Of a stretch of DNA of 22,098 bases, positions 1 through 22,098 are shown piece after piece. The first letter of the stretch is position 1, and the number at the start of each line of letters is the position of its first letter. The DNA comes from Syntrophus sp. (in: bacteria). Lineage in GTDB: Bacteria; Desulfobacterota; Syntrophorhabdia; Syntrophorhabdales; Syntrophorhabdaceae. Under the pieces are notes generated by a model, which ran no database searches, was not told the DNA's origin, and was given only the letters and a program-made list of their open reading frames with translations. Position numbers and translations under genes: made by a program. The stretch spans positions 1-22,098 of the forward strand of contig PNOM01000051.1 of NCBI GenBank assembly GCA_013824835.1. The letters are read 5' to 3'.

Positions 1-30
1 ATATAGTTCATCTTCAGCAATGGTTATTTA

Positions 31-72
31 AAGGCCGCAGGGGAAATCATATCCCCTGCGGCCTTTTGTTAT
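31..72 (+). terminator. Rho-independent terminator for an upstream gene outside the window
   Basis: Perfect stem AAGGCCGCAGGGGA / TCCCCTGCGGCCTT (about 14 bp) with a short loop, immediately followed by TTTTGTT. Confidence 0.55.
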
Positions 73-237
73 GGAATTTTTCCCTTGACACAAAGACCTG
101 TCGCATGTCCTTTAATTATCAAGAGAAGACGTCCTCGTAAAAAGTCCCAAACACGTCACTCCGGCGAAAGCCGGAGTCCAGAACTAATTTAAATTACTGG
201 ATTCCGTGTCAAGCACGGAATGACGAAAGAGAGATAA

Positions 238-909
238 TTGACTCTTTACGAGGGCATCAGAGAAGGTTGGGGAACAAATCCTTTGGCAGATATGTCTAAT
301 AATACAGATAACCGGAACAGGGCATTGAAAGATGATAACAGGCTGGTATCCTTGTGTCTGAAAGGGGATGTGAATGCCTTTGAGGTTCTGGTAGAGAGGT
401 ATCAGAAAAGGATGCTCAATATTGCCTTCAGGATGACAGGGGATTATGAGGAGGCGTGCGATATCGTACAGGACGCATTTCTCGCAGCATACAGATCCAT
501 TAAAAAGTTCAGGGGTGACTCGGTTTTCTCTACATGGCTTACTGCCATCACCATAAATCACACAAAGAACCGTCTGAAGCAGATGAGGACCAGGCGCTAT
601 CACGAGGTGATATCAATTGACGATCCCCAGGATAATCAGGATGACCGTATCGCTTTTGAGCCCCAATACATTGGGCCTACTGCTGTGGAACAGCTTGAAA
701 CAAAGGATATTCAGGCTAAGGTGCAGGAATGCATTAATGCCCTTGATGAAGAATATAAAGCAGTGCTTGTGTTGCGGGATATTCAGGAGTTTTCTTATGA
801 CGAGATACGTGATATTCTTAAAATACCCGACGGAACGGTAAAATCACGGCTTTTCAGGGCAAGGGATGCCATAAAAAACTGCCTGAAAAAGATACTTGAG
901 GTATTGTGA
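238..909 (+). CDS. ECF-type sigma-70 family RNA polymerase sigma factor (RpoE-like)
   Basis: The translation shows the region 2 signature (VQDAFLAAYRSIKKFRG...FSTWLTAITINHTKNRL) and the region 4 HTH (LRDIQEFSYDEIRDILKIPDGTVKSRLFRARDAI). The stop overlaps the start of the next gene (ATGA at 906-909). The start is uncertain between TTG 238 (SD-like GAAAGAGAG upstream) and ATG 292. Confidence 0.85.
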   Translation: MTLYEGIREGWGTNPLADMSNNTDNRNRALKDDNRLVSLCLKGDVNAFEVLVERYQKRMLNIAFRMTGDYEEACDIVQDAFLAAYRSIKKFRGDSVFSTWLTAITINHTKNRLKQMRTRRYHEVISIDDPQDNQDDRIAFEPQYIGPTAVEQLETKDIQAKVQECINALDEEYKAVLVLRDIQEFSYDEIRDILKIPDGTVKSRLFRARDAIKNCLKKILEVL

Positions 910-2012
910 TGGACTGCAAAGGCATAGAAGAACAATTATCCGCCTATCTTGATGGCCCCATCTCCCCTGATGAGAAGGAGCATATCGATAATCACCTCGC
1001 ATCATGCCCCCAATGCAGCGCCTCCCTTAAAGGCCTGAAAAAAACAGGGGAACTCTTAAAAAATCTTGAAGAAGTAGAACCGCCCCCCTGGCTCACCCGA
1101 AAGATTATGGCCCATGTCCGGGAAGAGGCGGAGCAAAAGAAAGGCCTGCTCCATCGACTCTTTTATCCTCTCCACATCAAGATCCCCATGGAGACCTTTG
1201 CCACCCTTCTAATAGTTGGAATAACCCTCTATGTTTACAAGACTGTAGAACCTGAGATAAAATTTATCGAGTCTCCTCCTGGCATTACTCAGACCATTCC
1301 AAAGGATAAAGCCCTGAGACCAACGGAAATATCCCCTTTACCACAACAGCAGAATACAAAAAAGGATCGTTCTGCAAAAGAAGCGACGCCTGTTCCCTCT
1401 GTGCCTGTTGAAGAGGACGTACTGAGATTGAGGGGTGGGGCTATTTCGGATAAGGTTCGGGAAGAAAGAACAGCAATGGATGTTTCATCAAAAAAGGAAA
1501 CCCTTGATTCAGCGGTAATGCCCGCACCCGTTCCATCAGCCCCTGCACCTGCTTCAAGGGAGGCAAAAGGTTCTTTTTTTGAAGCCGGCAGGGCAAGTGA
1601 GGAGCGGGAACAAAGAGCGCGGGAGATGGGTTACTCTGCTGCTCGCCACGGGGCATCAAAGGCGAAACAACAGGATGAAGCTATCTCGAAGCAGGCTTCG
1701 GGGCATAGACCCGCAGGACAGTCAAAGGCAGCGGGTGCCCATAAACTCATGGAGACACCCGTGACTATAGAGGTTAAAGAGGTGAGTATTGCATTGAGGG
1801 AACTCGAAATACTTCTTAAGCAAATTGGCGCACAAGTGATTCAGAGAGAATCACGAGAAAATATGGAAATCGTTTTCACTCAGGTGAAGGCCGATAGAAT
1901 GGACACATTTTTTGAGAAATTGAAGGCCGTCGGAGAGATTAAGGGAAAGATTCCTTCCCTTGCTATTCTGGAAACAGACAGTATAATCCGTATAGAAATC
2001 ATCAAAAAATAG
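906..2012 (+). CDS. Membrane anti-sigma factor with an N-terminal zf-HC2 zinc finger
   Basis: HLASCPQC, an Hx3Cx2C motif typical of zf-HC2 anti-sigma factors (ChrR/RsrA-like), followed by a single TM helix (FATLLIVGITLYVY) and a Pro/Ala-rich extracytoplasmic region. The gene is translationally coupled to the preceding sigma gene. Confidence 0.7.
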   Translation: MMDCKGIEEQLSAYLDGPISPDEKEHIDNHLASCPQCSASLKGLKKTGELLKNLEEVEPPPWLTRKIMAHVREEAEQKKGLLHRLFYPLHIKIPMETFATLLIVGITLYVYKTVEPEIKFIESPPGITQTIPKDKALRPTEISPLPQQQNTKKDRSAKEATPVPSVPVEEDVLRLRGGAISDKVREERTAMDVSSKKETLDSAVMPAPVPSAPAPASREAKGSFFEAGRASEEREQRAREMGYSAARHGASKAKQQDEAISKQASGHRPAGQSKAAGAHKLMETPVTIEVKEVSIALRELEILLKQIGAQVIQRESRENMEIVFTQVKADRMDTFFEKLKAVGEIKGKIPSLAILETDSIIRIEIIKK

Positions 2013-2048
2013 CCCTCGGATATAAAAATATTTTGCCCCACTTCATCA

Positions 2049-2078
2049 GGAACTTTTTTAAACCTTCTGCTGTCTAAC
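2049..2078 (+). promoter_or_regulatory. Candidate ECF (RpoE/ECF02-like) sigma-dependent promoter upstream of the VIT-VWA gene
   Basis: GGAACTT (2049-2055), a 17 nt spacer, then TCTAACCC (2073-2080). This is nearly identical in architecture to E. coli rpoE P2 (GGAACTT-N16-TCTAACCC) and lies 36 nt upstream of the ATG at 2116. Confidence 0.5.
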
Positions 2079-2115
2079 CCAATAGAAGCAACTACAAGGA
2101 TCTCAGGAGGTTATT

Positions 2116-4473
2116 ATGAAAGGTATTTTAAAATTAACGGCTTTGGTTGTCCTTATATTTTTAAGTTTTTTCAACACGGGTTTCGGCAAAACCTTCCCCC
2201 CGCCTGACAAGGCTGATGATCGCACCCTGTCCCCCTATTTCTTTGTAAAGAGTGACGACCCCAATGTGGATCAACTCCCCCTGAAATCTACTTCTGCGGC
2301 AGTCACCATCTCGGGCGTAATCGCCGGGGTCGAGGTTACTCAGGTTTATAAAAATGAAGGGAAAAGACCGCTGGAGGCCATCTACGTCTTTCCCGCTTCA
2401 ACAAGGGCCGCAGTGCACGGAATGAAGATGACTGTAGGCAAAAGGGTGATAAAGGCGCGGATCAGCAAGCGGGAGGATGCGCGCCAGGAGTACGAAAAGG
2501 CGCGGGAGCAGGGGAAAAGCGCCTCTCTTCTGGAGCAGCAGAGGCCAAATGTCTTTCAGATGAATGTGGCGAATATTATGCCCGGAGATGAGATAAAGGT
2601 CGAACTCCAATATACCGAATTACTTATACCCACAGACAGGATATATGGGTTTGTCTATCCCACTGTTGTAGGTCCCCGCTACTCCAATCAATCAGCGGAA
2701 ACCGCATCCCCTTCTGAACACTGGGTGCAGAATCCCTATCTCCGGAAGGGAGAAGCGCCTGCCAGTACCTTTGATATTACTGTGAATCTTTCAGTAGGAA
2801 TGCCCATTAAAGACCTCTCCTCAACATCCCACAAAGTGAAGACAACCTTTAGCGGGCCTTCTGCAGCAAAAATTGAGCTCGATAAATCGGAAGTATACGG
2901 CAGTAATCGAGACTATATACTCCGTTACCGCCTCGATGGAGAACAGATACAGTCCGGACTTCTCCTCTATGAAGGGGAAAAGGAAAACTTTTTTCTACTC
3001 ATGATGCAGCCCCCAAAGAGGATTACCAATGCCCAAATCCCTGGCCGTGAATATGTGTTCATCGTTGATGTATCCGGTTCCATGTATGGATTTCCCCTGG
3101 AAATTTCAAAGAAACTTATAAAAAACCTCATCAGCAATCTCCGCACAACAGACCGGTTTAATGTCCTTCTCTTTTCCGGCGGTTCGTCCCTTATGTCCGA
3201 AGAATCGCAGCCTGCAACCCAGGAAAATATCAATAAGGCAATCAATCTAATTGACCGGCAGAAGGGAGGAGGCAGCACCGAGCTTCTCCCCGCACTCTCG
3301 CGAGCCCTTAAACTTGCAAGACCGGAAGGTTTTTCCCGTACTATCGTGATTGCAACGGATGGATATGTTACCGTGGAAGAAGAGGTTTTTGATCTTATCA
3401 GGAACAATCTTAATAATGCAAATATTTTTGCCTTCGGGATTGGAACAAGCGTTAACCGTCACATCATCGAAGGGATGGCCCATGTTGGCATGGGTGAACC
3501 TTTTGTCATCACCAGAGCTGAAGATGCGCCTGCAAAGGCAGACTCCTTCCGCACCATGATTCAATCCCCGGTATTAACCCGTGTAAAGGCGCACTTCAAC
3601 GGTTTTACCACCTACGACGTGGAGCCTGTTGCGATCCCTGATGTTTTAGCTGAACGGCCCGTGATCCTCTTCGGGAAATGGCGTGGCGCCCTCCAGGGAA
3701 CAATCGCCTTGAGCGGCCTATCCGGCAACGGAGAGTACAGGGATACCATCAACGTATCGACAATAAAGCCCTCGAAGACAAACGCTGCCCTTGAATATCT
3801 CTGGGCCCGTTACCGGATCACCCTCCTCTCCGATTACAATAATCTCCGCTCCAACGACAAACGGATCAAGGAGATAACCGGACTCGGTCTTGCCTATAAC
3901 CTTTTGACCCAATACACCTCCTTTGTTGCCGTTGACTCAGAGGTGCGGAACAAAGATGGCAAAGTGGTTACAGTAAAACAGCCTCTCCCCATGCCACAGG
4001 GTGTTTCCGAATATGCGGTGGGCAATGGACAATACTATGGGATGGGCGGCGGAAGATCAGGCTATGCCTCTCATTACGCTGCGGCAAAAATAGCAAGACT
4101 TACAGAATATGAAGGAAAAGGACGGCAGGAGCAGTTCGTCGCAAAAGATGAGGGTAAACCAAAAAAGGCTGTCCGGATCGGAGACATAACTGTATCAGAA
4201 GGACTGTCCAAAGCAGCAGTTATGAATGCCCTGCAAAAGTATATTGAAGAGATTGAAAAGTATTGTAGTGGAAGCAGTCTTAAAGGGAAGCTTCTTATTC
4301 GTCTGGTCATCAGGAAGGATGGTTCGGTAAAGAATTTTGCTATTACCTCCAGCACTTTAAAGAACAGTGATGTCGAGAAATGGATTTCCACACAGATTAT
4401 GAAATGGCAGTTTCCCCCTATTCAGAATGGCCGGGAGGCTCATGTAACCATTCCCTTTCTCTTCGGGACGTAG
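2116..4473 (+). CDS. Secreted VIT-VWA domain protein with a C-terminal TonB-C-like domain
   Basis: Strong SD (AGGAGGT) and an N-terminal signal peptide. The N-terminal region is VIT-like (AIYVFPASTRAAVHGMKMTVG...YEKAREQGKSASLLEQ). A VWA domain with the MIDAS motif DVSGSM sits in VFIVDVSGSMYG, followed by TDGY. The C-terminal 80 aa are TonB_C-like (GKLLIRLVIRKDGSVKNFAITSS...EAHVTIPFLF). Confidence 0.8.
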   Translation: MKGILKLTALVVLIFLSFFNTGFGKTFPPPDKADDRTLSPYFFVKSDDPNVDQLPLKSTSAAVTISGVIAGVEVTQVYKNEGKRPLEAIYVFPASTRAAVHGMKMTVGKRVIKARISKREDARQEYEKAREQGKSASLLEQQRPNVFQMNVANIMPGDEIKVELQYTELLIPTDRIYGFVYPTVVGPRYSNQSAETASPSEHWVQNPYLRKGEAPASTFDITVNLSVGMPIKDLSSTSHKVKTTFSGPSAAKIELDKSEVYGSNRDYILRYRLDGEQIQSGLLLYEGEKENFFLLMMQPPKRITNAQIPGREYVFIVDVSGSMYGFPLEISKKLIKNLISNLRTTDRFNVLLFSGGSSLMSEESQPATQENINKAINLIDRQKGGGSTELLPALSRALKLARPEGFSRTIVIATDGYVTVEEEVFDLIRNNLNNANIFAFGIGTSVNRHIIEGMAHVGMGEPFVITRAEDAPAKADSFRTMIQSPVLTRVKAHFNGFTTYDVEPVAIPDVLAERPVILFGKWRGALQGTIALSGLSGNGEYRDTINVSTIKPSKTNAALEYLWARYRITLLSDYNNLRSNDKRIKEITGLGLAYNLLTQYTSFVAVDSEVRNKDGKVVTVKQPLPMPQGVSEYAVGNGQYYGMGGGRSGYASHYAAAKIARLTEYEGKGRQEQFVAKDEGKPKKAVRIGDITVSEGLSKAAVMNALQKYIEEIEKYCSGSSLKGKLLIRLVIRKDGSVKNFAITSSTLKNSDVEKWISTQIMKWQFPPIQNGREAHVTIPFLFGT

Positions 4474-4483
4474 CAAGACAATG

Positions 4484-4707
4484 TTTTTACACGGATGCAC
4501 ACGGATAAGAGCACGATGTATACGGATGAAAGCAGGGAGAAGCAGCCAATGTAGACGGCATCGGGATAACCCACCAATGCCGTCTACACACCACCCCGCC
4601 TGAAGGCGGAGAGGGATTGACCGGATATGCCTGTGTATCGCATATCCGGTCAAATACAAAGCCCATCTGCTTTTATCTGCCTTTATCCGTGTCCATCCGT
4701 GTAAAAT
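4484..4707. repeat. Structured intergenic element bounded by 24 bp imperfect inverted repeats with nested perfect hairpins (MITE-like, bidirectional terminator, or structured RNA)
   Basis: TTTTACACGGATGCACACGGATAA (4485-4508) has as reverse complement TTATCCGTGTCCATCCGTGTAAAA (4683-4706), with 1 mismatch. Internal hairpins: GTAGACGGCAT/ATGCCGTCTAC (4551-4587), CCGCC-TGAA-GGCGG (4596-4609), and a 14 bp perfect stem TTGACCGGATATGC/GCATATCCGGTCAA (4617-4653). The element lies between convergent genes. Confidence 0.5.
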
Positions 4708-4736
4708 AAAGTCTTTCCGGTTCTAAAAACAGCTTC

Positions 4737-4952
4737 TCACTTGCATTTCCTATACAAATCCTCAACCTTCTTTCTCGCCCATGGGGTTTTTCTCAGAAAC
4801 TTGAGACTCGATTTTATACTTGGATCATTATTAAAGCACTTGATATTAATGACTCTGCCCATTTTGTTCCACCCATAATGCTCAACAAGCCGGGTAAGCA
4901 TCATTTCCAGGGTAACCCCGTGGAGAGGGTCATGGAGGCGCTGATTTGTCAT
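4737..4952 (-). CDS. DUF2132 / VF530-family small conserved protein
   Basis: 71 aa with the characteristic DPLHGVTLE...LVEHYGW...[26 protein letters not shown] motif. An SD (AGAGGA) lies 7 nt upstream of the ATG on the minus strand. Confidence 0.75.
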
Positions 4953-5083
4953 GTCTTATCCTCTTTGATTCTTTCCCGCATTATAGCATTATTGCATCGC
5001 ACATACTAAATTTATGATTATTATGCATAAAACAGGTATTTTGAGTCGTCTATGGTTTAACCTATATAGGAGGTTTACCGTAT

Positions 5084-6259
5084 ATGAGGCTCCCTACGAG
5101 ACACGCGAAGAATCTGGTATTAATCATTCTAATGCTTATTTACCTGGTCCTGCTCATTCACTCCTATGCCCAAGCCGGGACGAAGGTAACGGAAGATAAC
5201 ACAAAACATAAGGCCACTCCCTCATCGTCGTTGAAAGTCGATATTATTGCTGAAGGAAAGGCACCCGTATCTGAGGACGAAGAAGAAGCAAAAAACACGG
5301 CAATTGAACATGCTAAAGATGTGGCCATCCTGAAAACAGCGGGTCATTTCGTAAATTCTGAGATCCTTCAGAAAGAACGAATAGTTCTTTTGAAAATATT
5401 TGCTTCAAGAAGAGATGAGATCATCGAAGACATCCGAATCCTTTCGGACCAGAAGACCGATGATGACTTTTACCGGATAAAGGCGGCCATTAAAGTGAGA
5501 AAAGACCTTGTGGAAGATGCCCTGATGAAAAATCTCTTCGATGACAGGGTAATCGTAATTGCCTCTGAGAAAAACAGCAAGAAAGCTCATACGCATTATA
5601 TATTCGAGAAGGAGCTCGTGAGGAGAATAAAGGGAAAGGGTTATACTGTTATTGACAGCAGTACCATGAAAAATAAGGCAACCAACAGCCTTATCGCTTC
5701 CGCCCGCCAGGGAAATCATGAGTCTCTCCGAAGGCTCGGAATCTATTGTCTGGCTGATGTGATTGTGGTTGGTTCTGTTGAGGCATCCTTCAGCGAAAAG
5801 ACCCAGGATATCTATTCATCCCGGGGAAAGGGGCTGGTCAGGATATATAGGATAGGGGATAAAAAAGAGATTGTCTCAGTCTCAAGACATGGCGTGAAGG
5901 GTTTCGGTTCTGATGAGGCCAAATCAGGCGTAGATGCAATCAGGCGGATATCACCCATGCTCGCAGATGAGGCGATAAAAGGCCTGCCTCCAAAACCTCT
6001 CAGGAAGGTTAAGGTATTCATAAAAGAGATTGAAAACCACGCATCCTTAGACAAGGCAAAAAGGATGCTCGCAGATATGCCGTACATAAGGGAGATAAAG
6101 AACGGTATTGCGGACATAAAAGGCGAAAAGGCTACGCTTTATATTAAAACGACAAAAAGCATTGATTATATTGTGAGAGAGATTGCTGAGCTTAAAAGAT
6201 TTGTCGTTACAAACGTTAAGGAATCCGTTATTTTTCTCGAAGCACGGAGGATAAATTAA
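5084..6259 (+). CDS. Secreted or periplasmic protein, with a possible LPP20/FlgP-like N-terminal domain
   Basis: Excellent SD (TAGGAGGT) 8 nt upstream, and a signal peptide or anchor (LVLIILMLIYLVLLIHSYAQA). The stretch KVDIIAEGKAPVSEDEEEAKNTAIEHAKDVAILKTAGHF resembles LPP20-family lipoproteins. Confidence 0.65.
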   Translation: MRLPTRHAKNLVLIILMLIYLVLLIHSYAQAGTKVTEDNTKHKATPSSSLKVDIIAEGKAPVSEDEEEAKNTAIEHAKDVAILKTAGHFVNSEILQKERIVLLKIFASRRDEIIEDIRILSDQKTDDDFYRIKAAIKVRKDLVEDALMKNLFDDRVIVIASEKNSKKAHTHYIFEKELVRRIKGKGYTVIDSSTMKNKATNSLIASARQGNHESLRRLGIYCLADVIVVGSVEASFSEKTQDIYSSRGKGLVRIYRIGDKKEIVSVSRHGVKGFGSDEAKSGVDAIRRISPMLADEAIKGLPPKPLRKVKVFIKEIENHASLDKAKRMLADMPYIREIKNGIADIKGEKATLYIKTTKSIDYIVREIAELKRFVVTNVKESVIFLEARRIN

Positions 6260-6310
6260 GTGGTTGTTTTTCCAAAGATATCCATTTATTATGTGATTGA
6301 AGGGGTAAAG

Positions 6311-7291
6311 ATGAAAAAGATTAATCTTGTTATCTTCGTATGTTTGTTGATTGTCGTTTCTGTTTTCGGGATCGCCGAAGGTGCAGATGATCTGAAGCCA
6401 GAGGCTTTGAAGAACCTTCAAAAGTCTGTGGTAAAGGCATTGCCTGTTGAAGGAAACATTGTCCGCATTGCAGTTCTTGATTTTAAGGGCGATGATGGTA
6501 CTGTCAAAAATGCCGTAATTTCAATTATCACGGAAAAAACCCCTTTTAAGGTCATAGAGCGGACAGACCTTGACAAGATTCTCAACGAGCAGGGTCTTCA
6601 ACTGAGAGATGTCATGGATGAAAAGACGAGGATACGGCACGGCAGATTAAAAGGCGTACAGGGGTTGCTCATGGGCAAAGTCCAGGGTATGGAGAAGGGC
6701 TTTATGTCCTATACGATCAAGGTTCATCTGAAGCTTGATGATGTAGAAAGAGGAGAAATTGTCTTTTCAAAGGATTTTAACGTCAGCGCGGTTTCACCCT
6801 TGAGGAAGATCCTTTTTGTTGTAATTGCTGTTTTTATGGCAGGGATCATTGTAATAATGTTCCTCGCAAGGAGAAAGGGTTCAATAAAGGAATCGGTAAT
6901 AAGCAAGGATGTAAAAGCCCGGGCCGATCTCACAATGGAAATGAATAAAGCCTTGACGATTGTGGGAGAGACAAAAAAGAGGCTCATGGATAAAGGAAGG
7001 ACAGATGAGGCAGTACTTCTGAAGGATGCTGAAAGAGACCTGCTTTTTCTTAAAGAGAGTATTAATAATGCAGCAAGAGGGAATGGAGGAACAGGGAGCG
7101 TAACAGGGCTGAAAGAAACTCTTAAGTTTGATAAGGGGTTTGCCGATTCCGTTCAGAACCTTTCCAGGATTTCAGGGATGCTTCACGATAACGTAATATC
7201 GGGAAGCTCAGGATCTCTCGAAAGAGAGATAGATAGCTTCAGGAGAAATATCAAGATTGCAATGAACGGATTCGGCAACCAGCGGCCATAA
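6311..7291 (+). CDS. Bitopic membrane protein with a periplasmic CsgG/LpoB-like domain and a cytoplasmic coiled tail
   Basis: ATG 6311 preceded by GAAGGGG. It has a signal peptide (MKKINLVIFVCLLIVVSVFGIAEG). The motif IAVLDFKGDDG...FKVIERTDLDKILNEQGLQL matches the conserved core of the CsgG/LpoB/TolB-N fold. A TM helix follows (ILFVVIAVFMAGIIVIMFL) with a C-terminal tail of about 150 aa. The ORF track's GTG 6260 extension is less likely. Confidence 0.65.
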   Translation: MKKINLVIFVCLLIVVSVFGIAEGADDLKPEALKNLQKSVVKALPVEGNIVRIAVLDFKGDDGTVKNAVISIITEKTPFKVIERTDLDKILNEQGLQLRDVMDEKTRIRHGRLKGVQGLLMGKVQGMEKGFMSYTIKVHLKLDDVERGEIVFSKDFNVSAVSPLRKILFVVIAVFMAGIIVIMFLARRKGSIKESVISKDVKARADLTMEMNKALTIVGETKKRLMDKGRTDEAVLLKDAERDLLFLKESINNAARGNGGTGSVTGLKETLKFDKGFADSVQNLSRISGMLHDNVISGSSGSLEREIDSFRRNIKIAMNGFGNQRP

Positions 7292-7357
7292 TGGAAGCCC
7301 TTCTTCAGCCGTCATTGTTTGTATGCTTTTCGAAGATGAATGAAAAAGGGGGTACCC

Positions 7358-8875
7358 ATGGCAGGAATAATTCGATGCAGCAAAGGACATGAAAACATTG
7401 AGGGCGATAATTTCTGCAGATTTTGCGGAGAAAGGATAGGTGTCGTCGAGACACCGCCGCCTATTGCGGGCATGTTGTGGCAGAGAGGCGCCAATGATTT
7501 TGTTACGAGGATTGATACCGACGACCTGCAGGGAATCCTGAAAAAAGGCATAATCATTGAACAAAGCACAAAGGCGCTCCTTTTCATTAACGGTACTCTC
7601 GCTGAAACTCTGTATCCTGGAAAGTATGACCTCGGGGGCCTCACCGGCATACTCAGGCCTTTTGAACCGTTCAGGACTGTTACAGCCCTCCTTGTTGACT
7701 CGGGTGATATTGAGTTTCCCTTTACCGTAACTGACGTATACACAAATGATCCTCTGAAGATTGGTGTTAGTTGCAAGATTATCATACAGATTGAGAACCC
7801 TGTTGTATTTCTTAACAATGTAATGAAGGGGAGAAAAAATTATCTCATCGGCGAGATCAGGGGTGCCCTCTATGACGAGCTGCAGAATGCGCTCAATGAA
7901 ACGGTGGGTAAAAAATCGTTAATTGACCTTAACTGGGATCTGTCCTTAAAGCAACAGTTTGAGGTCCAGGTGGAAAACCATCTCAGGACAACCTTCCAGC
8001 GGATGGGGTTGAGTTTAATCCAACTCAGGACCATAGATTACCGTTTCCAGGCCTTTGACAAAATCAGGGGTGTCTATGAAGAAATCTATCTTCAAGTGAG
8101 TGAAGAGGAAGCCCTTCTTCAGAAGAGAAAGCGGTTGTTTGATCTCTATGACCACAATCAGATTCAGGGCATTATCGAAGACACGAAAGAGCTTGAATAC
8201 AGGGAACAAAGGCAGAAGGTATGGGCCAACATGAGGCGCCTTGTCAATTCTGACAAGATGGATGATGTTAAGTCTGCCGATGACCTTGAAGCCTTTATTC
8301 ATGAAATGGATAAAGGGAAAATACTGCGGGATGAAGAGGTAAAAGACCTTGCGAATACCTTTGCCCAGAGCGGCCTGAGAAGAGATTTTCTGTTAAGTAA
8401 AATGCAGCTTGAGCAGGGGCTTGAGGCCCAGAGGATTCAGATGCTGGGCGCGGCTGAAAACGATCTGGCAGAATGGGAAATCCGGGCCAGGAAAGAACGG
8501 GAAGAGCTGGACATGAGCCTTGAAGGTCTTGAACGGGTTAAAAAAATAAAAACCCAGGAAAAACGTGAAGAAACGGATATTGAAATCGAAAGAGTGGGGC
8601 GTCTTACCCAATTGGGCGTTGAGGCGTTAATTCACGCCTCAGGTGTGGAGCAGGCGCAGATATTGGCAGACCTCAAGAAGACTGAAATATTAAAAGACCT
8701 GCCTGATGAAAAGATACTTGCCCTGGGGGCAAAGGATTCACCTGAGCTTGCGAAGGCCTTTCAGGAGAAATTCAGAGGGTTTTCATCGGATCTCCAGAAG
8801 AAAATGTATGAGGAGATGATGGAACAAAAAGATCAGTCCATGCGAATATTGCTGGAGATGTTTAATAAGAGATAA
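7358..8875 (+). CDS. SPFH/band-7 (flotillin-like) protein with an N-terminal zinc ribbon and a C-terminal coiled coil
   Basis: CSKGHENIEGDNFCRFCG is a zinc ribbon. The SPFH core is present (IIIEQSTKALLFINGTLAETLYPGKYDL ... TVTDVYTNDPLKIGVSCKIIIQIENPVVFLNNV). A long charged helical C-terminus resembles flotillin. SD AAAGGGGG lies 6 nt upstream of ATG 7358; the alternative ATG is at 7340. Confidence 0.75.
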   Translation: MAGIIRCSKGHENIEGDNFCRFCGERIGVVETPPPIAGMLWQRGANDFVTRIDTDDLQGILKKGIIIEQSTKALLFINGTLAETLYPGKYDLGGLTGILRPFEPFRTVTALLVDSGDIEFPFTVTDVYTNDPLKIGVSCKIIIQIENPVVFLNNVMKGRKNYLIGEIRGALYDELQNALNETVGKKSLIDLNWDLSLKQQFEVQVENHLRTTFQRMGLSLIQLRTIDYRFQAFDKIRGVYEEIYLQVSEEEALLQKRKRLFDLYDHNQIQGIIEDTKELEYREQRQKVWANMRRLVNSDKMDDVKSADDLEAFIHEMDKGKILRDEEVKDLANTFAQSGLRRDFLLSKMQLEQGLEAQRIQMLGAAENDLAEWEIRARKEREELDMSLEGLERVKKIKTQEKREETDIEIERVGRLTQLGVEALIHASGVEQAQILADLKKTEILKDLPDEKILALGAKDSPELAKAFQEKFRGFSSDLQKKMYEEMMEQKDQSMRILLEMFNKR

Positions 8876-8906
8876 ATATCAATATCAATCAGCAGGATAG
8901 GATATC

Positions 8907-8931
8907 GAGCCGTAAAATCGGCTCTTCAACC
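8907..8931 (+). terminator. Weak hairpin after the SPFH gene
   Basis: GAGCCG-taaaat-CGGCTC followed by TTCAACC. The T-tract is poor, so it is only a candidate. Confidence 0.25.
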
Positions 8932-9092
8932 TTGGTTGCCCCGCGGTAAGACACGGGGTAGTTCATTTTAGGTTTGTTTTGGCCATCCGGCAGCTGTTTT
9001 TATTCTAATGGTGTGCTAAGGTATAGAGAGGAAGAATGGAGGTCAACACAGCGCAATTTTTTTGTATAAATGATATTCACAGAGGATGACGG

Positions 9093-12000
9093 ATGGTCTG
9101 CACAAAATGTGGTAATAACAACACCGATGATGCGGTCTTTTGTGTAAGCTGCGGGGCAAATCTTACTGATCAGACCCCATCTCAAAAAAGGCCTGACAGC
9201 GGTTTTTCCCAGGACATTGACACTGCACCCGGAGACCCCTCTTCCCATGACAACCTCGACCGTCTCGCCCACACCTCTATAAAGGATAACCATGATGCCC
9301 GCGGTTCCGGAGGGGCCCGCATCCCTGCAAGAGAAGAGGGTCTTTTCTTTTCTGTAGGCTCCTTTTTTGCTTCCCGGTACGAGATTCTCTCAGAAGGGAA
9401 AAAGGGCGGCATGGGTGTTGTTTATAAGGTAAAAGATGCCAAGCTTAACAAAATAAAGGCTTTGAAGGTTATCCATCCGAGGCTCTTATCCTCCCCCCAG
9501 GCCCTGTCACGATTCAGGCAGGAAGTCTCCTTATCCCAGGATCTCCACCACCTCAATATTGTAAGTGTCTATGATCTTGATGAATACCATGGAAGAGAGT
9601 TTTTCACCATGGAGTGGATAGAAGGACCATCCTTAAGGGAACTCCTCGCAGAGAGGAGGAAGGAACATAAGCCTTTCACCCTGGAGGAAGCCTGTGCCAT
9701 CATTTCCCAGCTTTCCGATGCCCTCTCTTATGCCCATCAATACACCATCCATCGGGATATTAAACCGGAGAATATATTAGTACAGAGGTCAGCAACCAGC
9801 AATCAGAAAACAAGAGAGACCATCCCCACCATTCCCCCTTTCGCAAAGGGGGAATTTATCCTCAAATTAACCGACTTTGGCATTGCCAAGATGCTCTCCC
9901 CGGCAGAGCTCATTACCACATCCCTTCAGATGGGTACTCCCTACTACATGGCGCCGGAGCAGAAGCTTGATGCTGCACATGTTGACCATAGAGCTGATAT
10001 CTATGCAGCAGGGGTAGTGTTCTTTGAACTTCTTACCTTAGAGAACACCATAGGGCCTGATCTTCCCAGTGAACTCAATTGTGCTGTCCCAAAAGAAGTA
10101 GATGGCATCTACCGGAAAGCGGTTGCGACAAAACCGGAGAACCGATGGGGAGAGGTAAGGGAACTATCTCAAGCCCTCCACACCATAATTATCGCGGAGA
10201 GGAGAAAGAGTGAGGAGGGGGTATGGAAGGAGGGATGGCATAGGAAAACCGATGCCAAAGAGAGAACAGGAAAAGAGACGGGAGAGGTTGGAAGGAAGAC
10301 GATTGAGAATGAATGTCTCACGGTGGAAACTGAAGAGACAGAGTTGAGAAGGTTGGGGGAAGAGAGACTTCGCACAGAAAACAAAGAGAAAAAAAGAGCG
10401 GAAGAAGAGAAGAATAGAATCGAAGAGGAGGGACTGCGCAAGGAAACAGAGGAAAGGAGGCGGAAAGAAGAGGAAAAGCGCCTCCTGAGGGAACAGGAGG
10501 AGGCTGAAAAACAGATTCTGACGGATGAACTCAAGGGACAGAAAGAAAGATCAAGAAAGCGATCAAGGATTATTCTTATTAGTTTCTGCATCTTTGGGGC
10601 AATGGTGCTCCTTGCGTCGGCTATCGGATATGTCTCCTACCGCCACGCACAGCAGCAGGTTGTCCTAACCCGGCAGCTTGAAAAAGAGAAAAGGGAAAAA
10701 GAACAATTAACAGAAAGGCAGAAGGCGATAGAAGCAAAACAGCAGGCAGACCTGCAGAGGCTGGAAGAACAAAGGAAACATGAAGATCGAAAAATATATG
10801 TTGATGAGAAAAAACAGGAAGGCCGGATAAAACAAGGGCAGTTGCTTCTTCGGAAGGCTCGGGCTTCTATAAAAAAGGGAAACCTCTCAGATGCACGAAG
10901 TTATCTCGAAGAGGCAAAGGGGTTTATTCCGGATGATAAGAATGTTGTAAGTATGGCCAATATCATTGAGAATGAAGAGAAAAAACAGAAAGTTGCTGTA
11001 GACAGGCAGCGCCAGTATGAGGAGGAAAAACGGGCAGAAGAACAAAAACGGGCAGAAGAACAAAAACGGGCAGAAGAACAAAAAAGAAAAGAAGCAGAAG
11101 AAAAAAGGGTTGCTGAAGAACAAAGGCTTGCAAGAGAGCGAAAGATTGCAGAGGAACAAAAAGTTGCAAGGGAACGAAAGGCAGAGGAGGAACGAAGGCT
11201 TGCAGAACAGAAAAGACAGAAGGAAGAACAAAGGCTTGCAAGAGAGCGAAAGGCGGCGGAAGAGCTTGCCGAAAAACAGAGAGCTGCTGAAGCTAAATGG
11301 CAGGGGGGTATAATAAAACTGAATTACACTAATTTTTTCCCGGCTACACACCTTCAAAGCATCACTGCAGAGAAATGGTGCCGGGAAATAGAGAAAAAGA
11401 CCCGTAACAGGATTAAATTTGCCTATTATCCGGGAGGCGCCCTTACGCCGCCGCCTCAAACCTATGATGCCGTTGTGAAGGGTACTGCCGACATTGGAAT
11501 GAGTGTTTTTGCCTATACAAAAGGAAGATTCCCCCTCACGGAAGTTATTGATCTGCCCCTTGGTTATCGGAGCGGTCTTGTGGCAACAAGGCTGATAAAT
11601 GAATACTACAAAAGGTTTCGACCCAATGAGCTTGGTGATGTTAAAGTGCTTTATCTCCATGCTCATGGTCCGGGAATATTGCATACAAAGAGCCCTGTAT
11701 ACAGGCTTGAAGACTTGAGTGGCATGAAAATAAGAGCTACAGGACCGGCAGCAAAAATTGCGCCCGCCCTTGGGGCTGCGCCTGTGGCCATATCGATGCC
11801 GGAGGCATATGACGCCCTCCGCACCGGTGTTGCAGAGGGGGCTTTTGTTCCCATTGAGGCCCTCCTGGGCTGGAAATGGGGTGAAGTTATAAATTCGACA
11901 ACCCAATGTTTCGGCGTTGCATATTCAATCGGCATGTTTGTTGTGATGAATAAAACAAAGTGGAATTCCCTTCCCCCGGATATTCAAAGGATTTTTGAAC

Positions 12001-12245
12001 AGGTCAGCGCCGAATGGATAGAAGTTCAGGGCAGGGCATGGGATGAAATAGACAAAAAGGGGAGAGAATTTACTTTAAGAAGGGGTAATAAACTTATTCC
12101 CTTATCTCAAGAGGAAGATGCACGATGGACTGCAAGAGTACGGCCACTCCTTGATGAATATGTAAGAAATACAAGATCAAAGGGGCTTCCTGGAGATGAA
12201 GCATTGAAATTCTGCCTTGATTACCTTGCCAGGCATAAGAGATGA
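9093..12245 (+). CDS. Ser/Thr protein kinase with an N-terminal zinc ribbon, one TM segment, a KE-rich helical stalk and a C-terminal DctP/TRAP-type solute-binding domain
   Basis: The zinc ribbon is CTKCGNNNTDDAVFCVSCG. Kinase motifs are GKKGGMGVVYKV, ALKVI, HRDIKPENILV, DFGIAK and PYYMAPE. The TM helix is IILISFCIFGAMVLLASAIGYV (about nt 10566-10635). KE-rich repeats include EEQKRAEEQKRAEEQKR. The C-terminal domain resembles DctP (IKLNYTNFFPATHLQS...KFAYYPGGAL...DAVVKGTADIGMSVFAYTKGRFPLTEVIDLPLGY ... ALRTGVAEGAFVPIEALLGWKWGEV). Confidence 0.85.
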   Translation: MVCTKCGNNNTDDAVFCVSCGANLTDQTPSQKRPDSGFSQDIDTAPGDPSSHDNLDRLAHTSIKDNHDARGSGGARIPAREEGLFFSVGSFFASRYEILSEGKKGGMGVVYKVKDAKLNKIKALKVIHPRLLSSPQALSRFRQEVSLSQDLHHLNIVSVYDLDEYHGREFFTMEWIEGPSLRELLAERRKEHKPFTLEEACAIISQLSDALSYAHQYTIHRDIKPENILVQRSATSNQKTRETIPTIPPFAKGEFILKLTDFGIAKMLSPAELITTSLQMGTPYYMAPEQKLDAAHVDHRADIYAAGVVFFELLTLENTIGPDLPSELNCAVPKEVDGIYRKAVATKPENRWGEVRELSQALHTIIIAERRKSEEGVWKEGWHRKTDAKERTGKETGEVGRKTIENECLTVETEETELRRLGEERLRTENKEKKRAEEEKNRIEEEGLRKETEERRRKEEEKRLLREQEEAEKQILTDELKGQKERSRKRSRIILISFCIFGAMVLLASAIGYVSYRHAQQQVVLTRQLEKEKREKEQLTERQKAIEAKQQADLQRLEEQRKHEDRKIYVDEKKQEGRIKQGQLLLRKARASIKKGNLSDARSYLEEAKGFIPDDKNVVSMANIIENEEKKQKVAVDRQRQYEEEKRAEEQKRAEEQKRAEEQKRKEAEEKRVAEEQRLARERKIAEEQKVARERKAEEERRLAEQKRQKEEQRLARERKAAEELAEKQRAAEAKWQGGIIKLNYTNFFPATHLQSITAEKWCREIEKKTRNRIKFAYYPGGALTPPPQTYDAVVKGTADIGMSVFAYTKGRFPLTEVIDLPLGYRSGLVATRLINEYYKRFRPNELGDVKVLYLHAHGPGILHTKSPVYRLEDLSGMKIRATGPAAKIAPALGAAPVAISMPEAYDALRTGVAEGAFVPIEALLGWKWGEVINSTTQCFGVAYSIGMFVVMNKTKWNSLPPDIQRIFEQVSAEWIEVQGRAWDEIDKKGREFTLRRGNKLIPLSQEEDARWTARVRPLLDEYVRNTRSKGLPGDEALKFCLDYLARHKR
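11041..11094 (+). repeat. Perfect 3 x 18 bp in-frame tandem repeat (ACGGGCAGAAGAACAAAA, encoding RAEEQK) inside the kinase stalk
   Basis: Three identical 18 bp units are seen directly. Degenerate 36 bp repeats of about 180 bp follow (11095-11275) and encode (AEEQRLARERK)n. TTGCAAGAGAGCGAAAG occurs twice. Confidence 0.9.
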
Positions 12246-13492
12246 TGGATAAAGAAGCCGAAACCAACATCATGGCAGATCACCTTAAGACCGGGGAATG
12301 TTCTGCTGAAACCATCCAGAAGCAGATGCCCGTCATCGTCTCAGACCTTTCTGCCCTTTACGAAATCATACGGTCCAATCCGGATATAAAAGCCCGGAAA
12401 GATGCTGCAACCCATCTGCTCGGCCTTGTTGATACATATGAAGATATTGATGTGGATATGATAACAGAGGTCTACAGATCTGAGAGAGAGATTGCGGTTG
12501 CCACGGTATTGAAAAGGGTTTTGAACAAATTACAGATCAAGCAGATCCTTACCCATGACCCGACCGAGGGGTATGATCCGAGGCTTTCCCCTGAAGAAGA
12601 GTTAAAAATAAACGAAGAGATCAAAAGACTCAAAAGGCTTTATGATACGTCGAAGAAGGAAGAAGGCTCCTTTGACCGGAAATACAGCATTGTTCAGCAT
12701 ATTGATCAGGGAGGGATGGCTAAGATTTATAAAGGGATAAAGCTTGATGACAATCAGCCCGTTGCTATAAAGTTCCTCCTCCTTGAAGAACTTTCTCACC
12801 ATATTAATCCGGAAAGACTGATTGCACGGTTCAGGAGGGAAGGCGAGCTTCTGACAAAAAGGCTGAAGCATCCTAACATTATTAAGGCATTCGAATACGG
12901 TGAAGCTGATAAGGAATATTATATTGTCCTGGAGTATGTTGAAGGGGAAACCCTTGAAGGCATGATTAAACAAAAGCCCCTTGATCTCGATAATTTTAAA
13001 AAGGTTGCCCTGCAGATCCTTGATGCCGTCGAATATATCCACGGAAATGACGTGATACACAGGGACATAAAACCGGGGAATATACTTGTTGAACGGTCAG
13101 CGGTCAGCGGTCAAACATTAGAGGAAGCCCGTTGGTGTACAATCAAACTTGCCGATTTTGGGCTCGCGAAGGACAAATATGATAAGAAGCTTTCAAAGCT
13201 TTTCTTTCAGGGAGGGACCGACCTCTATTCATCCCCCCAGCAGTTGAGGGATACGCGGGATGTTGATGAAAGAGATGATATCTTCTCCGTGGGCAAGACA
13301 TTATACGAGATGCTCACAGGAAAGACCTTTACCAATGATGAGTCGTACATGCCTATGGTCCTGGAAAACGACCTCCTTTCCCAAGAGGTCAACACTGTTA
13401 TCCGGAAGTGTCTTAGTCATGAACGGCAGGACAGGTATCGGAATATACATGAATTGAGGAGCGCCTTGCTGGGCGCCCTTCGGGCAGCATAA
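12242..13492 (+). CDS. Ser/Thr protein kinase paralog (cytoplasmic, N-terminal domain of about 130 aa of unknown function)
   Basis: ATGA overlap with the upstream kinase gene. Kinase motifs are DQGGMAKIYKG, VAIKFLL, HRDIKPGNILV and DFGLAK. It shares an unusual RSA(T/V)S insertion between the catalytic loop and DFG with the upstream kinase. The APE motif is replaced by SPQ. Confidence 0.85.
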   Translation: MMDKEAETNIMADHLKTGECSAETIQKQMPVIVSDLSALYEIIRSNPDIKARKDAATHLLGLVDTYEDIDVDMITEVYRSEREIAVATVLKRVLNKLQIKQILTHDPTEGYDPRLSPEEELKINEEIKRLKRLYDTSKKEEGSFDRKYSIVQHIDQGGMAKIYKGIKLDDNQPVAIKFLLLEELSHHINPERLIARFRREGELLTKRLKHPNIIKAFEYGEADKEYYIVLEYVEGETLEGMIKQKPLDLDNFKKVALQILDAVEYIHGNDVIHRDIKPGNILVERSAVSGQTLEEARWCTIKLADFGLAKDKYDKKLSKLFFQGGTDLYSSPQQLRDTRDVDERDDIFSVGKTLYEMLTGKTFTNDESYMPMVLENDLLSQEVNTVIRKCLSHERQDRYRNIHELRSALLGALRAA

Positions 13493-13527
13493 AAACTGGT
13501 TCCAATTAATTAAAAGATAGAGCAAAC

Positions 13528-14301
13528 ATGGACGAGAAGAAACGTATTTATATAAAGGTGGATTCCATCATTAAAGAGGACGGCAAATCCTCCTATATCG
13601 GCGAGGATGATTATGTGAGCCTTACAAAAGATGGAATTATCATCCATTTCCATATTAAAAATCCTTCCATCCATATGGAGAATGTCTTGAGGACAGTAAA
13701 ACGGGCCCAGAAGATCGTAAGGGACCGCCTTGACTATGAACTCGAAAATATTGATATCAGTATTTACGGGTCAAAAGAGGAACTCAGACAGGAAGGCAGG
13801 TCAAGGAGTGTATATGCTTCATGGATAGCGGGAATATTTGATGGAAAAATCAGGATTATTGCTGATGGAGGGGAAGAAGATCCGGAAGCGCTCTATATTG
13901 TCCTGACTCACGAGATTATTCATCTTGCAGTATTTCATATAGGCCAGGGGCAATGCCCTTACTGGATGGAAGAGGGAGTGGCTGTGTATCTTTCCCAGGA
14001 GCTCCCGGACCAATACCTCCATGCACTGAAAAAGGCGATTAAGTCCGATAGAATACTGCCCCTTGATGCCCTGAAAACCCCCCTCCCCGTTGATGTTGAC
14101 CTGGACATACGTCAGCTTCTCTACTCGGAAACATCCAGCATCGTCGAGTACCTTGTGGAATCCTACGGCTGGGATGCAGTCAAGTCCATAATCCGGCAAT
14201 GCAGACAGGTGAAATTCAGCGAACTGTTAGCCGGCCTGAGTCTCAATCACTATCTTTTAGAACAGGGGTGGAAAAGGTGGTACAGGAATAAAAATGCATA
14301 A
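13528..14301 (+). CDS. Peptidase_MA-like (gluzincin-type HExxH...E) domain protein
   Basis: THEIIHLAVFH (HExxH) is followed by WMEEGVAVYL, with the third-ligand Glu in an EGxAxY context as in the Peptidase_MA_2 family. No signal peptide is visible. Confidence 0.6.
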   Translation: MDEKKRIYIKVDSIIKEDGKSSYIGEDDYVSLTKDGIIIHFHIKNPSIHMENVLRTVKRAQKIVRDRLDYELENIDISIYGSKEELRQEGRSRSVYASWIAGIFDGKIRIIADGGEEDPEALYIVLTHEIIHLAVFHIGQGQCPYWMEEGVAVYLSQELPDQYLHALKKAIKSDRILPLDALKTPLPVDVDLDIRQLLYSETSSIVEYLVESYGWDAVKSIIRQCRQVKFSELLAGLSLNHYLLEQGWKRWYRNKNA

Positions 14302-14336
14302 AATTCCCTTCAAAATAGTCCTAATAGGAGCGGGCA

Positions 14337-14930
14337 ATGATAGATTTTAAATCTATTACAGATGAAGACCTTTACGGGATGTGTGCTTCGGGAGACGAAG
14401 GAGCCTGGAGATATTTGTATAACTATATACTGAAGATATGCGAATGGAGCAGGATTGATGATCCTGAAGATATGGCGAGCACCGTAACCCTGGAACTCAT
14501 AGAAAGGGCCCTGAAAAAGGTCAGGCATAAAGACAAATTCAGGAGTTTTGTAAAGGTGATGACGAAAAACAGGATCATTGACAGTTTCAAGTCCTCCTCA
14601 AAGAAAGAAATACCTATGAGCAGCTTTATAAAAGATGATGACGAGGATGGGGTAACCCCGGAGATAGGACGCCAGGAGCCTGATCAGATAGAAAGCCTTT
14701 TTCGAACCGAGATTGCTGCTATAGTAGACGCAGCCATAGAGAAGCTCCCGATAAGGTGCCGGAATATTATCCGGGAATATTTGAATTTCAAAAAGGGGCT
14801 CTATGACAATTACGAGGAGCTGAGCAGGGTGCTTGAAATGCCGGTCCCGACCATATCTTCCAGTGTCAGCAGATGCATGAAGATATTGGTTAATTATAAA
14901 GAAATCAAGACATTAAAAACGTTTGCATAA
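14337..14930 (+). CDS. Divergent ECF-like sigma factor
   Basis: Weak region 2 (FRSFVKVMTKNRIIDSFKS) and region 4 (LPIRCRNIIREYLNFKKGLYDNYEELSRVLEMPVPTISSSVSRCMKIL) similarity. It is followed by a zf-HC2 ORF. Confidence 0.5.
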   Translation: MIDFKSITDEDLYGMCASGDEGAWRYLYNYILKICEWSRIDDPEDMASTVTLELIERALKKVRHKDKFRSFVKVMTKNRIIDSFKSSSKKEIPMSSFIKDDDEDGVTPEIGRQEPDQIESLFRTEIAAIVDAAIEKLPIRCRNIIREYLNFKKGLYDNYEELSRVLEMPVPTISSSVSRCMKILVNYKEIKTLKTFA

Positions 14931-14942
14931 AGGGAGGCTGCC

Positions 14943-15386
14943 ATGAAATGCAATGAGATCAATTTTATCGAATATATAGAAGGCAGAGCCTCGGAAAAGA
15001 CTGAGGCCCATATAAAGGAGTGCAGGAAATGTCAGAAAGAATCTGTTAAGTTTTCCAGGTTTGTTAATCTTATTACCCCGATGTGGGCAGCGGGCAGGGC
15101 GCTTGAAGCAGAGCTTGACAGGGACCTCCAGTCAATGGATCCAAGAAAGATGAAATATCTTCCCGATACTATTTCTAAAAAGGTAACAGAGCTAAGGGAA
15201 AGAAGCATTGTCGGGAAACTCAAAAGGGTACTCGGCAGAGGGAAGGAAAATGCCCAGGAGCTTATTGATGGTATTATGAGCCCCCGGGCCCACGCAGTAC
15301 CGGCCAGTCCCGCTGATCTCACAAAAACCGGGAAACCAAAGGGGAAGAAGGCGCCTATCCGGAAGAAAGGTCCTGAAAGCAAGTAA
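14943..15386 (+). CDS. Putative cytoplasmic anti-sigma factor (zf-HC2-like) with a basic C-terminal tail
   Basis: HIKECRKCQ is an Hx3Cx2C motif near the N-terminus, and the gene sits immediately downstream of the sigma-like gene. There is no TM segment. The C-terminus is KPKGKKAPIRKKGPESK. Confidence 0.45.
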   Translation: MKCNEINFIEYIEGRASEKTEAHIKECRKCQKESVKFSRFVNLITPMWAAGRALEAELDRDLQSMDPRKMKYLPDTISKKVTELRERSIVGKLKRVLGRGKENAQELIDGIMSPRAHAVPASPADLTKTGKPKGKKAPIRKKGPESK

Positions 15387-15437
15387 ATCCTCTTTTCTTG
15401 GCAGCCTTTTCTGCATAAACTTCTTATCCTCCTCCGT

Positions 15438-15470
15438 CCTTAATAGCATCGCCACACTATTAAGGAGGGG
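15438..15470 (+). promoter_or_regulatory. Hairpin that can sequester the SD of the downstream small membrane protein gene
   Basis: CCTTAATAG (15438-15446) pairs with CTATTAAGG (15457-15465). The second arm overlaps the SD AAGGAGGGG (15462-15470), which lies 5 nt before ATG 15476. Confidence 0.35.
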
Positions 15471-15475
15471 ATGTC

Positions 15476-15784
15476 ATGAATCCTGTAATAAACACGGCAT
15501 TAGTAGCATCTGTTTTCGGTGTTTTCGGGTTTTTTCTTGCCTTTTCCCTGAAACGGGCAACCAACATCATCGTCTTCGGCATTTTTGCCTATGCCTCTTT
15601 TAAAGCCCTGGATTATCTTGGCGTGACAACGGACTGGAAGCTTTTCGATAATTTTGTCCATACCTTCACGCAGCTCGGGAGGACAACCCTTGATCTGATA
15701 AGCGGGGTATTGAACACGGCCACCTTTATCTCCGTGGCATGTTTTCTCTGTGGCGGTGTATCTGGTCTTCTCTTGAGGAAGTAG
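15476..15784 (+). CDS. Small 3-TM membrane protein (possibly FUN14-like)
   Basis: 102 aa with three hydrophobic helices and a strong SD. The Gly-rich TM pattern resembles the FUN14 family, but the assignment is weak. Confidence 0.55.
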   Translation: MNPVINTALVASVFGVFGFFLAFSLKRATNIIVFGIFAYASFKALDYLGVTTDWKLFDNFVHTFTQLGRTTLDLISGVLNTATFISVACFLCGGVSGLLLRK

Positions 15785-15790
15785 GCCCTT

Positions 15791-17167
15791 GTGGAACGAA
15801 CATCTGAATTGAAATATCTTCTCCCGGTACTGCTGGTGATCAGCATTGCCTTTCTGCTCCTTCAGTCAAGCTATGGGGACAGAAACATTCCCATATCGAT
15901 TGCAACCTTAAAGGGCGGCCTTGATATTTCCGATTACTTTCTTACCCCACTCCCTAACGCAATACATGCTTCTTTGTTTGTGGCCCTTTTTATGCTTACT
16001 CACATCTATCTGAGAATTAAACTTCCCGGCGCTGATCCCTTTATCCTGCCTGCCGTGGCCCTTCTCTCCGGCATTGGGCTGATTATGGTACTCCGGCTCT
16101 CTCCTGACCTTGCAATTTCCCGGAATGAGGTGCTCCTCTCTGTCTTCAGCAGGGCGCCCGATGCAACTATTACAGACAATGTCCACACCCTCGTCCAAAT
16201 GGGCATGAGACATTTTATCAATATTGTGCTGGGCATACTGGTATTGATCGGTGCATTGAATGGATTTAACAAACGGGCTTTCTCCTGGCTTTCGTCAAAG
16301 AAATACTGCTGGGTGCTCCTTTCAGCAGTTCTCATAACAGTCACCCTTCTTTTCGGTACCAAAATTAACGGGAGGAAGCTCTGGATATTCGGTTTTCAGT
16401 CTGTGGAAGCGGTAAAACTGATGATGCTCTTTTTTGTTTCAGGATATATCTACGAAAAGGGAAAGGGCATCGAGCTTTACCGGCAGGGGGGCTTCAAGCA
16501 CTGGCTCGGCTACGCGGTGCCTTTTGTGGCTATGTGGTTCTTTGCCCTGGTACCCCTTTTTATCCAGAAAGACCTCGGCCCTACGGTTTTGATTTTTGTT
16601 GTCCTCCTCCTCATGTTCTCCTATGCAGGCAACCGCAGTACAGTGACTATGCTCTTTATTCTATTGACCCTGTCAGCAGGGTTTATTTCTTATAACATCG
16701 GCTATCCATCTATTGTCCGGGAGAGGTTTGACATGCTCCTTGACCCCTTTGGGAGAAGCGAGGCAATGACAAGGGTGCTCTGGGCAATATCTTCCGGAGG
16801 TCTCATGGGTACAGGCATCGGGTATGGTCAGCCCCACAGGATCCCTGAGGTGCAGTCAGATTTTAACTTTACCGCCATCTGCGAAGAGATGGGATTTGTC
16901 GGCGCCATTTCTATCATCCTGGGGTATGCCCTTTTCCTCCATAGATGTTTCAAGATTGCATCCGCTGCAGAAAATGTATACAAAAAGACTCTCGTTGTCG
17001 GCATTGGCACATTAACCGGGATGCAGGCATGTATTATCATTTGCGGGAATCTGAATATAATACCCTTAACGGGAATCACCCTTCCCTTTATCAGTTACGG
17101 GGGAAGTTCACTCATAGTCAATTTTCTTATGGCAGGTATTGTGCTCAAAATATCCGGGGAAAAATAA
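15791..17167 (+). CDS. SEDS-family peptidoglycan glycosyltransferase (RodA/FtsW)
   Basis: Multi-pass membrane protein with the diagnostic C-terminal motif NLNIIPLTGITLPFISYGGSSLIVNFLMAG. GTG start at 15791. The stop overlaps the PBP start (TAATG). Confidence 0.88.
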   Translation: MERTSELKYLLPVLLVISIAFLLLQSSYGDRNIPISIATLKGGLDISDYFLTPLPNAIHASLFVALFMLTHIYLRIKLPGADPFILPAVALLSGIGLIMVLRLSPDLAISRNEVLLSVFSRAPDATITDNVHTLVQMGMRHFINIVLGILVLIGALNGFNKRAFSWLSSKKYCWVLLSAVLITVTLLFGTKINGRKLWIFGFQSVEAVKLMMLFFVSGYIYEKGKGIELYRQGGFKHWLGYAVPFVAMWFFALVPLFIQKDLGPTVLIFVVLLLMFSYAGNRSTVTMLFILLTLSAGFISYNIGYPSIVRERFDMLLDPFGRSEAMTRVLWAISSGGLMGTGIGYGQPHRIPEVQSDFNFTAICEEMGFVGAISIILGYALFLHRCFKIASAAENVYKKTLVVGIGTLTGMQACIIICGNLNIIPLTGITLPFISYGGSSLIVNFLMAGIVLKISGEK

Positions 17168-18978
17168 TGGCCATCTATAGATTGAGGGTCATCACGGTCC
17201 TCTTTGTTGTGCTTGCAGGGGTTGCAGCCTATTCCCTTTTTGACAGGATGATTCTGAAAAAGGATGAGATTGTCTCTACCCGCTACAGGGATAAAAAGTT
17301 CACTGACCTTATGAAGGGTCTTATCAATGAAGGGATCATCAAAACAACGGGGGAAGAGATTGCTATAGATGAAGAACTGCTTATTGCGAAAGGTCTTAAC
17401 AAAAAGACGGCGGACCGGGTAAGGCGGAGCATAAAGTTCTGCTATATGAAGAAAGATGCCCTCTATTTTGACGGCCAATCAGTTTCAGTGCTCAATAACA
17501 GGGGTTCGGGAGATGAAACTGTTTTACGGGGAAGCATCATGGATAGAAACGGGATTACCCTTGCAAAGAGCACCCTTGACGAAAAGGCATGGAAATTAAA
17601 ACGGGAGTACACATACGGGCCTGAGATGTTTCCTGTAGTAGGGCATTACAGCGCTGTTTACGGCAGCCGGTATCTGGAAAAGGAATTGGATAGATATCTC
17701 AGCGGCCAATCTCATGACCCCATATATTTGACTACGAATGACCCCTTCAAGAAGGTCAGGCTCGGGGACGAAGTAACGCTGACCATAAACAACAGGATAC
17801 AAAAGTTTGCCTATGATCTTATGGATGGTAAAAAAGGTGCTATAGTGGTCCTTGACGTAAGGACAGGGGAAATTCTTGCGGCAGTCAGCACCCCGTCCTT
17901 TGACCCGAATACAAAGGAAGGGGATACATGGAGAAACACATTTGCAGACAGGAAAGAGAGGCTCTATGAAAACAGGGCCTTTGGAGCACTCTATCCGCCG
18001 GGTTCAACCTTCAAGACTGTTGTTGCGTCCGCATGGATCGACAGGAGTGAAGGTAAAAGGCAAGCATCAAGCTCCCTTTTTCAGCGAACCGCCGCAGATG
18101 GGGAATCCCAGGGCCGTGCCGGGCATGTCACCATGTGCAGCAGCAAAAAGAACAGGTATGATATTTCGGATATTCATACCCATGGAAGAGTGGATATAGA
18201 CAGGGCGCTCATTGTGTCCTGCAATCAGTTCTTCAGTGAAATCGGGGTGACCCTCGGCCCGGAAATGGTCAAATACGCCGAAGGATACGGGTTCAACAGA
18301 GGTATAGAGCTTGTCCCTCAGTTGAAGGACCTTCATTGCAGCGCCACACCGAGCCTCGCCCTTTCATGGCAGGAGGACCAGGCCAAGGGCGCTGGAATAA
18401 AGACCTATCATGGTAAGGATTTCAGAAGAAACCCGAAGATAGTTGCCCAGGGCGCCATAGGGCAGAACCTTGTTGTTGCCACCCCCCTCCAGATGGCCAT
18501 GGTGGCGGCAGCGATTGCAAATAAGGGTACTGTTCTCAACCCCTACCTGGTAAAAGAGATTAAAACAGGAGATAACTGGGAAAGAATATTTTCCGCAAAA
18601 CCTGTAGTTATGGGCAAGACTGTTCGGGAAGAGACTGCTGAAAGGTTAAGAAGCCTCATGGCAAGGGTCATGGAGAGCGGGACAGGGAAAAACGTTAAAA
18701 AGGTCTATATTGAAGGGGGGAAACATACCACATCCCCAAAGGACAATAAATCGCCCATCCTGAGGGTTGCAGGCAAGACAGGCACTGCCGAGGTAGGTGA
18801 CAGGAATAACAACGGAATCATAGACCCTGATGAGAATGCCCATTCATGGTTTATAGGTTTCGCACCTGCCGATAATCCGAGGATTGCCATTGCGGTCATT
18901 GCAGAAAACCAGGGCCTCGGGGGCCTCACCGCAGCACCTATTGCTGTAGAGGTAATGGCAGAGGCATTGAATCGATGA
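17167..18978 (+). CDS. Class B penicillin-binding protein (PBP2/FtsI-type transpeptidase)
   Basis: N-terminal TM anchor (VITVLFVVLAGVAAYSLF) and the motifs SxxK (GSTFKTV), SxN (SCNQFF) and KTGT (GKTGTAEV). The true start is ATG 17167, coupled to the SEDS gene. The upstream in-frame extension from 16945 in the ORF track overlaps the SEDS gene. Confidence 0.88.
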   Translation: MAIYRLRVITVLFVVLAGVAAYSLFDRMILKKDEIVSTRYRDKKFTDLMKGLINEGIIKTTGEEIAIDEELLIAKGLNKKTADRVRRSIKFCYMKKDALYFDGQSVSVLNNRGSGDETVLRGSIMDRNGITLAKSTLDEKAWKLKREYTYGPEMFPVVGHYSAVYGSRYLEKELDRYLSGQSHDPIYLTTNDPFKKVRLGDEVTLTINNRIQKFAYDLMDGKKGAIVVLDVRTGEILAAVSTPSFDPNTKEGDTWRNTFADRKERLYENRAFGALYPPGSTFKTVVASAWIDRSEGKRQASSSLFQRTAADGESQGRAGHVTMCSSKKNRYDISDIHTHGRVDIDRALIVSCNQFFSEIGVTLGPEMVKYAEGYGFNRGIELVPQLKDLHCSATPSLALSWQEDQAKGAGIKTYHGKDFRRNPKIVAQGAIGQNLVVATPLQMAMVAAAIANKGTVLNPYLVKEIKTGDNWERIFSAKPVVMGKTVREETAERLRSLMARVMESGTGKNVKKVYIEGGKHTTSPKDNKSPILRVAGKTGTAEVGDRNNNGIIDPDENAHSWFIGFAPADNPRIAIAVIAENQGLGGLTAAPIAVEVMAEALNR

Positions 18979-19240
18979 ACTGAAGTAATGCCTCGGTTAT
19001 GCTGGAGTGAATAAAGTTGATATTCCTGGACGGCCCCTGGCACGGGGCGAAATGAACGTGTTTGTGTGGAATATCCCGACACAGATGCTCATCCTAATGG
19101 AAAATCTGGAATAATTTGCCATGTCGTAAAAATTTGTTGAATAATTTTAAGCCATGAGGAATACTATCCATTATGATTGATCTGGAAAAAATCAGACCTG
19201 ATATTGAAAACCTATGATGAAATAAAATAAGGCAATAAGC

Positions 19241-19531
19241 ATGAACCTTGTAAATCTATTGAAAGAAAAACGAGTCGCGATACTGGCCACGGCGAAACGG
19301 CACGGCGCCCGGCACGTGAGAATCTTCGGATCTGTTGCACGAGGTGATTTTGACGAAAAAAGCGATCTGGATTTTCTTGTAGAAATGGAACCTGGCAGAA
19401 GCCTTCTTGACCGTGCCGCCCTCCTGCTCGATTTAGAGAAACTTCTTGGATGCAAGGTTGATGTAGTGAGCGACAAAGGGATAAAATCTCGTATGCGTGA
19501 ACGTGTGTTCAGGGAGGTTCAACCGTTATGA
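19241..19531 (+). CDS. mntA: MntA-type nucleotidyltransferase antitoxin (type VII TA)
   Basis: GSVARGDFDEKSDLDFLV is the Pol-beta NTase motif (GS...D.D). The stop overlaps the hepT start (ATGA). Confidence 0.85.
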   Translation: MNLVNLLKEKRVAILATAKRHGARHVRIFGSVARGDFDEKSDLDFLVEMEPGRSLLDRAALLLDLEKLLGCKVDVVSDKGIKSRMRERVFREVQPL

Positions 19532-19879
19532 GAAATAATAGCGAGCGTGTCCTTGACATGCTGGAGGATATTGAGCACATTGAACGATATTCAGAAAAAG
19601 GACCCGATGTTTTCAAAAAAGATGAACTTATACAGACCTGGGTTGTATATCATCTTCAGATTATCGGCGAAGCGGCATCAAAACTGGGCCATGCTTTTCA
19701 TGACACCTACCCGGAAACCCCATCCTCAGATCATTGCCATGCGGAATTTGCTCACTCACGAATACTTTGGAGTTGACCTCGACGAAGTCTGGCAGGTCGT
19801 GGAGCGCGATTTGCCAACATTAAAACAAAGACTGCACAGAATAAGTGAGGAACTTTGTCCGCCGAGCAATCATGATTAA
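19528..19879 (+). pseudogene. hepT: HepT (DUF86) RNase toxin, disrupted by a +1 frameshift
   Basis: The N-terminal half is in frame 1 (LEDIEHIERY...YHLQIIGEAASKL...YPETP). The C-terminal half carries the Rx4HxY active-site motif (RNLLTHEYFGVD) and is in frame 2. The switch is at the CCCC run at 19718-19721. Removing one C gives a continuous YPETHPQIIAMRNLLTHEYFGVD. Confidence 0.75.
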
Positions 19880-19929
19880 AAGCAAATATCTTCCTCGTGT
19901 TGGCATCCATAGTTATTTATTTAAGGTCA

Positions 19930-19963
19930 TCCCCAAAGTGTCCCCGTCCCCAAAGTGTCCCCA
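19930..19963. repeat. 2 x 17 bp direct tandem repeat (TCCCCAAAGTGTCCCCN) followed by a T-tract
   Basis: tCCCCAAAGTGTCCCCg tCCCCAAAGTGTCCCCa then aattttttgtt. It sits at the onset of a compositionally distinct region that carries R-M genes. Confidence 0.6.
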
Positions 19964-19992
19964 ATTTTTTGTTATGCCTGAAGTGAAAAGAT

Positions 19993-20586
19993 ATGAGAGA
20001 CAAATATTATTCTGATGACAGAGATCTCGTGAAGTGGGCAATCTTGGCCCATATTGCGTCAAAATATAGGTTGCAGACAATCCTTCAGGTTCCATACTGG
20101 CGACGAGAGCCTGCCTATCCGCATTTGAACTTTATGGGAAATAGCGTGACAGTATCGGGCAAGGTGTGGGGGTTCTTTCGCAACATTCACAGCGTTACTC
20201 GATTGGGACCAGAGATAGGGACCTCGATAGTTGTTGTTGAAACCGAGTTCGATCCAAACCGGCGAGGTGACTATCTTTCGGTGGTCAAGGCAAGGATTCA
20301 GCAAGCAAGGCGACCTCTCGTACTCTTTCTCGACCCAGATACTGGTTTGCAACCCGCCAATTGTCGTCCCGAACATACGGCGATTGAAGAAATAGATGCT
20401 CTGTGGCCTGTTCTCAAACCTCACGAATGGTTGGTTCTATATCAACACGCACGCCACAGCCCCAATTGGAGGGAATCCGTGGCCGATCAACTGTCATCTT
20501 TGTGCAACAACAGGGATGCCCATGTTGTCCGGTCAAATGACGTAGGAAAAGATGTTGCATTTATTTGCGTTGAAAAAATGGCATAA
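19993..20586 (+). CDS. Hypothetical protein in the R-M/TA island (function unknown)
   Basis: 197 aa ORF with higher GC than the flanking region and no motif I can assign. It contains LVLFLDPDTGLQP. It lies between the TA pair and the REase. Confidence 0.5.
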   Translation: MRDKYYSDDRDLVKWAILAHIASKYRLQTILQVPYWRREPAYPHLNFMGNSVTVSGKVWGFFRNIHSVTRLGPEIGTSIVVVETEFDPNRRGDYLSVVKARIQQARRPLVLFLDPDTGLQPANCRPEHTAIEEIDALWPVLKPHEWLVLYQHARHSPNWRESVADQLSSLCNNRDAHVVRSNDVGKDVAFICVEKMA

Positions 20587-20705
20587 CCATCGGCTGCAGC
20601 GAATCCGCGCGATGCGCGTCTCGCTGAGCCGTACGTTCCGCTCAACTCGGCATTGGACAGAAAGGAAAAATAAACATTGATTGAACATAGCACGTCTGGC
20701 ATAAT

Positions 20706-21299
20706 ATGAAAATGGCAACCAATTTTCCCGAATTTATCAGAGACAATTACGAAATTCATGAGTGGCGGCACGCATGTGCGATTCTCACGAGAGACTTTCC
20801 GGATGAGTATTCTGAAGTCTGCGATGTTTTGACGCGCTTCCGCCTCCAGAGGAGTCATATCGTAGTCGGAGGAGGAAGAAAATCCAAAGTAGCTGATTGG
20901 ATTGATTCTGAACTTGCAAGGAAAGGGTGGGTCGAGAAGAATTTCAACACAAGCATCACTGTTGACGACAACATCATGAATTCGCCCACACACGCTGTAG
21001 ATTGTTTCAAAAACCGCATAGCCCTCGAAATTGAGTGGAACAACAAAGATCCGTTCTTTGACAGAGACCTGAACAACTTCAGACTGCTGTTTGATTTGAG
21101 GGCAATTTCTGTCGGGATCATCATAACGAGATGCGACGAGTTGCAAGAAATATTCGATTCACTGGGCCGCGGCAAGTCCTACGGGTCCTCGACAACTCAC
21201 ATGTCCAAACTACTTCCGCGGATTGAAGGCGGCGGCGGAGCGGGCTGCCCACTTATAGTATTTGGTATAAGGAGAACGCTATATGCCGAAGATCACTAA
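20706..21299 (+). CDS. Type II restriction endonuclease, BamHI/BglII-like fold
   Basis: AVDCFKNRIALEIEWNN has D-x9-E-x-E spacing like BamHI D94/E111/E113 (EFETGN). GIIITRCDE resembles BamHI IILMPIK, and GCPLIVFGI resembles BamHI PFIFIGF. It overlaps the MTase gene by 17 nt. Confidence 0.65.
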   Translation: MKMATNFPEFIRDNYEIHEWRHACAILTRDFPDEYSEVCDVLTRFRLQRSHIVVGGGRKSKVADWIDSELARKGWVEKNFNTSITVDDNIMNSPTHAVDCFKNRIALEIEWNNKDPFFDRDLNNFRLLFDLRAISVGIIITRCDELQEIFDSLGRGKSYGSSTTHMSKLLPRIEGGGGAGCPLIVFGIRRTLYAEDH

Positions 21300-21960
21300 C
21301 ATCCCACAGATATCAGCCGCCGAAGACTTCTCGATCAAAATTCAAGGACCGTTTACCACCATTCTGGCAGACCCACCGTGGAGATTCGACAACAGAACGG
21401 GGAAGATGGCCCCCGAGCATCAGCGTTTGCTTCGATATCAAACGATGACTATGGAAGAGATTTTGGAGTTGCCCGTAAATCGTGTGGCCGCCGCAAAAGC
21501 CCACCTCTACCTATGGATCCCCAATGCGTTGGTTTTTGAAGGGCTTGAGGTGATGAGAAGATGGGGTTTTACTTATAAGACAAACCTTGTGTGGTATAAG
21601 ATTCGAAAAGATGGTGGTCCAGATGGACGAGGCGTTGGATTCTACTTTCGCAATGTTACTGAGCTTGTTCTTTTTGGGGTACGAGGGAACATGCGAACGC
21701 TTGATGCCGGACGGACACAGACAAACATTATCACTACCCGTAAGCGAGAACATTCTAGAAAACCAGACGAACTTTACGACATCATTGAAGCCTGTTCTCC
21801 AGGCCCTTATCTTGAACTTTTTGCGAGGCATCCACGCAAGGGGTGGGTTCAGTGGGGCAATGAGGATGTTGAGGATATGTCTGACCATCCTATTCTTAAC
21901 CGCGCAGACTACCAACAAATGGTTATGTTTGACAAAGCAAAAAGAAGCTATGGGAAATAA
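21283..21960 (+). CDS. MT-A70-family N6-adenine DNA methyltransferase
   Basis: ILADPPWRF is the DPPW catalytic motif. LYLWIPNAL, WGFTYKTNLVWYK and ELVLFGVRGN match the MT-A70 (METTL3/Ime4-like) core. SD AGGAGAA is upstream. Confidence 0.82.
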   Translation: MPKITNIPQISAAEDFSIKIQGPFTTILADPPWRFDNRTGKMAPEHQRLLRYQTMTMEEILELPVNRVAAAKAHLYLWIPNALVFEGLEVMRRWGFTYKTNLVWYKIRKDGGPDGRGVGFYFRNVTELVLFGVRGNMRTLDAGRTQTNIITTRKREHSRKPDELYDIIEACSPGPYLELFARHPRKGWVQWGNEDVEDMSDHPILNRADYQQMVMFDKAKRSYGK

Positions 21961-22098
21961 GAACACATTCTTTTTCGATCATCATCCTTTGGCCTAAAAT
22001 AGAGAAAGCATAGATATTGTCTAACGAGTGGATGCGGCCAATCGGCCATAAAGCGGCCTCTGGCTCAATTCTATGTTGGACCTTAAGGAGAATAAAGA

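What the first reader, a model, noticed from the sequence alone, without database searches (positions are those of the whole stretch)
238..4473. Self-contained ECF sigma / zf-HC2 anti-sigma / RpoE-type promoter / VIT-VWA-TonB_C cassette
A sigma/anti-sigma pair is followed at 36 nt from the next ATG by GGAACTT-N17-TCTAACCC. This is almost a copy of the E. coli rpoE P2 promoter architecture. It predicts that the ECF sigma directly drives the large secreted VIT-VWA protein. No equivalent motif is visible upstream of the sigma gene itself, so the target, rather than autoregulation, is the visible output. Sigma-controlled VIT-VWA proteins ending in a TonB-C-like domain are not a textbook regulon.
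Basis: partly seen in the sequence, partly recalled or inferred. Interest (0 to 1): 0.6.

Follow-up and report, generated by a model that had tools for sequence, protein, structure and literature searches.

The report
ECF sigma module driving VIT-VWA protein
A stress-type sigma factor, its membrane anti-sigma factor and a large secreted adhesin-like protein form a conserved three-gene module in anaerobic syntrophic and sulfate-reducing bacteria, wired by a strongly conserved RpoE-like promoter; the wiring is ordinary, but this target protein has not been described for it.

Summary
The motif is present as described: GGAACTT-N17-TCTAACCC at 2049-2080, 35 nt before the VIT-VWA start codon.

It is not chance. 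In 80 related loci from Syntrophia, Syntrophorhabdia, Desulfobacteria and Nitrospirota, the same motif (GGAACTTTT-N13/14-TGTCTAA) lies upstream of the VIT-VWA gene in 71 of 76 usable loci. This holds even where no sigma gene is nearby.

The window has a second, identically spaced copy at 271-299 (GGAACAA-N17-TCTAAT), at the 5' end of the sigma gene. This copy is conserved in 34 of 39 sigma loci. The five exceptions have sigma directly downstream of VIT-VWA, so it can share that gene's promoter.

The sigma is RpoE/AlgU-like, with a nearly identical -35 recognition helix. It is paired with a zinc-finger, single-pass anti-sigma rather than RseA. It fits the published ECF25 or ECF281 groups by promoter and anti-sigma type, but I could not run the group models.

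The target resembles human inter-alpha-inhibitor heavy chain 1. It has an intact metal-binding site and an AgmX/PglI (TonB_C-like) C-terminal domain.

One oddity remains. In the window's lineage the sigma-proximal -10 element contains the conserved start codon (ATGTCTAA). That promoter may therefore feed only the anti-sigma and VIT-VWA genes.

Verdict: real, conserved, a new variant of a known kind, moderately interesting.

The parts
271..300 (+). Sigma-proximal ECF-type promoter motif. GGAACAA is at 271-277, the 17-nt spacer follows, and (A)TGTCTAAT is at 292-300, with GTCTAA at 294-299. The predicted start of transcription is about A306. The motif overlaps the first in-frame ATG (292).
   Evidence: It is the second of only two GGAAC-N19-TCTAA hits in the window. 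It is conserved in 34 of 39 sigma loci. Of the 120 closest sigma clusters, about 80 begin MSN or MSK, which is ATG-TCT-AAx.
238..909 (+). ECF sigma factor gene. The mechanical ORF and NCBI's call start at TTG238 (223 aa). The likely start is ATG292 (205 aa). TTG325 is the first in-frame start after the predicted start of transcription.
   Evidence: Pfam finds Sigma70_r2 and Sigma70_r4_2. The best NCBIfam matches are RpoE-type models, below their cut-offs. The closest solved structures are AlgU and sigmaE. P0121 is the 100% match.
909..2012 (+). Single-pass anti-sigma factor (367 aa). It has an N-terminal zinc-finger anti-sigma domain with H29-x3-C33-x2-C36. A conserved LFYPLHIK motif and a transmembrane helix (residues 94-117, nt 1188-1259) follow. 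Next comes a disordered periplasmic linker of about 155 residues. The C-terminal domain (residues 282-366, nt 1752-2006) is ferredoxin-like.
   Evidence: Pfam finds zf-HC2 and DUF2275. In the 40-sequence alignment, H29, C33 and C36 are invariant. The AlphaFold2 model has pLDDT above 90 for both end domains. There is a weak match to the N-terminal part of DUF4349 (E 0.006). Its own Shine-Dalgarno sequence, GAGGT, is at 897-901 (read).
2049..2080 (+). ECF-type promoter of the VIT-VWA gene. The -35 element GGAACTTTT is at 2049-2057 and the -10 element TGTCTAA at 2071-2077. The predicted start of transcription is about A2084.
   Evidence: for the window. It is conserved in 71 of 76 related loci, 25-60 nt before the start codon in most.
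2063..2068 (+). CCTTCT pyrimidine block in the promoter spacer, complementary to the downstream Shine-Dalgarno sequence. It may act as an anti-Shine-Dalgarno sequence in read-through transcripts.
   Evidence: A CCTCC-like block is present in 37 of 63 VIT-VWA promoters but in 1 of 34 sigma promoters. The predicted fold of read-through RNA pairs 2061-2069 with 2104-2112, but the z-score is not significant.
2105..2110 (+). Strong Shine-Dalgarno sequence (AGGAGG) of the VIT-VWA gene.
   Evidence: Read. AAGGAGG is conserved 5-9 nt before the ATG in most loci.
2116..4473 (+). Secreted VIT-VWA-AgmX/PglI_C protein (785 aa). The signal peptide spans residues 1 to about 24. The VIT domain spans residues 56-166 (nt 2281-2613) and the VWA domain residues 314-460 (nt 3055-3495). 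The metal-binding (MIDAS) residues are D318, S320, S322, T388 and D415. The TonB_C-like domain spans residues 699-783 (nt 4210-4464).
   Evidence: Pfam and NCBIfam hits. The five MIDAS residues are invariant in 24 homologues. In the AlphaFold2 model the C-terminal domain has pLDDT 80-90 and an alpha-beta-beta-alpha-beta order. The best Foldseek match is human inter-alpha-inhibitor heavy chain 1 (6fpy, E 1e-28).

Best explanation
**What it is.** This is a three-gene envelope-signalling module.
- **Anti-sigma.** A zinc-finger, single-pass anti-sigma factor holds an RpoE/AlgU-like ECF sigma at the inner membrane.
- **Signal.** The signal is unknown. It is presumably sensed by the anti-sigma's conserved periplasmic C-terminal domain, or acts through regulated proteolysis. 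This step is inferred.
- **Sigma.** When freed, the sigma directs RNA polymerase to promoters of the form GGAAC(T/A)(T/A)(T/A)T-N13/14-TGTCTAA.

**Promoter 1 (2049-2077)** drives the VIT-VWA gene. Its product is exported by a signal peptide. It looks like an inter-alpha-inhibitor heavy chain: a VIT domain plus a metal-dependent VWA ligand-binding domain. Its TonB_C-like (AgmX/PglI) C-terminal domain most likely docks it non-covalently to an outer-membrane protein or to the cell wall (inferred). Related proteins use a C-terminal sortase signal, and the human heavy chains a C-terminal ester link, for attachment.

**Promoter 2 (271-299)** sits at the 5' end of the sigma/anti-sigma operon.
- In Desulfobacteria-type relatives the sigma ATG lies 4-5 nt after the -10 element. 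The sigma mRNA would then be leaderless, giving positive autoregulation.
- In the window's lineage the -10 element contains the conserved start codon (ATGTCTAA). Transcripts from this promoter probably lack the sigma start. They would then supply the anti-sigma, and VIT-VWA by read-through, giving negative feedback. Sigma itself would need an upstream promoter.

**Shown:** the motifs, their conservation, the linkage and the domain content. **Inferred:** which sigma binds, where transcription starts, the signal, and what the protein does in the envelope.
For: **Motif position and conservation**
- Two identically spaced hits in the window.
- 72 of 81 exact sites in 796 kb lie directly upstream of VIT-VWA or sigma genes.
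- With one mismatch allowed, 99 of 117 do; shuffled sequence gives about 31 sites in total.
- Relaxed scan: 71 of 76 VIT-VWA loci and 34 of 39 sigma loci carry the motif.
- The five sigma loci without it have the order VIT-VWA, sigma, anti-sigma. One of them is the cultured Syntrophus buswellii DM-2 (L037).

**Linkage**
- Sigma lies upstream on the same strand in 26 loci, downstream in 8 and divergent in 5.
- Spacer class (N17 or N18) agrees between the sigma and VIT-VWA promoters in 31 of 33 genomes.
- None of the window's 16 other genes recurs near VIT-VWA in the 80 loci.

**Sigma specificity**
- The sigma is closest to AlgU and sigmaE. The recognition helix reads GTVKSRLFRARDAI against GTVRSRIFRAREAI.
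- The E. coli sigmaE consensus is GGAACTTTT / GGTCAAAA (Rhodius 2006, PMC1312014).

**Proteins**
- The anti-sigma has the invariant H-x3-C-x2-C motif, one transmembrane helix and a confident C-terminal domain.
- The target has a complete MIDAS site, an ITIH1-like fold and NF033768 above its cut-off.

**Start-codon arrangement**
- The ATG lies 4-5 nt after GTCTAA in 13 or more N17-class loci.
- About 80 of the 120 closest sigma clusters begin MSN or MSK.

**Precedent.** E. coli has a second sigmaE promoter that feeds rseA alone.
Against: - No transcription start, binding or expression data exist for any member. All promoter assignments are computational.
- The same promoter type serves other ECF groups. 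In a metagenome scan the motif also preceded LTXXQ/Metal_resist, DegP/HtrA and other genes, next to sigmas only 30-35% identical to this one. Another RpoE-like sigma in the same cell could therefore read these promoters.
- In the window's lineage the sigma-proximal motif cannot drive a transcript that contains the conserved ATG. Its function there is uncertain.
- The whole-genome regulon could not be scanned, so 'two promoters only' holds only for the sequence examined.
- The VIT-VWA model has low overall confidence (mean pLDDT 60.8).
- The anti-sigma C-terminal domain has no significant match among solved structures.
Confidence: 0.75

Rival explanations
1. The promoters are real ECF promoters, but a different RpoE-like sigma of the cell reads them (cross-talk). 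The adjacent sigma/anti-sigma pair would be only a neighbour.
For: - The GGAACTTTT / TGTCTAA type is shared by several ECF groups. It precedes LTXXQ, DegP and other genes next to sigmas only 30-35% identical to this one.
- ECF281, ECF25 and E. coli sigmaE all have GGAAC / GTC-type predictions.
- In some genomes VIT-VWA and this sigma are unlinked.
Against: - The same motif sits on the sigma's own gene in 34 of 39 loci.
- Linkage survives three rearranged gene orders. This includes VIT-VWA, sigma, anti-sigma operons that have a single promoter.
- Spacer length agrees within genomes in 31 of 33 cases.
Confidence: 0.12
2. The VIT-VWA protein is not only the output. It is part of the sensing and feedback apparatus, for example a periplasmic partner of the anti-sigma's C-terminal domain, much as RseB modulates RseA. 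This can be true alongside the main explanation.
For: - The visible regulon is very narrow: the sigma operon plus VIT-VWA.
- In some genomes all three genes form one operon (L037, L011, L035).
- The published ECF255, ECF289 and ECF226 systems place VWA and/or TonB_C domains on or next to the anti-sigma.
- The anti-sigma has a conserved periplasmic domain of unknown partner.
Against: - No interaction evidence exists, and complex prediction was not possible with these tools.
- VIT-VWA and the sigma pair are unlinked in several genomes.
- Orthologous sigmas can have a DUF4139 gene in place of VIT-VWA as the adjacent target. This fits an interchangeable output better than an obligate co-sensor.
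Confidence: 0.25
3. In the window, the sigma-proximal motif gives classical positive autoregulation. Transcription starts near A306 and sigma is translated from TTG325. ATG292 would not be the true start.
For: - TTG325 is in frame, 19 nt after the predicted start of transcription. It would leave an N-terminus comparable to that of E. coli sigmaE.
- One close relative has an ATG at the matching position (P0123...TLMKDD...).
- Desulfobacteria-type relatives clearly place the sigma start just after the -10 element.
Against: - Several relatives (L015, L018, L032, L040) have no in-frame ATG, GTG or TTG between the -10 element and the sigma2 domain.
- The motif keeps a constant reading phase over six different distances to sigma2. 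Insertions and deletions among more than 100 clusters stay in frame. The stretch therefore looks translated.
- The base before TGTCTAA is A (making ATG) in 7 of 16 N18-class sigma sites, but in about 1 of 43 VIT-VWA sites.
- The Shine-Dalgarno sequence before TTG325 is weak.
Confidence: 0.25
4. The motif at 2049-2080 is a chance match and the VIT-VWA gene is transcribed by the housekeeping sigma.
For: A sigma70-like match (TTGCTA-16-TATAAT, 1960-1987) lies about 60 nt upstream. However, such matches in the region are not clearly in excess of shuffles (11 against 6.9 +/- 2.5).
Against: The motif is conserved in position and sequence in 71 of 76 orthologous loci whose spacers and flanks have diverged. 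About 0.2 loci would be expected by chance.
Confidence: 0.01

Closest known systems
E. coli sigmaE (RpoE)-RseA and P. aeruginosa AlgU-MucA envelope-stress systems (ECF02)
   Same: - They are the closest solved sigmas (E 1e-33 and 1e-27) and have a nearly identical sigma4 recognition helix.
- The -35 element GGAACTTTT is the same, and the -10 element is related (TGTCTAA against GGTCAAAA).
- A sigma-dependent promoter sits on the system's own operon.
- E. coli also has a second sigmaE promoter that feeds only the anti-sigma.
   Different: - The anti-sigma is a zinc-finger (H-x3-C-x2-C) plus DUF2275 protein, not RseA or MucA.
- No RseB or RseC genes are present.
- The TIGR02939 RpoE model scores 143 bits against a 236-bit cut-off.
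- The visible target is a VIT-VWA protein rather than outer-membrane assembly factors.
ECF25 (SigG-SapG of Nostoc punctiforme) and ECF281 of the ECF classification 2.0 (Casas-Pastor et al. 2021)
   Same: - The predicted promoters are GGAAC / GTC for ECF25 and GGAACTT-Xn-GTCTAA for ECF281.
- Both have a one-helix, zinc-binding anti-sigma at position +1, sometimes carrying DUF4349.
- ECF25 includes Deltaproteobacteria and Nitrospirae.
- The window's anti-sigma has a weak DUF4349 match.
- The window's sigma is 34% identical to an ECF281s4 member.
   Different: - No VIT, VWA or TonB_C gene is listed in the conserved context of either group.
- Group membership could not be tested because the group models were not available.
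- DUF2275 is reported in that work only for ECF36.
ECF255 (Bacteroidetes), ECF289 and ECF226
   Same: These ECF systems combine a sigma, a one-helix anti-sigma, a VWA-domain protein and, in ECF255, a TonB_C domain.
   Different: - In ECF255 the TonB_C domain is on the anti-sigma. The secreted VWA protein carries DUF3520 and CarboxypepD_reg and has no VIT domain.
- In ECF289 and ECF226 the VWA domain is fused to the anti-sigma.
- Their promoters differ: TATGGAT / GCATCT for ECF255 and CCCAAGGA / CGTCTxA for ECF289.
Inter-alpha-inhibitor heavy chains (ITIH1, PDB 6fpy) and the 'marine proteobacterial sortase target' VIT-VWA proteins (TIGR03788)
   Same: - All share a VIT plus VWA architecture with a MIDAS site.
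- ITIH1 is the best fold match (E 1e-28, 664 aligned columns).
- TIGR03788 aligns over residues 58-631 at 419 bits.
- All carry a C-terminal attachment device.
   Different: - The C-terminus here is an AgmX/PglI (TonB_C-like) domain. It is not an LPXTG sortase signal, nor the ester-forming C-terminus of the human heavy chains.
- The TIGR03788 score is below its 551.65-bit cut-off.
Myxococcus GltG/GltJ (PglI/AgmX) TonB-like proteins
   Same: The C-terminal domain matches NF033768 above its cut-off, and matches the C-termini of GltG and GltJ.
   Different: GltG and GltJ are inner-membrane-anchored parts of the gliding motor. This protein has a cleavable signal peptide and a VIT-VWA body, and no gliding genes are nearby.

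Membership tests
ECF (group IV) sigma factors | Only sigma2 and sigma4 domains; about 200 aa | tested here: met
   Sigma70_r2 (62.8 bits) and Sigma70_r4_2 (54.6 bits) are found, and no region 1 or 3. TIGR02937 sigma70-ECF scores 105 bits against a 42.9-bit cut-off.
ECF (group IV) sigma factors | Cognate anti-sigma encoded next to the sigma, with an AAC-containing -35 element and a GTC or CGT -10 element | tested here: met
   A zf-HC2 anti-sigma overlaps the sigma stop codon. GGAAC...GTCTAA is conserved on the sigma operon in 34 of 39 loci.
ECF02 (RpoE-RseA type) | RseA/MucA-type anti-sigma, RseB partner, and the RpoE equivalog score | tested here: not met
   The anti-sigma matches zf-HC2 and DUF2275 only. 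TIGR02939 scores 143.2 bits against a 236.15-bit cut-off. No RseB-like gene is in the window.
ECF281 / ECF25 (ECF classification 2.0) | Predicted promoter GGAACTT-Xn-GTCTAA (ECF281) or GGAAC / GTC (ECF25) | tested here: met
   Consensus from 63 VIT-VWA and 34 sigma sites, compared with supplementary table and text of 10.1101/2019.12.11.873521.
ECF281 / ECF25 (ECF classification 2.0) | One-helix, zinc-binding anti-sigma at +1, optionally with DUF4349 | tested here: met
   H29, C33 and C36 are invariant and there is one transmembrane helix. The DUF4349 match is weak (E 0.006, below cut-off).
ECF281 / ECF25 (ECF classification 2.0) | Score above threshold against the group's own HMM (ECF Hub models) | not testable with these tools
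   The models are not available here. Peptide searches of the stored supplementary sequence tables found nothing. The sigma is 34% identical to one ECF281s4 member.
Zinc-binding anti-sigma (ZAS) factors | N-terminal anti-sigma domain with an H-x3-C-x2-C motif | tested here: met
   zf-HC2 scores 43.4 bits against a 22.2-bit cut-off. H29, C33 and C36 are invariant in 40 sequences. The model matches RslA (Foldseek probability 0.96, but E 0.26). Zinc binding itself was not tested.
VIT-VWA (inter-alpha-inhibitor heavy-chain-like) proteins | VIT domain followed by a VWA domain with a complete MIDAS site (DxSxS...T...D) | tested here: met
   VIT scores 124 bits and VWA_3 57 bits. D318, S320, S322, T388 and D415 are invariant. 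The fold matches 6fpy at E 1e-28, on a model with mean pLDDT of only 60.8.
Marine proteobacterial sortase target (TIGR03788) | Equivalog score, a C-terminal LPXTG sorting signal and an adjacent sortase | tested here: not met
   It scores 419 bits against a 551.65-bit cut-off. The C-terminus is ...HVTIPFLFGT with no LPXTG or transmembrane tail. No sortase was seen among the neighbours scanned.
AgmX/PglI C-terminal (TonB_C-like) domain | Match to NF033768 or PF03544 and a TonB C-terminal-type fold | tested here: met
   NF033768 scores 57.2 bits against a 40-bit cut-off. PF03544 scores 21.3 bits against 24.6, which is sub-threshold. PF03544 is precomputed in many homologues. The model shows alpha-beta-beta-alpha-beta at pLDDT 80-90.
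TonB energy transducers | N-terminal membrane anchor with an ExbB/ExbD partnership and a proline-rich spacer | tested here: not met
   The N-terminus is a cleavable-type signal peptide followed by VIT-VWA. No ExbB or ExbD genes are in the window.

The most novel reading that the evidence does not exclude
In the Syntrophia, Syntrophorhabdia and Nitrospirota lineage, the sigma-dependent promoter is built into the sigma gene's own start codon (ATGTCTAA serves as Met-Ser-Asn/Lys and as the -10 element). Active sigma would then make transcripts that encode the anti-sigma, and by read-through VIT-VWA, but not sigma itself. That is a hard-wired negative feedback. Sister lineages use the same promoter to make a leaderless sigma mRNA, which is positive feedback. 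The induced VIT-VWA-TonB_C protein would be a bacterial counterpart of the inter-alpha-inhibitor heavy chains. It would dock to the outer membrane or cell wall and bind an envelope ligand during stress. A spacer anti-Shine-Dalgarno block would keep it silent on read-through transcripts.
Probability: 0.2. Interest if true: 0.6.

Novelty: new variant of a known kind. Interest (0 to 1): 0.4.

Why it matters
ECF sigma/anti-sigma pairs are among the commonest bacterial signalling devices. For most groups the output genes are unknown.

Here comparative genomics gives an unusually clean prediction: a two-promoter regulon whose dedicated output is a widespread but uncharacterised envelope protein family.
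- More than 8000 homologues were found.
- The protein has an ITIH-like VIT-VWA body with a TonB_C-like anchor.
- It occurs in syntrophic and sulfate-reducing bacteria and in Nitrospirota.

This yields a testable handle on what bacterial VIT-VWA proteins do. It also yields a well-defined promoter-sigma pair. The two start-codon arrangements form a natural experiment in how one ECF promoter can be wired for positive or negative feedback.

It does not overturn any principle. The architecture is the standard ECF one.

Tried and rejected
- **Gene calls for the window's contig.** I looked up the contig through its VIT-VWA protein. Nothing was on record.
- **Known RNAs.** An Rfam scan of the whole window found nothing.
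- **ECF group assignment.** I searched the stored supplementary sequence tables of the ECF classification for conserved peptides (FYPLHIK, VEPPPW, LVERYQKKM and others). There were no hits because the files are truncated. Searches for VIT, VWA, inter-alpha-trypsin and Syntrophus in those supplements found no group with this context.
- **Literature.** Searches for ECF with VIT and von Willebrand, for DUF2275, and for 'vault protein inter-alpha-trypsin' with Syntroph* found no description of this module.
- **Anti-sigma fold.** A fold search against solved structures gave no significant match (best E 0.09). The sensed signal remains unknown.
- **A larger conserved operon.** I tested the downstream genes (FlgT_N-like, CsgG/LpoB-like, SPFH, kinases and others). 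None of the 16 window genes recurs in the 80 loci, so this idea was rejected.
- **Leaderless sigma mRNA in the window.** Rejected for this lineage, because no ATG or GTG lies at +4 to +8 after the -10 element.
- **MuiA link for the DUF4139 protein.** The match is only E 0.005 and far below cut-off, so I make no claim.
- **Housekeeping promoter upstream of sigma.** The consensus scan found no convincing sigma70 promoter before position 300 in the window.

Full report
**1. Observation**

The window is a 22,098-bp contig of a 'Syntrophus sp.' metagenome-assembled genome. The VIT-VWA, sigma and anti-sigma proteins match NCBI entries at 100% identity (P0001, P0121, P0241).

Reading the sequence and searching the pattern confirm the motif. 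GGAACTT is at 2049-2055, the 17-nt spacer follows, TCTAACCC is at 2073-2080, and the ATG is at 2116.

The three genes are as described:
- ORF 238-909 has Sigma70_r2 and Sigma70_r4_2.
- ORF 906/909-2012 has zf-HC2 and DUF2275.
- ORF 2116-4473 has VIT and VWA.

The C-terminal 90 residues of the third protein match NCBIfam's AgmX/PglI C-terminal domain above its cut-off (57 bits against 40). They match the TonB C-terminal models only below threshold.

GGAAC-N19-TCTAA occurs only twice in the window, against 0.26 expected. The second copy is at 271-299: GGAACAA-N17-TCTAAT, same strand and same spacing, at the 5' end of the sigma ORF.

**2. The motif is a conserved element**

The VIT-VWA protein has more than 8000 homologues. 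I aligned 24 of them. With that alignment I fetched 80 loci from one genome per species. They cover Syntrophia, Syntrophorhabdia, Desulfobacteria-type lineages and Thermodesulfovibrionales/Nitrospirota. They include the cultured Syntrophus buswellii DM-2.

Counts over the window plus these loci (796 kb, both strands):
- 81 exact GGAAC-N17-19-GTC[TA]AA sites. Of these, 44 lie within 150 nt upstream of VIT-VWA and 28 within 150 nt upstream of sigma. Six of the other nine are VIT-type sites further upstream of VIT-VWA.
- With one mismatch allowed, 99 of 117 sites lie at those two positions. Shuffled sequence gives about 31 sites in total.
- A relaxed scan finds the motif upstream of VIT-VWA in 71 of 76 loci and upstream of sigma in 34 of 39.

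Spacers and flanks have diverged, while GGAAC and TGTCTAA are close to invariant. The consensus is GGAACTTTT-N13/14-TGTCTAA for VIT-VWA and GGAAC(A/C)(A/T)(A/T)T-N-TGTCTAA for sigma.

VIT-VWA genes carry a strong AAGGAGG ribosome-binding site and a 25-45-nt leader.

**3. Which sigma reads it**

The sigma/anti-sigma pair lies within the fetched flanks of VIT-VWA in 39 of the 81 sequences (the window plus the 80 loci), in three arrangements:
- upstream on the same strand, 26 loci (including the window)
- downstream on the same strand, 8 loci
- divergent, 5 loci

Of the 42 loci without a sigma, 25 have less than 3 kb on at least one side.

The five sigma loci without their own motif all have sigma immediately downstream of VIT-VWA. 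One promoter would then serve all three genes.

Two spacer classes, N18 and N17, agree between the two promoters in 31 of 33 genomes.

The sigma is most similar to P. aeruginosa AlgU and E. coli sigmaE. Its sigma4 recognition helix is almost the same: GTVKSRLFRARDAI against GTVRSRIFRAREAI. The mapped E. coli sigmaE consensus is GGAACTTTT / GGTCAAAA (Rhodius et al. 2006, PMC1312014).

None of the window's 16 other genes recurs near VIT-VWA. The module is therefore these three genes.

In some genomes the parts are separated:
- about 18 kb apart in Syntrophus sp. SW.3.55
- more than 10 kb apart in Syntrophorhabdus aromaticivorans UI, where the sigma still carries the motif

**4. An unbiased check of the regulon**

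I scanned metagenome contigs for GGAACTTTT-N13/14-TGTCTAA. I clustered the first downstream ORFs and annotated representatives.

| Downstream gene family | Sites |
|---|---|
| ECF sigma | 12 |
| LTXXQ / Metal_resist | 12 |
| Unknown secreted protein, 270-290 aa | 9 |
| Gly/Tyr-rich small secreted protein | 9 |
| VIT-VWA | 7 |
| DUF4139 secreted protein | 7 |
| DegP/HtrA | 6 |
| S-layer-like | 5 |
| Singletons | 30 |

Several envelope-stress ECF groups therefore share this promoter type.

Sigmas orthologous to the window's are 51-62% identical and are followed by a full-length anti-sigma of the same family. They sit next to VIT-VWA (L119, L142) or next to a motif-bearing DUF4139 gene (L087, L102, L110, L145). 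In L043 the order is promoter, DUF4139, VIT-VWA.

The LTXXQ genes lie next to sigmas only about 30-35% identical to this one.

For this sigma family, the targets seen are its own operon, VIT-VWA and, in some lineages, DUF4139. Cross-talk with other RpoE-like sigmas cannot be excluded.

**5. The proteins**

*Anti-sigma*
- An alignment of 40 homologues shows an invariant H29-x3-C33-x2-C36 motif. It also shows conserved EVEPPPW and LFYPLHIK motifs before a single transmembrane helix. A variable Pro/Ala/Lys-rich linker and a conserved C-terminal domain follow.
- AlphaFold2 gives pLDDT above 90 for both end domains. Residues 124-278 are disordered. Residues 282-366 form a beta-alpha-beta-beta-alpha-beta domain.
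- That domain has no significant match among solved structures. It has only a weak match to the N-terminal part of DUF4349.

*VIT-VWA*
- It has a signal peptide and all five MIDAS residues invariant.
- The model is of modest confidence (mean pLDDT 60.8). Its best match is human inter-alpha-inhibitor heavy chain 1 (6fpy, E 1e-28, 664 aligned columns).
- The C-terminal domain is confident and has a TonB_C-like order of secondary structure.
- The body aligns with the 'marine proteobacterial sortase target' model below its cut-off. There is no LPXTG signal.
- By analogy with those relatives, the C-terminal domain is most likely an anchoring device. This is inference.

**6. The sigma-proximal promoter and the start codon**

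In the N17-class (Desulfobacteria-type) loci the sigma ATG begins 4-5 nt after GTCTAA. That is where transcription would start, so the sigma mRNA would be leaderless.

In the window's N18 class the first in-frame start is inside the -10 element: ATG-TCT-AAT.
- About 80 of the 120 closest sigma clusters begin MSN or MSK.
- The base before TGTCTAA is A in 7 of 16 such sigma sites, but in about 1 of 43 VIT-VWA sites.
- The motif keeps a constant reading phase over six different distances to the sigma2 domain. The stretch after the -10 element therefore looks translated.
- Several relatives have no alternative in-frame start downstream.

A start of transcription 6-7 nt after TCTAA is about A306, within a conserved CAGA. 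It would exclude ATG292. In the window, the next in-frame start is TTG325, with a weak ribosome-binding site.

There are two readings:
- **(a) Anti-sigma-only transcripts.** An upstream promoter makes sigma mRNA. The ECF promoter makes transcripts that encode only the anti-sigma, which has its own GAGGT ribosome-binding site at 897-901. With no terminator before 2049, VIT-VWA would follow by read-through. E. coli has a comparable second sigmaE promoter in front of rseA. Candidate sigma70-type promoters lie upstream of the motif in Syntrophorhabdia. None is convincing in the window.
- **(b) Classical positive autoregulation** from TTG325.

I favour (a) weakly. Only 5' end mapping or N-terminal proteomics can decide.

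**7. Comparison with what is known**

The ECF classification of Casas-Pastor et al. (2021) is held as PMC7826278. I read its supplements in the bioRxiv version, 10.1101/2019.12.11.873521. It lists these groups:
- **ECF281:** promoter GGAACTT-Xn-GTCTAA, and a one-helix zinc-finger anti-sigma at +1, some carrying DUF4349.
- **ECF25:** promoter GGAAC / GTC, and a zinc-binding and/or DUF4349 anti-sigma. It includes Deltaproteobacteria and Nitrospirae. Its studied member, SigG, responds to envelope stress.
- **ECF255, ECF289, ECF226 and the original ECF20:** these combine ECF sigmas with VWA and/or TonB_C proteins, but with the domains distributed differently.

None of these lists a VIT-VWA-TonB_C target. 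My literature searches found no description of one.

The system works like a standard ECF module. Membership of ECF02 was tested and is not met. Membership of ECF25 or ECF281 is plausible but untested.

**8. Verdict**

- The main interpretation, that the neighbouring ECF sigma drives VIT-VWA, is well supported by comparative evidence. It has no experimental support.
- The claim that the sigma gene has no motif is wrong.
- The module is a conserved, previously undescribed variant of a familiar design.
- One puzzling detail remains: the -10 element and the start codon overlap.
- Interest is moderate (0.4).

Noticed in passing
window 2063-2068 and 2105-2110; VIT-VWA promoters of L001-L080: VIT-VWA promoters carry a CCTCC-like block in the spacer just before TGTCTAA (37 of 63 sites, against 1 of 34 sigma promoters). 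It is complementary to the gene's AGGAGG ribosome-binding site. In the predicted fold of read-through RNA, 2061-2069 pairs with 2104-2112. RNA from the predicted start of transcription is unstructured. The z-score is not significant and no covariation test was possible.
   Followed up: partly
window 4487-4705: An intergenic element of about 220 bp lies after the VIT-VWA stop. It has terminal inverted repeats (ttacacggatgcacacggataag ... cttatccgtgtccatccgtgtaa) and two internal hairpins (gtagacggcat/atgccgtctac and gaccggatatgc/gcatatccggtc). It could be a terminator cluster or a small repeat element.
   Followed up: no
window 33-66 and 157-225: A terminator-like hairpin followed by a T-run (33-66) is followed by two further hairpins (actccggcgaaagccggagt and attccgtgtcaagcacggaat) in the leader region upstream of the sigma gene. 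Rfam has no match for them.
   Followed up: partly
window 9093-18978: This cluster holds two Ser/Thr protein kinases, one of them fused to a zinc ribbon and a DctP-type solute-binding domain. It also holds a Peptidase_MA_2 protein, a weak sigma70_r2-like ORF (14337-14930), an FtsW/RodA homologue and a penicillin-binding transpeptidase. It may be a separate cell-wall signalling module.
   Followed up: no
window 5084-8875: Three genes lie downstream on the same strand: an FlgT_N-like secreted protein, a CsgG/LpoB-like lipoprotein and an SPFH/Band 7 protein. They are not conserved next to VIT-VWA in any of the 80 loci.
   Followed up: yes
window 20706-21299: A BglII-type restriction endonuclease gene (Pfam E 6e-44).
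   Followed up: no
L043 3421-4969; L087 5199-6720; L102, L110, L145: A secreted DUF4139 protein of about 485 aa is a second recurrent target of the same promoter, next to orthologous sigma/anti-sigma pairs. In L043 it sits between the promoter and VIT-VWA. It has only a very weak match to the MuiA family (E 0.005).
   Followed up: partly
L008, L009, L013, L024, L028 (about 100 nt upstream of the sigma-proximal GGAAC); L081 9918-9952: A conserved sigma70-like block (TTTCTTTGCAATC-N-GTGCTGTAAAACATC) lies upstream of the ECF motif in the divergent Syntrophorhabdia loci. S. aromaticivorans has TTGATT-N17-TAATGT in the corresponding region. These are candidate housekeeping promoters for the sigma operon.
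   Followed up: partly
L085, L094 and seven other metagenome loci; L088, L099 and seven others: Two uncharacterised secreted protein families recur directly downstream of the same promoter motif in metagenomes. One is 270-290 aa with a VAVDGRNII motif and no Pfam match. The other is small and Gly/Tyr-rich.
   Followed up: no

Follow-up and report, generated by a model that had tools for sequence, protein, structure and literature searches.

Two kinds of described bacterial system are the closest analogues of the element reported here: the REPIN/RAYT systems and the miniature inverted-repeat elements (MITEs). In the REPIN/RAYT systems, short palindromic doublets occur in many intergenic copies, the repeats also flank the gene of the associated protein, and copies without the gene far outnumber those that carry it; our repeats resemble them in all three respects, with 91 of 133 arm pairs enclosing less than 100 nt. 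However, the associated protein here has a PD-(D/E)XK fold (GxxExxY, PF13366) and is not a Y1 HUH transposase, so membership in the REPIN/RAYT systems fails. Furthermore, each arm consists of an array of direct repeats of 10 nt, whereas a REP is a single hairpin with a 5′ GTAG, and different phyla share the conserved arm motif, whereas a REP sequence is specific to its species; we also list as a difference that GxxExxY genes are often multi-copy.

MITEs such as Correia, ERIC, and Nezha have terminal inverted repeats, are ~200 bp long, non-coding, and intergenic, and derive by deletion from longer gene-carrying elements with the same ends, as we propose for the copy described below. That copy has terminal inverted repeats, is shorter than 600 bp, and is non-coding, all of which are marks of a MITE. 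It differs from the described MITEs in that its parent codes for no recognised DDE transposase, and in that a module of conserved, covarying hairpins, not arbitrary filler, makes up its interior.

More distant likenesses are found in three other systems. The IS200/IS605-derived PATEs retain conserved subterminal hairpins in gene-less derivatives, and a role as single-stranded DNA hairpins is possible in both cases; we nonetheless rejected an assignment to this group, because PATEs depend on TnpA (HUH) and have no inverted repeats at their ends, neither of which is true here. The intervening sequences of 23S rRNA and the free-standing homing-endonuclease genes offer the picture of a small selfish nuclease ORF within a long stem of inverted flanks, and RNase III-type excision from a host transcript, as in the intervening sequences, is conceivable. 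Our element, however, lies outside rRNA, has no intron or intein context, and we found no recognisable homing site.

The locus lies in a 22,098-nt window, which is a whole contig assigned to Syntrophus sp. We consider it likely that positions 4485–4706 of this window represent a palindromic repeat element linked to the GxxExxY protein family, in a copy that is non-autonomous and has no ORF.

The hairpin-rich element in the window

The element is 222 bp long (4485–4706) and intergenic, lying between two convergent genes. A VIT/VWA gene (2116–4473, + strand), the last of an ECF sigma/anti-sigma/VIT-VWA group, has its stop codon 11 nt ahead of the element, and a VF530 (DUF2132) gene (4737–4952, − strand) ends 30 nt past it. 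The 24-bp terminal inverted repeats described in the initial annotation are present as claimed: the 24-mer TTTTACACGGATGCACACGGATAA lies at 4485–4508 (+ strand) and again, with one mismatch (23/24), at 4683–4706 (− strand), where 100 shuffles give an expectation of zero matches, and a repeat finder extends the repeat to 29 nt with 90% complementarity (4485–4513/4678–4706). Each arm is an array of four 10–11-nt units of the form nnCACGGATGn (ACACGGATGn on the 5′ side), or its complement on the 3′ side. The 5′ arm (4485–4548, + strand) consists of ACACGGATGC, ACACGGATAA, GAGCACGATG, and TATACGGATG, with GAT starts at 4494, 4504, 4515, and 4525, followed by a degenerate extension that is also paired with the 3′ arm; the 3′ arm (4654–4706, + strand) is the complement of the 5′ arm, with ATC starts at 4665, 4675, 4685, and 4695. 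The arm-arm duplex has a predicted energy of −50 kcal/mol (z −9.3). Phasing of the conserved CGGAT core at 10–11 bp would place these sites on one face of B-DNA, which fits recognition of the duplex by a protein.

Three hairpins are nested between the arms, as first annotated, and all are evident both to the repeat finder and in the sequence. HP1 (4550–4588, + strand; repeats 4550–4564/4574–4588) has a perfect 12-bp stem, TGTAGACGGCAT/ATGCCGTCTACA; HP2 (4596–4609, + strand; 4591–4601/4604–4614 by repeat finder) reads CCGCC-TGAA-GGCGG; and HP3 (4617–4653, + strand; 4617–4630/4640–4653) has a perfect 14-bp stem, TTGACCGGATATGC/GCATATCCGGTCAA, closed by the loop CTGTGTATC. An A-rich tract stands 3′ of HP3. 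The 263-nt intergenic region as a whole folds at −115.9 kcal/mol on the + strand and −125.6 kcal/mol on the − strand, compared to −65 and −74 kcal/mol for dinucleotide shuffles; the z score is about −11 on both strands, and none of 200 shuffles is equally stable.

Several other features of the locus were examined. Two antisense ORFs (4357–4659 and 4074–4391) had been called spurious, and their having zero Pfam matches is consistent with that call. A GxxExxY HMM matched none of the ORFs in the 22-kb window, the element contains no GxxExxY remnant, and the window holds one copy of the element. There were no promoter-like sites of note between 4200 and 5100. At gathering thresholds, the Rfam 15 search proposed in the initial annotation returned no family match in the whole window or in 16 loci of other family members, where neither rRNA nor any other Rfam family was seen. 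The flanks of the element read ...TGTTTT-TA|CACGG...CCGTG|TA-AAATAA, from which a TA target-site duplication is possible, yet TTTTA/TAAAA belongs to the palindrome itself.

Arms, cargo gene, and hairpin core of the family

The arm motif is widespread in many phyla, and the module of three hairpins belongs specifically to a lineage of Syntrophorhabdus/Syntrophus type. Scanning one genome per species (596 Gb) with the arm pattern ACACGGATGNACACGGAT identified at least 120 genome loci, spread over 12 or more bacterial phyla; the pattern also occurs in viral contigs (65 in IMG/VR). By our arithmetic, roughly 70 chance matches are expected for a 17-base pattern in 596 Gb, and the matches are mostly not chance, because they have a third in-register unit, a sharp boundary, and inverted partners. 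Specifically, about 60–80% of the matches have a third in-register unit, which in the 140 oriented instances lies upstream and agrees with CCACGGATG at 56–79% per position; the outer arm boundary is sharp at AACCAC, with the consensus tttgAACCACGGATGrACACGGATGrACACGGATaaa; and most arm loci have an inverted partner 20–450 nt away. Going by record titles, the arms are found in Verrucomicrobiota, Planctomycetota, Acidobacteriota, Alpha-, Beta-, and Gammaproteobacteria, Desulfobacterota ("Deltaproteobacteria"), Bacteroidota, Chloroflexota, Nitrospirota, Chlamydiota, Saccharibacteria, Hydrogenedentota, Tectomicrobia, and others.

The interiors of 133 arm pairs are mostly short, with 63 below 50 nt, 28 of 50–100 nt, 23 of 100–300 nt, and six of 300–500 nt, and isolated arm hairpins are found across phyla. 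A very specific pattern for the window's own arm had no matches in the metagenome scan. We found no description of the repeat strings in the searchable literature, outside which most subscription-journal papers lie, so that a prior description is possible; as far as could be found there, the arm repeat and a mobile role for GxxExxY are undescribed.

All six arm pairs with interiors of 370–415 nt enclose a GxxExxY ORF of ~125 aa, and locus L102 provides a seventh example. The enclosed ORFs match TIGR04256 ("GxxExxY protein") with E values of ~1e-36 to 1e-38, and several members have the start codon of the ORF within the arm, at the ATG of ACACGG-ATG-AAC, giving the peptide (T)RMNTDEHG. GxxExxY is a very large family with at least 8,000 homologues (7,996 of the 8,000 scored candidates pass an E value of 1e-5); among the 120 matches listed, all but the query's own sequence and one fragment are 64–79% identical, and proteins named from Geobacteraceae, Tectomicrobia, and Armatimonadota are included. 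A sequence search found no solved structure for GxxExxY, PADLOC does not include the family, and in the searchable literature GxxExxY and PF13366 are mentioned only in passing, with no published activity that we could find; to our knowledge, GxxExxY is not a known transposase.

Searches with the protein alone led to two loci. In L235, from a peat metagenome, the GxxExxY gene sits between two FtsX permease genes and is bracketed by the variant arms CCGCCGATGCACGCGGATGCACGCCGAT and ATCGGCGTGAATCGGCGTGAATCGGCGG. In L234, from Geomobilimonas luticola, the gene is not bracketed: one arm hairpin stands after it, and a second lies upstream, after a decayed gene remnant. We saw no four-helix-bundle proteins of the type encoded in 23S rRNA intervening sequences as alternative cargo of the arms, and the searchable literature on such proteins and on Syntrophorhabdus repeats had nothing that bears on the element.

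Closer relatives of the window element were sought in metagenomes with a pattern for HP3, TTGACCGGATNTGN{10,24}CCGGTCAAA, which yielded 46 loci, ~30 of them true members with arms of 10-nt units, mostly from bioreactor/digester and sediment samples. Among the loci matching the arm pattern, Syntrophorhabdus aromaticivorans UI (L039) aligns with the window across the whole element, and has four near-identical copies of the same architecture in an 8-kb stretch; an IS interrupts one of the four. With four copies in S. aromaticivorans and ~30 metagenome contigs, the element is multi-copy in other genomes and contexts.

In the window's orientation, the order shared by these members is 5′ arm, HP1, an additional hairpin (HPx) that the window lacks, HP2, GG-HP3, and 3′ arm. 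Across the family, HP1 has a variable stem and a GATAGAyC loop, HP2 has a 5–6-bp stem and a loop centred on GAA, and HP3 takes the form TTGACCGGATrTG...CTATC...CCGGTCAAA. The window has the order of this subfamily, with HP1 (GATAGA-type loop), HP2, and HP3 (TTGACCGG...CTATC...CCGGTCAA) between the arms; its HP1 loop includes GATAAC where the consensus is GATAGAyC. The arms pair in all 24 of the members examined, with a median z of −5.7 and a GAT/ATC spacing of 10–11 nt.

A covariance model of the core (R1) was built from a seed of 14 diverse members, with the window left out. It nevertheless matches the HP1-HP2-HP3 core of the window at 4545–4659 (+ strand) with 69.2 bits (E ~5e-15), covering model positions 1–138 with HPx deleted; on the minus strand of the window there is only a 22.6-bit partial match. 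As a negative control, the model was run on 1.44 Mb of other arm-bearing loci and gave zero matches, from which we conclude that the core is lineage-specific.

The initial annotation had made covariation a point to be checked, and the stems covary strongly. In the covariance-model alignment of 32 matches (26 distinct rows), 85.9% of cells are paired, compared to 29–38% when the 3′ partners are slid, and 25 pairs show double-sided changes, compared to 5–10 with slid partners; the observed values for pairing and covariation were reached by none of 500 shuffles. Resolved by helix, covariation is seen in 13 of 15 pairs of HP1, 5 of 6 of HP2, and 4 of 5 of HPx. The search pattern itself accounts for part of the invariance of the outer HP3 stem, as an ascertainment effect; the full-length copy in L188 nevertheless has a double change in HP3, TTGATCGG/CCGATCAA.

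Members that carry the gene show how the non-coding parts are arranged around it. Locus L197 (914–1545) has, in order, 5′ arm, HP1, HPx, GAGAGG, a 132-aa GxxExxY ORF, HP2, HP3, and 3′ arm, with the TGA stop codon of the ORF lying inside TTGACCGG of HP3, and L188 (minus strand, about 700–75) repeats this order around an ORF of 137 aa. The proteins of this subfamily match PF13366 (PDDEXK_3, PD-(D/E)XK nuclease fold) with E values of ~1e-40. From the list of covariance-model matches, the HP-core subfamily has about two ORF-bearing and about 35 ORF-less members, a ratio of more than 10:1. The window copy is of the ORF-less type, having kept both arms and HP1, HP2, and HP3, with HPx and the ORF absent.

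Copies on the same contig are always co-oriented (four each in L039, L229, and L197, and three each in L188 and L216). The L039 array has near-identical spacers and two of the L229 copies share their 3′ flanks, and judging from these sequences several of the multi-copy contigs look like tandem or segmental duplications, in which case part of the copy number needs no transposition. Such duplication would explain the co-orientation at least in part. We note that the arrays of the Syntrophorhabdus locus are broken by runs of N.

The neighborhood of the window element is not shared by relatives of its flanking genes. The closest VF530 homologues (80–88% identity) are in genomic contexts unlike the window's. 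The closest VIT/VWA homologue is 72% identical, the others are 63–69% identical, several of them labelled Syntrophorhabdus, and these relatives have other downstream neighbors than the window gene. At six related VIT/VWA loci, including two with the same ECF sigma/anti-sigma/VIT operon, there is no covariance-model match downstream of the VIT/VWA gene, and no arm units are present in the two downstream regions that were read (L240 and L244). The comparison with relatives put forward in the initial annotation was made on these six loci; the element is absent there, and none of them is a true orthologous site. Because it is absent at related loci, the element is not a conserved 3′ part of the VIT/VWA operon, and in the window it looks like a lineage-specific insertion. 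The VF530 and VIT/VWA relatives, which are non-syntenic or at most 72% identical, yielded no filled/empty orthologous pair and no target-site duplication.

Origin of the element and competing readings

Since these same hairpins enclose a nuclease gene in the full-length relatives, we interpret the window copy as a non-autonomous derivative of MITE/REPIN type. The reading as a MITE or REP-like insertion had been offered at the outset, and it gains support from the copies, the covariation of the stems, and the nuclease-carrying relatives with the same set of hairpins. The full-length parent would have comprised 5′ arm, HP1, HPx, a Shine-Dalgarno sequence and a ~130-aa GxxExxY gene, HP2, HP3, and an inverted 3′ arm; HPx and the gene would have been lost from the window copy, much as a MITE or REPIN arises from its protein-coding parent. 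We infer that the element reached its site by insertion and that a GxxExxY nuclease, with its gene at another locus of the same genome, propagates it in trans or formerly did so. Cis sites for GxxExxY or for host machinery may be provided by the arms, with their periodic CGGAT units, and by the conserved HP1 and HP3 sequences (loops GATAGA/TCTATC and the stem TTGACCGG). Where it now lies, the element would influence the 3′ ends of the flanking convergent transcripts as a side effect at most. If rRNA intervening sequences are a guide, the arm stem may also be a substrate for RNase III, releasing the cassette from host transcripts; this and recognition of duplex DNA could both apply, as they are not mutually exclusive. 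The element family is probably selfish DNA.

More tentatively, we speculate that CGGAT arrays and the GxxExxY nuclease might together constitute an unrecognised class of mobile or homing element, present in more than a dozen phyla and in viral contigs and mobilised by a protein with a restriction-endonuclease fold instead of a DDE, HUH, tyrosine, or serine enzyme; the REPIN-like gene-less derivatives of this class, the window copy among them, would retain the lineage-specific, structured HP1, HP2, and HP3 in cis for propagation or RNA processing.

An unlikely alternative is that the element is a structured non-coding RNA serving the host, either an sRNA or a 3′-UTR element of the VIT/VWA gene transcribed from the + strand, with the arm stem closing a three- or four-way junction and a kissing contact between the loops of HP1 and HP3. 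The strong covariation of the stems is what such an RNA would show, full-length members have a fixed orientation relative to the GxxExxY ORF, and the element begins 11 nt past the VIT/VWA stop codon with no terminator between. The strand signal in the stems is mixed: the inner stem of HP3 has 10 G·U cells to one A·C, as expected of a + strand RNA, but the overall count (36 G·U, 31 A·C) picks no strand, and HP1 (9:17) and HPx (3:9) lean the opposite way. HP2, with a G·U to A·C ratio of 14:4, leans toward the + strand as HP3 does, but most of its G·U cells are alignment artefacts in Syntrophorhabdus-type rows. We also considered HPx as a UUCG tetraloop, which would have been evidence for the strand, and dropped this because the hairpin is GCUGC-UUC-GCAGC, with a triloop.

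As for the proposed contact between loops, the hexamers GAUAGA (HP1) and UCUAUC (HP3) are complementary and conserved, and are paired in 87.5% of cells, but the loop-loop run length is 6.65 compared to 6.66 with shuffled partners, and the window has just four contiguous loop pairs (GAUA/UAUC). We therefore rejected an HP1-HP3 kissing loop, as the partner shuffle gives no covariation beyond conservation. A host RNA is further disfavored by the lack of orientation bias relative to flanking ORFs (identified with a crude ORF caller), by the tandem arrays and the copies beside unrelated genes, by the absence of the element from related VIT/VWA loci, and by the zero Rfam matches. An RNA-level role that serves the gene of the element itself, for instance through processing of the arm stem by RNase III, is compatible with a mobile, GxxExxY-linked element.

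It is somewhat harder still to see the locus as a long bidirectional terminator or transcript-stabilising palindrome of REP-like function, immobile and unlinked to any nuclease, and we regard this as improbable. Long bidirectional termination was the fallback of the initial annotation, and convergent genes on either side and a very stable fold on both strands speak for it. However, a search of 4200–5100 on both strands found no intrinsic-terminator-like site, that is, no GC-rich stem with a U-tract, and the tract behind HP3 is A-rich, so this fallback is not supported. A terminator has no need of 10-nt periodic arms or conserved loops, and it would leave unexplained why the same module, with the same conserved loops and stems, turns up in numerous unrelated settings and flanks a nuclease gene on both sides.

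A target for a site-specific recombinase, such as an integron attC-type site marking gene cassettes, is very unlikely. Such a reading would suit arrays in which palindromes separate small ORFs; the element does occur in tandem arrays and is palindromic, if imperfectly, and the ends of some Syntrophorhabdus-type copies, TTTTAAC...GTTAAAA, resemble the RYYYAAC/GTTRRRY cores of attC sites. But the window (TTTTTAC...GTAAAA), L187, L205, and many other copies do not have AAC/GTT cores, the size and the conserved internal hairpins differ from those of attC, there is no integrase beside the arrays in the loci that were read, and the same arms occur as isolated hairpins in diverse phyla.

The CsrA SELEX consensus is RUACARGGAUGU. 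A CsrA/RsmA-titrating RNA, suggested by the likeness of the arm unit ACAcGGAUG to this consensus and by a weak CsrC match on the minus strand (the best sub-threshold Rfam match in a permissive search of 4300–5100), is hardly credible, as the GGA motifs are in paired arms and not in loops, many units of the family read CAGAT, GCTGAT, or CGCCGAT and so have no GGA, and the CsrC match is at chance level (E = 2.4; 11 bits compared to a gathering score of 279). A retron msr-msd was also rejected, Pfam scans of the window ORFs showing no reverse transcriptase domain and the flanking genes being VIT/VWA and VF530.

If a GxxExxY-bearing palindromic element is recognised, the protein family acquires a testable role, namely binding or cutting of the 10-bp arms or of HP1/HP3, and the catalogue of bacterial selfish elements gains a candidate that is neither DDE nor HUH. 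In the window, such an element accounts for an otherwise puzzling 263-bp convergent intergenic region. The annotation of metagenome-assembled genomes would also be improved, as the repeats probably break assemblies and seed false genes. Gene-less copies are scattered in intergenic regions across phyla, and in current annotations the repeats are either unmarked or made into spurious ORFs, with peptides such as TRMNTDEHG and IRVHPW.

Array organization and copy duplication

In Syntrophorhabdus aromaticivorans UI (L039), where four copies of the palindromic element lie within 8 kb, an insertion interrupts one copy of this tandem set in the stretch 4370-5020 of the locus, the break lying between ...CATCCCTT and CTTCATCC... 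Judged by eye from its sequence, the insertion encodes a polypeptide that resembles the C-terminal region of an rve-type (integrase-core) transposase. Runs of N flank the arrays on both sides in this record, and this suggests that the element repeats break assemblies.

Between the element copies in arrays are purine-rich spacers built of ~10-nt units (GGCGGGAAAG, GCGAGACGGG, and GCAGAGGCAAAAG), which in L039 lie at 3820-3880, 4112-4180, 5080-5170, and 5400-5470; similar purine-rich sequence of ~10-nt units is also present in the flanks of the element at L191, L198, L209, L213, and L217. The purine-rich flanks to the left and right of the element share one strand, and they are therefore direct, not inverted. 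The segment AAAAAGTAGACGGGCGGGAAAGG is kept immediately 3′ of the element's 3′ arm.

On a further contig, L229, two copies of the element (248-384 and 1542-1684) do not differ in their 3′ arms or in the adjoining downstream flank over at least 40 nt, which indicates that the copies arose by segmental duplication of a ~1.3-kb unit and not by independent insertions.

Arm variants and matches on IMG/VR contigs

A scan with the arm pattern identified 65 loci on viral contigs of IMG/VR (L121-L185), which may be phages, prophage flanks or misclassified host DNA; some contigs have four matches, including IMGVR_UViG_3300017747_004718 and 3300037067_012809. Short periodic repeats of another family, with units such as CGCAGAG / CTCTGCG, or CGCGGAG, lie beside or inside CACGGAT-type palindromes near the arm matches at L056, L060, L050, L093, L048, L090, and L038; these loci belong to Verrucomicrobiota, Tectomicrobia, and Hyphomicrobiales. 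There may be several arm 'dialects' of this sort. At L085, ~15 tandem 10-nt units (CATCCGTGT / CTTCCGTGT; 5037-5175) run to the contig end, and this run is an expanded one-sided arm array.

Source label and other genes of the window

Several of the named best-scoring homologues of the VIT/VWA gene just upstream of the element (2116-4473, + strand) are from Syntrophorhabdus, as is the only isolate, among the matches listed, that has the window's element subfamily. The label of the source MAG, Syntrophus sp., may therefore be a loose one.

Towards the contig end, at 19241-19776, an ORF for a 96-aa MntA-like nucleotidyltransferase overlaps a HepT-like RNase ORF. Because the latter is only 82 aa long and matches positions 1-47 of the 120 in the Pfam profile, it is possibly the toxin, in truncated form, of a HEPN/MNT toxin-antitoxin pair. 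At the contig end lies a BglII-like restriction endonuclease ORF (20706-21299; E 6e-44), and its neighbour, a 197-aa ORF (19993-20586), has no match in Pfam.

A 1050-aa ORF (9093-12245) codes for a zinc-ribbon / Ser-Thr kinase / DctP-type solute-binding fusion, within which tandem repeats of 18/36 nt, ranging from perfect to degenerate, run in frame at 11026-11252. They comprise 3.3 copies of AAAAACGGGCAGAAGAAC at 100%, followed by 36-nt units, and probably encode a charged low-complexity linker.

What the first reader, a model, noticed from the sequence alone, without database searches (positions are those of the whole stretch)
9093..12245. Receptor Ser/Thr kinase with a TRAP-transporter (DctP) solute-binding domain as sensor, held on a TolA-like KE-rich stalk
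Bacterial eukaryotic-like Ser/Thr kinases (eSTKs) classically sense through PASTA, PQQ or TPR/WD40 domains. Here the extracytoplasmic part is a long charged helical region (EEQKRAEEQKR repeats, reminiscent of TolA domain II) ending in a complete DctP-family binding domain. This implies ligand sensing (a carboxylate or other small solute) near the outer membrane or peptidoglycan layer, transduced to a cytoplasmic kinase. The architecture is rarely if ever described.
Basis: partly seen in the sequence, partly recalled or inferred. Interest (0 to 1): 0.75.

Follow-up and report, generated by a model that had tools for sequence, protein, structure and literature searches.

The report
Receptor kinase carrying TRAP binding domain
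A membrane Ser/Thr kinase from an uncultured deltaproteobacterium carries, where its relatives have other sensor modules, a transporter-type solute-binding domain (probably for an aromatic acid) on a long charged helical stalk; the fusion is real and was not found anywhere else, so the signal this kinase responds to is unusually easy to guess and test.

Summary
ORF 9093-12245 (+) encodes one 1050-aa protein: zinc ribbon, intact Hanks-type kinase, charged cytoplasmic helix, one TM helix (aa 493-516), about 224 aa of charged helical spacer, and a complete DctP/TRAP solute-binding domain (aa 741-1050) whose signal peptide is exactly replaced by the stalk.

The kinase half belongs to a lineage-specific paralogue family (zinc ribbon, kinase, KE-rich segment, TM, variable ectodomain) set in a conserved cluster with RodA and a PbpA-like PBP.

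The binding domain is 63-70% identical to free TRAP binding proteins. Two of these are in the same MAG. It keeps the carboxylate-clamp arginine, and its nearest solved structures are aromatic-acid binders.

No other kinase+DctP protein appeared in the 150 best hits of an exhaustive search of 1.84 billion representatives, in two contig collections, or in the literature searched.

Sensor function is inferred, not shown. I rate it a new variant of a known kind, a singleton in a MAG, of moderate interest.

The parts
9099..9164 (+). N-terminal zinc ribbon (aa 3-24, CxxC...CxxC)
   Evidence: Pfam Zn_Ribbon_1, 27.5 bits against a cutoff of 25. pLDDT about 90 in the full-length model. Shared by most paralogues (PF13240).
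9174..9335 (+). Disordered linker (aa 28-81)
   Evidence: pLDDT 31-37 with no secondary structure in the full-length model.
9360..10187 (+). Hanks-type Ser/Thr kinase domain (aa 90-365): K125, HRD 220-222, DFG 261-263, APE 287-289; activation loop with T275/T276/S277/T282; disordered insert at aa 235-252
   Evidence: Pfam Pkinase E 5.9e-37. Motifs located. pLDDT 81-97. 50-64% identical to the zinc-ribbon kinase paralogues.
10245..10568 (+). Cytoplasmic KE/R-rich juxtamembrane helix (aa 385-492)
   Evidence: 63% charged over aa 400-490. Modelled as a helix over aa 401-490. Equivalent segments occur in the paralogues.
10569..10640 (+). Single transmembrane helix (aa 493-516), N-terminus inside
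   Evidence: Kyte-Doolittle maximum 2.71. It is the only segment above 1.4, and its N-flank is the more basic.
10641..10805 (+). Periplasmic charged helix continuous with the TM (aa 517-571)
   Evidence: Modelled as part of helix 499-571. 48% charged over aa 517-582.
10836..10916 (+). Short helical hairpin (aa 582-608), a motif that recurs in the spacers of paralogues
   Evidence: Helices 582-594 and 598-608 in the model. Similar '...G.YEEA...Y.EAKKI...' motifs occur in L023_11993 and L026_3948.
10938..11300 (+). Long ER/K-type charged helix, the 'stalk' (aa 616-736); contains 18-bp and 36-bp tandem repeats
   Evidence: One continuous 121-residue helix in the model, pLDDT 61-76. 57-68% charged, with only 16% LIVMF at the best heptad a/d positions. 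Tandem repeats at 11026-11084 and 11118-11252.
11313..12242 (+). DctP/TRAP-type solute-binding domain (aa 741-1050) without a signal peptide; carboxylate-clamp arginine R881 (codon 11733-11735)
   Evidence: PF03480 E 8.6e-43. 63-70% identical to free 337-404-aa binding proteins, aligned from their mature N-terminus to their C-terminus. Model pLDDT 87.7, TM 0.85-0.89 to TRAP binding proteins. R881 aligns with the conserved arginine.
12242..13492 (+). STK2: a second Ser/Thr kinase, with no TM segment noted (hydropathy not computed); its start overlaps the stop codon of the fused ORF
   Evidence: Pkinase E 6.8e-45. ATGA overlap. A 55%-identical orthologue follows a membrane kinase in syntenic locus L026.
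7340..8875 (+). Zinc-ribbon SPFH/Band-7 protein, the conserved upstream neighbour
   Evidence: Band_7 E 3.3e-12. Syntenic in L024, L026, L030 and L034.
15791..18978 (+). RodA (SEDS) plus PbpA-like class B PBP, conserved members of the same cluster
   Evidence: FTSW_RODA_SPOVE E 7.7e-48; Transpeptidase E 7e-47 plus PBP_dimer_2. Syntenic in L014, L015, L023 and L024.

Best explanation
This is a bitopic receptor Ser/Thr kinase. Its extracytoplasmic sensor slot, filled in its paralogues by FGE-sulfatase, TPR, SPOR, PEGA, DUF1566 and other modules, has been filled by a TRAP-transporter solute-binding domain.

Shown:
- One polypeptide with an intact, RD-type kinase inside the cell and a complete, conserved DctP domain outside.
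- The two are joined by one TM helix and long charged helices.
- The domain junction sits exactly at the mature N-terminus of free binding proteins.
- The same genome encodes free paralogues of the binding domain.

Inferred:
- The ectodomain still binds a carboxylate, most probably an aromatic or heteroaromatic acid, clamped by R881. It then closes like a Venus flytrap.
- The binding domain hangs by its N-terminus from roughly 220 residues of mostly single-helix spacer, and another roughly 100 charged residues separate the TM from the kinase. A piston-type conformational relay therefore looks unlikely.
- More probably, ligand occupancy changes self-association or partner docking of the ectodomain. 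That would alter the local concentration or dimerisation of the kinase domains and hence activation-loop autophosphorylation (T275/T276), as in PknB-type kinases.
- The signal would pass to the translationally coupled soluble kinase STK2 and to other members of the conserved cluster (SPFH protein, RodA/PbpA-like pair, sigma-like protein). Availability of a substrate that the cell also imports through TRAP systems would thus be linked to envelope or growth control.
For: - Architecture and topology.
- Catalytic residues intact.
- Clean junction, with the signal peptide replaced and the native C-terminus kept.
- Both flanks of the fused gene are syntenic with related loci (ZnSPFH upstream, STK2 downstream), so the DctP segment is embedded in the cluster and not at an assembly seam. 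GenBank numbering fits one CDS.
- The paralogue family has the same chassis and interchangeable ectodomains.
- The binding domain is conserved. It keeps 96 of 107 positions that are at least 95% conserved in free homologues. Its few differences fall mostly at sites that also vary in outgroups, consistent with a basal branch rather than decay.
- R881 is retained.
- Confident TRAP binding-protein fold.
- The 27 nearest solved structures form one clade. Where the listed titles or the cited papers name a ligand it is an aromatic acid: TarP with coumarate, cinnamate, ferulate, caffeate or 4-hydroxyphenylacetate; metagenome binding proteins 'specific for aromatic acid ligands'; Dde_0634 with D-Trp and indole-3-acetate.
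- The closest free homologues sit beside dctQ-dctM and a three-subunit molybdenum hydroxylase whose best match is 4-hydroxybenzoyl-CoA reductase alpha.
- Free paralogues exist in the same MAG (MBA4418224.1, MBA4419010.1).
- No dctQ/dctM genes in the window.
- Other proteins also use this DctP subfamily as an appended module, including a BlaR1-type M56 signal protease.
Against: - It is a singleton. No second kinase+DctP protein was found, so conservation gives no support for function.
- That absence is weak evidence either way, because the lineage is poorly sampled: the nearest PBP2 homologue is only 56% identical. In L030 and L034, the two loci where a kinase directly follows ZnSPFH as it does here, the contigs end before the ectodomain.
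- The stalk+DctP half has lower GC3 (0.37-0.41) than the kinase half and its neighbours (0.49-0.54). The perfect 18-bp repeats are evolutionarily young. Both fit a recent construct that selection has not yet tested.
- Long charged helices on both sides of the membrane are poor conduits for allosteric signals.
- Ligand class rests on about 30% identity to solved structures and on gene neighbourhood of homologues at up to 70% identity. The hydroxylase alpha subunit scores below the equivalog cutoff (687 against 995 bits).
- There are no expression, binding or phosphorylation data, and the source is a MAG contig.
Confidence: 0.55

Rival explanations
1. Transporter-coupled reading. The tethered binding domain still docks, when ligand-bound and closed, onto a TRAP DctQM membrane unit encoded elsewhere in the genome. 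The protein would then either serve as a membrane-anchored transport binding protein, or report transport activity by bringing the kinase to the transporter (a 'transceptor' complex).
For: - The domain is a near-complete, conserved copy of genuine transporter binding proteins.
- Free paralogues exist in the same genome, so cognate QM units may too, although none was seen.
- Natural DctP-DctQ and DctP-DctP-DctQ fusions exist (P0268, P0241), and so does a TM-anchored DctP (P0275). Tethering is therefore compatible with transport.
- The hairpin at aa 582-608 could let the stalk fold back towards the membrane.
Against: - No dctQ or dctM gene lies in the 22-kb window.
- A spacer of about 220 residues is far longer than docking on a membrane protein requires.
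- A tethered transport binding protein has no obvious need for a kinase.
- Nothing here tests whether the docking surface is conserved.
Confidence: 0.15
2. Evolutionary accident or artefact. The fusion is a recent, possibly neutral or non-functional rearrangement, or a mis-assembly within the repetitive charged region, with no biological role as a sensor.
For: - Singleton status.
- GC3 discontinuity between the two halves.
- Low-complexity repeats lie close to the junction.
- The source is a MAG contig. The exact 1050-aa sequence is not in the protein collection.
Against: - A chimera would need two in-frame seams: one that removes the signal peptide exactly, and one that recreates an ATGA overlap with a syntenic downstream gene.
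- Free binding proteins have no KE-rich sequence for a mis-join to anchor on.
- The DctP segment matches no known gene above 70% identity, so it is not an abundant foreign contig spliced in.
- 96 of 107 conserved positions, including R881, are intact, and 3150 nt are free of stops or frameshifts.
- GenBank numbering fits one CDS.
Confidence: 0.12
3. Non-ligand role. The DctP fold serves as a protein- or envelope-binding or localisation module. The kinase would be regulated otherwise, for example by its cluster partners or by phosphorylation of the juxtamembrane region.
For: - Paralogues carry ectodomains that bind polymers rather than solutes (SPOR, PEGA, Sel1/TPR).
- The long stalk looks like a spacer for reaching a distant structure.
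Against: - The carboxylate-clamp arginine and nearly all family-conserved residues are kept, which a pure scaffold would not need.
- I know of no precedent for a DctP domain acting as a polymer binder (own knowledge).
Confidence: 0.1
4. Anti-phage defence kinase of the PD-T4-6 or MADS type, set in a defence island with restriction-modification and toxin-antitoxin genes.
For: - PADLOC PD-T4-6 and mad6 models match (E down to 1.7e-56), and NCBIfam MAD6 matches weakly.
- A restriction-modification pair and an MNT/HepT pair lie 7-9 kb downstream.
Against: - Nearly all these hits cover only the generic kinase catalytic domain (two longer models extend into low-complexity sequence), and none reaches the DctP domain.
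- The NCBIfam MAD6 score is 117 bits against a cutoff of 460.
- No non-kinase neighbour matches any defence model.
- The cluster is syntenic with RodA/PBP genes in related genomes, which is not island-like.
Confidence: 0.03

Closest known systems
PknB/PrkC/Stk1-type PASTA receptor Ser/Thr kinases
   Same: - Bitopic layout: Hanks kinase inside, one TM, ligand-binding ectodomain outside.
- RD kinase with threonines in the activation loop.
- Genomic association with a RodA / PbpA-type PBP pair, as in the actinobacterial pknB operon (operon comparison from own knowledge; the PbpA-type dimerisation domain PF21922 is).
   Different: - No PASTA repeats. NF033483 scores 192 bits against a cutoff of 450.
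- No FHA protein or PP2C phosphatase in the window.
- The ectodomain is a solute-binding protein rather than a muropeptide or lipid II binder.
- It has an N-terminal zinc ribbon and very long charged spacers.
GlnH-GlnX-PknG of Mycobacterium and Corynebacterium
   Same: A solute-binding protein supplies the chemical input to a Ser/Thr kinase. One review calls it the only characterised kinase of this type stimulated by a binding protein (PMC8050422; PMC6069109).
   Different: - There the system has three separate proteins: the binding protein GlnH (family not checked here), the membrane protein GlnX with 4HB domains, and the soluble kinase PknG.
- Here a TRAP-type (DctP) binding domain is covalently fused to the membrane kinase.
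Venus-flytrap sensor kinases and c-di-GMP enzymes (BvgS, RmcA and other PBP-clan fusions)
   Same: A periplasmic-binding-protein fold is fused to a transmembrane signalling protein as its ligand sensor. PBP-clan domains are described as prevalent in GGDEF/EAL proteins (PMC8846402). BvgS is described in PMC4352136.
   Different: - The outputs are histidine kinase or c-di-GMP domains.
- The studied sensor family there is SBP_bac_3, not DctP.
- The flytrap domain usually sits close to the membrane helix that carries the signal (own knowledge). Here it is attached by its N-terminus to a spacer of about 220 residues.
Animal natriuretic-peptide receptor guanylyl cyclases and related receptors (own knowledge)
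   Same: Same order of modules: a PBP-fold ectodomain, a single TM helix, then a protein-kinase-fold domain inside the cell.
   Different: - Type I (ANF_receptor) fold.
- The kinase-homology domain is a pseudokinase that regulates a cyclase.
- Eukaryotic, and not related by descent.
Free TRAP binding proteins of the aromatic-acid clade (Dde_0634, TarP, marine 5I5P/5I7I; Syntrophorhabdaceae homologues)
   Same: - Same fold and family, with the same arginine clamp.
- 63-70% identity to Syntrophorhabdaceae-type members and about 30% to solved structures.
   Different: - No signal peptide.
- Not free in the periplasm.
- No adjacent dctQM genes.
- Branches at the base of the close clade.
TolA domain II and ER/K single alpha-helices
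   Same: A long, highly charged, probably monomeric helix that could span much of the periplasm. The model gives 121 residues, about 18 nm at 0.15 nm per residue (rise per residue from own knowledge).
   Different: - No sequence homology to TolA. No TolA family appears in the Pfam scan.
- No TolA domain III and no TolQR context.
- The same kind of helix also lies on the cytoplasmic side.

Membership tests
Hanks-type (eukaryote-like) Ser/Thr protein kinases | Pkinase profile match above the curated cutoff | tested here: met
   PF00069, 127.9 bits against a cutoff of 31.7.
Hanks-type (eukaryote-like) Ser/Thr protein kinases | Catalytic residues: VAIK lysine, HRD aspartate, DFG, APE, glycine-rich loop | tested here: met
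   K125 (ALK), HRDIKPEN at 220, DFG at 261, APE at 287. The glycine loop reads KGGMGVV, with the first glycine replaced, as in its paralogues.
Hanks-type (eukaryote-like) Ser/Thr protein kinases | Phosphotransfer activity | not testable with these tools
   Needs an in vitro autophosphorylation assay.
Zinc-ribbon receptor kinase paralogue family of this lineage (unnamed) | N-terminal zinc ribbon, closely related kinase, KE-rich juxtamembrane segment, single TM, variable C-terminal ectodomain | tested here: met
   50-64% identity over the cytoplasmic half to proteins with PF13240+PF00069 and varied C-terminal domains. The same chassis is seen in L014, L015, L023, L026, L027 and L029.
Zinc-ribbon receptor kinase paralogue family of this lineage (unnamed) | Location in the conserved cluster (CsgG-like, ZnSPFH, STK2, Peptidase_MA, sigma-like, RodA, PbpA-like) | tested here: met
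   tblastn synteny in L023, L024, L026, L030 and L034.
DctP family / TRAP transporter solute-binding proteins | Profile match above the curated cutoff | tested here: met
   PF03480, 147.1 bits against 23.4. NF037995 TRAP_S1, 90.5 against 50. The narrower TIGR00787 model is not reached (84.6 against 175).
DctP family / TRAP transporter solute-binding proteins | Two-lobed type II binding-protein fold with the long spanning helix of TRAP binding proteins | tested here: met
   Model pLDDT 87.7, pTM 0.88. Foldseek TM 0.85-0.89, E down to 1e-27, against TRAP binding proteins.
DctP family / TRAP transporter solute-binding proteins | Conserved arginine that clamps the substrate carboxylate (SiaP R147 equivalent; role from established knowledge) | tested here: met
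   R881 in MKIRATG aligns with the arginine in 4n6d, 4nap, 7nr2 and 7nrr. It is invariant among the homologues aligned.
DctP family / TRAP transporter solute-binding proteins | Secreted free periplasmic protein with a cleavable signal peptide or lipobox | tested here: not met
   The signal peptide is replaced by the stalk. The domain is the C-terminus of a membrane protein.
DctP family / TRAP transporter solute-binding proteins | Encoded with dctQ/dctM membrane subunits | tested here: not met
   No DctQ or DctM match in any ORF scanned in the window, whereas free homologues have them nearby. The rest of the genome could not be examined.
DctP family / TRAP transporter solute-binding proteins | Binds a small-molecule ligand and delivers it to DctQM | not testable with these tools
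   Needs binding and transport assays.
PASTA kinases (PknB/Stk1) | Extracellular PASTA repeats and a full-length equivalog score | tested here: not met
   NF033483, 192 bits against a cutoff of 450, with only the kinase part matched. No PASTA domain in Pfam.
TolA | Homology to TolA domains | tested here: not met
   No TolA family among the Pfam matches at E up to 0.01. The resemblance lies in charge composition and helicity only.
PD-T4-6 / MADS defence kinases | Match beyond the generic kinase domain, or companion defence genes | tested here: not met
   PADLOC hits centre on the kinase domain, and neighbours have no hits. MAD6 scores 117 bits against a cutoff of 460.

The most novel reading that the evidence does not exclude
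The protein is a working chemoreceptor kinase of a previously unseen type. A TRAP-family binding domain sits on a rigid single-alpha-helix mast of about 18-26 nm and captures an aromatic acid. It signals not by a conformational relay but by ligand-dependent docking, either to itself or to the cognate TRAP membrane unit. This activates a two-kinase cascade (the membrane kinase, then STK2) that tunes the adjacent RodA/PbpA-like cell-wall synthase pair. Such a system would directly link a named nutrient to peptidoglycan growth through Ser/Thr phosphorylation in a Gram-negative anaerobe.
Probability: 0.12. Interest if true: 0.8.

Novelty: new variant of a known kind. Interest (0 to 1): 0.5.

Why it matters
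For most bacterial Hanks-type kinases the activating stimulus is unknown. [quoted passage not shown]

Here the sensor is a domain from a family whose ligands can be found by routine thermal-shift or ITC screening. Its fold neighbours and gene-context relatives already narrow the search to aromatic carboxylates. That makes this a rare case where the input of a bacterial receptor kinase could be identified quickly.

It also documents three broader points:
- A lineage in which receptor-kinase ectodomains are swapped like cassettes.
- Repeated, sporadic recruitment of TRAP binding domains into non-transport proteins (kinase, trypsin-like, caspase-like and BlaR1-type proteases).
- A natural design (binding domain, single-helix spacer, TM, kinase) that could inform biosensor engineering.

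The limits are that it is a single example from an uncultured organism, and no function has been shown.

Tried and rejected
1. **Looking for a second kinase+DctP protein.**
   - DctP domain against 5.8 billion clusters: the top 120 are all free binding proteins.
   - Kinase half: the top 120 carry other ectodomains.
   - Exhaustive phmmer of the full protein against 1.84 billion representatives, followed by a local two-domain check of all 354 retrieved proteins: 159 matched the kinase, 195 matched DctP, none matched both.
   - Pattern scans of GTDB genomes and JGI metagenomes: each hit matched one half only.
   - L006, whose match began inside the stalk, turned out to be an ordinary 345-aa binding protein.
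2. **Exact look-up of the protein and of its contig**. Not on record, so the source record's own gene call could only be inferred from accession numbering.
3. **Relaxed selection in the fused domain.** It has the most 'unique' substitutions at conserved sites (11). The tree and outgroups show this reflects a basal branch, and other fused DctP domains share no specific loss pattern. I rejected it as evidence of decay or of a lost docking surface.
4. **Low GC3 as a family trait.** Rejected. The discontinuity stays unexplained.
5. **Defence-system reading.** Only generic kinase hits.
6. **Promoter and terminator scan** **and Rfam scan**. Nothing above background.
7. **Literature.** No paper found describes a DctP-kinase fusion. 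The TarP structure paper with pocket residues was not in the library, so pocket-residue mapping beyond R881 was not done.
8. **4-Hydroxybenzoyl-CoA reductase identity of the neighbouring hydroxylase.** It is the best match but below the equivalog cutoff, so I kept it only as a weak lead.

Full report
**1. The observation**

A single ORF runs from 9093 to 12245 on the + strand and encodes 1050 aa. It has a reasonable ribosome-binding site, and its stop codon overlaps the start of the next gene, a second kinase (AGATGATG).

Pfam finds a zinc ribbon (aa 3-24), a protein kinase domain (aa 104-321, E 5.9e-37) and a nearly full-length DctP domain (aa 750-1024, profile positions 6-284 of 286, E 8.6e-43). 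NCBIfam's TRAP_S1 model is passed (90.5 bits against 50).

Hydropathy shows one segment only, aa 493-516, with a Kyte-Doolittle score of 2.71. The next-best window in the protein scores 1.26. The N-terminal flank is the more basic one. With one membrane pass, and a kinase that needs cytoplasmic ATP, the DctP domain must lie outside the cytoplasmic membrane.

**2. Is the fusion real?**

Aligned with free homologues, the fused domain starts exactly at their mature N-terminus (...AQA|QKVITLNY aligned with ...AKWQGGIIKLNY). It runs to their native C-terminus, so only the signal peptide has been replaced, by the stalk.

The upstream gene (zinc-ribbon SPFH protein) and the downstream gene (STK2) are both syntenic with related metagenome loci. 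The DctP segment is therefore embedded between conserved neighbours. A mis-assembly would need two precise in-frame seams.

The window is a 22,098-nt contig of an NCBI MAG labelled 'Syntrophus sp.'. Its flanking proteins are MBA4418268.1 (C0392_10220) and MBA4418270.1 (C0392_10230), which leaves one accession and one locus tag for a single CDS between them. The exact 1050-aa sequence is not in the searchable collections, so I could not read the depositor's call directly. I consider an artefact unlikely (about 0.1), but read-level confirmation is still worthwhile because 18-bp and 36-bp tandem repeats lie near the junction.

**3. Anatomy**

A full-length AlphaFold model gives the following (pLDDT 71.9 overall; relative domain placement is not meaningful):
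- A confident zinc ribbon and kinase.
- A disordered linker, aa 28-81.
- A disordered kinase insert, aa 235-252.
- A cytoplasmic helix, aa 401-490.
- A helix, aa 499-571, that contains the TM and continues into the periplasm.
- A short helical hairpin, aa 582-608.
- One uninterrupted 121-residue helix, aa 616-736, that leads straight into the first beta-strand of the DctP domain at aa 741.

The charged segments are 57-68% K/R/E/D. They show almost no hydrophobic heptad pattern: 16% LIVMF at the best a/d register. They therefore look like ER/K-type single alpha-helices rather than coiled coils. At 0.15 nm per residue (own knowledge), helix 616-736 would be about 18 nm long.

The kinase has K125, HRD 220-222, DFG 261-263, APE 287-289 and activation-loop threonines, so it is predicted to be active and regulated by activation-loop phosphorylation.

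**4. The kinase half belongs to a cassette-swapping paralogue family**

The 120 best matches to aa 1-400 are 35-68% identical by local alignment (two lack a value), and 50-64% among the best 60. They share the layout of zinc ribbon plus kinase, followed by varied C-terminal modules: FGE-sulfatase, TPR, DUF1566, SPOR, PEGA, DUF4384, Sel1 and PPIase. Several often sit on one contig, and none has PF03480.

Full-length examples recovered from metagenome loci show the same chassis: kinase, KE-rich cytoplasmic segment, one TM, charged or proline-rich spacer, ectodomain. A hairpin motif recurs inside the spacers. The KE-rich 'stalk' is therefore a family trait found on both sides of the membrane, not a TolA relative. 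No TolA family matches.

The genes sit in a conserved cluster: CsgG/LpoB-like lipoprotein, zinc-ribbon SPFH protein, one or more membrane kinases, STK2, a Peptidase_MA_2 protein, a sigma-like protein, RodA and a PbpA-type class B PBP. No FHA protein, PP2C phosphatase, dctQ or dctM is present in the window.

**5. The binding domain**

It is 63-70% identical to free binding proteins of 337-404 aa, mostly from Syntrophorhabdaceae MAGs. Two of them (MBA4418224.1 at 68%, MBA4419010.1 at 66%) are from the same MAG as the window.

In a neighbour-joining tree it branches at the base of this close clade, inside outgroups of 47-50% identity. It keeps 96 of the 107 positions that are at least 95% conserved in the free proteins. 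Its 11 differences are mostly conservative and mostly at sites that also vary in outgroups. I see no sign of decay.

R881 occupies the position of the arginine that clamps the substrate carboxylate in TRAP binding proteins (role from established knowledge of SiaP R147).

The domain model is confident (pLDDT 87.7, pTM 0.88). Its 27 best structural matches form one clade. Where a ligand is named, it is an aromatic acid:
- Dde_0634, with D-Trp and indole-3-acetate (PMC10443332 and PMC9973260).
- TarP proteins, with coumarate, cinnamate, ferulate, caffeate or 4-hydroxyphenylacetate.
- Marine binding proteins 'specific for aromatic acid ligands'.

The closest free homologues (P0001, P0055) lie beside dctQ-dctM and a three-subunit xanthine-dehydrogenase-family hydroxylase. 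That enzyme's best NCBIfam match is 4-hydroxybenzoyl-CoA reductase alpha, at 687 bits and below the 995 cutoff. Together these point, weakly, to an aromatic or heteroaromatic carboxylate rather than C4-dicarboxylates, sialic acid or ectoine.

**6. Rarity**

An exhaustive phmmer search of 1.84 billion representative proteins returned 773,240 hits. A second fusion with even about 30% identity in each domain should have scored above that line. Fusions with very divergent DctP domains would have been missed.

Pattern scans of GTDB species genomes and JGI metagenomes found only half-matches.

The lineage is thinly sampled: the nearest PBP2 homologue is 56% identical. In L030 and L034, where a kinase directly follows ZnSPFH as in the window, the contigs end before the ectodomain. 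'Unique' therefore means 'not found', not 'absent'.

The same search showed that this DctP subfamily has been recruited sporadically into other multidomain proteins: DctP-DctQ and DctP-DctP-DctQ, trypsin-like-DctP, PEGA-DctP, caspase-like-DctP, DctP-CARDB-caspase, BlaR1-M56-DctP and a TM-anchored form. Each is a singleton or a tiny cluster.

**7. How it most likely works**

Shown: the anatomy above.

Inferred: the ectodomain binds a carboxylate and closes. The binding domain is attached by its N-terminus to about 220 residues of mostly single-helix spacer, and another 100 or so charged residues separate the TM from the kinase. I therefore think a rigid conformational relay is unlikely.

I favour ligand-dependent self-association, or docking to a partner, that changes kinase proximity and trans-autophosphorylation, as in PknB-type kinases (own knowledge). 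Output would go to STK2 and to cluster partners. Overall confidence in this model is 0.55. Broken down:
- Architecture and topology: about 0.95.
- A functional small-molecule sensor: about 0.6.
- The aromatic-acid ligand class: about 0.5.
- The proximity mechanism: about 0.3.

Rivals are transporter docking (a 'transceptor'; 0.15), an accident or artefact (0.12), a non-ligand scaffold role (0.1) and a defence kinase (0.03; only generic kinase-domain hits in PADLOC).

**8. Comparison with known systems**

It works like a PASTA receptor kinase with a different sensor. It also works like the GlnH-GlnX-PknG system collapsed into one polypeptide; that system is described as the only characterised Ser/Thr kinase stimulated by a binding protein (PMC8050422). 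It shares the principle of Venus-flytrap receptors such as BvgS and PBP-clan c-di-GMP enzymes (PMC4352136, PMC8846402).

It meets the sequence and fold criteria of both the Hanks kinase and DctP families. It fails the 'free secreted protein' and 'adjacent dctQM' features of transport binding proteins. It is not a PASTA kinase, not a TolA relative, and not a recognised defence kinase.

**9. Verdict**

A real and so far unique domain combination that follows an established design principle: a new variant of a known kind. Interest is moderate (0.5). It would be attractive to people seeking ligands for bacterial Ser/Thr kinases, and it is readily testable in vitro. Against that, it is a singleton from a MAG with no functional data.

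One observation is unexplained. GC3 drops from about 0.53 in the kinase half and neighbouring genes to 0.37-0.41 in the stalk and DctP half, and this is not a trait of the binding-protein family.

Noticed in passing
window 19241-19879: An MNT-type nucleotidyltransferase (19241-19531) is followed by a HepT-like toxin split over two overlapping frames: 19528-19776 matches profile positions 1-47, and 19547-19879 matches 77-120. This is probably a frameshifted toxin gene of an MNT/HepT toxin-antitoxin pair.
   Followed up: no
window 20706-21960: A BglII-type restriction endonuclease (E 6.2e-44) overlaps an MT-A70 methyltransferase (E 2.7e-33), forming a type II restriction-modification pair at the contig end.
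   Followed up: no
window 5084-18978; loci L023, L024, L026, L030, L034: A conserved cluster links a CsgG/LpoB-like lipoprotein, a zinc-ribbon SPFH protein, one to several zinc-ribbon receptor kinases, a soluble kinase, a Peptidase_MA_2 protein and a sigma-like protein with RodA and a PbpA-type PBP. It recalls the actinobacterial pknB-pbpA-rodA operon but lacks FHA and PP2C genes, at least in the window.
   Followed up: partly
window 10836-10990 (aa 582-632); L023 11993-14086; L026 3948-6215: A helical-hairpin motif of about 50 aa ('G.YEEA...Y.EAKKI...V..I..VEKKIEE') recurs inside the charged spacers of the kinase paralogues. It lies on the cytoplasmic side in one and in two periplasmic copies in another. 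Its function is unknown.
   Followed up: partly
proteins P0241, P0242, P0247, P0256, P0265, P0268, P0269, P0275: The same DctP subfamily is fused sporadically to DctQ (including a tandem DctP-DctP-DctQ), a trypsin-like protease, PEGA, caspase-like domains (in both orders), a BlaR1-type M56 protease and a plain membrane anchor. Each is a singleton or small cluster.
   Followed up: partly
window 10641-12242 compared with 9360-10187 and neighbouring genes: There is a GC3 discontinuity inside the ORF: stalk 0.37 and DctP 0.41, against kinase 0.53 and neighbours 0.51-0.54. Free homologues in other genomes match their neighbours, so this is not a family trait.
   Followed up: partly
L050 810-9020; L053 647-9029: In Syntrophorhabdaceae-type genomes the closest free binding proteins are conserved next to dctQ-dctM, a CoxG-like gene and a three-subunit molybdenum hydroxylase. 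Its best match is 4-hydroxybenzoyl-CoA reductase alpha, below the equivalog cutoff. This may be an uncharacterised aromatic-acid uptake and hydroxylase module.
   Followed up: partly
window 238-4473: An ECF sigma factor, a zf-HC2/DUF2275 anti-sigma factor and a 785-aa VIT-VWA protein lie in a row upstream of the kinase cluster.
   Followed up: no
window 16945-17167: The mechanical PBP ORF (677 aa) overlaps RodA by 223 nt, but the deposited protein is 603 aa. Its real start therefore lies at about 17167, abutting the RodA stop, which suggests the pair is translationally coupled.
   Followed up: no
L023 6037-9414: In a syntenic locus, an 1125-aa protein with repeated Ig-like segments and what looks by eye like a C-terminal caspase-like (Peptidase_C14) region sits directly upstream of the kinases. 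I did not scan it against Pfam. It would echo the caspase-DctP fusions seen elsewhere.
   Followed up: no

What the first reader, a model, noticed from the sequence alone, without database searches (positions are those of the whole stretch)
9093..18978. Candidate envelope-growth signalling system: kinase - kinase - metallopeptidase-like - sigma/anti-sigma - small membrane protein - RodA - PBP2 in one direction
The co-directional, tightly spaced arrangement mirrors the actinobacterial rodA-pbpA-pknA-pknB cell-wall locus. Here it sits in an apparently Gram-negative background, with a DctP sensor instead of PASTA domains. It also carries an extra HExxH protein and a divergent ECF-like sigma with an Hx3Cx2C anti-sigma. 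Direct linkage of eukaryotic-like Ser/Thr kinases (eSTKs) to a SEDS/bPBP pair outside Gram-positives is unusual. It could represent an undescribed regulatory circuit for elongation or division.
Basis: inference. Interest (0 to 1): 0.7.

Follow-up and report, generated by a model that had tools for sequence, protein, structure and literature searches.

The report
Kinase- and sigma-controlled extra cell-wall synthase cluster
A Gram-negative sulfate-reducer relative (Syntrophus) carries its own elaborated version of the kinase-controlled cell-wall synthase gene cluster known from tuberculosis bacteria, and a shared promoter-like signal ties its synthase, sigma-factor and outer-envelope genes together, pointing to a so far undescribed way of switching on extra wall synthesis.

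Summary
All eight co-directional genes exist at 9093-18978; the PBP really starts at 17167. The contig is from a Syntrophus MAG (Thermodesulfobacteriota). The SEDS/bPBP pair falls far below the RodA, FtsW and PBP2 family cut-offs. The PBP is PbpA-type. The nearest outside relatives of the SEDS, in Actinomycetota, Chloroflexota and Firmicutes, mostly sit in FhaA-PP2C-SEDS-PbpA-kinase clusters. Twelve related Desulfobacterota loci (37-66% SEDS identity, including Desulfotalea psychrophila) keep the SEDS linked to kinases wherever enough flank is visible. Seven also carry the HExxH peptidase, and seven the ECF-like sigma with its zinc anti-sigma. Five or six also carry an upstream module: secreted protein, CsgG/LpoB-like lipoprotein and SPFH protein. 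That module lies at 5084-8875 in the window, so the system is larger than reported. The window lacks the FhaA and PP2C genes that most relatives have. A bipartite ECF-type motif, TGCATAAA-N13/14-YCGTC, precedes the SEDS operon and the envelope module; a weaker copy precedes the sigma gene. It has 2 exact copies in the window (0.01 expected) and 14 in relatives, none in 80 Gram-positive-type loci. This suggests one sigma-driven regulon. The kinase-DctP fusion looks real but unique. All signalling steps are inferred. Verdict: a new variant of a known kind.

The parts
5024..5050 (+). Promoter-like motif TGCATAAA-N14-TCGTC. It ends 33 nt upstream of the secreted-protein gene.
   Evidence: Exact pattern match; 2 in the window against 0.01 expected. 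The same motif precedes the orthologous gene in L001, L002, L006 and L091 (exact matches in L001, L002 and L091; L006 by PWM).
5084..6259 (+). Secreted 391-aa protein of unknown function ('unk391'), with a signal peptide and a weak FlgT_N-like N-domain.
   Evidence: 42-46% identical orthologues in L001, L002, L006 and L091, and 28% in L092, always beside the CsgG-like gene. FlgT_N hits are weak, in 5 of 6 orthologues. Signal peptide.
6260..7291 (+). CsgG/LpoB-like envelope protein. The likely start is the ATG at 6311, followed by a signal peptide.
   Evidence: Pfam CsgG 34.5 bits (cut-off 20.8); LpoB 21.3 bits (below cut-off). 50% identical to the L001 orthologue. Conserved next to the SPFH gene.
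7340..8875 (+). Zinc-ribbon plus SPFH/Band_7 protein.
   Evidence: Pfam Band_7 47.3 bits. DZR-Band_7 orthologues follow the CsgG-like gene in L001, L002, L006, L091 and L092; a related DZR protein does so in L004.
9093..12245 (+). Receptor Hanks kinase STK1. Domains: Zn-ribbon (aa 3-24), kinase (aa ~90-375; HRD at 220, DFG at 261, APE at 287), charged linker, TM (aa 493-511), 224-aa charged periplasmic linker, and a TRAP-type DctP solute-binding domain (aa ~740-1050).
   Evidence: The kinase plus juxtamembrane part is 48% identical to the L001 membrane kinase, which carries an Lcl_C ectodomain instead. The DctP part is 62-70% identical to stand-alone ~340-aa SBPs, starting exactly at their mature N-terminus.
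12242..13492 (+). Soluble Hanks kinase STK2 (416 aa): an N-terminal ~140-aa domain of unknown type plus a kinase domain (K at 177 within VAIK, HRD at 273, DFG at 305).
   Evidence: Orthologous ~400-aa kinases lie directly or one gene upstream of the peptidase in L003, L089 and L092; others are present in L002 and L004.
13528..14301 (+). Cytoplasmic gluzincin-type metallopeptidase-like protein (Peptidase_MA_2), with HEIIH at aa 128 and WMEEG at aa 146.
   Evidence: Pfam hit. The motifs are invariant in 38 homologues and in Desulfotalea. The AF2 model has pLDDT 82.6 and a weak fold match to M1 aminopeptidase catalytic domains. Only 77 homologues were found, all in this clade.
14295..14322 (+). 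Weaker copy of the motif (TGCATAAA-N13-TAGTCCT), 14 nt upstream of the sigma gene. It overlaps the peptidase stop codon.
   Evidence: PWM score 18.0. Exact motifs sit at the same place before the sigma gene in L001 (3430) and L093 (810).
14337..14930 (+). Divergent ECF-type sigma factor ('SigL').
   Evidence: TIGR02937 62.5 bits against a 42.9 cut-off. A profile of 7 orthologues matches solved ECF sigmas (AlgU, sigma-E) over nearly full length, E 2.6e-5.
14943..15386 (+). Soluble zf-HC2 (ZAS-type) anti-sigma-like protein ('ASigL'): C3...H23xxxC27xxC30, no TM, and a Lys-rich tail.
   Evidence: The Cys/His residues are invariant in 7 orthologues. hhalign to the bona fide zf-HC2 anti-sigma at 906-1150 gives probability 90.8%, E 1.2e-6. 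3 of 7 orthologues hit Pfam zf-HC2. No TM.
15412..15438 (+). Promoter-like motif TGCATAAA-N14-CCGTC. It ends 37 nt upstream of the small-membrane-protein/SEDS/PBP genes.
   Evidence: Exact match. An equivalent motif precedes the SEDS in L093, and precedes FhaA-...-SEDS in L001, L006, L087 and L091, with a variant form in L003, L089 and L092.
15476..15784 (+). Small membrane protein (102 aa, 2-3 TM).
   Evidence: 30-32% identical to the 106-109-aa proteins that in relatives lie between the secreted protein and the CsgG-like gene. In the window it sits 6 nt upstream of the SEDS gene.
15791..17167 (+). SEDS-family peptidoglycan glycosyltransferase. It is neither an equivalog of RodA nor of FtsW.
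   Evidence: Pfam 163.7 bits. TIGR02614 FtsW scores 181.7 against a 337.5 cut-off; TIGR02210 RodA scores 136.9 against 336.7. About 10 TM segments. The clade is monophyletic in an NJ tree.
17167..18978 (+). PbpA-type class B penicillin-binding protein (603 aa). Features: N-terminal TM; motifs STFK at 280, SCN at 351 and KTG at 537. Its start overlaps the SEDS stop (TAATG).
   Evidence: Pfam PBP_dimer_2 plus Transpeptidase. pbp2_mrdA scores 238.9 against a 455 cut-off. Best solved relatives are 4mnr, 4n1x, 4jbf and M. tuberculosis PbpA 3lo7/3un7. Motifs.

Best explanation
The window holds a Syntrophales/Desulfobacterota version of the actinobacterial-type FhaA-PstP-RodA-PbpA-PknA/B cell-wall cluster.

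**What it contains.**
- Its core is a SEDS polymerase whose stop codon overlaps the start of a PbpA-type transpeptidase gene. This is probably an accessory peptidoglycan synthase, separate from the MreB-linked RodA-PBP2 pair and the divisome FtsW-FtsI pair.
- Two Hanks kinases: a membrane receptor kinase whose periplasmic sensor is a TRAP-type solute-binding domain, and a soluble kinase.
- A cytoplasmic gluzincin-like protein.
- A divergent ECF sigma with a soluble zinc (ZAS) anti-sigma.
- An envelope module: a secreted protein, a small membrane protein, a CsgG/LpoB-like protein and a Zn-ribbon SPFH protein.

**Proposed mechanism.**
1. A periplasmic ligand, probably a carboxylate, binds the DctP domain and activates STK1.
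2. STK1 and STK2 phosphorylate cytoplasmic targets: the anti-sigma and/or sigma, and possibly the synthase pair.
3. The anti-sigma is inactivated, possibly with help from the adjacent metallopeptidase.
4. The freed sigma transcribes its own gene, the small-membrane-protein/SEDS/PbpA operon and the envelope module from promoters of the form TGCATAAA-N13/14-YCGTC.
5. This adds peptidoglycan-synthesis capacity and remodels the envelope.

**Shown here:** gene content, homology, intact catalytic motifs, conserved linkage, and the shared motif.

**Inferred:** every signalling step, the identity of the sigma that reads the motif, and the accessory (non-housekeeping) status of the synthase pair.
For: **Domain and family assignments**.

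**Type of the synthase pair.**
- The PBP is PbpA-type, by its Pfam dimerisation domain and its closest solved structures.
- The SEDS and PBP score far below the RodA, FtsW and PBP2 equivalog cut-offs.
- The window SEDS is closer to FHA-linked SEDS of Terrabacteria than to E. coli RodA or FtsW (distance 0.71 against 0.83). The 12 Desulfobacterota sequences form one clade.

**Context of outside relatives.** Of 39 Actinomycetota, Chloroflexota and Firmicutes loci with at least 4 kb on both sides, 34 have PbpA, 33 FHA, 24 PP2C and 24 a kinase. None has the peptidase, sigma, anti-sigma, CsgG-like or SPFH genes.

**Context of Desulfobacterota relatives.**
- The loci are L001-L004, L006 and L087-L093, including the complete genome of Desulfotalea psychrophila LSv54 and a 5.5-Mb contig.
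- They keep the SEDS with PbpA (10 of 12), with FhaA or a small FHA protein (all 12), with PP2C (9) and with kinases (10).
- The peptidase occurs in 6 of these loci, plus the window. The sigma/anti-sigma pair also occurs in 6, plus the window. The secreted/CsgG-like/SPFH module occurs in 5-6, plus the window.
- L092 has the same order as the window, plus FhaA-small-PP2C.
- 13 peptidase homologues share their longest-contig length with a SEDS homologue.

**Motif.**
- TGCATAAA-N14-YCGTC matches exactly twice in the window, against 0.01 expected.
- It matches 14 times in six relatives, all on the coding strand. There are no matches in the 80 Gram-positive-type loci.
- A PWM scan gives 30 hits against 1.75 in random sequence.
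- Sites lie 10-61 nt upstream of the starts of sigL, fhaA or the SEDS, the second FhaA gene, the secreted-protein gene and the CsgG-like gene.

**Anti-sigma and sigma identity**.

**Catalytic motifs.** Kinase and PBP motifs are intact. The peptidase HExxH...E motif is invariant.

**DctP domain.** Homology starts exactly at the mature N-terminus of stand-alone SBPs and runs to their C-terminus. This indicates a true domain fusion rather than read-through.

**Literature.**
- Ser/Thr kinases are recurrent in the genomic neighbourhoods of several ECF groups (PMC7826278).
- A Hanks kinase directly phosphorylates an ECF-type sigma in Xanthomonas (PMC13147305, title and abstract).
- The actinobacterial locus links PstP to cell-wall synthesis and division (PMC6554272, abstract).
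Against: - The window itself has no FHA protein and no PP2C phosphatase: tblastn finds nothing below E 0.01. Two defining parts of the known module are therefore missing here and must be supplied from elsewhere, or are dispensable.
- No expression, phosphorylation or binding data exist.
- The motif upstream of the sigma gene in the window is degenerate in its -10 block (AGTCC).
- The motif could be read by another sigma or bound by a regulator.
- Kinase-associated ECF groups usually lack a co-encoded anti-sigma (PMC7826278), so the kinase and the anti-sigma may act in separate pathways.
- The kinase-DctP fusion is not seen in any of the 150 best of 1.84 billion representative proteins. It cannot be a general feature of the system.
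- I could not verify that this genome has canonical mrdAB and ftsW-ftsI elsewhere.
- Consensus promoter and terminator scans gave nothing above background.
Confidence: 0.62

Rival explanations
1. The system is a sigma-driven back-up or stress-inducible peptidoglycan synthase only. The ECF-like sigma and anti-sigma control expression of the SEDS/PbpA and envelope genes. The kinases feed only into the sigma/anti-sigma switch, or into unrelated targets. The synthase proteins are not themselves phospho-regulated as in Actinobacteria.
For: - The shared ECF-type motif precedes the synthase operon and the envelope module; a weaker copy precedes the sigma gene.
- The window lacks the FHA phospho-readers and the PP2C.
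- Kinase-ECF partnerships are documented.
- Up-regulation of elongasome function when class A PBPs are absent is described for Bacillus subtilis (PMC7478892, title and abstract).
Against: - In nearly all relatives, FhaA and PP2C sit directly against the SEDS gene, as in Actinobacteria.
- There the FHA proteins and PbpA/RodA are kinase targets (established knowledge of the M. tuberculosis system, not tested here).
- In Desulfotalea the cluster has a kinase, PP2C, FhaA, SEDS, peptidase and PbpA, but no sigma/anti-sigma within 10 kb.
Confidence: 0.2
2. The system is a specialised morphogenetic or developmental synthase, analogous to SpoVE-SpoVD. It would be used for a particular cell state such as filamentation, aggregation in syntrophic consortia or dormancy. 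The kinases and sigma would act as the developmental switch.
For: - It is a third, divergent SEDS/bPBP pair.
- The kinases carry many alternative sensor ectodomains in relatives: Lcl_C, rotamase, FGE-sulfatase, TPR and DctP.
- Caspase-like and large multidomain proteins lie nearby in L090 and L091.
- SLT/LysM lytic transglycosylase and S11 carboxypeptidase genes occur in the neighbourhood, some preceded by the motif.
Against: - No developmental programme is known to me for Syntrophus.
- Nothing in the sequence discriminates this reading from a stress or back-up role.
- It overlaps largely with the best explanation.
Confidence: 0.1
3. The SEDS/PBP pair is simply the organism's housekeeping rodA-pbp2 (mrd) operon, and it happens to lie next to unrelated signalling genes.
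For: - Best NCBIfam hits include pbp2_mrdA (238.9 bits) and RodA/FtsW models.
- I could not inspect the rest of the genome.
Against: - All scores are about half of the curated cut-offs.
- The PBP has the PbpA-type rather than the PBP2/FtsI-type N-terminal domain.
- There are no mreBCD or dcw genes in the window.
- Linkage to kinases, FHA, PP2C, peptidase and sigma is conserved across 12 related loci.
- A common motif links the genes.
- Only about 100 proteins in 5.8 billion are at least 37% identical to the SEDS. After those, the hits are Chloroflexi proteins rather than the many canonical RodA/FtsW of Desulfobacterota.
Confidence: 0.04
4. The kinases belong to an anti-phage defence or conflict system, and the cell-wall genes are bystanders.
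For: - Both kinases hit PADLOC PD-T4-6 and mad6 kinase models.
- TA-like and restriction-modification genes follow the PBP.
- Caspase-domain proteins occur in some relatives.
Against: - The PADLOC and NCBIfam hits cover only the generic kinase domain. The NCBIfam scores are far below the family cut-offs: MAD6 117 bits against 460.
- The TA/RM genes are not conserved next to the cluster in relatives.
- The kinases are syntenic with FhaA-PP2C-SEDS-PbpA across phyla.
Confidence: 0.04

Closest known systems
Actinobacterial fhaA-fhaB-pstP-rodA-pbpA-pknA-pknB cell-wall/division locus (M. tuberculosis Rv0014c-Rv0020c, Corynebacterium, Streptomyces)
   Same: - A SEDS gene is immediately followed by a PbpA-type class B PBP, co-directional with two Hanks kinases.
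- In the Desulfobacterota relatives, FhaA (FhaA_N plus FHA), a small FHA-like protein and a PP2C phosphatase also lie in the same order upstream of the SEDS.
- The closest SEDS outside the clade are in such clusters.
   Different: - The host is a diderm Thermodesulfobacteriota.
- No PASTA domains are present. The sensor here is a DctP solute-binding domain; in relatives it is Lcl_C, rotamase, FGE-sulfatase or TPR.
- The window lacks FhaA, FhaB and PstP.
- There are extra conserved partners absent from all 39 well-flanked Gram-positive-type loci: the Peptidase_MA_2 protein, the ECF-like sigma with its ZAS anti-sigma, the secreted protein, the small membrane protein, the CsgG/LpoB-like protein and the Zn-ribbon SPFH protein.
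- A shared promoter-like motif links the modules.
Ser/Thr-kinase-associated ECF sigma factors (ECF43 and related groups; PknS-EcfK of Xanthomonas; PknT-EcfP of Vibrio)
   Same: A Hanks kinase is encoded beside a divergent ECF-type sigma (PMC7826278; PMC13147305 and PMC8999054).
   Different: - Those groups typically lack a co-encoded anti-sigma (PMC7826278). Here a soluble zf-HC2 anti-sigma and a metallopeptidase-like protein are always adjacent.
- The putative regulon is a peptidoglycan synthase plus envelope proteins.
- Membership in a named ECF group was not tested.
ZAS anti-sigma/ECF pairs under kinase control in mycobacteria (RshA-SigH and RseA-SigE with PknB)
   Same: A soluble or zinc-binding HxxxCxxC anti-sigma is paired with an ECF sigma in an organism whose PknB-type kinases control wall growth. 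The mycobacterial phosphorylation is established knowledge; it was retrieved only as titles and not read.
   Different: In mycobacteria these pairs are not encoded in the rodA-pbpA-pknAB locus. Here the pair sits inside it.
Canonical Gram-negative RodA-PBP2 (mrdB-mrdA) and FtsW-FtsI pairs, and their outer-membrane lipoprotein activators LpoA/LpoB
   Same: - It is a SEDS polymerase plus class B transpeptidase pair.
- A CsgG/LpoB-like envelope protein is co-conserved. This recalls control of PBPs from the outer membrane (knowledge; LpoB acts on class A PBP1b).
   Different: - The family cut-offs are not met.
- The window SEDS is 28-34% identical to E. coli FtsW and RodA over partial alignments only.
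- There is no mreBCD or dcw context.
- The LpoB hit is below the Pfam cut-off.
TRAP-transporter solute-binding proteins (DctP family)
   Same: - The ectodomain is 62-70% identical to stand-alone SBPs of Syntrophorhabdus and Syntrophus.
- Its closest solved structures are Desulfovibrio-type TRAP SBPs 4n6d, 4nap and 4pgn, with E about 1e-50.
- It keeps the GxKxR arginine (R881 in GMKIRATG). From my own knowledge of SiaP, the equivalent arginine binds the ligand carboxylate.
   Different: - The signal peptide is replaced by a kinase, a TM segment and a 224-aa charged linker.
- No DctQ or DctM genes are in the window, so it acts as a sensor domain rather than a transporter subunit.
- No other kinase-DctP fusion was found.

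Membership tests
Actinobacterial-type FhaA-PstP-RodA-PbpA-PknA/B cluster | SEDS gene directly followed by a PbpA-type class B PBP (PBP_dimer_2 plus Transpeptidase) | tested here: met
   The genes share a TAATG stop/start overlap. The best solved relatives include M. tuberculosis PbpA.
Actinobacterial-type FhaA-PstP-RodA-PbpA-PknA/B cluster | One or two Hanks-type Ser/Thr kinases co-directional in the same cluster | tested here: met
   Two kinases at 9093-13492 with intact K/HRD/DFG motifs.
Actinobacterial-type FhaA-PstP-RodA-PbpA-PknA/B cluster | FhaA (FhaA_N plus FHA) and a small FHA protein upstream of the SEDS | tested here: not met
   tblastn of FhaA and FHA seeds against the window gives nothing below E 0.01. 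The feature is present in all 12 related loci.
Actinobacterial-type FhaA-PstP-RodA-PbpA-PknA/B cluster | PP2C phosphatase (PstP) in the cluster | tested here: not met
   No PP2C in the window. Present in 9 related loci.
Actinobacterial-type FhaA-PstP-RodA-PbpA-PknA/B cluster | PASTA repeats on the receptor kinase | tested here: not met
   No PASTA domain. NF033483 PknB_PASTA_kin scores 192 bits against a 450 cut-off, over the kinase domain only. The ectodomain is DctP.
Actinobacterial-type FhaA-PstP-RodA-PbpA-PknA/B cluster | The SEDS is most closely related to SEDS proteins that reside in such clusters | tested here: met
   Among the 39 well-flanked nearest genome loci, 33 have FHA, 34 PbpA, 24 PP2C and 24 a kinase. 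Tree distances agree.
Canonical RodA-PBP2 (MrdB-MrdA) | Scores above the curated equivalog cut-offs (TIGR02210, NF008060, TIGR03423, NF008061) | tested here: not met
   Scores against cut-offs: 136.9 vs 336.7; 69.5 vs 590; 238.9 vs 455; 99.3 vs 962.
Canonical RodA-PBP2 (MrdB-MrdA) | mreBCD/mrd genomic context, and being the only elongation pair in the genome | tested here: inconclusive
   No mreBCD genes in the 22-kb window or in the relatives' 20-kb loci. The rest of the genome could not be inspected.
FtsW-FtsI (divisome pair) | Scores above the TIGR02614, NF008042 and FtsI cut-offs, and a dcw cluster context | tested here: not met
   181.7 vs 337.5; 87.3 vs 493; FtsI model 41.5 vs 737. No mur, mraY or ftsQAZ genes nearby.
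ECF sigma / ZAS anti-sigma pair | Sigma with sigma-2 and sigma-4 regions only | tested here: met
   TIGR02937 scores 62.5 against 42.9 over aa 24-186. The orthologue profile matches solved ECF sigmas over the full length.
ECF sigma / ZAS anti-sigma pair | Adjacent anti-sigma with a zf-HC2 HxxxCxxC anti-sigma domain | tested here: met
   C3, H23, C27 and C30 are invariant. hhalign probability 90.8% to a Pfam-confirmed zf-HC2 protein. 3 of 7 orthologues hit PF13490. The window protein alone does not reach Pfam significance.
ECF sigma / ZAS anti-sigma pair | Autoregulatory ECF-type promoter upstream of the sigma gene | tested here: inconclusive
   An exact motif precedes sigL in L001 and L093. 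The window copy is degenerate. No transcription data exist.
ECF sigma / ZAS anti-sigma pair | Physical sigma/anti-sigma binding | not testable with these tools
   Requires pull-down, two-hybrid assay or complex modelling.
Hanks-type Ser/Thr kinases | Catalytic Lys, HRD, DFG and activation-loop motifs | tested here: met
   STK1: K125 (within ALK), HRD at 220, DFG at 261, APE at 287. STK2: K177 (within VAIK), HRD at 273, DFG at 305, SPQ at 331. The Gly-rich loops are degenerate.
TRAP transporter DctP subunit | DctP-family fold and sequence | tested here: met
   PF03480 147 bits; NF037995 90.5 against 50. PDB 4n6d E 3.5e-50.
TRAP transporter DctP subunit | Own signal peptide and adjacent DctQ/DctM membrane subunits | tested here: not met
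   The domain is fused behind a kinase and TM segment. No DctQ or DctM genes in the window.
Clan MA gluzincin peptidases (Peptidase_MA_2) | HExxH plus a downstream Glu ligand, with a thermolysin-like fold | tested here: met
   PF13485 scores 50.3 against 32.4. H128, E129, H132 and E149 are invariant. Weak fold matches to M1 aminopeptidases, E 4.5e-4, TM 0.48. Activity not testable.

The most novel reading that the evidence does not exclude
A diderm-specific signalling regulon that has not been described. An ECF-like sigma is held by a soluble zinc anti-sigma. It is released through Hanks-kinase phosphorylation and/or cleavage by the adjacent gluzincin. It then switches on a third SEDS/PbpA peptidoglycan synthase together with a periplasmic and outer-membrane module (secreted protein, small membrane protein, CsgG/LpoB-like protein, SPFH protein). 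In this Syntrophus the input is a metabolite sensed directly by a TRAP solute-binding domain fused to the kinase. That would couple substrate availability to cell-wall synthesis.
Probability: 0.3. Interest if true: 0.75.

Novelty: new variant of a known kind. Interest (0 to 1): 0.56.

Why it matters
Control of SEDS/bPBP synthases by Ser/Thr phosphorylation is a central theme in Actinobacteria and Firmicutes. It is hardly considered in Gram-negative bacteria, where outer-membrane lipoproteins and MreB or FtsZ scaffolds dominate the models.

This locus shows that a whole clade of diderm Desulfobacterota keeps the actinobacterial-type module. That clade has also welded three things onto it: a sigma/anti-sigma switch, a metallopeptidase, and a periplasmic and outer-membrane module. 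All share one promoter-like signature.

The result is a concrete, testable regulon: three predicted promoters, one sigma, one anti-sigma and two kinases. It can address how wall synthesis is tuned to external signals in slow-growing anaerobes.

It also shows how a signalling module is rewired when it moves between monoderm and diderm envelopes. The swapping of kinase ectodomains (DctP, Lcl_C, rotamase, FGE-sulfatase, TPR) is a natural experiment in changing sensor specificity.

Tried and rejected
- **Genome-collection scan with a SEDS alignment.** These were useful as an outgroup but gave no Desulfobacterota genomes. I therefore could not look for canonical mrdAB or ftsW-ftsI in the same genomes.
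- **Metagenome scan with the SEDS protein.** Only two short loci.
- **Exact look-up of the peptidase.** Reported nothing, although the protein is in the homology database.
- **Consensus sigma-70 promoter and terminator scan.** No enrichment over shuffles.
- **Rfam.** No RNA families in the window.
- **PDB sequence searches.** Nothing usable for the peptidase, the secreted protein profile or the anti-sigma profile.
- **Single-sequence AlphaFold model of the secreted protein.** pLDDT 52, too poor for a fold search.
- **PADLOC.** Only generic kinase-domain hits. The defence reading was rejected because linkage to the wall genes is conserved while linkage to the TA/RM genes is not.
- **Assembly chimera or read-through as the origin of the kinase-DctP fusion.** Rejected. 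Homology to stand-alone SBPs starts exactly after their signal peptide and runs to their C-terminus in frame.
- **Literature searches.** These found only actinobacterial and Firmicute work. There was no description of the Desulfobacterota cluster, of a Peptidase_MA_2 link to SEDS/PBP genes, or of the ligands of the closest solved SBPs. My recollection that those SBPs bind aromatic carboxylates is unverified.

Full report
**1. What is in the sequence**

The window is a whole 22,098-bp contig. The SEDS protein and the HExxH protein are 100% identical to NCBI proteins C0392_10255 and C0392_10235 of a MAG named Syntrophus sp.. Its lineage is Thermodesulfobacteriota, Syntrophia, Syntrophales, which is a diderm background.

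All large ORFs from 238 to 21960 are on the + strand.

| Gene | Coordinates | Evidence |
|---|---|---|
| STK1 | 9093-12245 | Zn-ribbon, Hanks kinase, one TM at aa 493-511, DctP domain |
| STK2 | 12242-13492 | soluble Hanks kinase |
| Peptidase_MA_2 protein | 13528-14301 | HEIIH at aa 128, WMEEG at aa 146 |
| ECF-type sigma | 14337-14930 | TIGR02937 62.5 bits, cut-off 42.9 |
| Hx3Cx2C protein (147 aa) | 14943-15386 | no TM |
| Small membrane protein (102 aa) | 15476-15784 | 2-3 TM |
| SEDS | 15791-17167 | FTSW_RODA_SPOVE |
| Class B PBP | 17167-18978 | Transpeptidase plus PBP_dimer_2 |

- The PBP ORF listed from 16945 overlaps the SEDS gene. The credible start is the ATG at 17167, which overlaps the SEDS stop as TAATG.
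- Gaps within the block run from -4 to 89 nt.
- Catalytic motifs are intact. STK1 has K125 (within ALK), HRD at 220, DFG at 261 and APE at 287. STK2 has K177 (within VAIK), HRD at 273 and DFG at 305. The PBP has STFK, SCN and KTG.
- STK2, the peptidase, the sigma and the Hx3Cx2C protein have no TM or signal peptide, so they are cytoplasmic.

**2. What kind of SEDS/PBP pair this is**

- Both proteins score at roughly half the curated cut-offs of every named family. FtsW scores 181.7 against 337.5; RodA 136.9 against 336.7; PBP2/MrdA 238.9 against 455.
- The PBP carries the PbpA dimerisation domain (PF21922). Its closest solved relatives are actinobacterial PbpA-like transpeptidases (4mnr, 4n1x, 4jbf) and M. 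tuberculosis PbpA (3lo7, 3un7), ahead of MrdA.
- In a database of 5.8 billion proteins, only about 100 are at least 37% identical to the SEDS. The named ones come from Syntrophales, Syntrophorhabdaceae, Desulfobacterales and Desulfotalea. After those come Chloroflexi proteins.
- A genome scan returned 80 loci at 30-39% identity. They are from Chloroflexota, Actinomycetota and Firmicutes (including diderm Selenomonadaceae), plus a few from other phyla, including a Verrucomicrobiales MAG.
- I annotated these loci with seeds from this system. Of 39 loci with at least 4 kb on both sides, 34 have the PbpA-type PBP, 33 an FHA protein, 24 a PP2C and 24 a kinase. Twenty have all four, in the order FhaA-FHA-PP2C-SEDS-PbpA-kinase.
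- In an NJ tree the 12 Desulfobacterota sequences form one clade. The window SEDS is nearer to the FHA-linked SEDS (mean distance 0.71) than to E. coli RodA or FtsW (0.83).

The pair therefore belongs to the lineage of the actinobacterial rodA-pbpA pair, not to mrdAB or ftsW-ftsI.

**3. Is the linkage conserved?**

Yes. I read the surroundings of SEDS homologues at 37-66% identity, and of peptidase homologues. I re-annotated them by phmmer with seeds from the window and from L001-L003.

- L092 (a 5.5-Mb contig) reads: secreted protein, CsgG-like, SPFH-like, STK2-like kinase, peptidase, sigma, anti-sigma, FhaA, small protein, PP2C, TPR kinase, SEDS, PbpA, SLT/LysM. This is the window's order with FhaA-small-PP2C added.
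- L003 and L089 match L092 from the STK2-like kinase onward.
- L001 has peptidase-sigma-anti-sigma, then FHA proteins, FhaA-small-PP2C-SEDS-PbpA, a second FhaA, a Zn-ribbon kinase with an Lcl_C ectodomain, then secreted protein, small membrane protein, CsgG-like and DZR-SPFH.
- L002, L006 and L091 have the FhaA-PP2C-SEDS-PbpA core and the secreted/small/CsgG-like/SPFH module. The peptidase lies elsewhere on the same contigs of L002 and L091, judged from shared contig lengths.
- L093 (Desulfobacteraceae bacterium A6) reads peptidase-sigma-anti-sigma-SEDS-PbpA-FhaA. Like the window, it has no FhaA or PP2C upstream of the SEDS.
- In the complete genome of Desulfotalea psychrophila LSv54 (L004) the peptidase sits between the SEDS and PbpA genes. 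FhaA lies upstream. A CsgG-like protein, a DZR protein, an STK2-like kinase and a PP2C lie downstream.

Orthology of the window proteins:

| Window protein | Identity to orthologues |
|---|---|
| Peptidase | 58% and 44% |
| Sigma | 51% and 27% |
| Anti-sigma | 44% and 31% |
| Secreted protein | 42-44% |
| CsgG-like | 50% |
| Small membrane protein | about 30% to the 106-109-aa proteins of the envelope module |
| STK1 | 48% to the L001 membrane kinase, over kinase plus juxtamembrane region |

- None of the accessory genes occurs in the 39 well-flanked Gram-positive-type loci.
- The peptidase family is tiny: 77 homologues, all 39-68% identical.
- The window has no FHA or PP2C gene. Downstream of PbpA lie TA-like and restriction-modification genes, and then the contig ends. 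The missing genes may therefore lie beyond the contig, as FhaA does in L093. This is inference.

**4. A shared promoter-like motif**

I compared the intergenic DNA that follows the anti-sigma gene in five loci. This revealed TGCATAAA-N13/14-YCGTC(T/C)T.

- The exact pattern TGCATAAA-N14-YCGTC occurs twice in the window, against 0.01 expected from shuffles.
  - The site at 5024-5050 ends 33 nt before the secreted-protein gene.
  - The site at 15412-15438 ends 37 nt before the small-membrane-protein/SEDS/PbpA genes.
- A weaker copy at 14295-14322 (AGTCC in place of CGTC) lies 14 nt before the sigma gene.
- Across all 93 loci held at that point, the N13/14 pattern matches 14 times, all on the coding strand, in L001, L002, L006, L087, L091 and L093. 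It matches none of the 80 Actinomycetota, Chloroflexota and Firmicutes loci.
- The sites precede these genes (with gene tables):

| Gene preceded | Loci |
|---|---|
| Sigma gene | L001, L093 |
| fhaA | L001, L006, L087, L091, L093 |
| SEDS | L093 |
| Second FhaA gene, right after pbpA | L001, L091 |
| Secreted-protein gene | L001, L002, L091 |
| CsgG-like gene | L002 |

- The distance to the start codon is mostly 30-39 nt.
- L003, L089 and L092 carry a variant (YCRTAAGAAAA...YCGTCTTATATA) before fhaA.
- A PWM scan of the 13 clade loci gives 30 hits against 1.75 in Markov-random sequence, 27 of them on the coding strand.
- Several features are what one expects of an ECF-type promoter (established knowledge of ECF promoters): a CGTC -10 block, fixed spacing, a fixed orientation, and a copy in front of the sigma gene itself. 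I take this as the best evidence that the sigma gene, the synthase operon and the envelope module form one regulon. That the co-encoded sigma reads the motif is inferred, not shown.

**5. The sigma/anti-sigma pair and the peptidase**

- A profile of seven sigma orthologues matches solved ECF sigmas over nearly the whole length, with E 2.6e-5 (6in7 and 8z6g; also E. coli sigma-E 1or7 and 6jbq).
- The anti-sigma-like protein keeps C3, H23, C27 and C30 in all seven orthologues.
- It aligns to the N-terminus of the Pfam-confirmed zf-HC2 anti-sigma at 906-2012 with 90.8% probability. Three orthologues reach Pfam zf-HC2 at E down to 5e-4.
- It has no TM. It ends in a conserved A-x-P-x-D motif (invariant A121, P123, D125), followed in five of seven orthologues by [IL]-T-[KR], and then a Lys-rich tail.
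- Kinase-associated ECF groups usually lack a co-encoded anti-sigma (PMC7826278). A kinase, a ZAS anti-sigma and a peptidase together form an unusual combination.
- The peptidase model (pLDDT 82.6) resembles the catalytic domain of M1 aminopeptidases only weakly (E 4.5e-4, TM 0.48). Its zinc-binding residues are invariant.
- The peptidase always lies directly upstream of the sigma gene. In L001 and the window, the -35 block of the sigma-gene motif contains its stop codon.
- A role in degrading the anti-sigma is a hypothesis only. In Desulfotalea the peptidase is embedded between the SEDS and PbpA genes with no sigma gene within 10 kb, so a direct role with the synthase is equally open.

**6. 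The DctP sensor**

- The last ~310 residues of STK1 are 62-70% identical to many stand-alone ~340-aa TRAP solute-binding proteins of Syntrophorhabdus and Syntrophus.
- Homology begins exactly where their signal peptides end (IIKLNYTNFFPA against ITLNYSNFFPA) and runs to their C-termini. This is a genuine and evolutionarily young domain fusion, not read-through or a chimera.
- The closest solved structures are Desulfovibrio-type TRAP SBPs (4n6d, E 3.5e-50).
- The GxKxR arginine is kept. From my own knowledge of SiaP, the equivalent arginine binds the ligand carboxylate.
- No DctQ or DctM genes are present.
- I searched full-length STK1 against 1.84 billion representatives. None of the 150 best proteins combined a kinase with a DctP domain. 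The multi-domain hits checked by Pfam were DctP fused to DctQ, trypsin, PEGA, caspase or BlaR1-M56 domains.
- In relatives the orthologous kinases carry Lcl_C, rotamase, FGE-sulfatase or TPR ectodomains. The sensor is thus the variable part of a conserved system.

**7. Mechanism and rivals**

The best-supported reading has two parts.

- The cluster is an accessory SEDS/PbpA synthase controlled at two levels. Transcription would come from ECF-type promoters through the sigma/ZAS anti-sigma pair. Ser/Thr phosphorylation would work as in the homologous actinobacterial module.
- The receptor kinase would supply the periplasmic input, and the secreted/CsgG-like/SPFH module would be co-induced.

The rivals are:

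- A purely transcriptional back-up synthase without phospho-control of the enzymes (confidence 0.2).
- A specialised developmental synthase (0.1).
- The housekeeping mrd operon beside unrelated genes (0.04). This is contradicted by the cut-offs, the PBP type, the synteny and the motif, but is not excluded by a genome inventory.
- A defence system (0.04). The PADLOC hits are generic kinase hits.

**8. Comparison with what is known, and novelty**

- The core is a member of the lineage of the fhaA-pstP-rodA-pbpA-pknAB cluster. The window copy fails three of that cluster's defining features: FhaA, PstP and PASTA.
- My literature searches found this cluster described only for Actinobacteria, with related kinase control in Firmicutes. 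I found nothing on a Desulfobacterota version, or on a Peptidase_MA_2, ECF sigma or CsgG-like association with SEDS/PBP genes. The library is incomplete, so this is absence of evidence.
- I rate it a new variant of a known kind. The kind is kinase-linked SEDS/PbpA modules. The new elements are the diderm host clade, the conserved accessory genes, the common promoter motif and the unique SBP-kinase fusion.
- Interest is moderate to high for cell-envelope specialists. It is limited by the absence of any functional data, and by the fact that the most tractable carrier (Desulfotalea) has only part of the system.

Noticed in passing
window 19241-19776 and 20706-21960: A nucleotidyltransferase (PF01909; PADLOC PDC-S09) with a small overlapping partner, then a BglII-like restriction endonuclease and an MT-A70 type II methyltransferase. 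They lie directly after the PBP gene, and then the contig ends. L091 has VapBC and NTase/HepT pairs inserted just upstream of its fhaA, so small defence/TA inserts recur at the module boundaries.
   Followed up: partly
window 238-4473: A second, canonical ECF sigma (Sigma70_r2 plus r4_2), a zf-HC2/DUF2275 membrane anti-sigma and a VIT-VWA secreted protein. This trio was not seen in any related locus and carries no copy of the TGCATAAA...CGTC motif.
   Followed up: partly
window 11026-11252 (and ORF 10887-11906 on the - strand): 18/36-bp tandem repeats encode AEEQKR x3 inside the 224-aa, 62% charged periplasmic linker of STK1. The purine-rich coding strand creates a spurious 339-aa antisense ORF.
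   Followed up: partly
proteins P0318, P0319, P0335, P0354, P0365, P0369, P0370: DctP domains of the same subfamily are fused in other proteins to DctQ, trypsin-like protease, PEGA, caspase (C14)/CARDB and BlaR1-M56 domains. This suggests repeated recruitment of this binding domain as a sensor.
   Followed up: no
window 9099-9164 and 7373-7438; L001 4553-, 6696-; L003 2112-; L002 1807-: The same N-terminal CxxC-N12-CxxC zinc ribbon opens several otherwise unrelated proteins of the system: STK1, the 2xFHA protein, and the 341/344-aa and 396-aa unknown proteins. A DZR-type Zn ribbon opens the SPFH protein. It may be a common docking module.
   Followed up: no
L004 11566-12201 (Desulfotalea psychrophila LSv54): In this cultured species the Peptidase_MA_2 gene sits between the SEDS and PbpA genes, with its start and stop overlapping theirs. 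No sigma/anti-sigma pair lies within 10 kb.
   Followed up: partly
L090 10001-13386; L091 14087-15675: L090 has the SEDS followed by an FGE-sulfatase kinase and no PBP within 10 kb, amid caspase, FGE-sulfatase and PEGA giant proteins. In L091 the membrane kinase is reduced to a 101-aa Zn-ribbon stub followed by an AAA_14/DUF4143 ATPase, which looks like an insertion.
   Followed up: no
window 4474-5083: A 610-bp gap without called genes lies between the VIT-VWA gene and the secreted-protein gene. It contains inverted repeats, and the promoter-like motif lies at its 3' end (5024-5050). No Rfam family matches.
   Followed up: partly
window 13528-14301: The exact-sequence contig look-up reported the peptidase as not on record. 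The homology database nevertheless returns it at 100% identity from the same 22,098-bp contig. This is an index inconsistency, not a biological one.
   Followed up: yes
L001 8980-9231, L002 8946-9200, L006 3469-3774: The small proteins between FhaA and PP2C in relatives begin with an FHA-like 'YLIGR...CDI.L' signature but have no Pfam hit. They may be the counterpart of actinobacterial FhaB. They are absent from the window.
   Followed up: no
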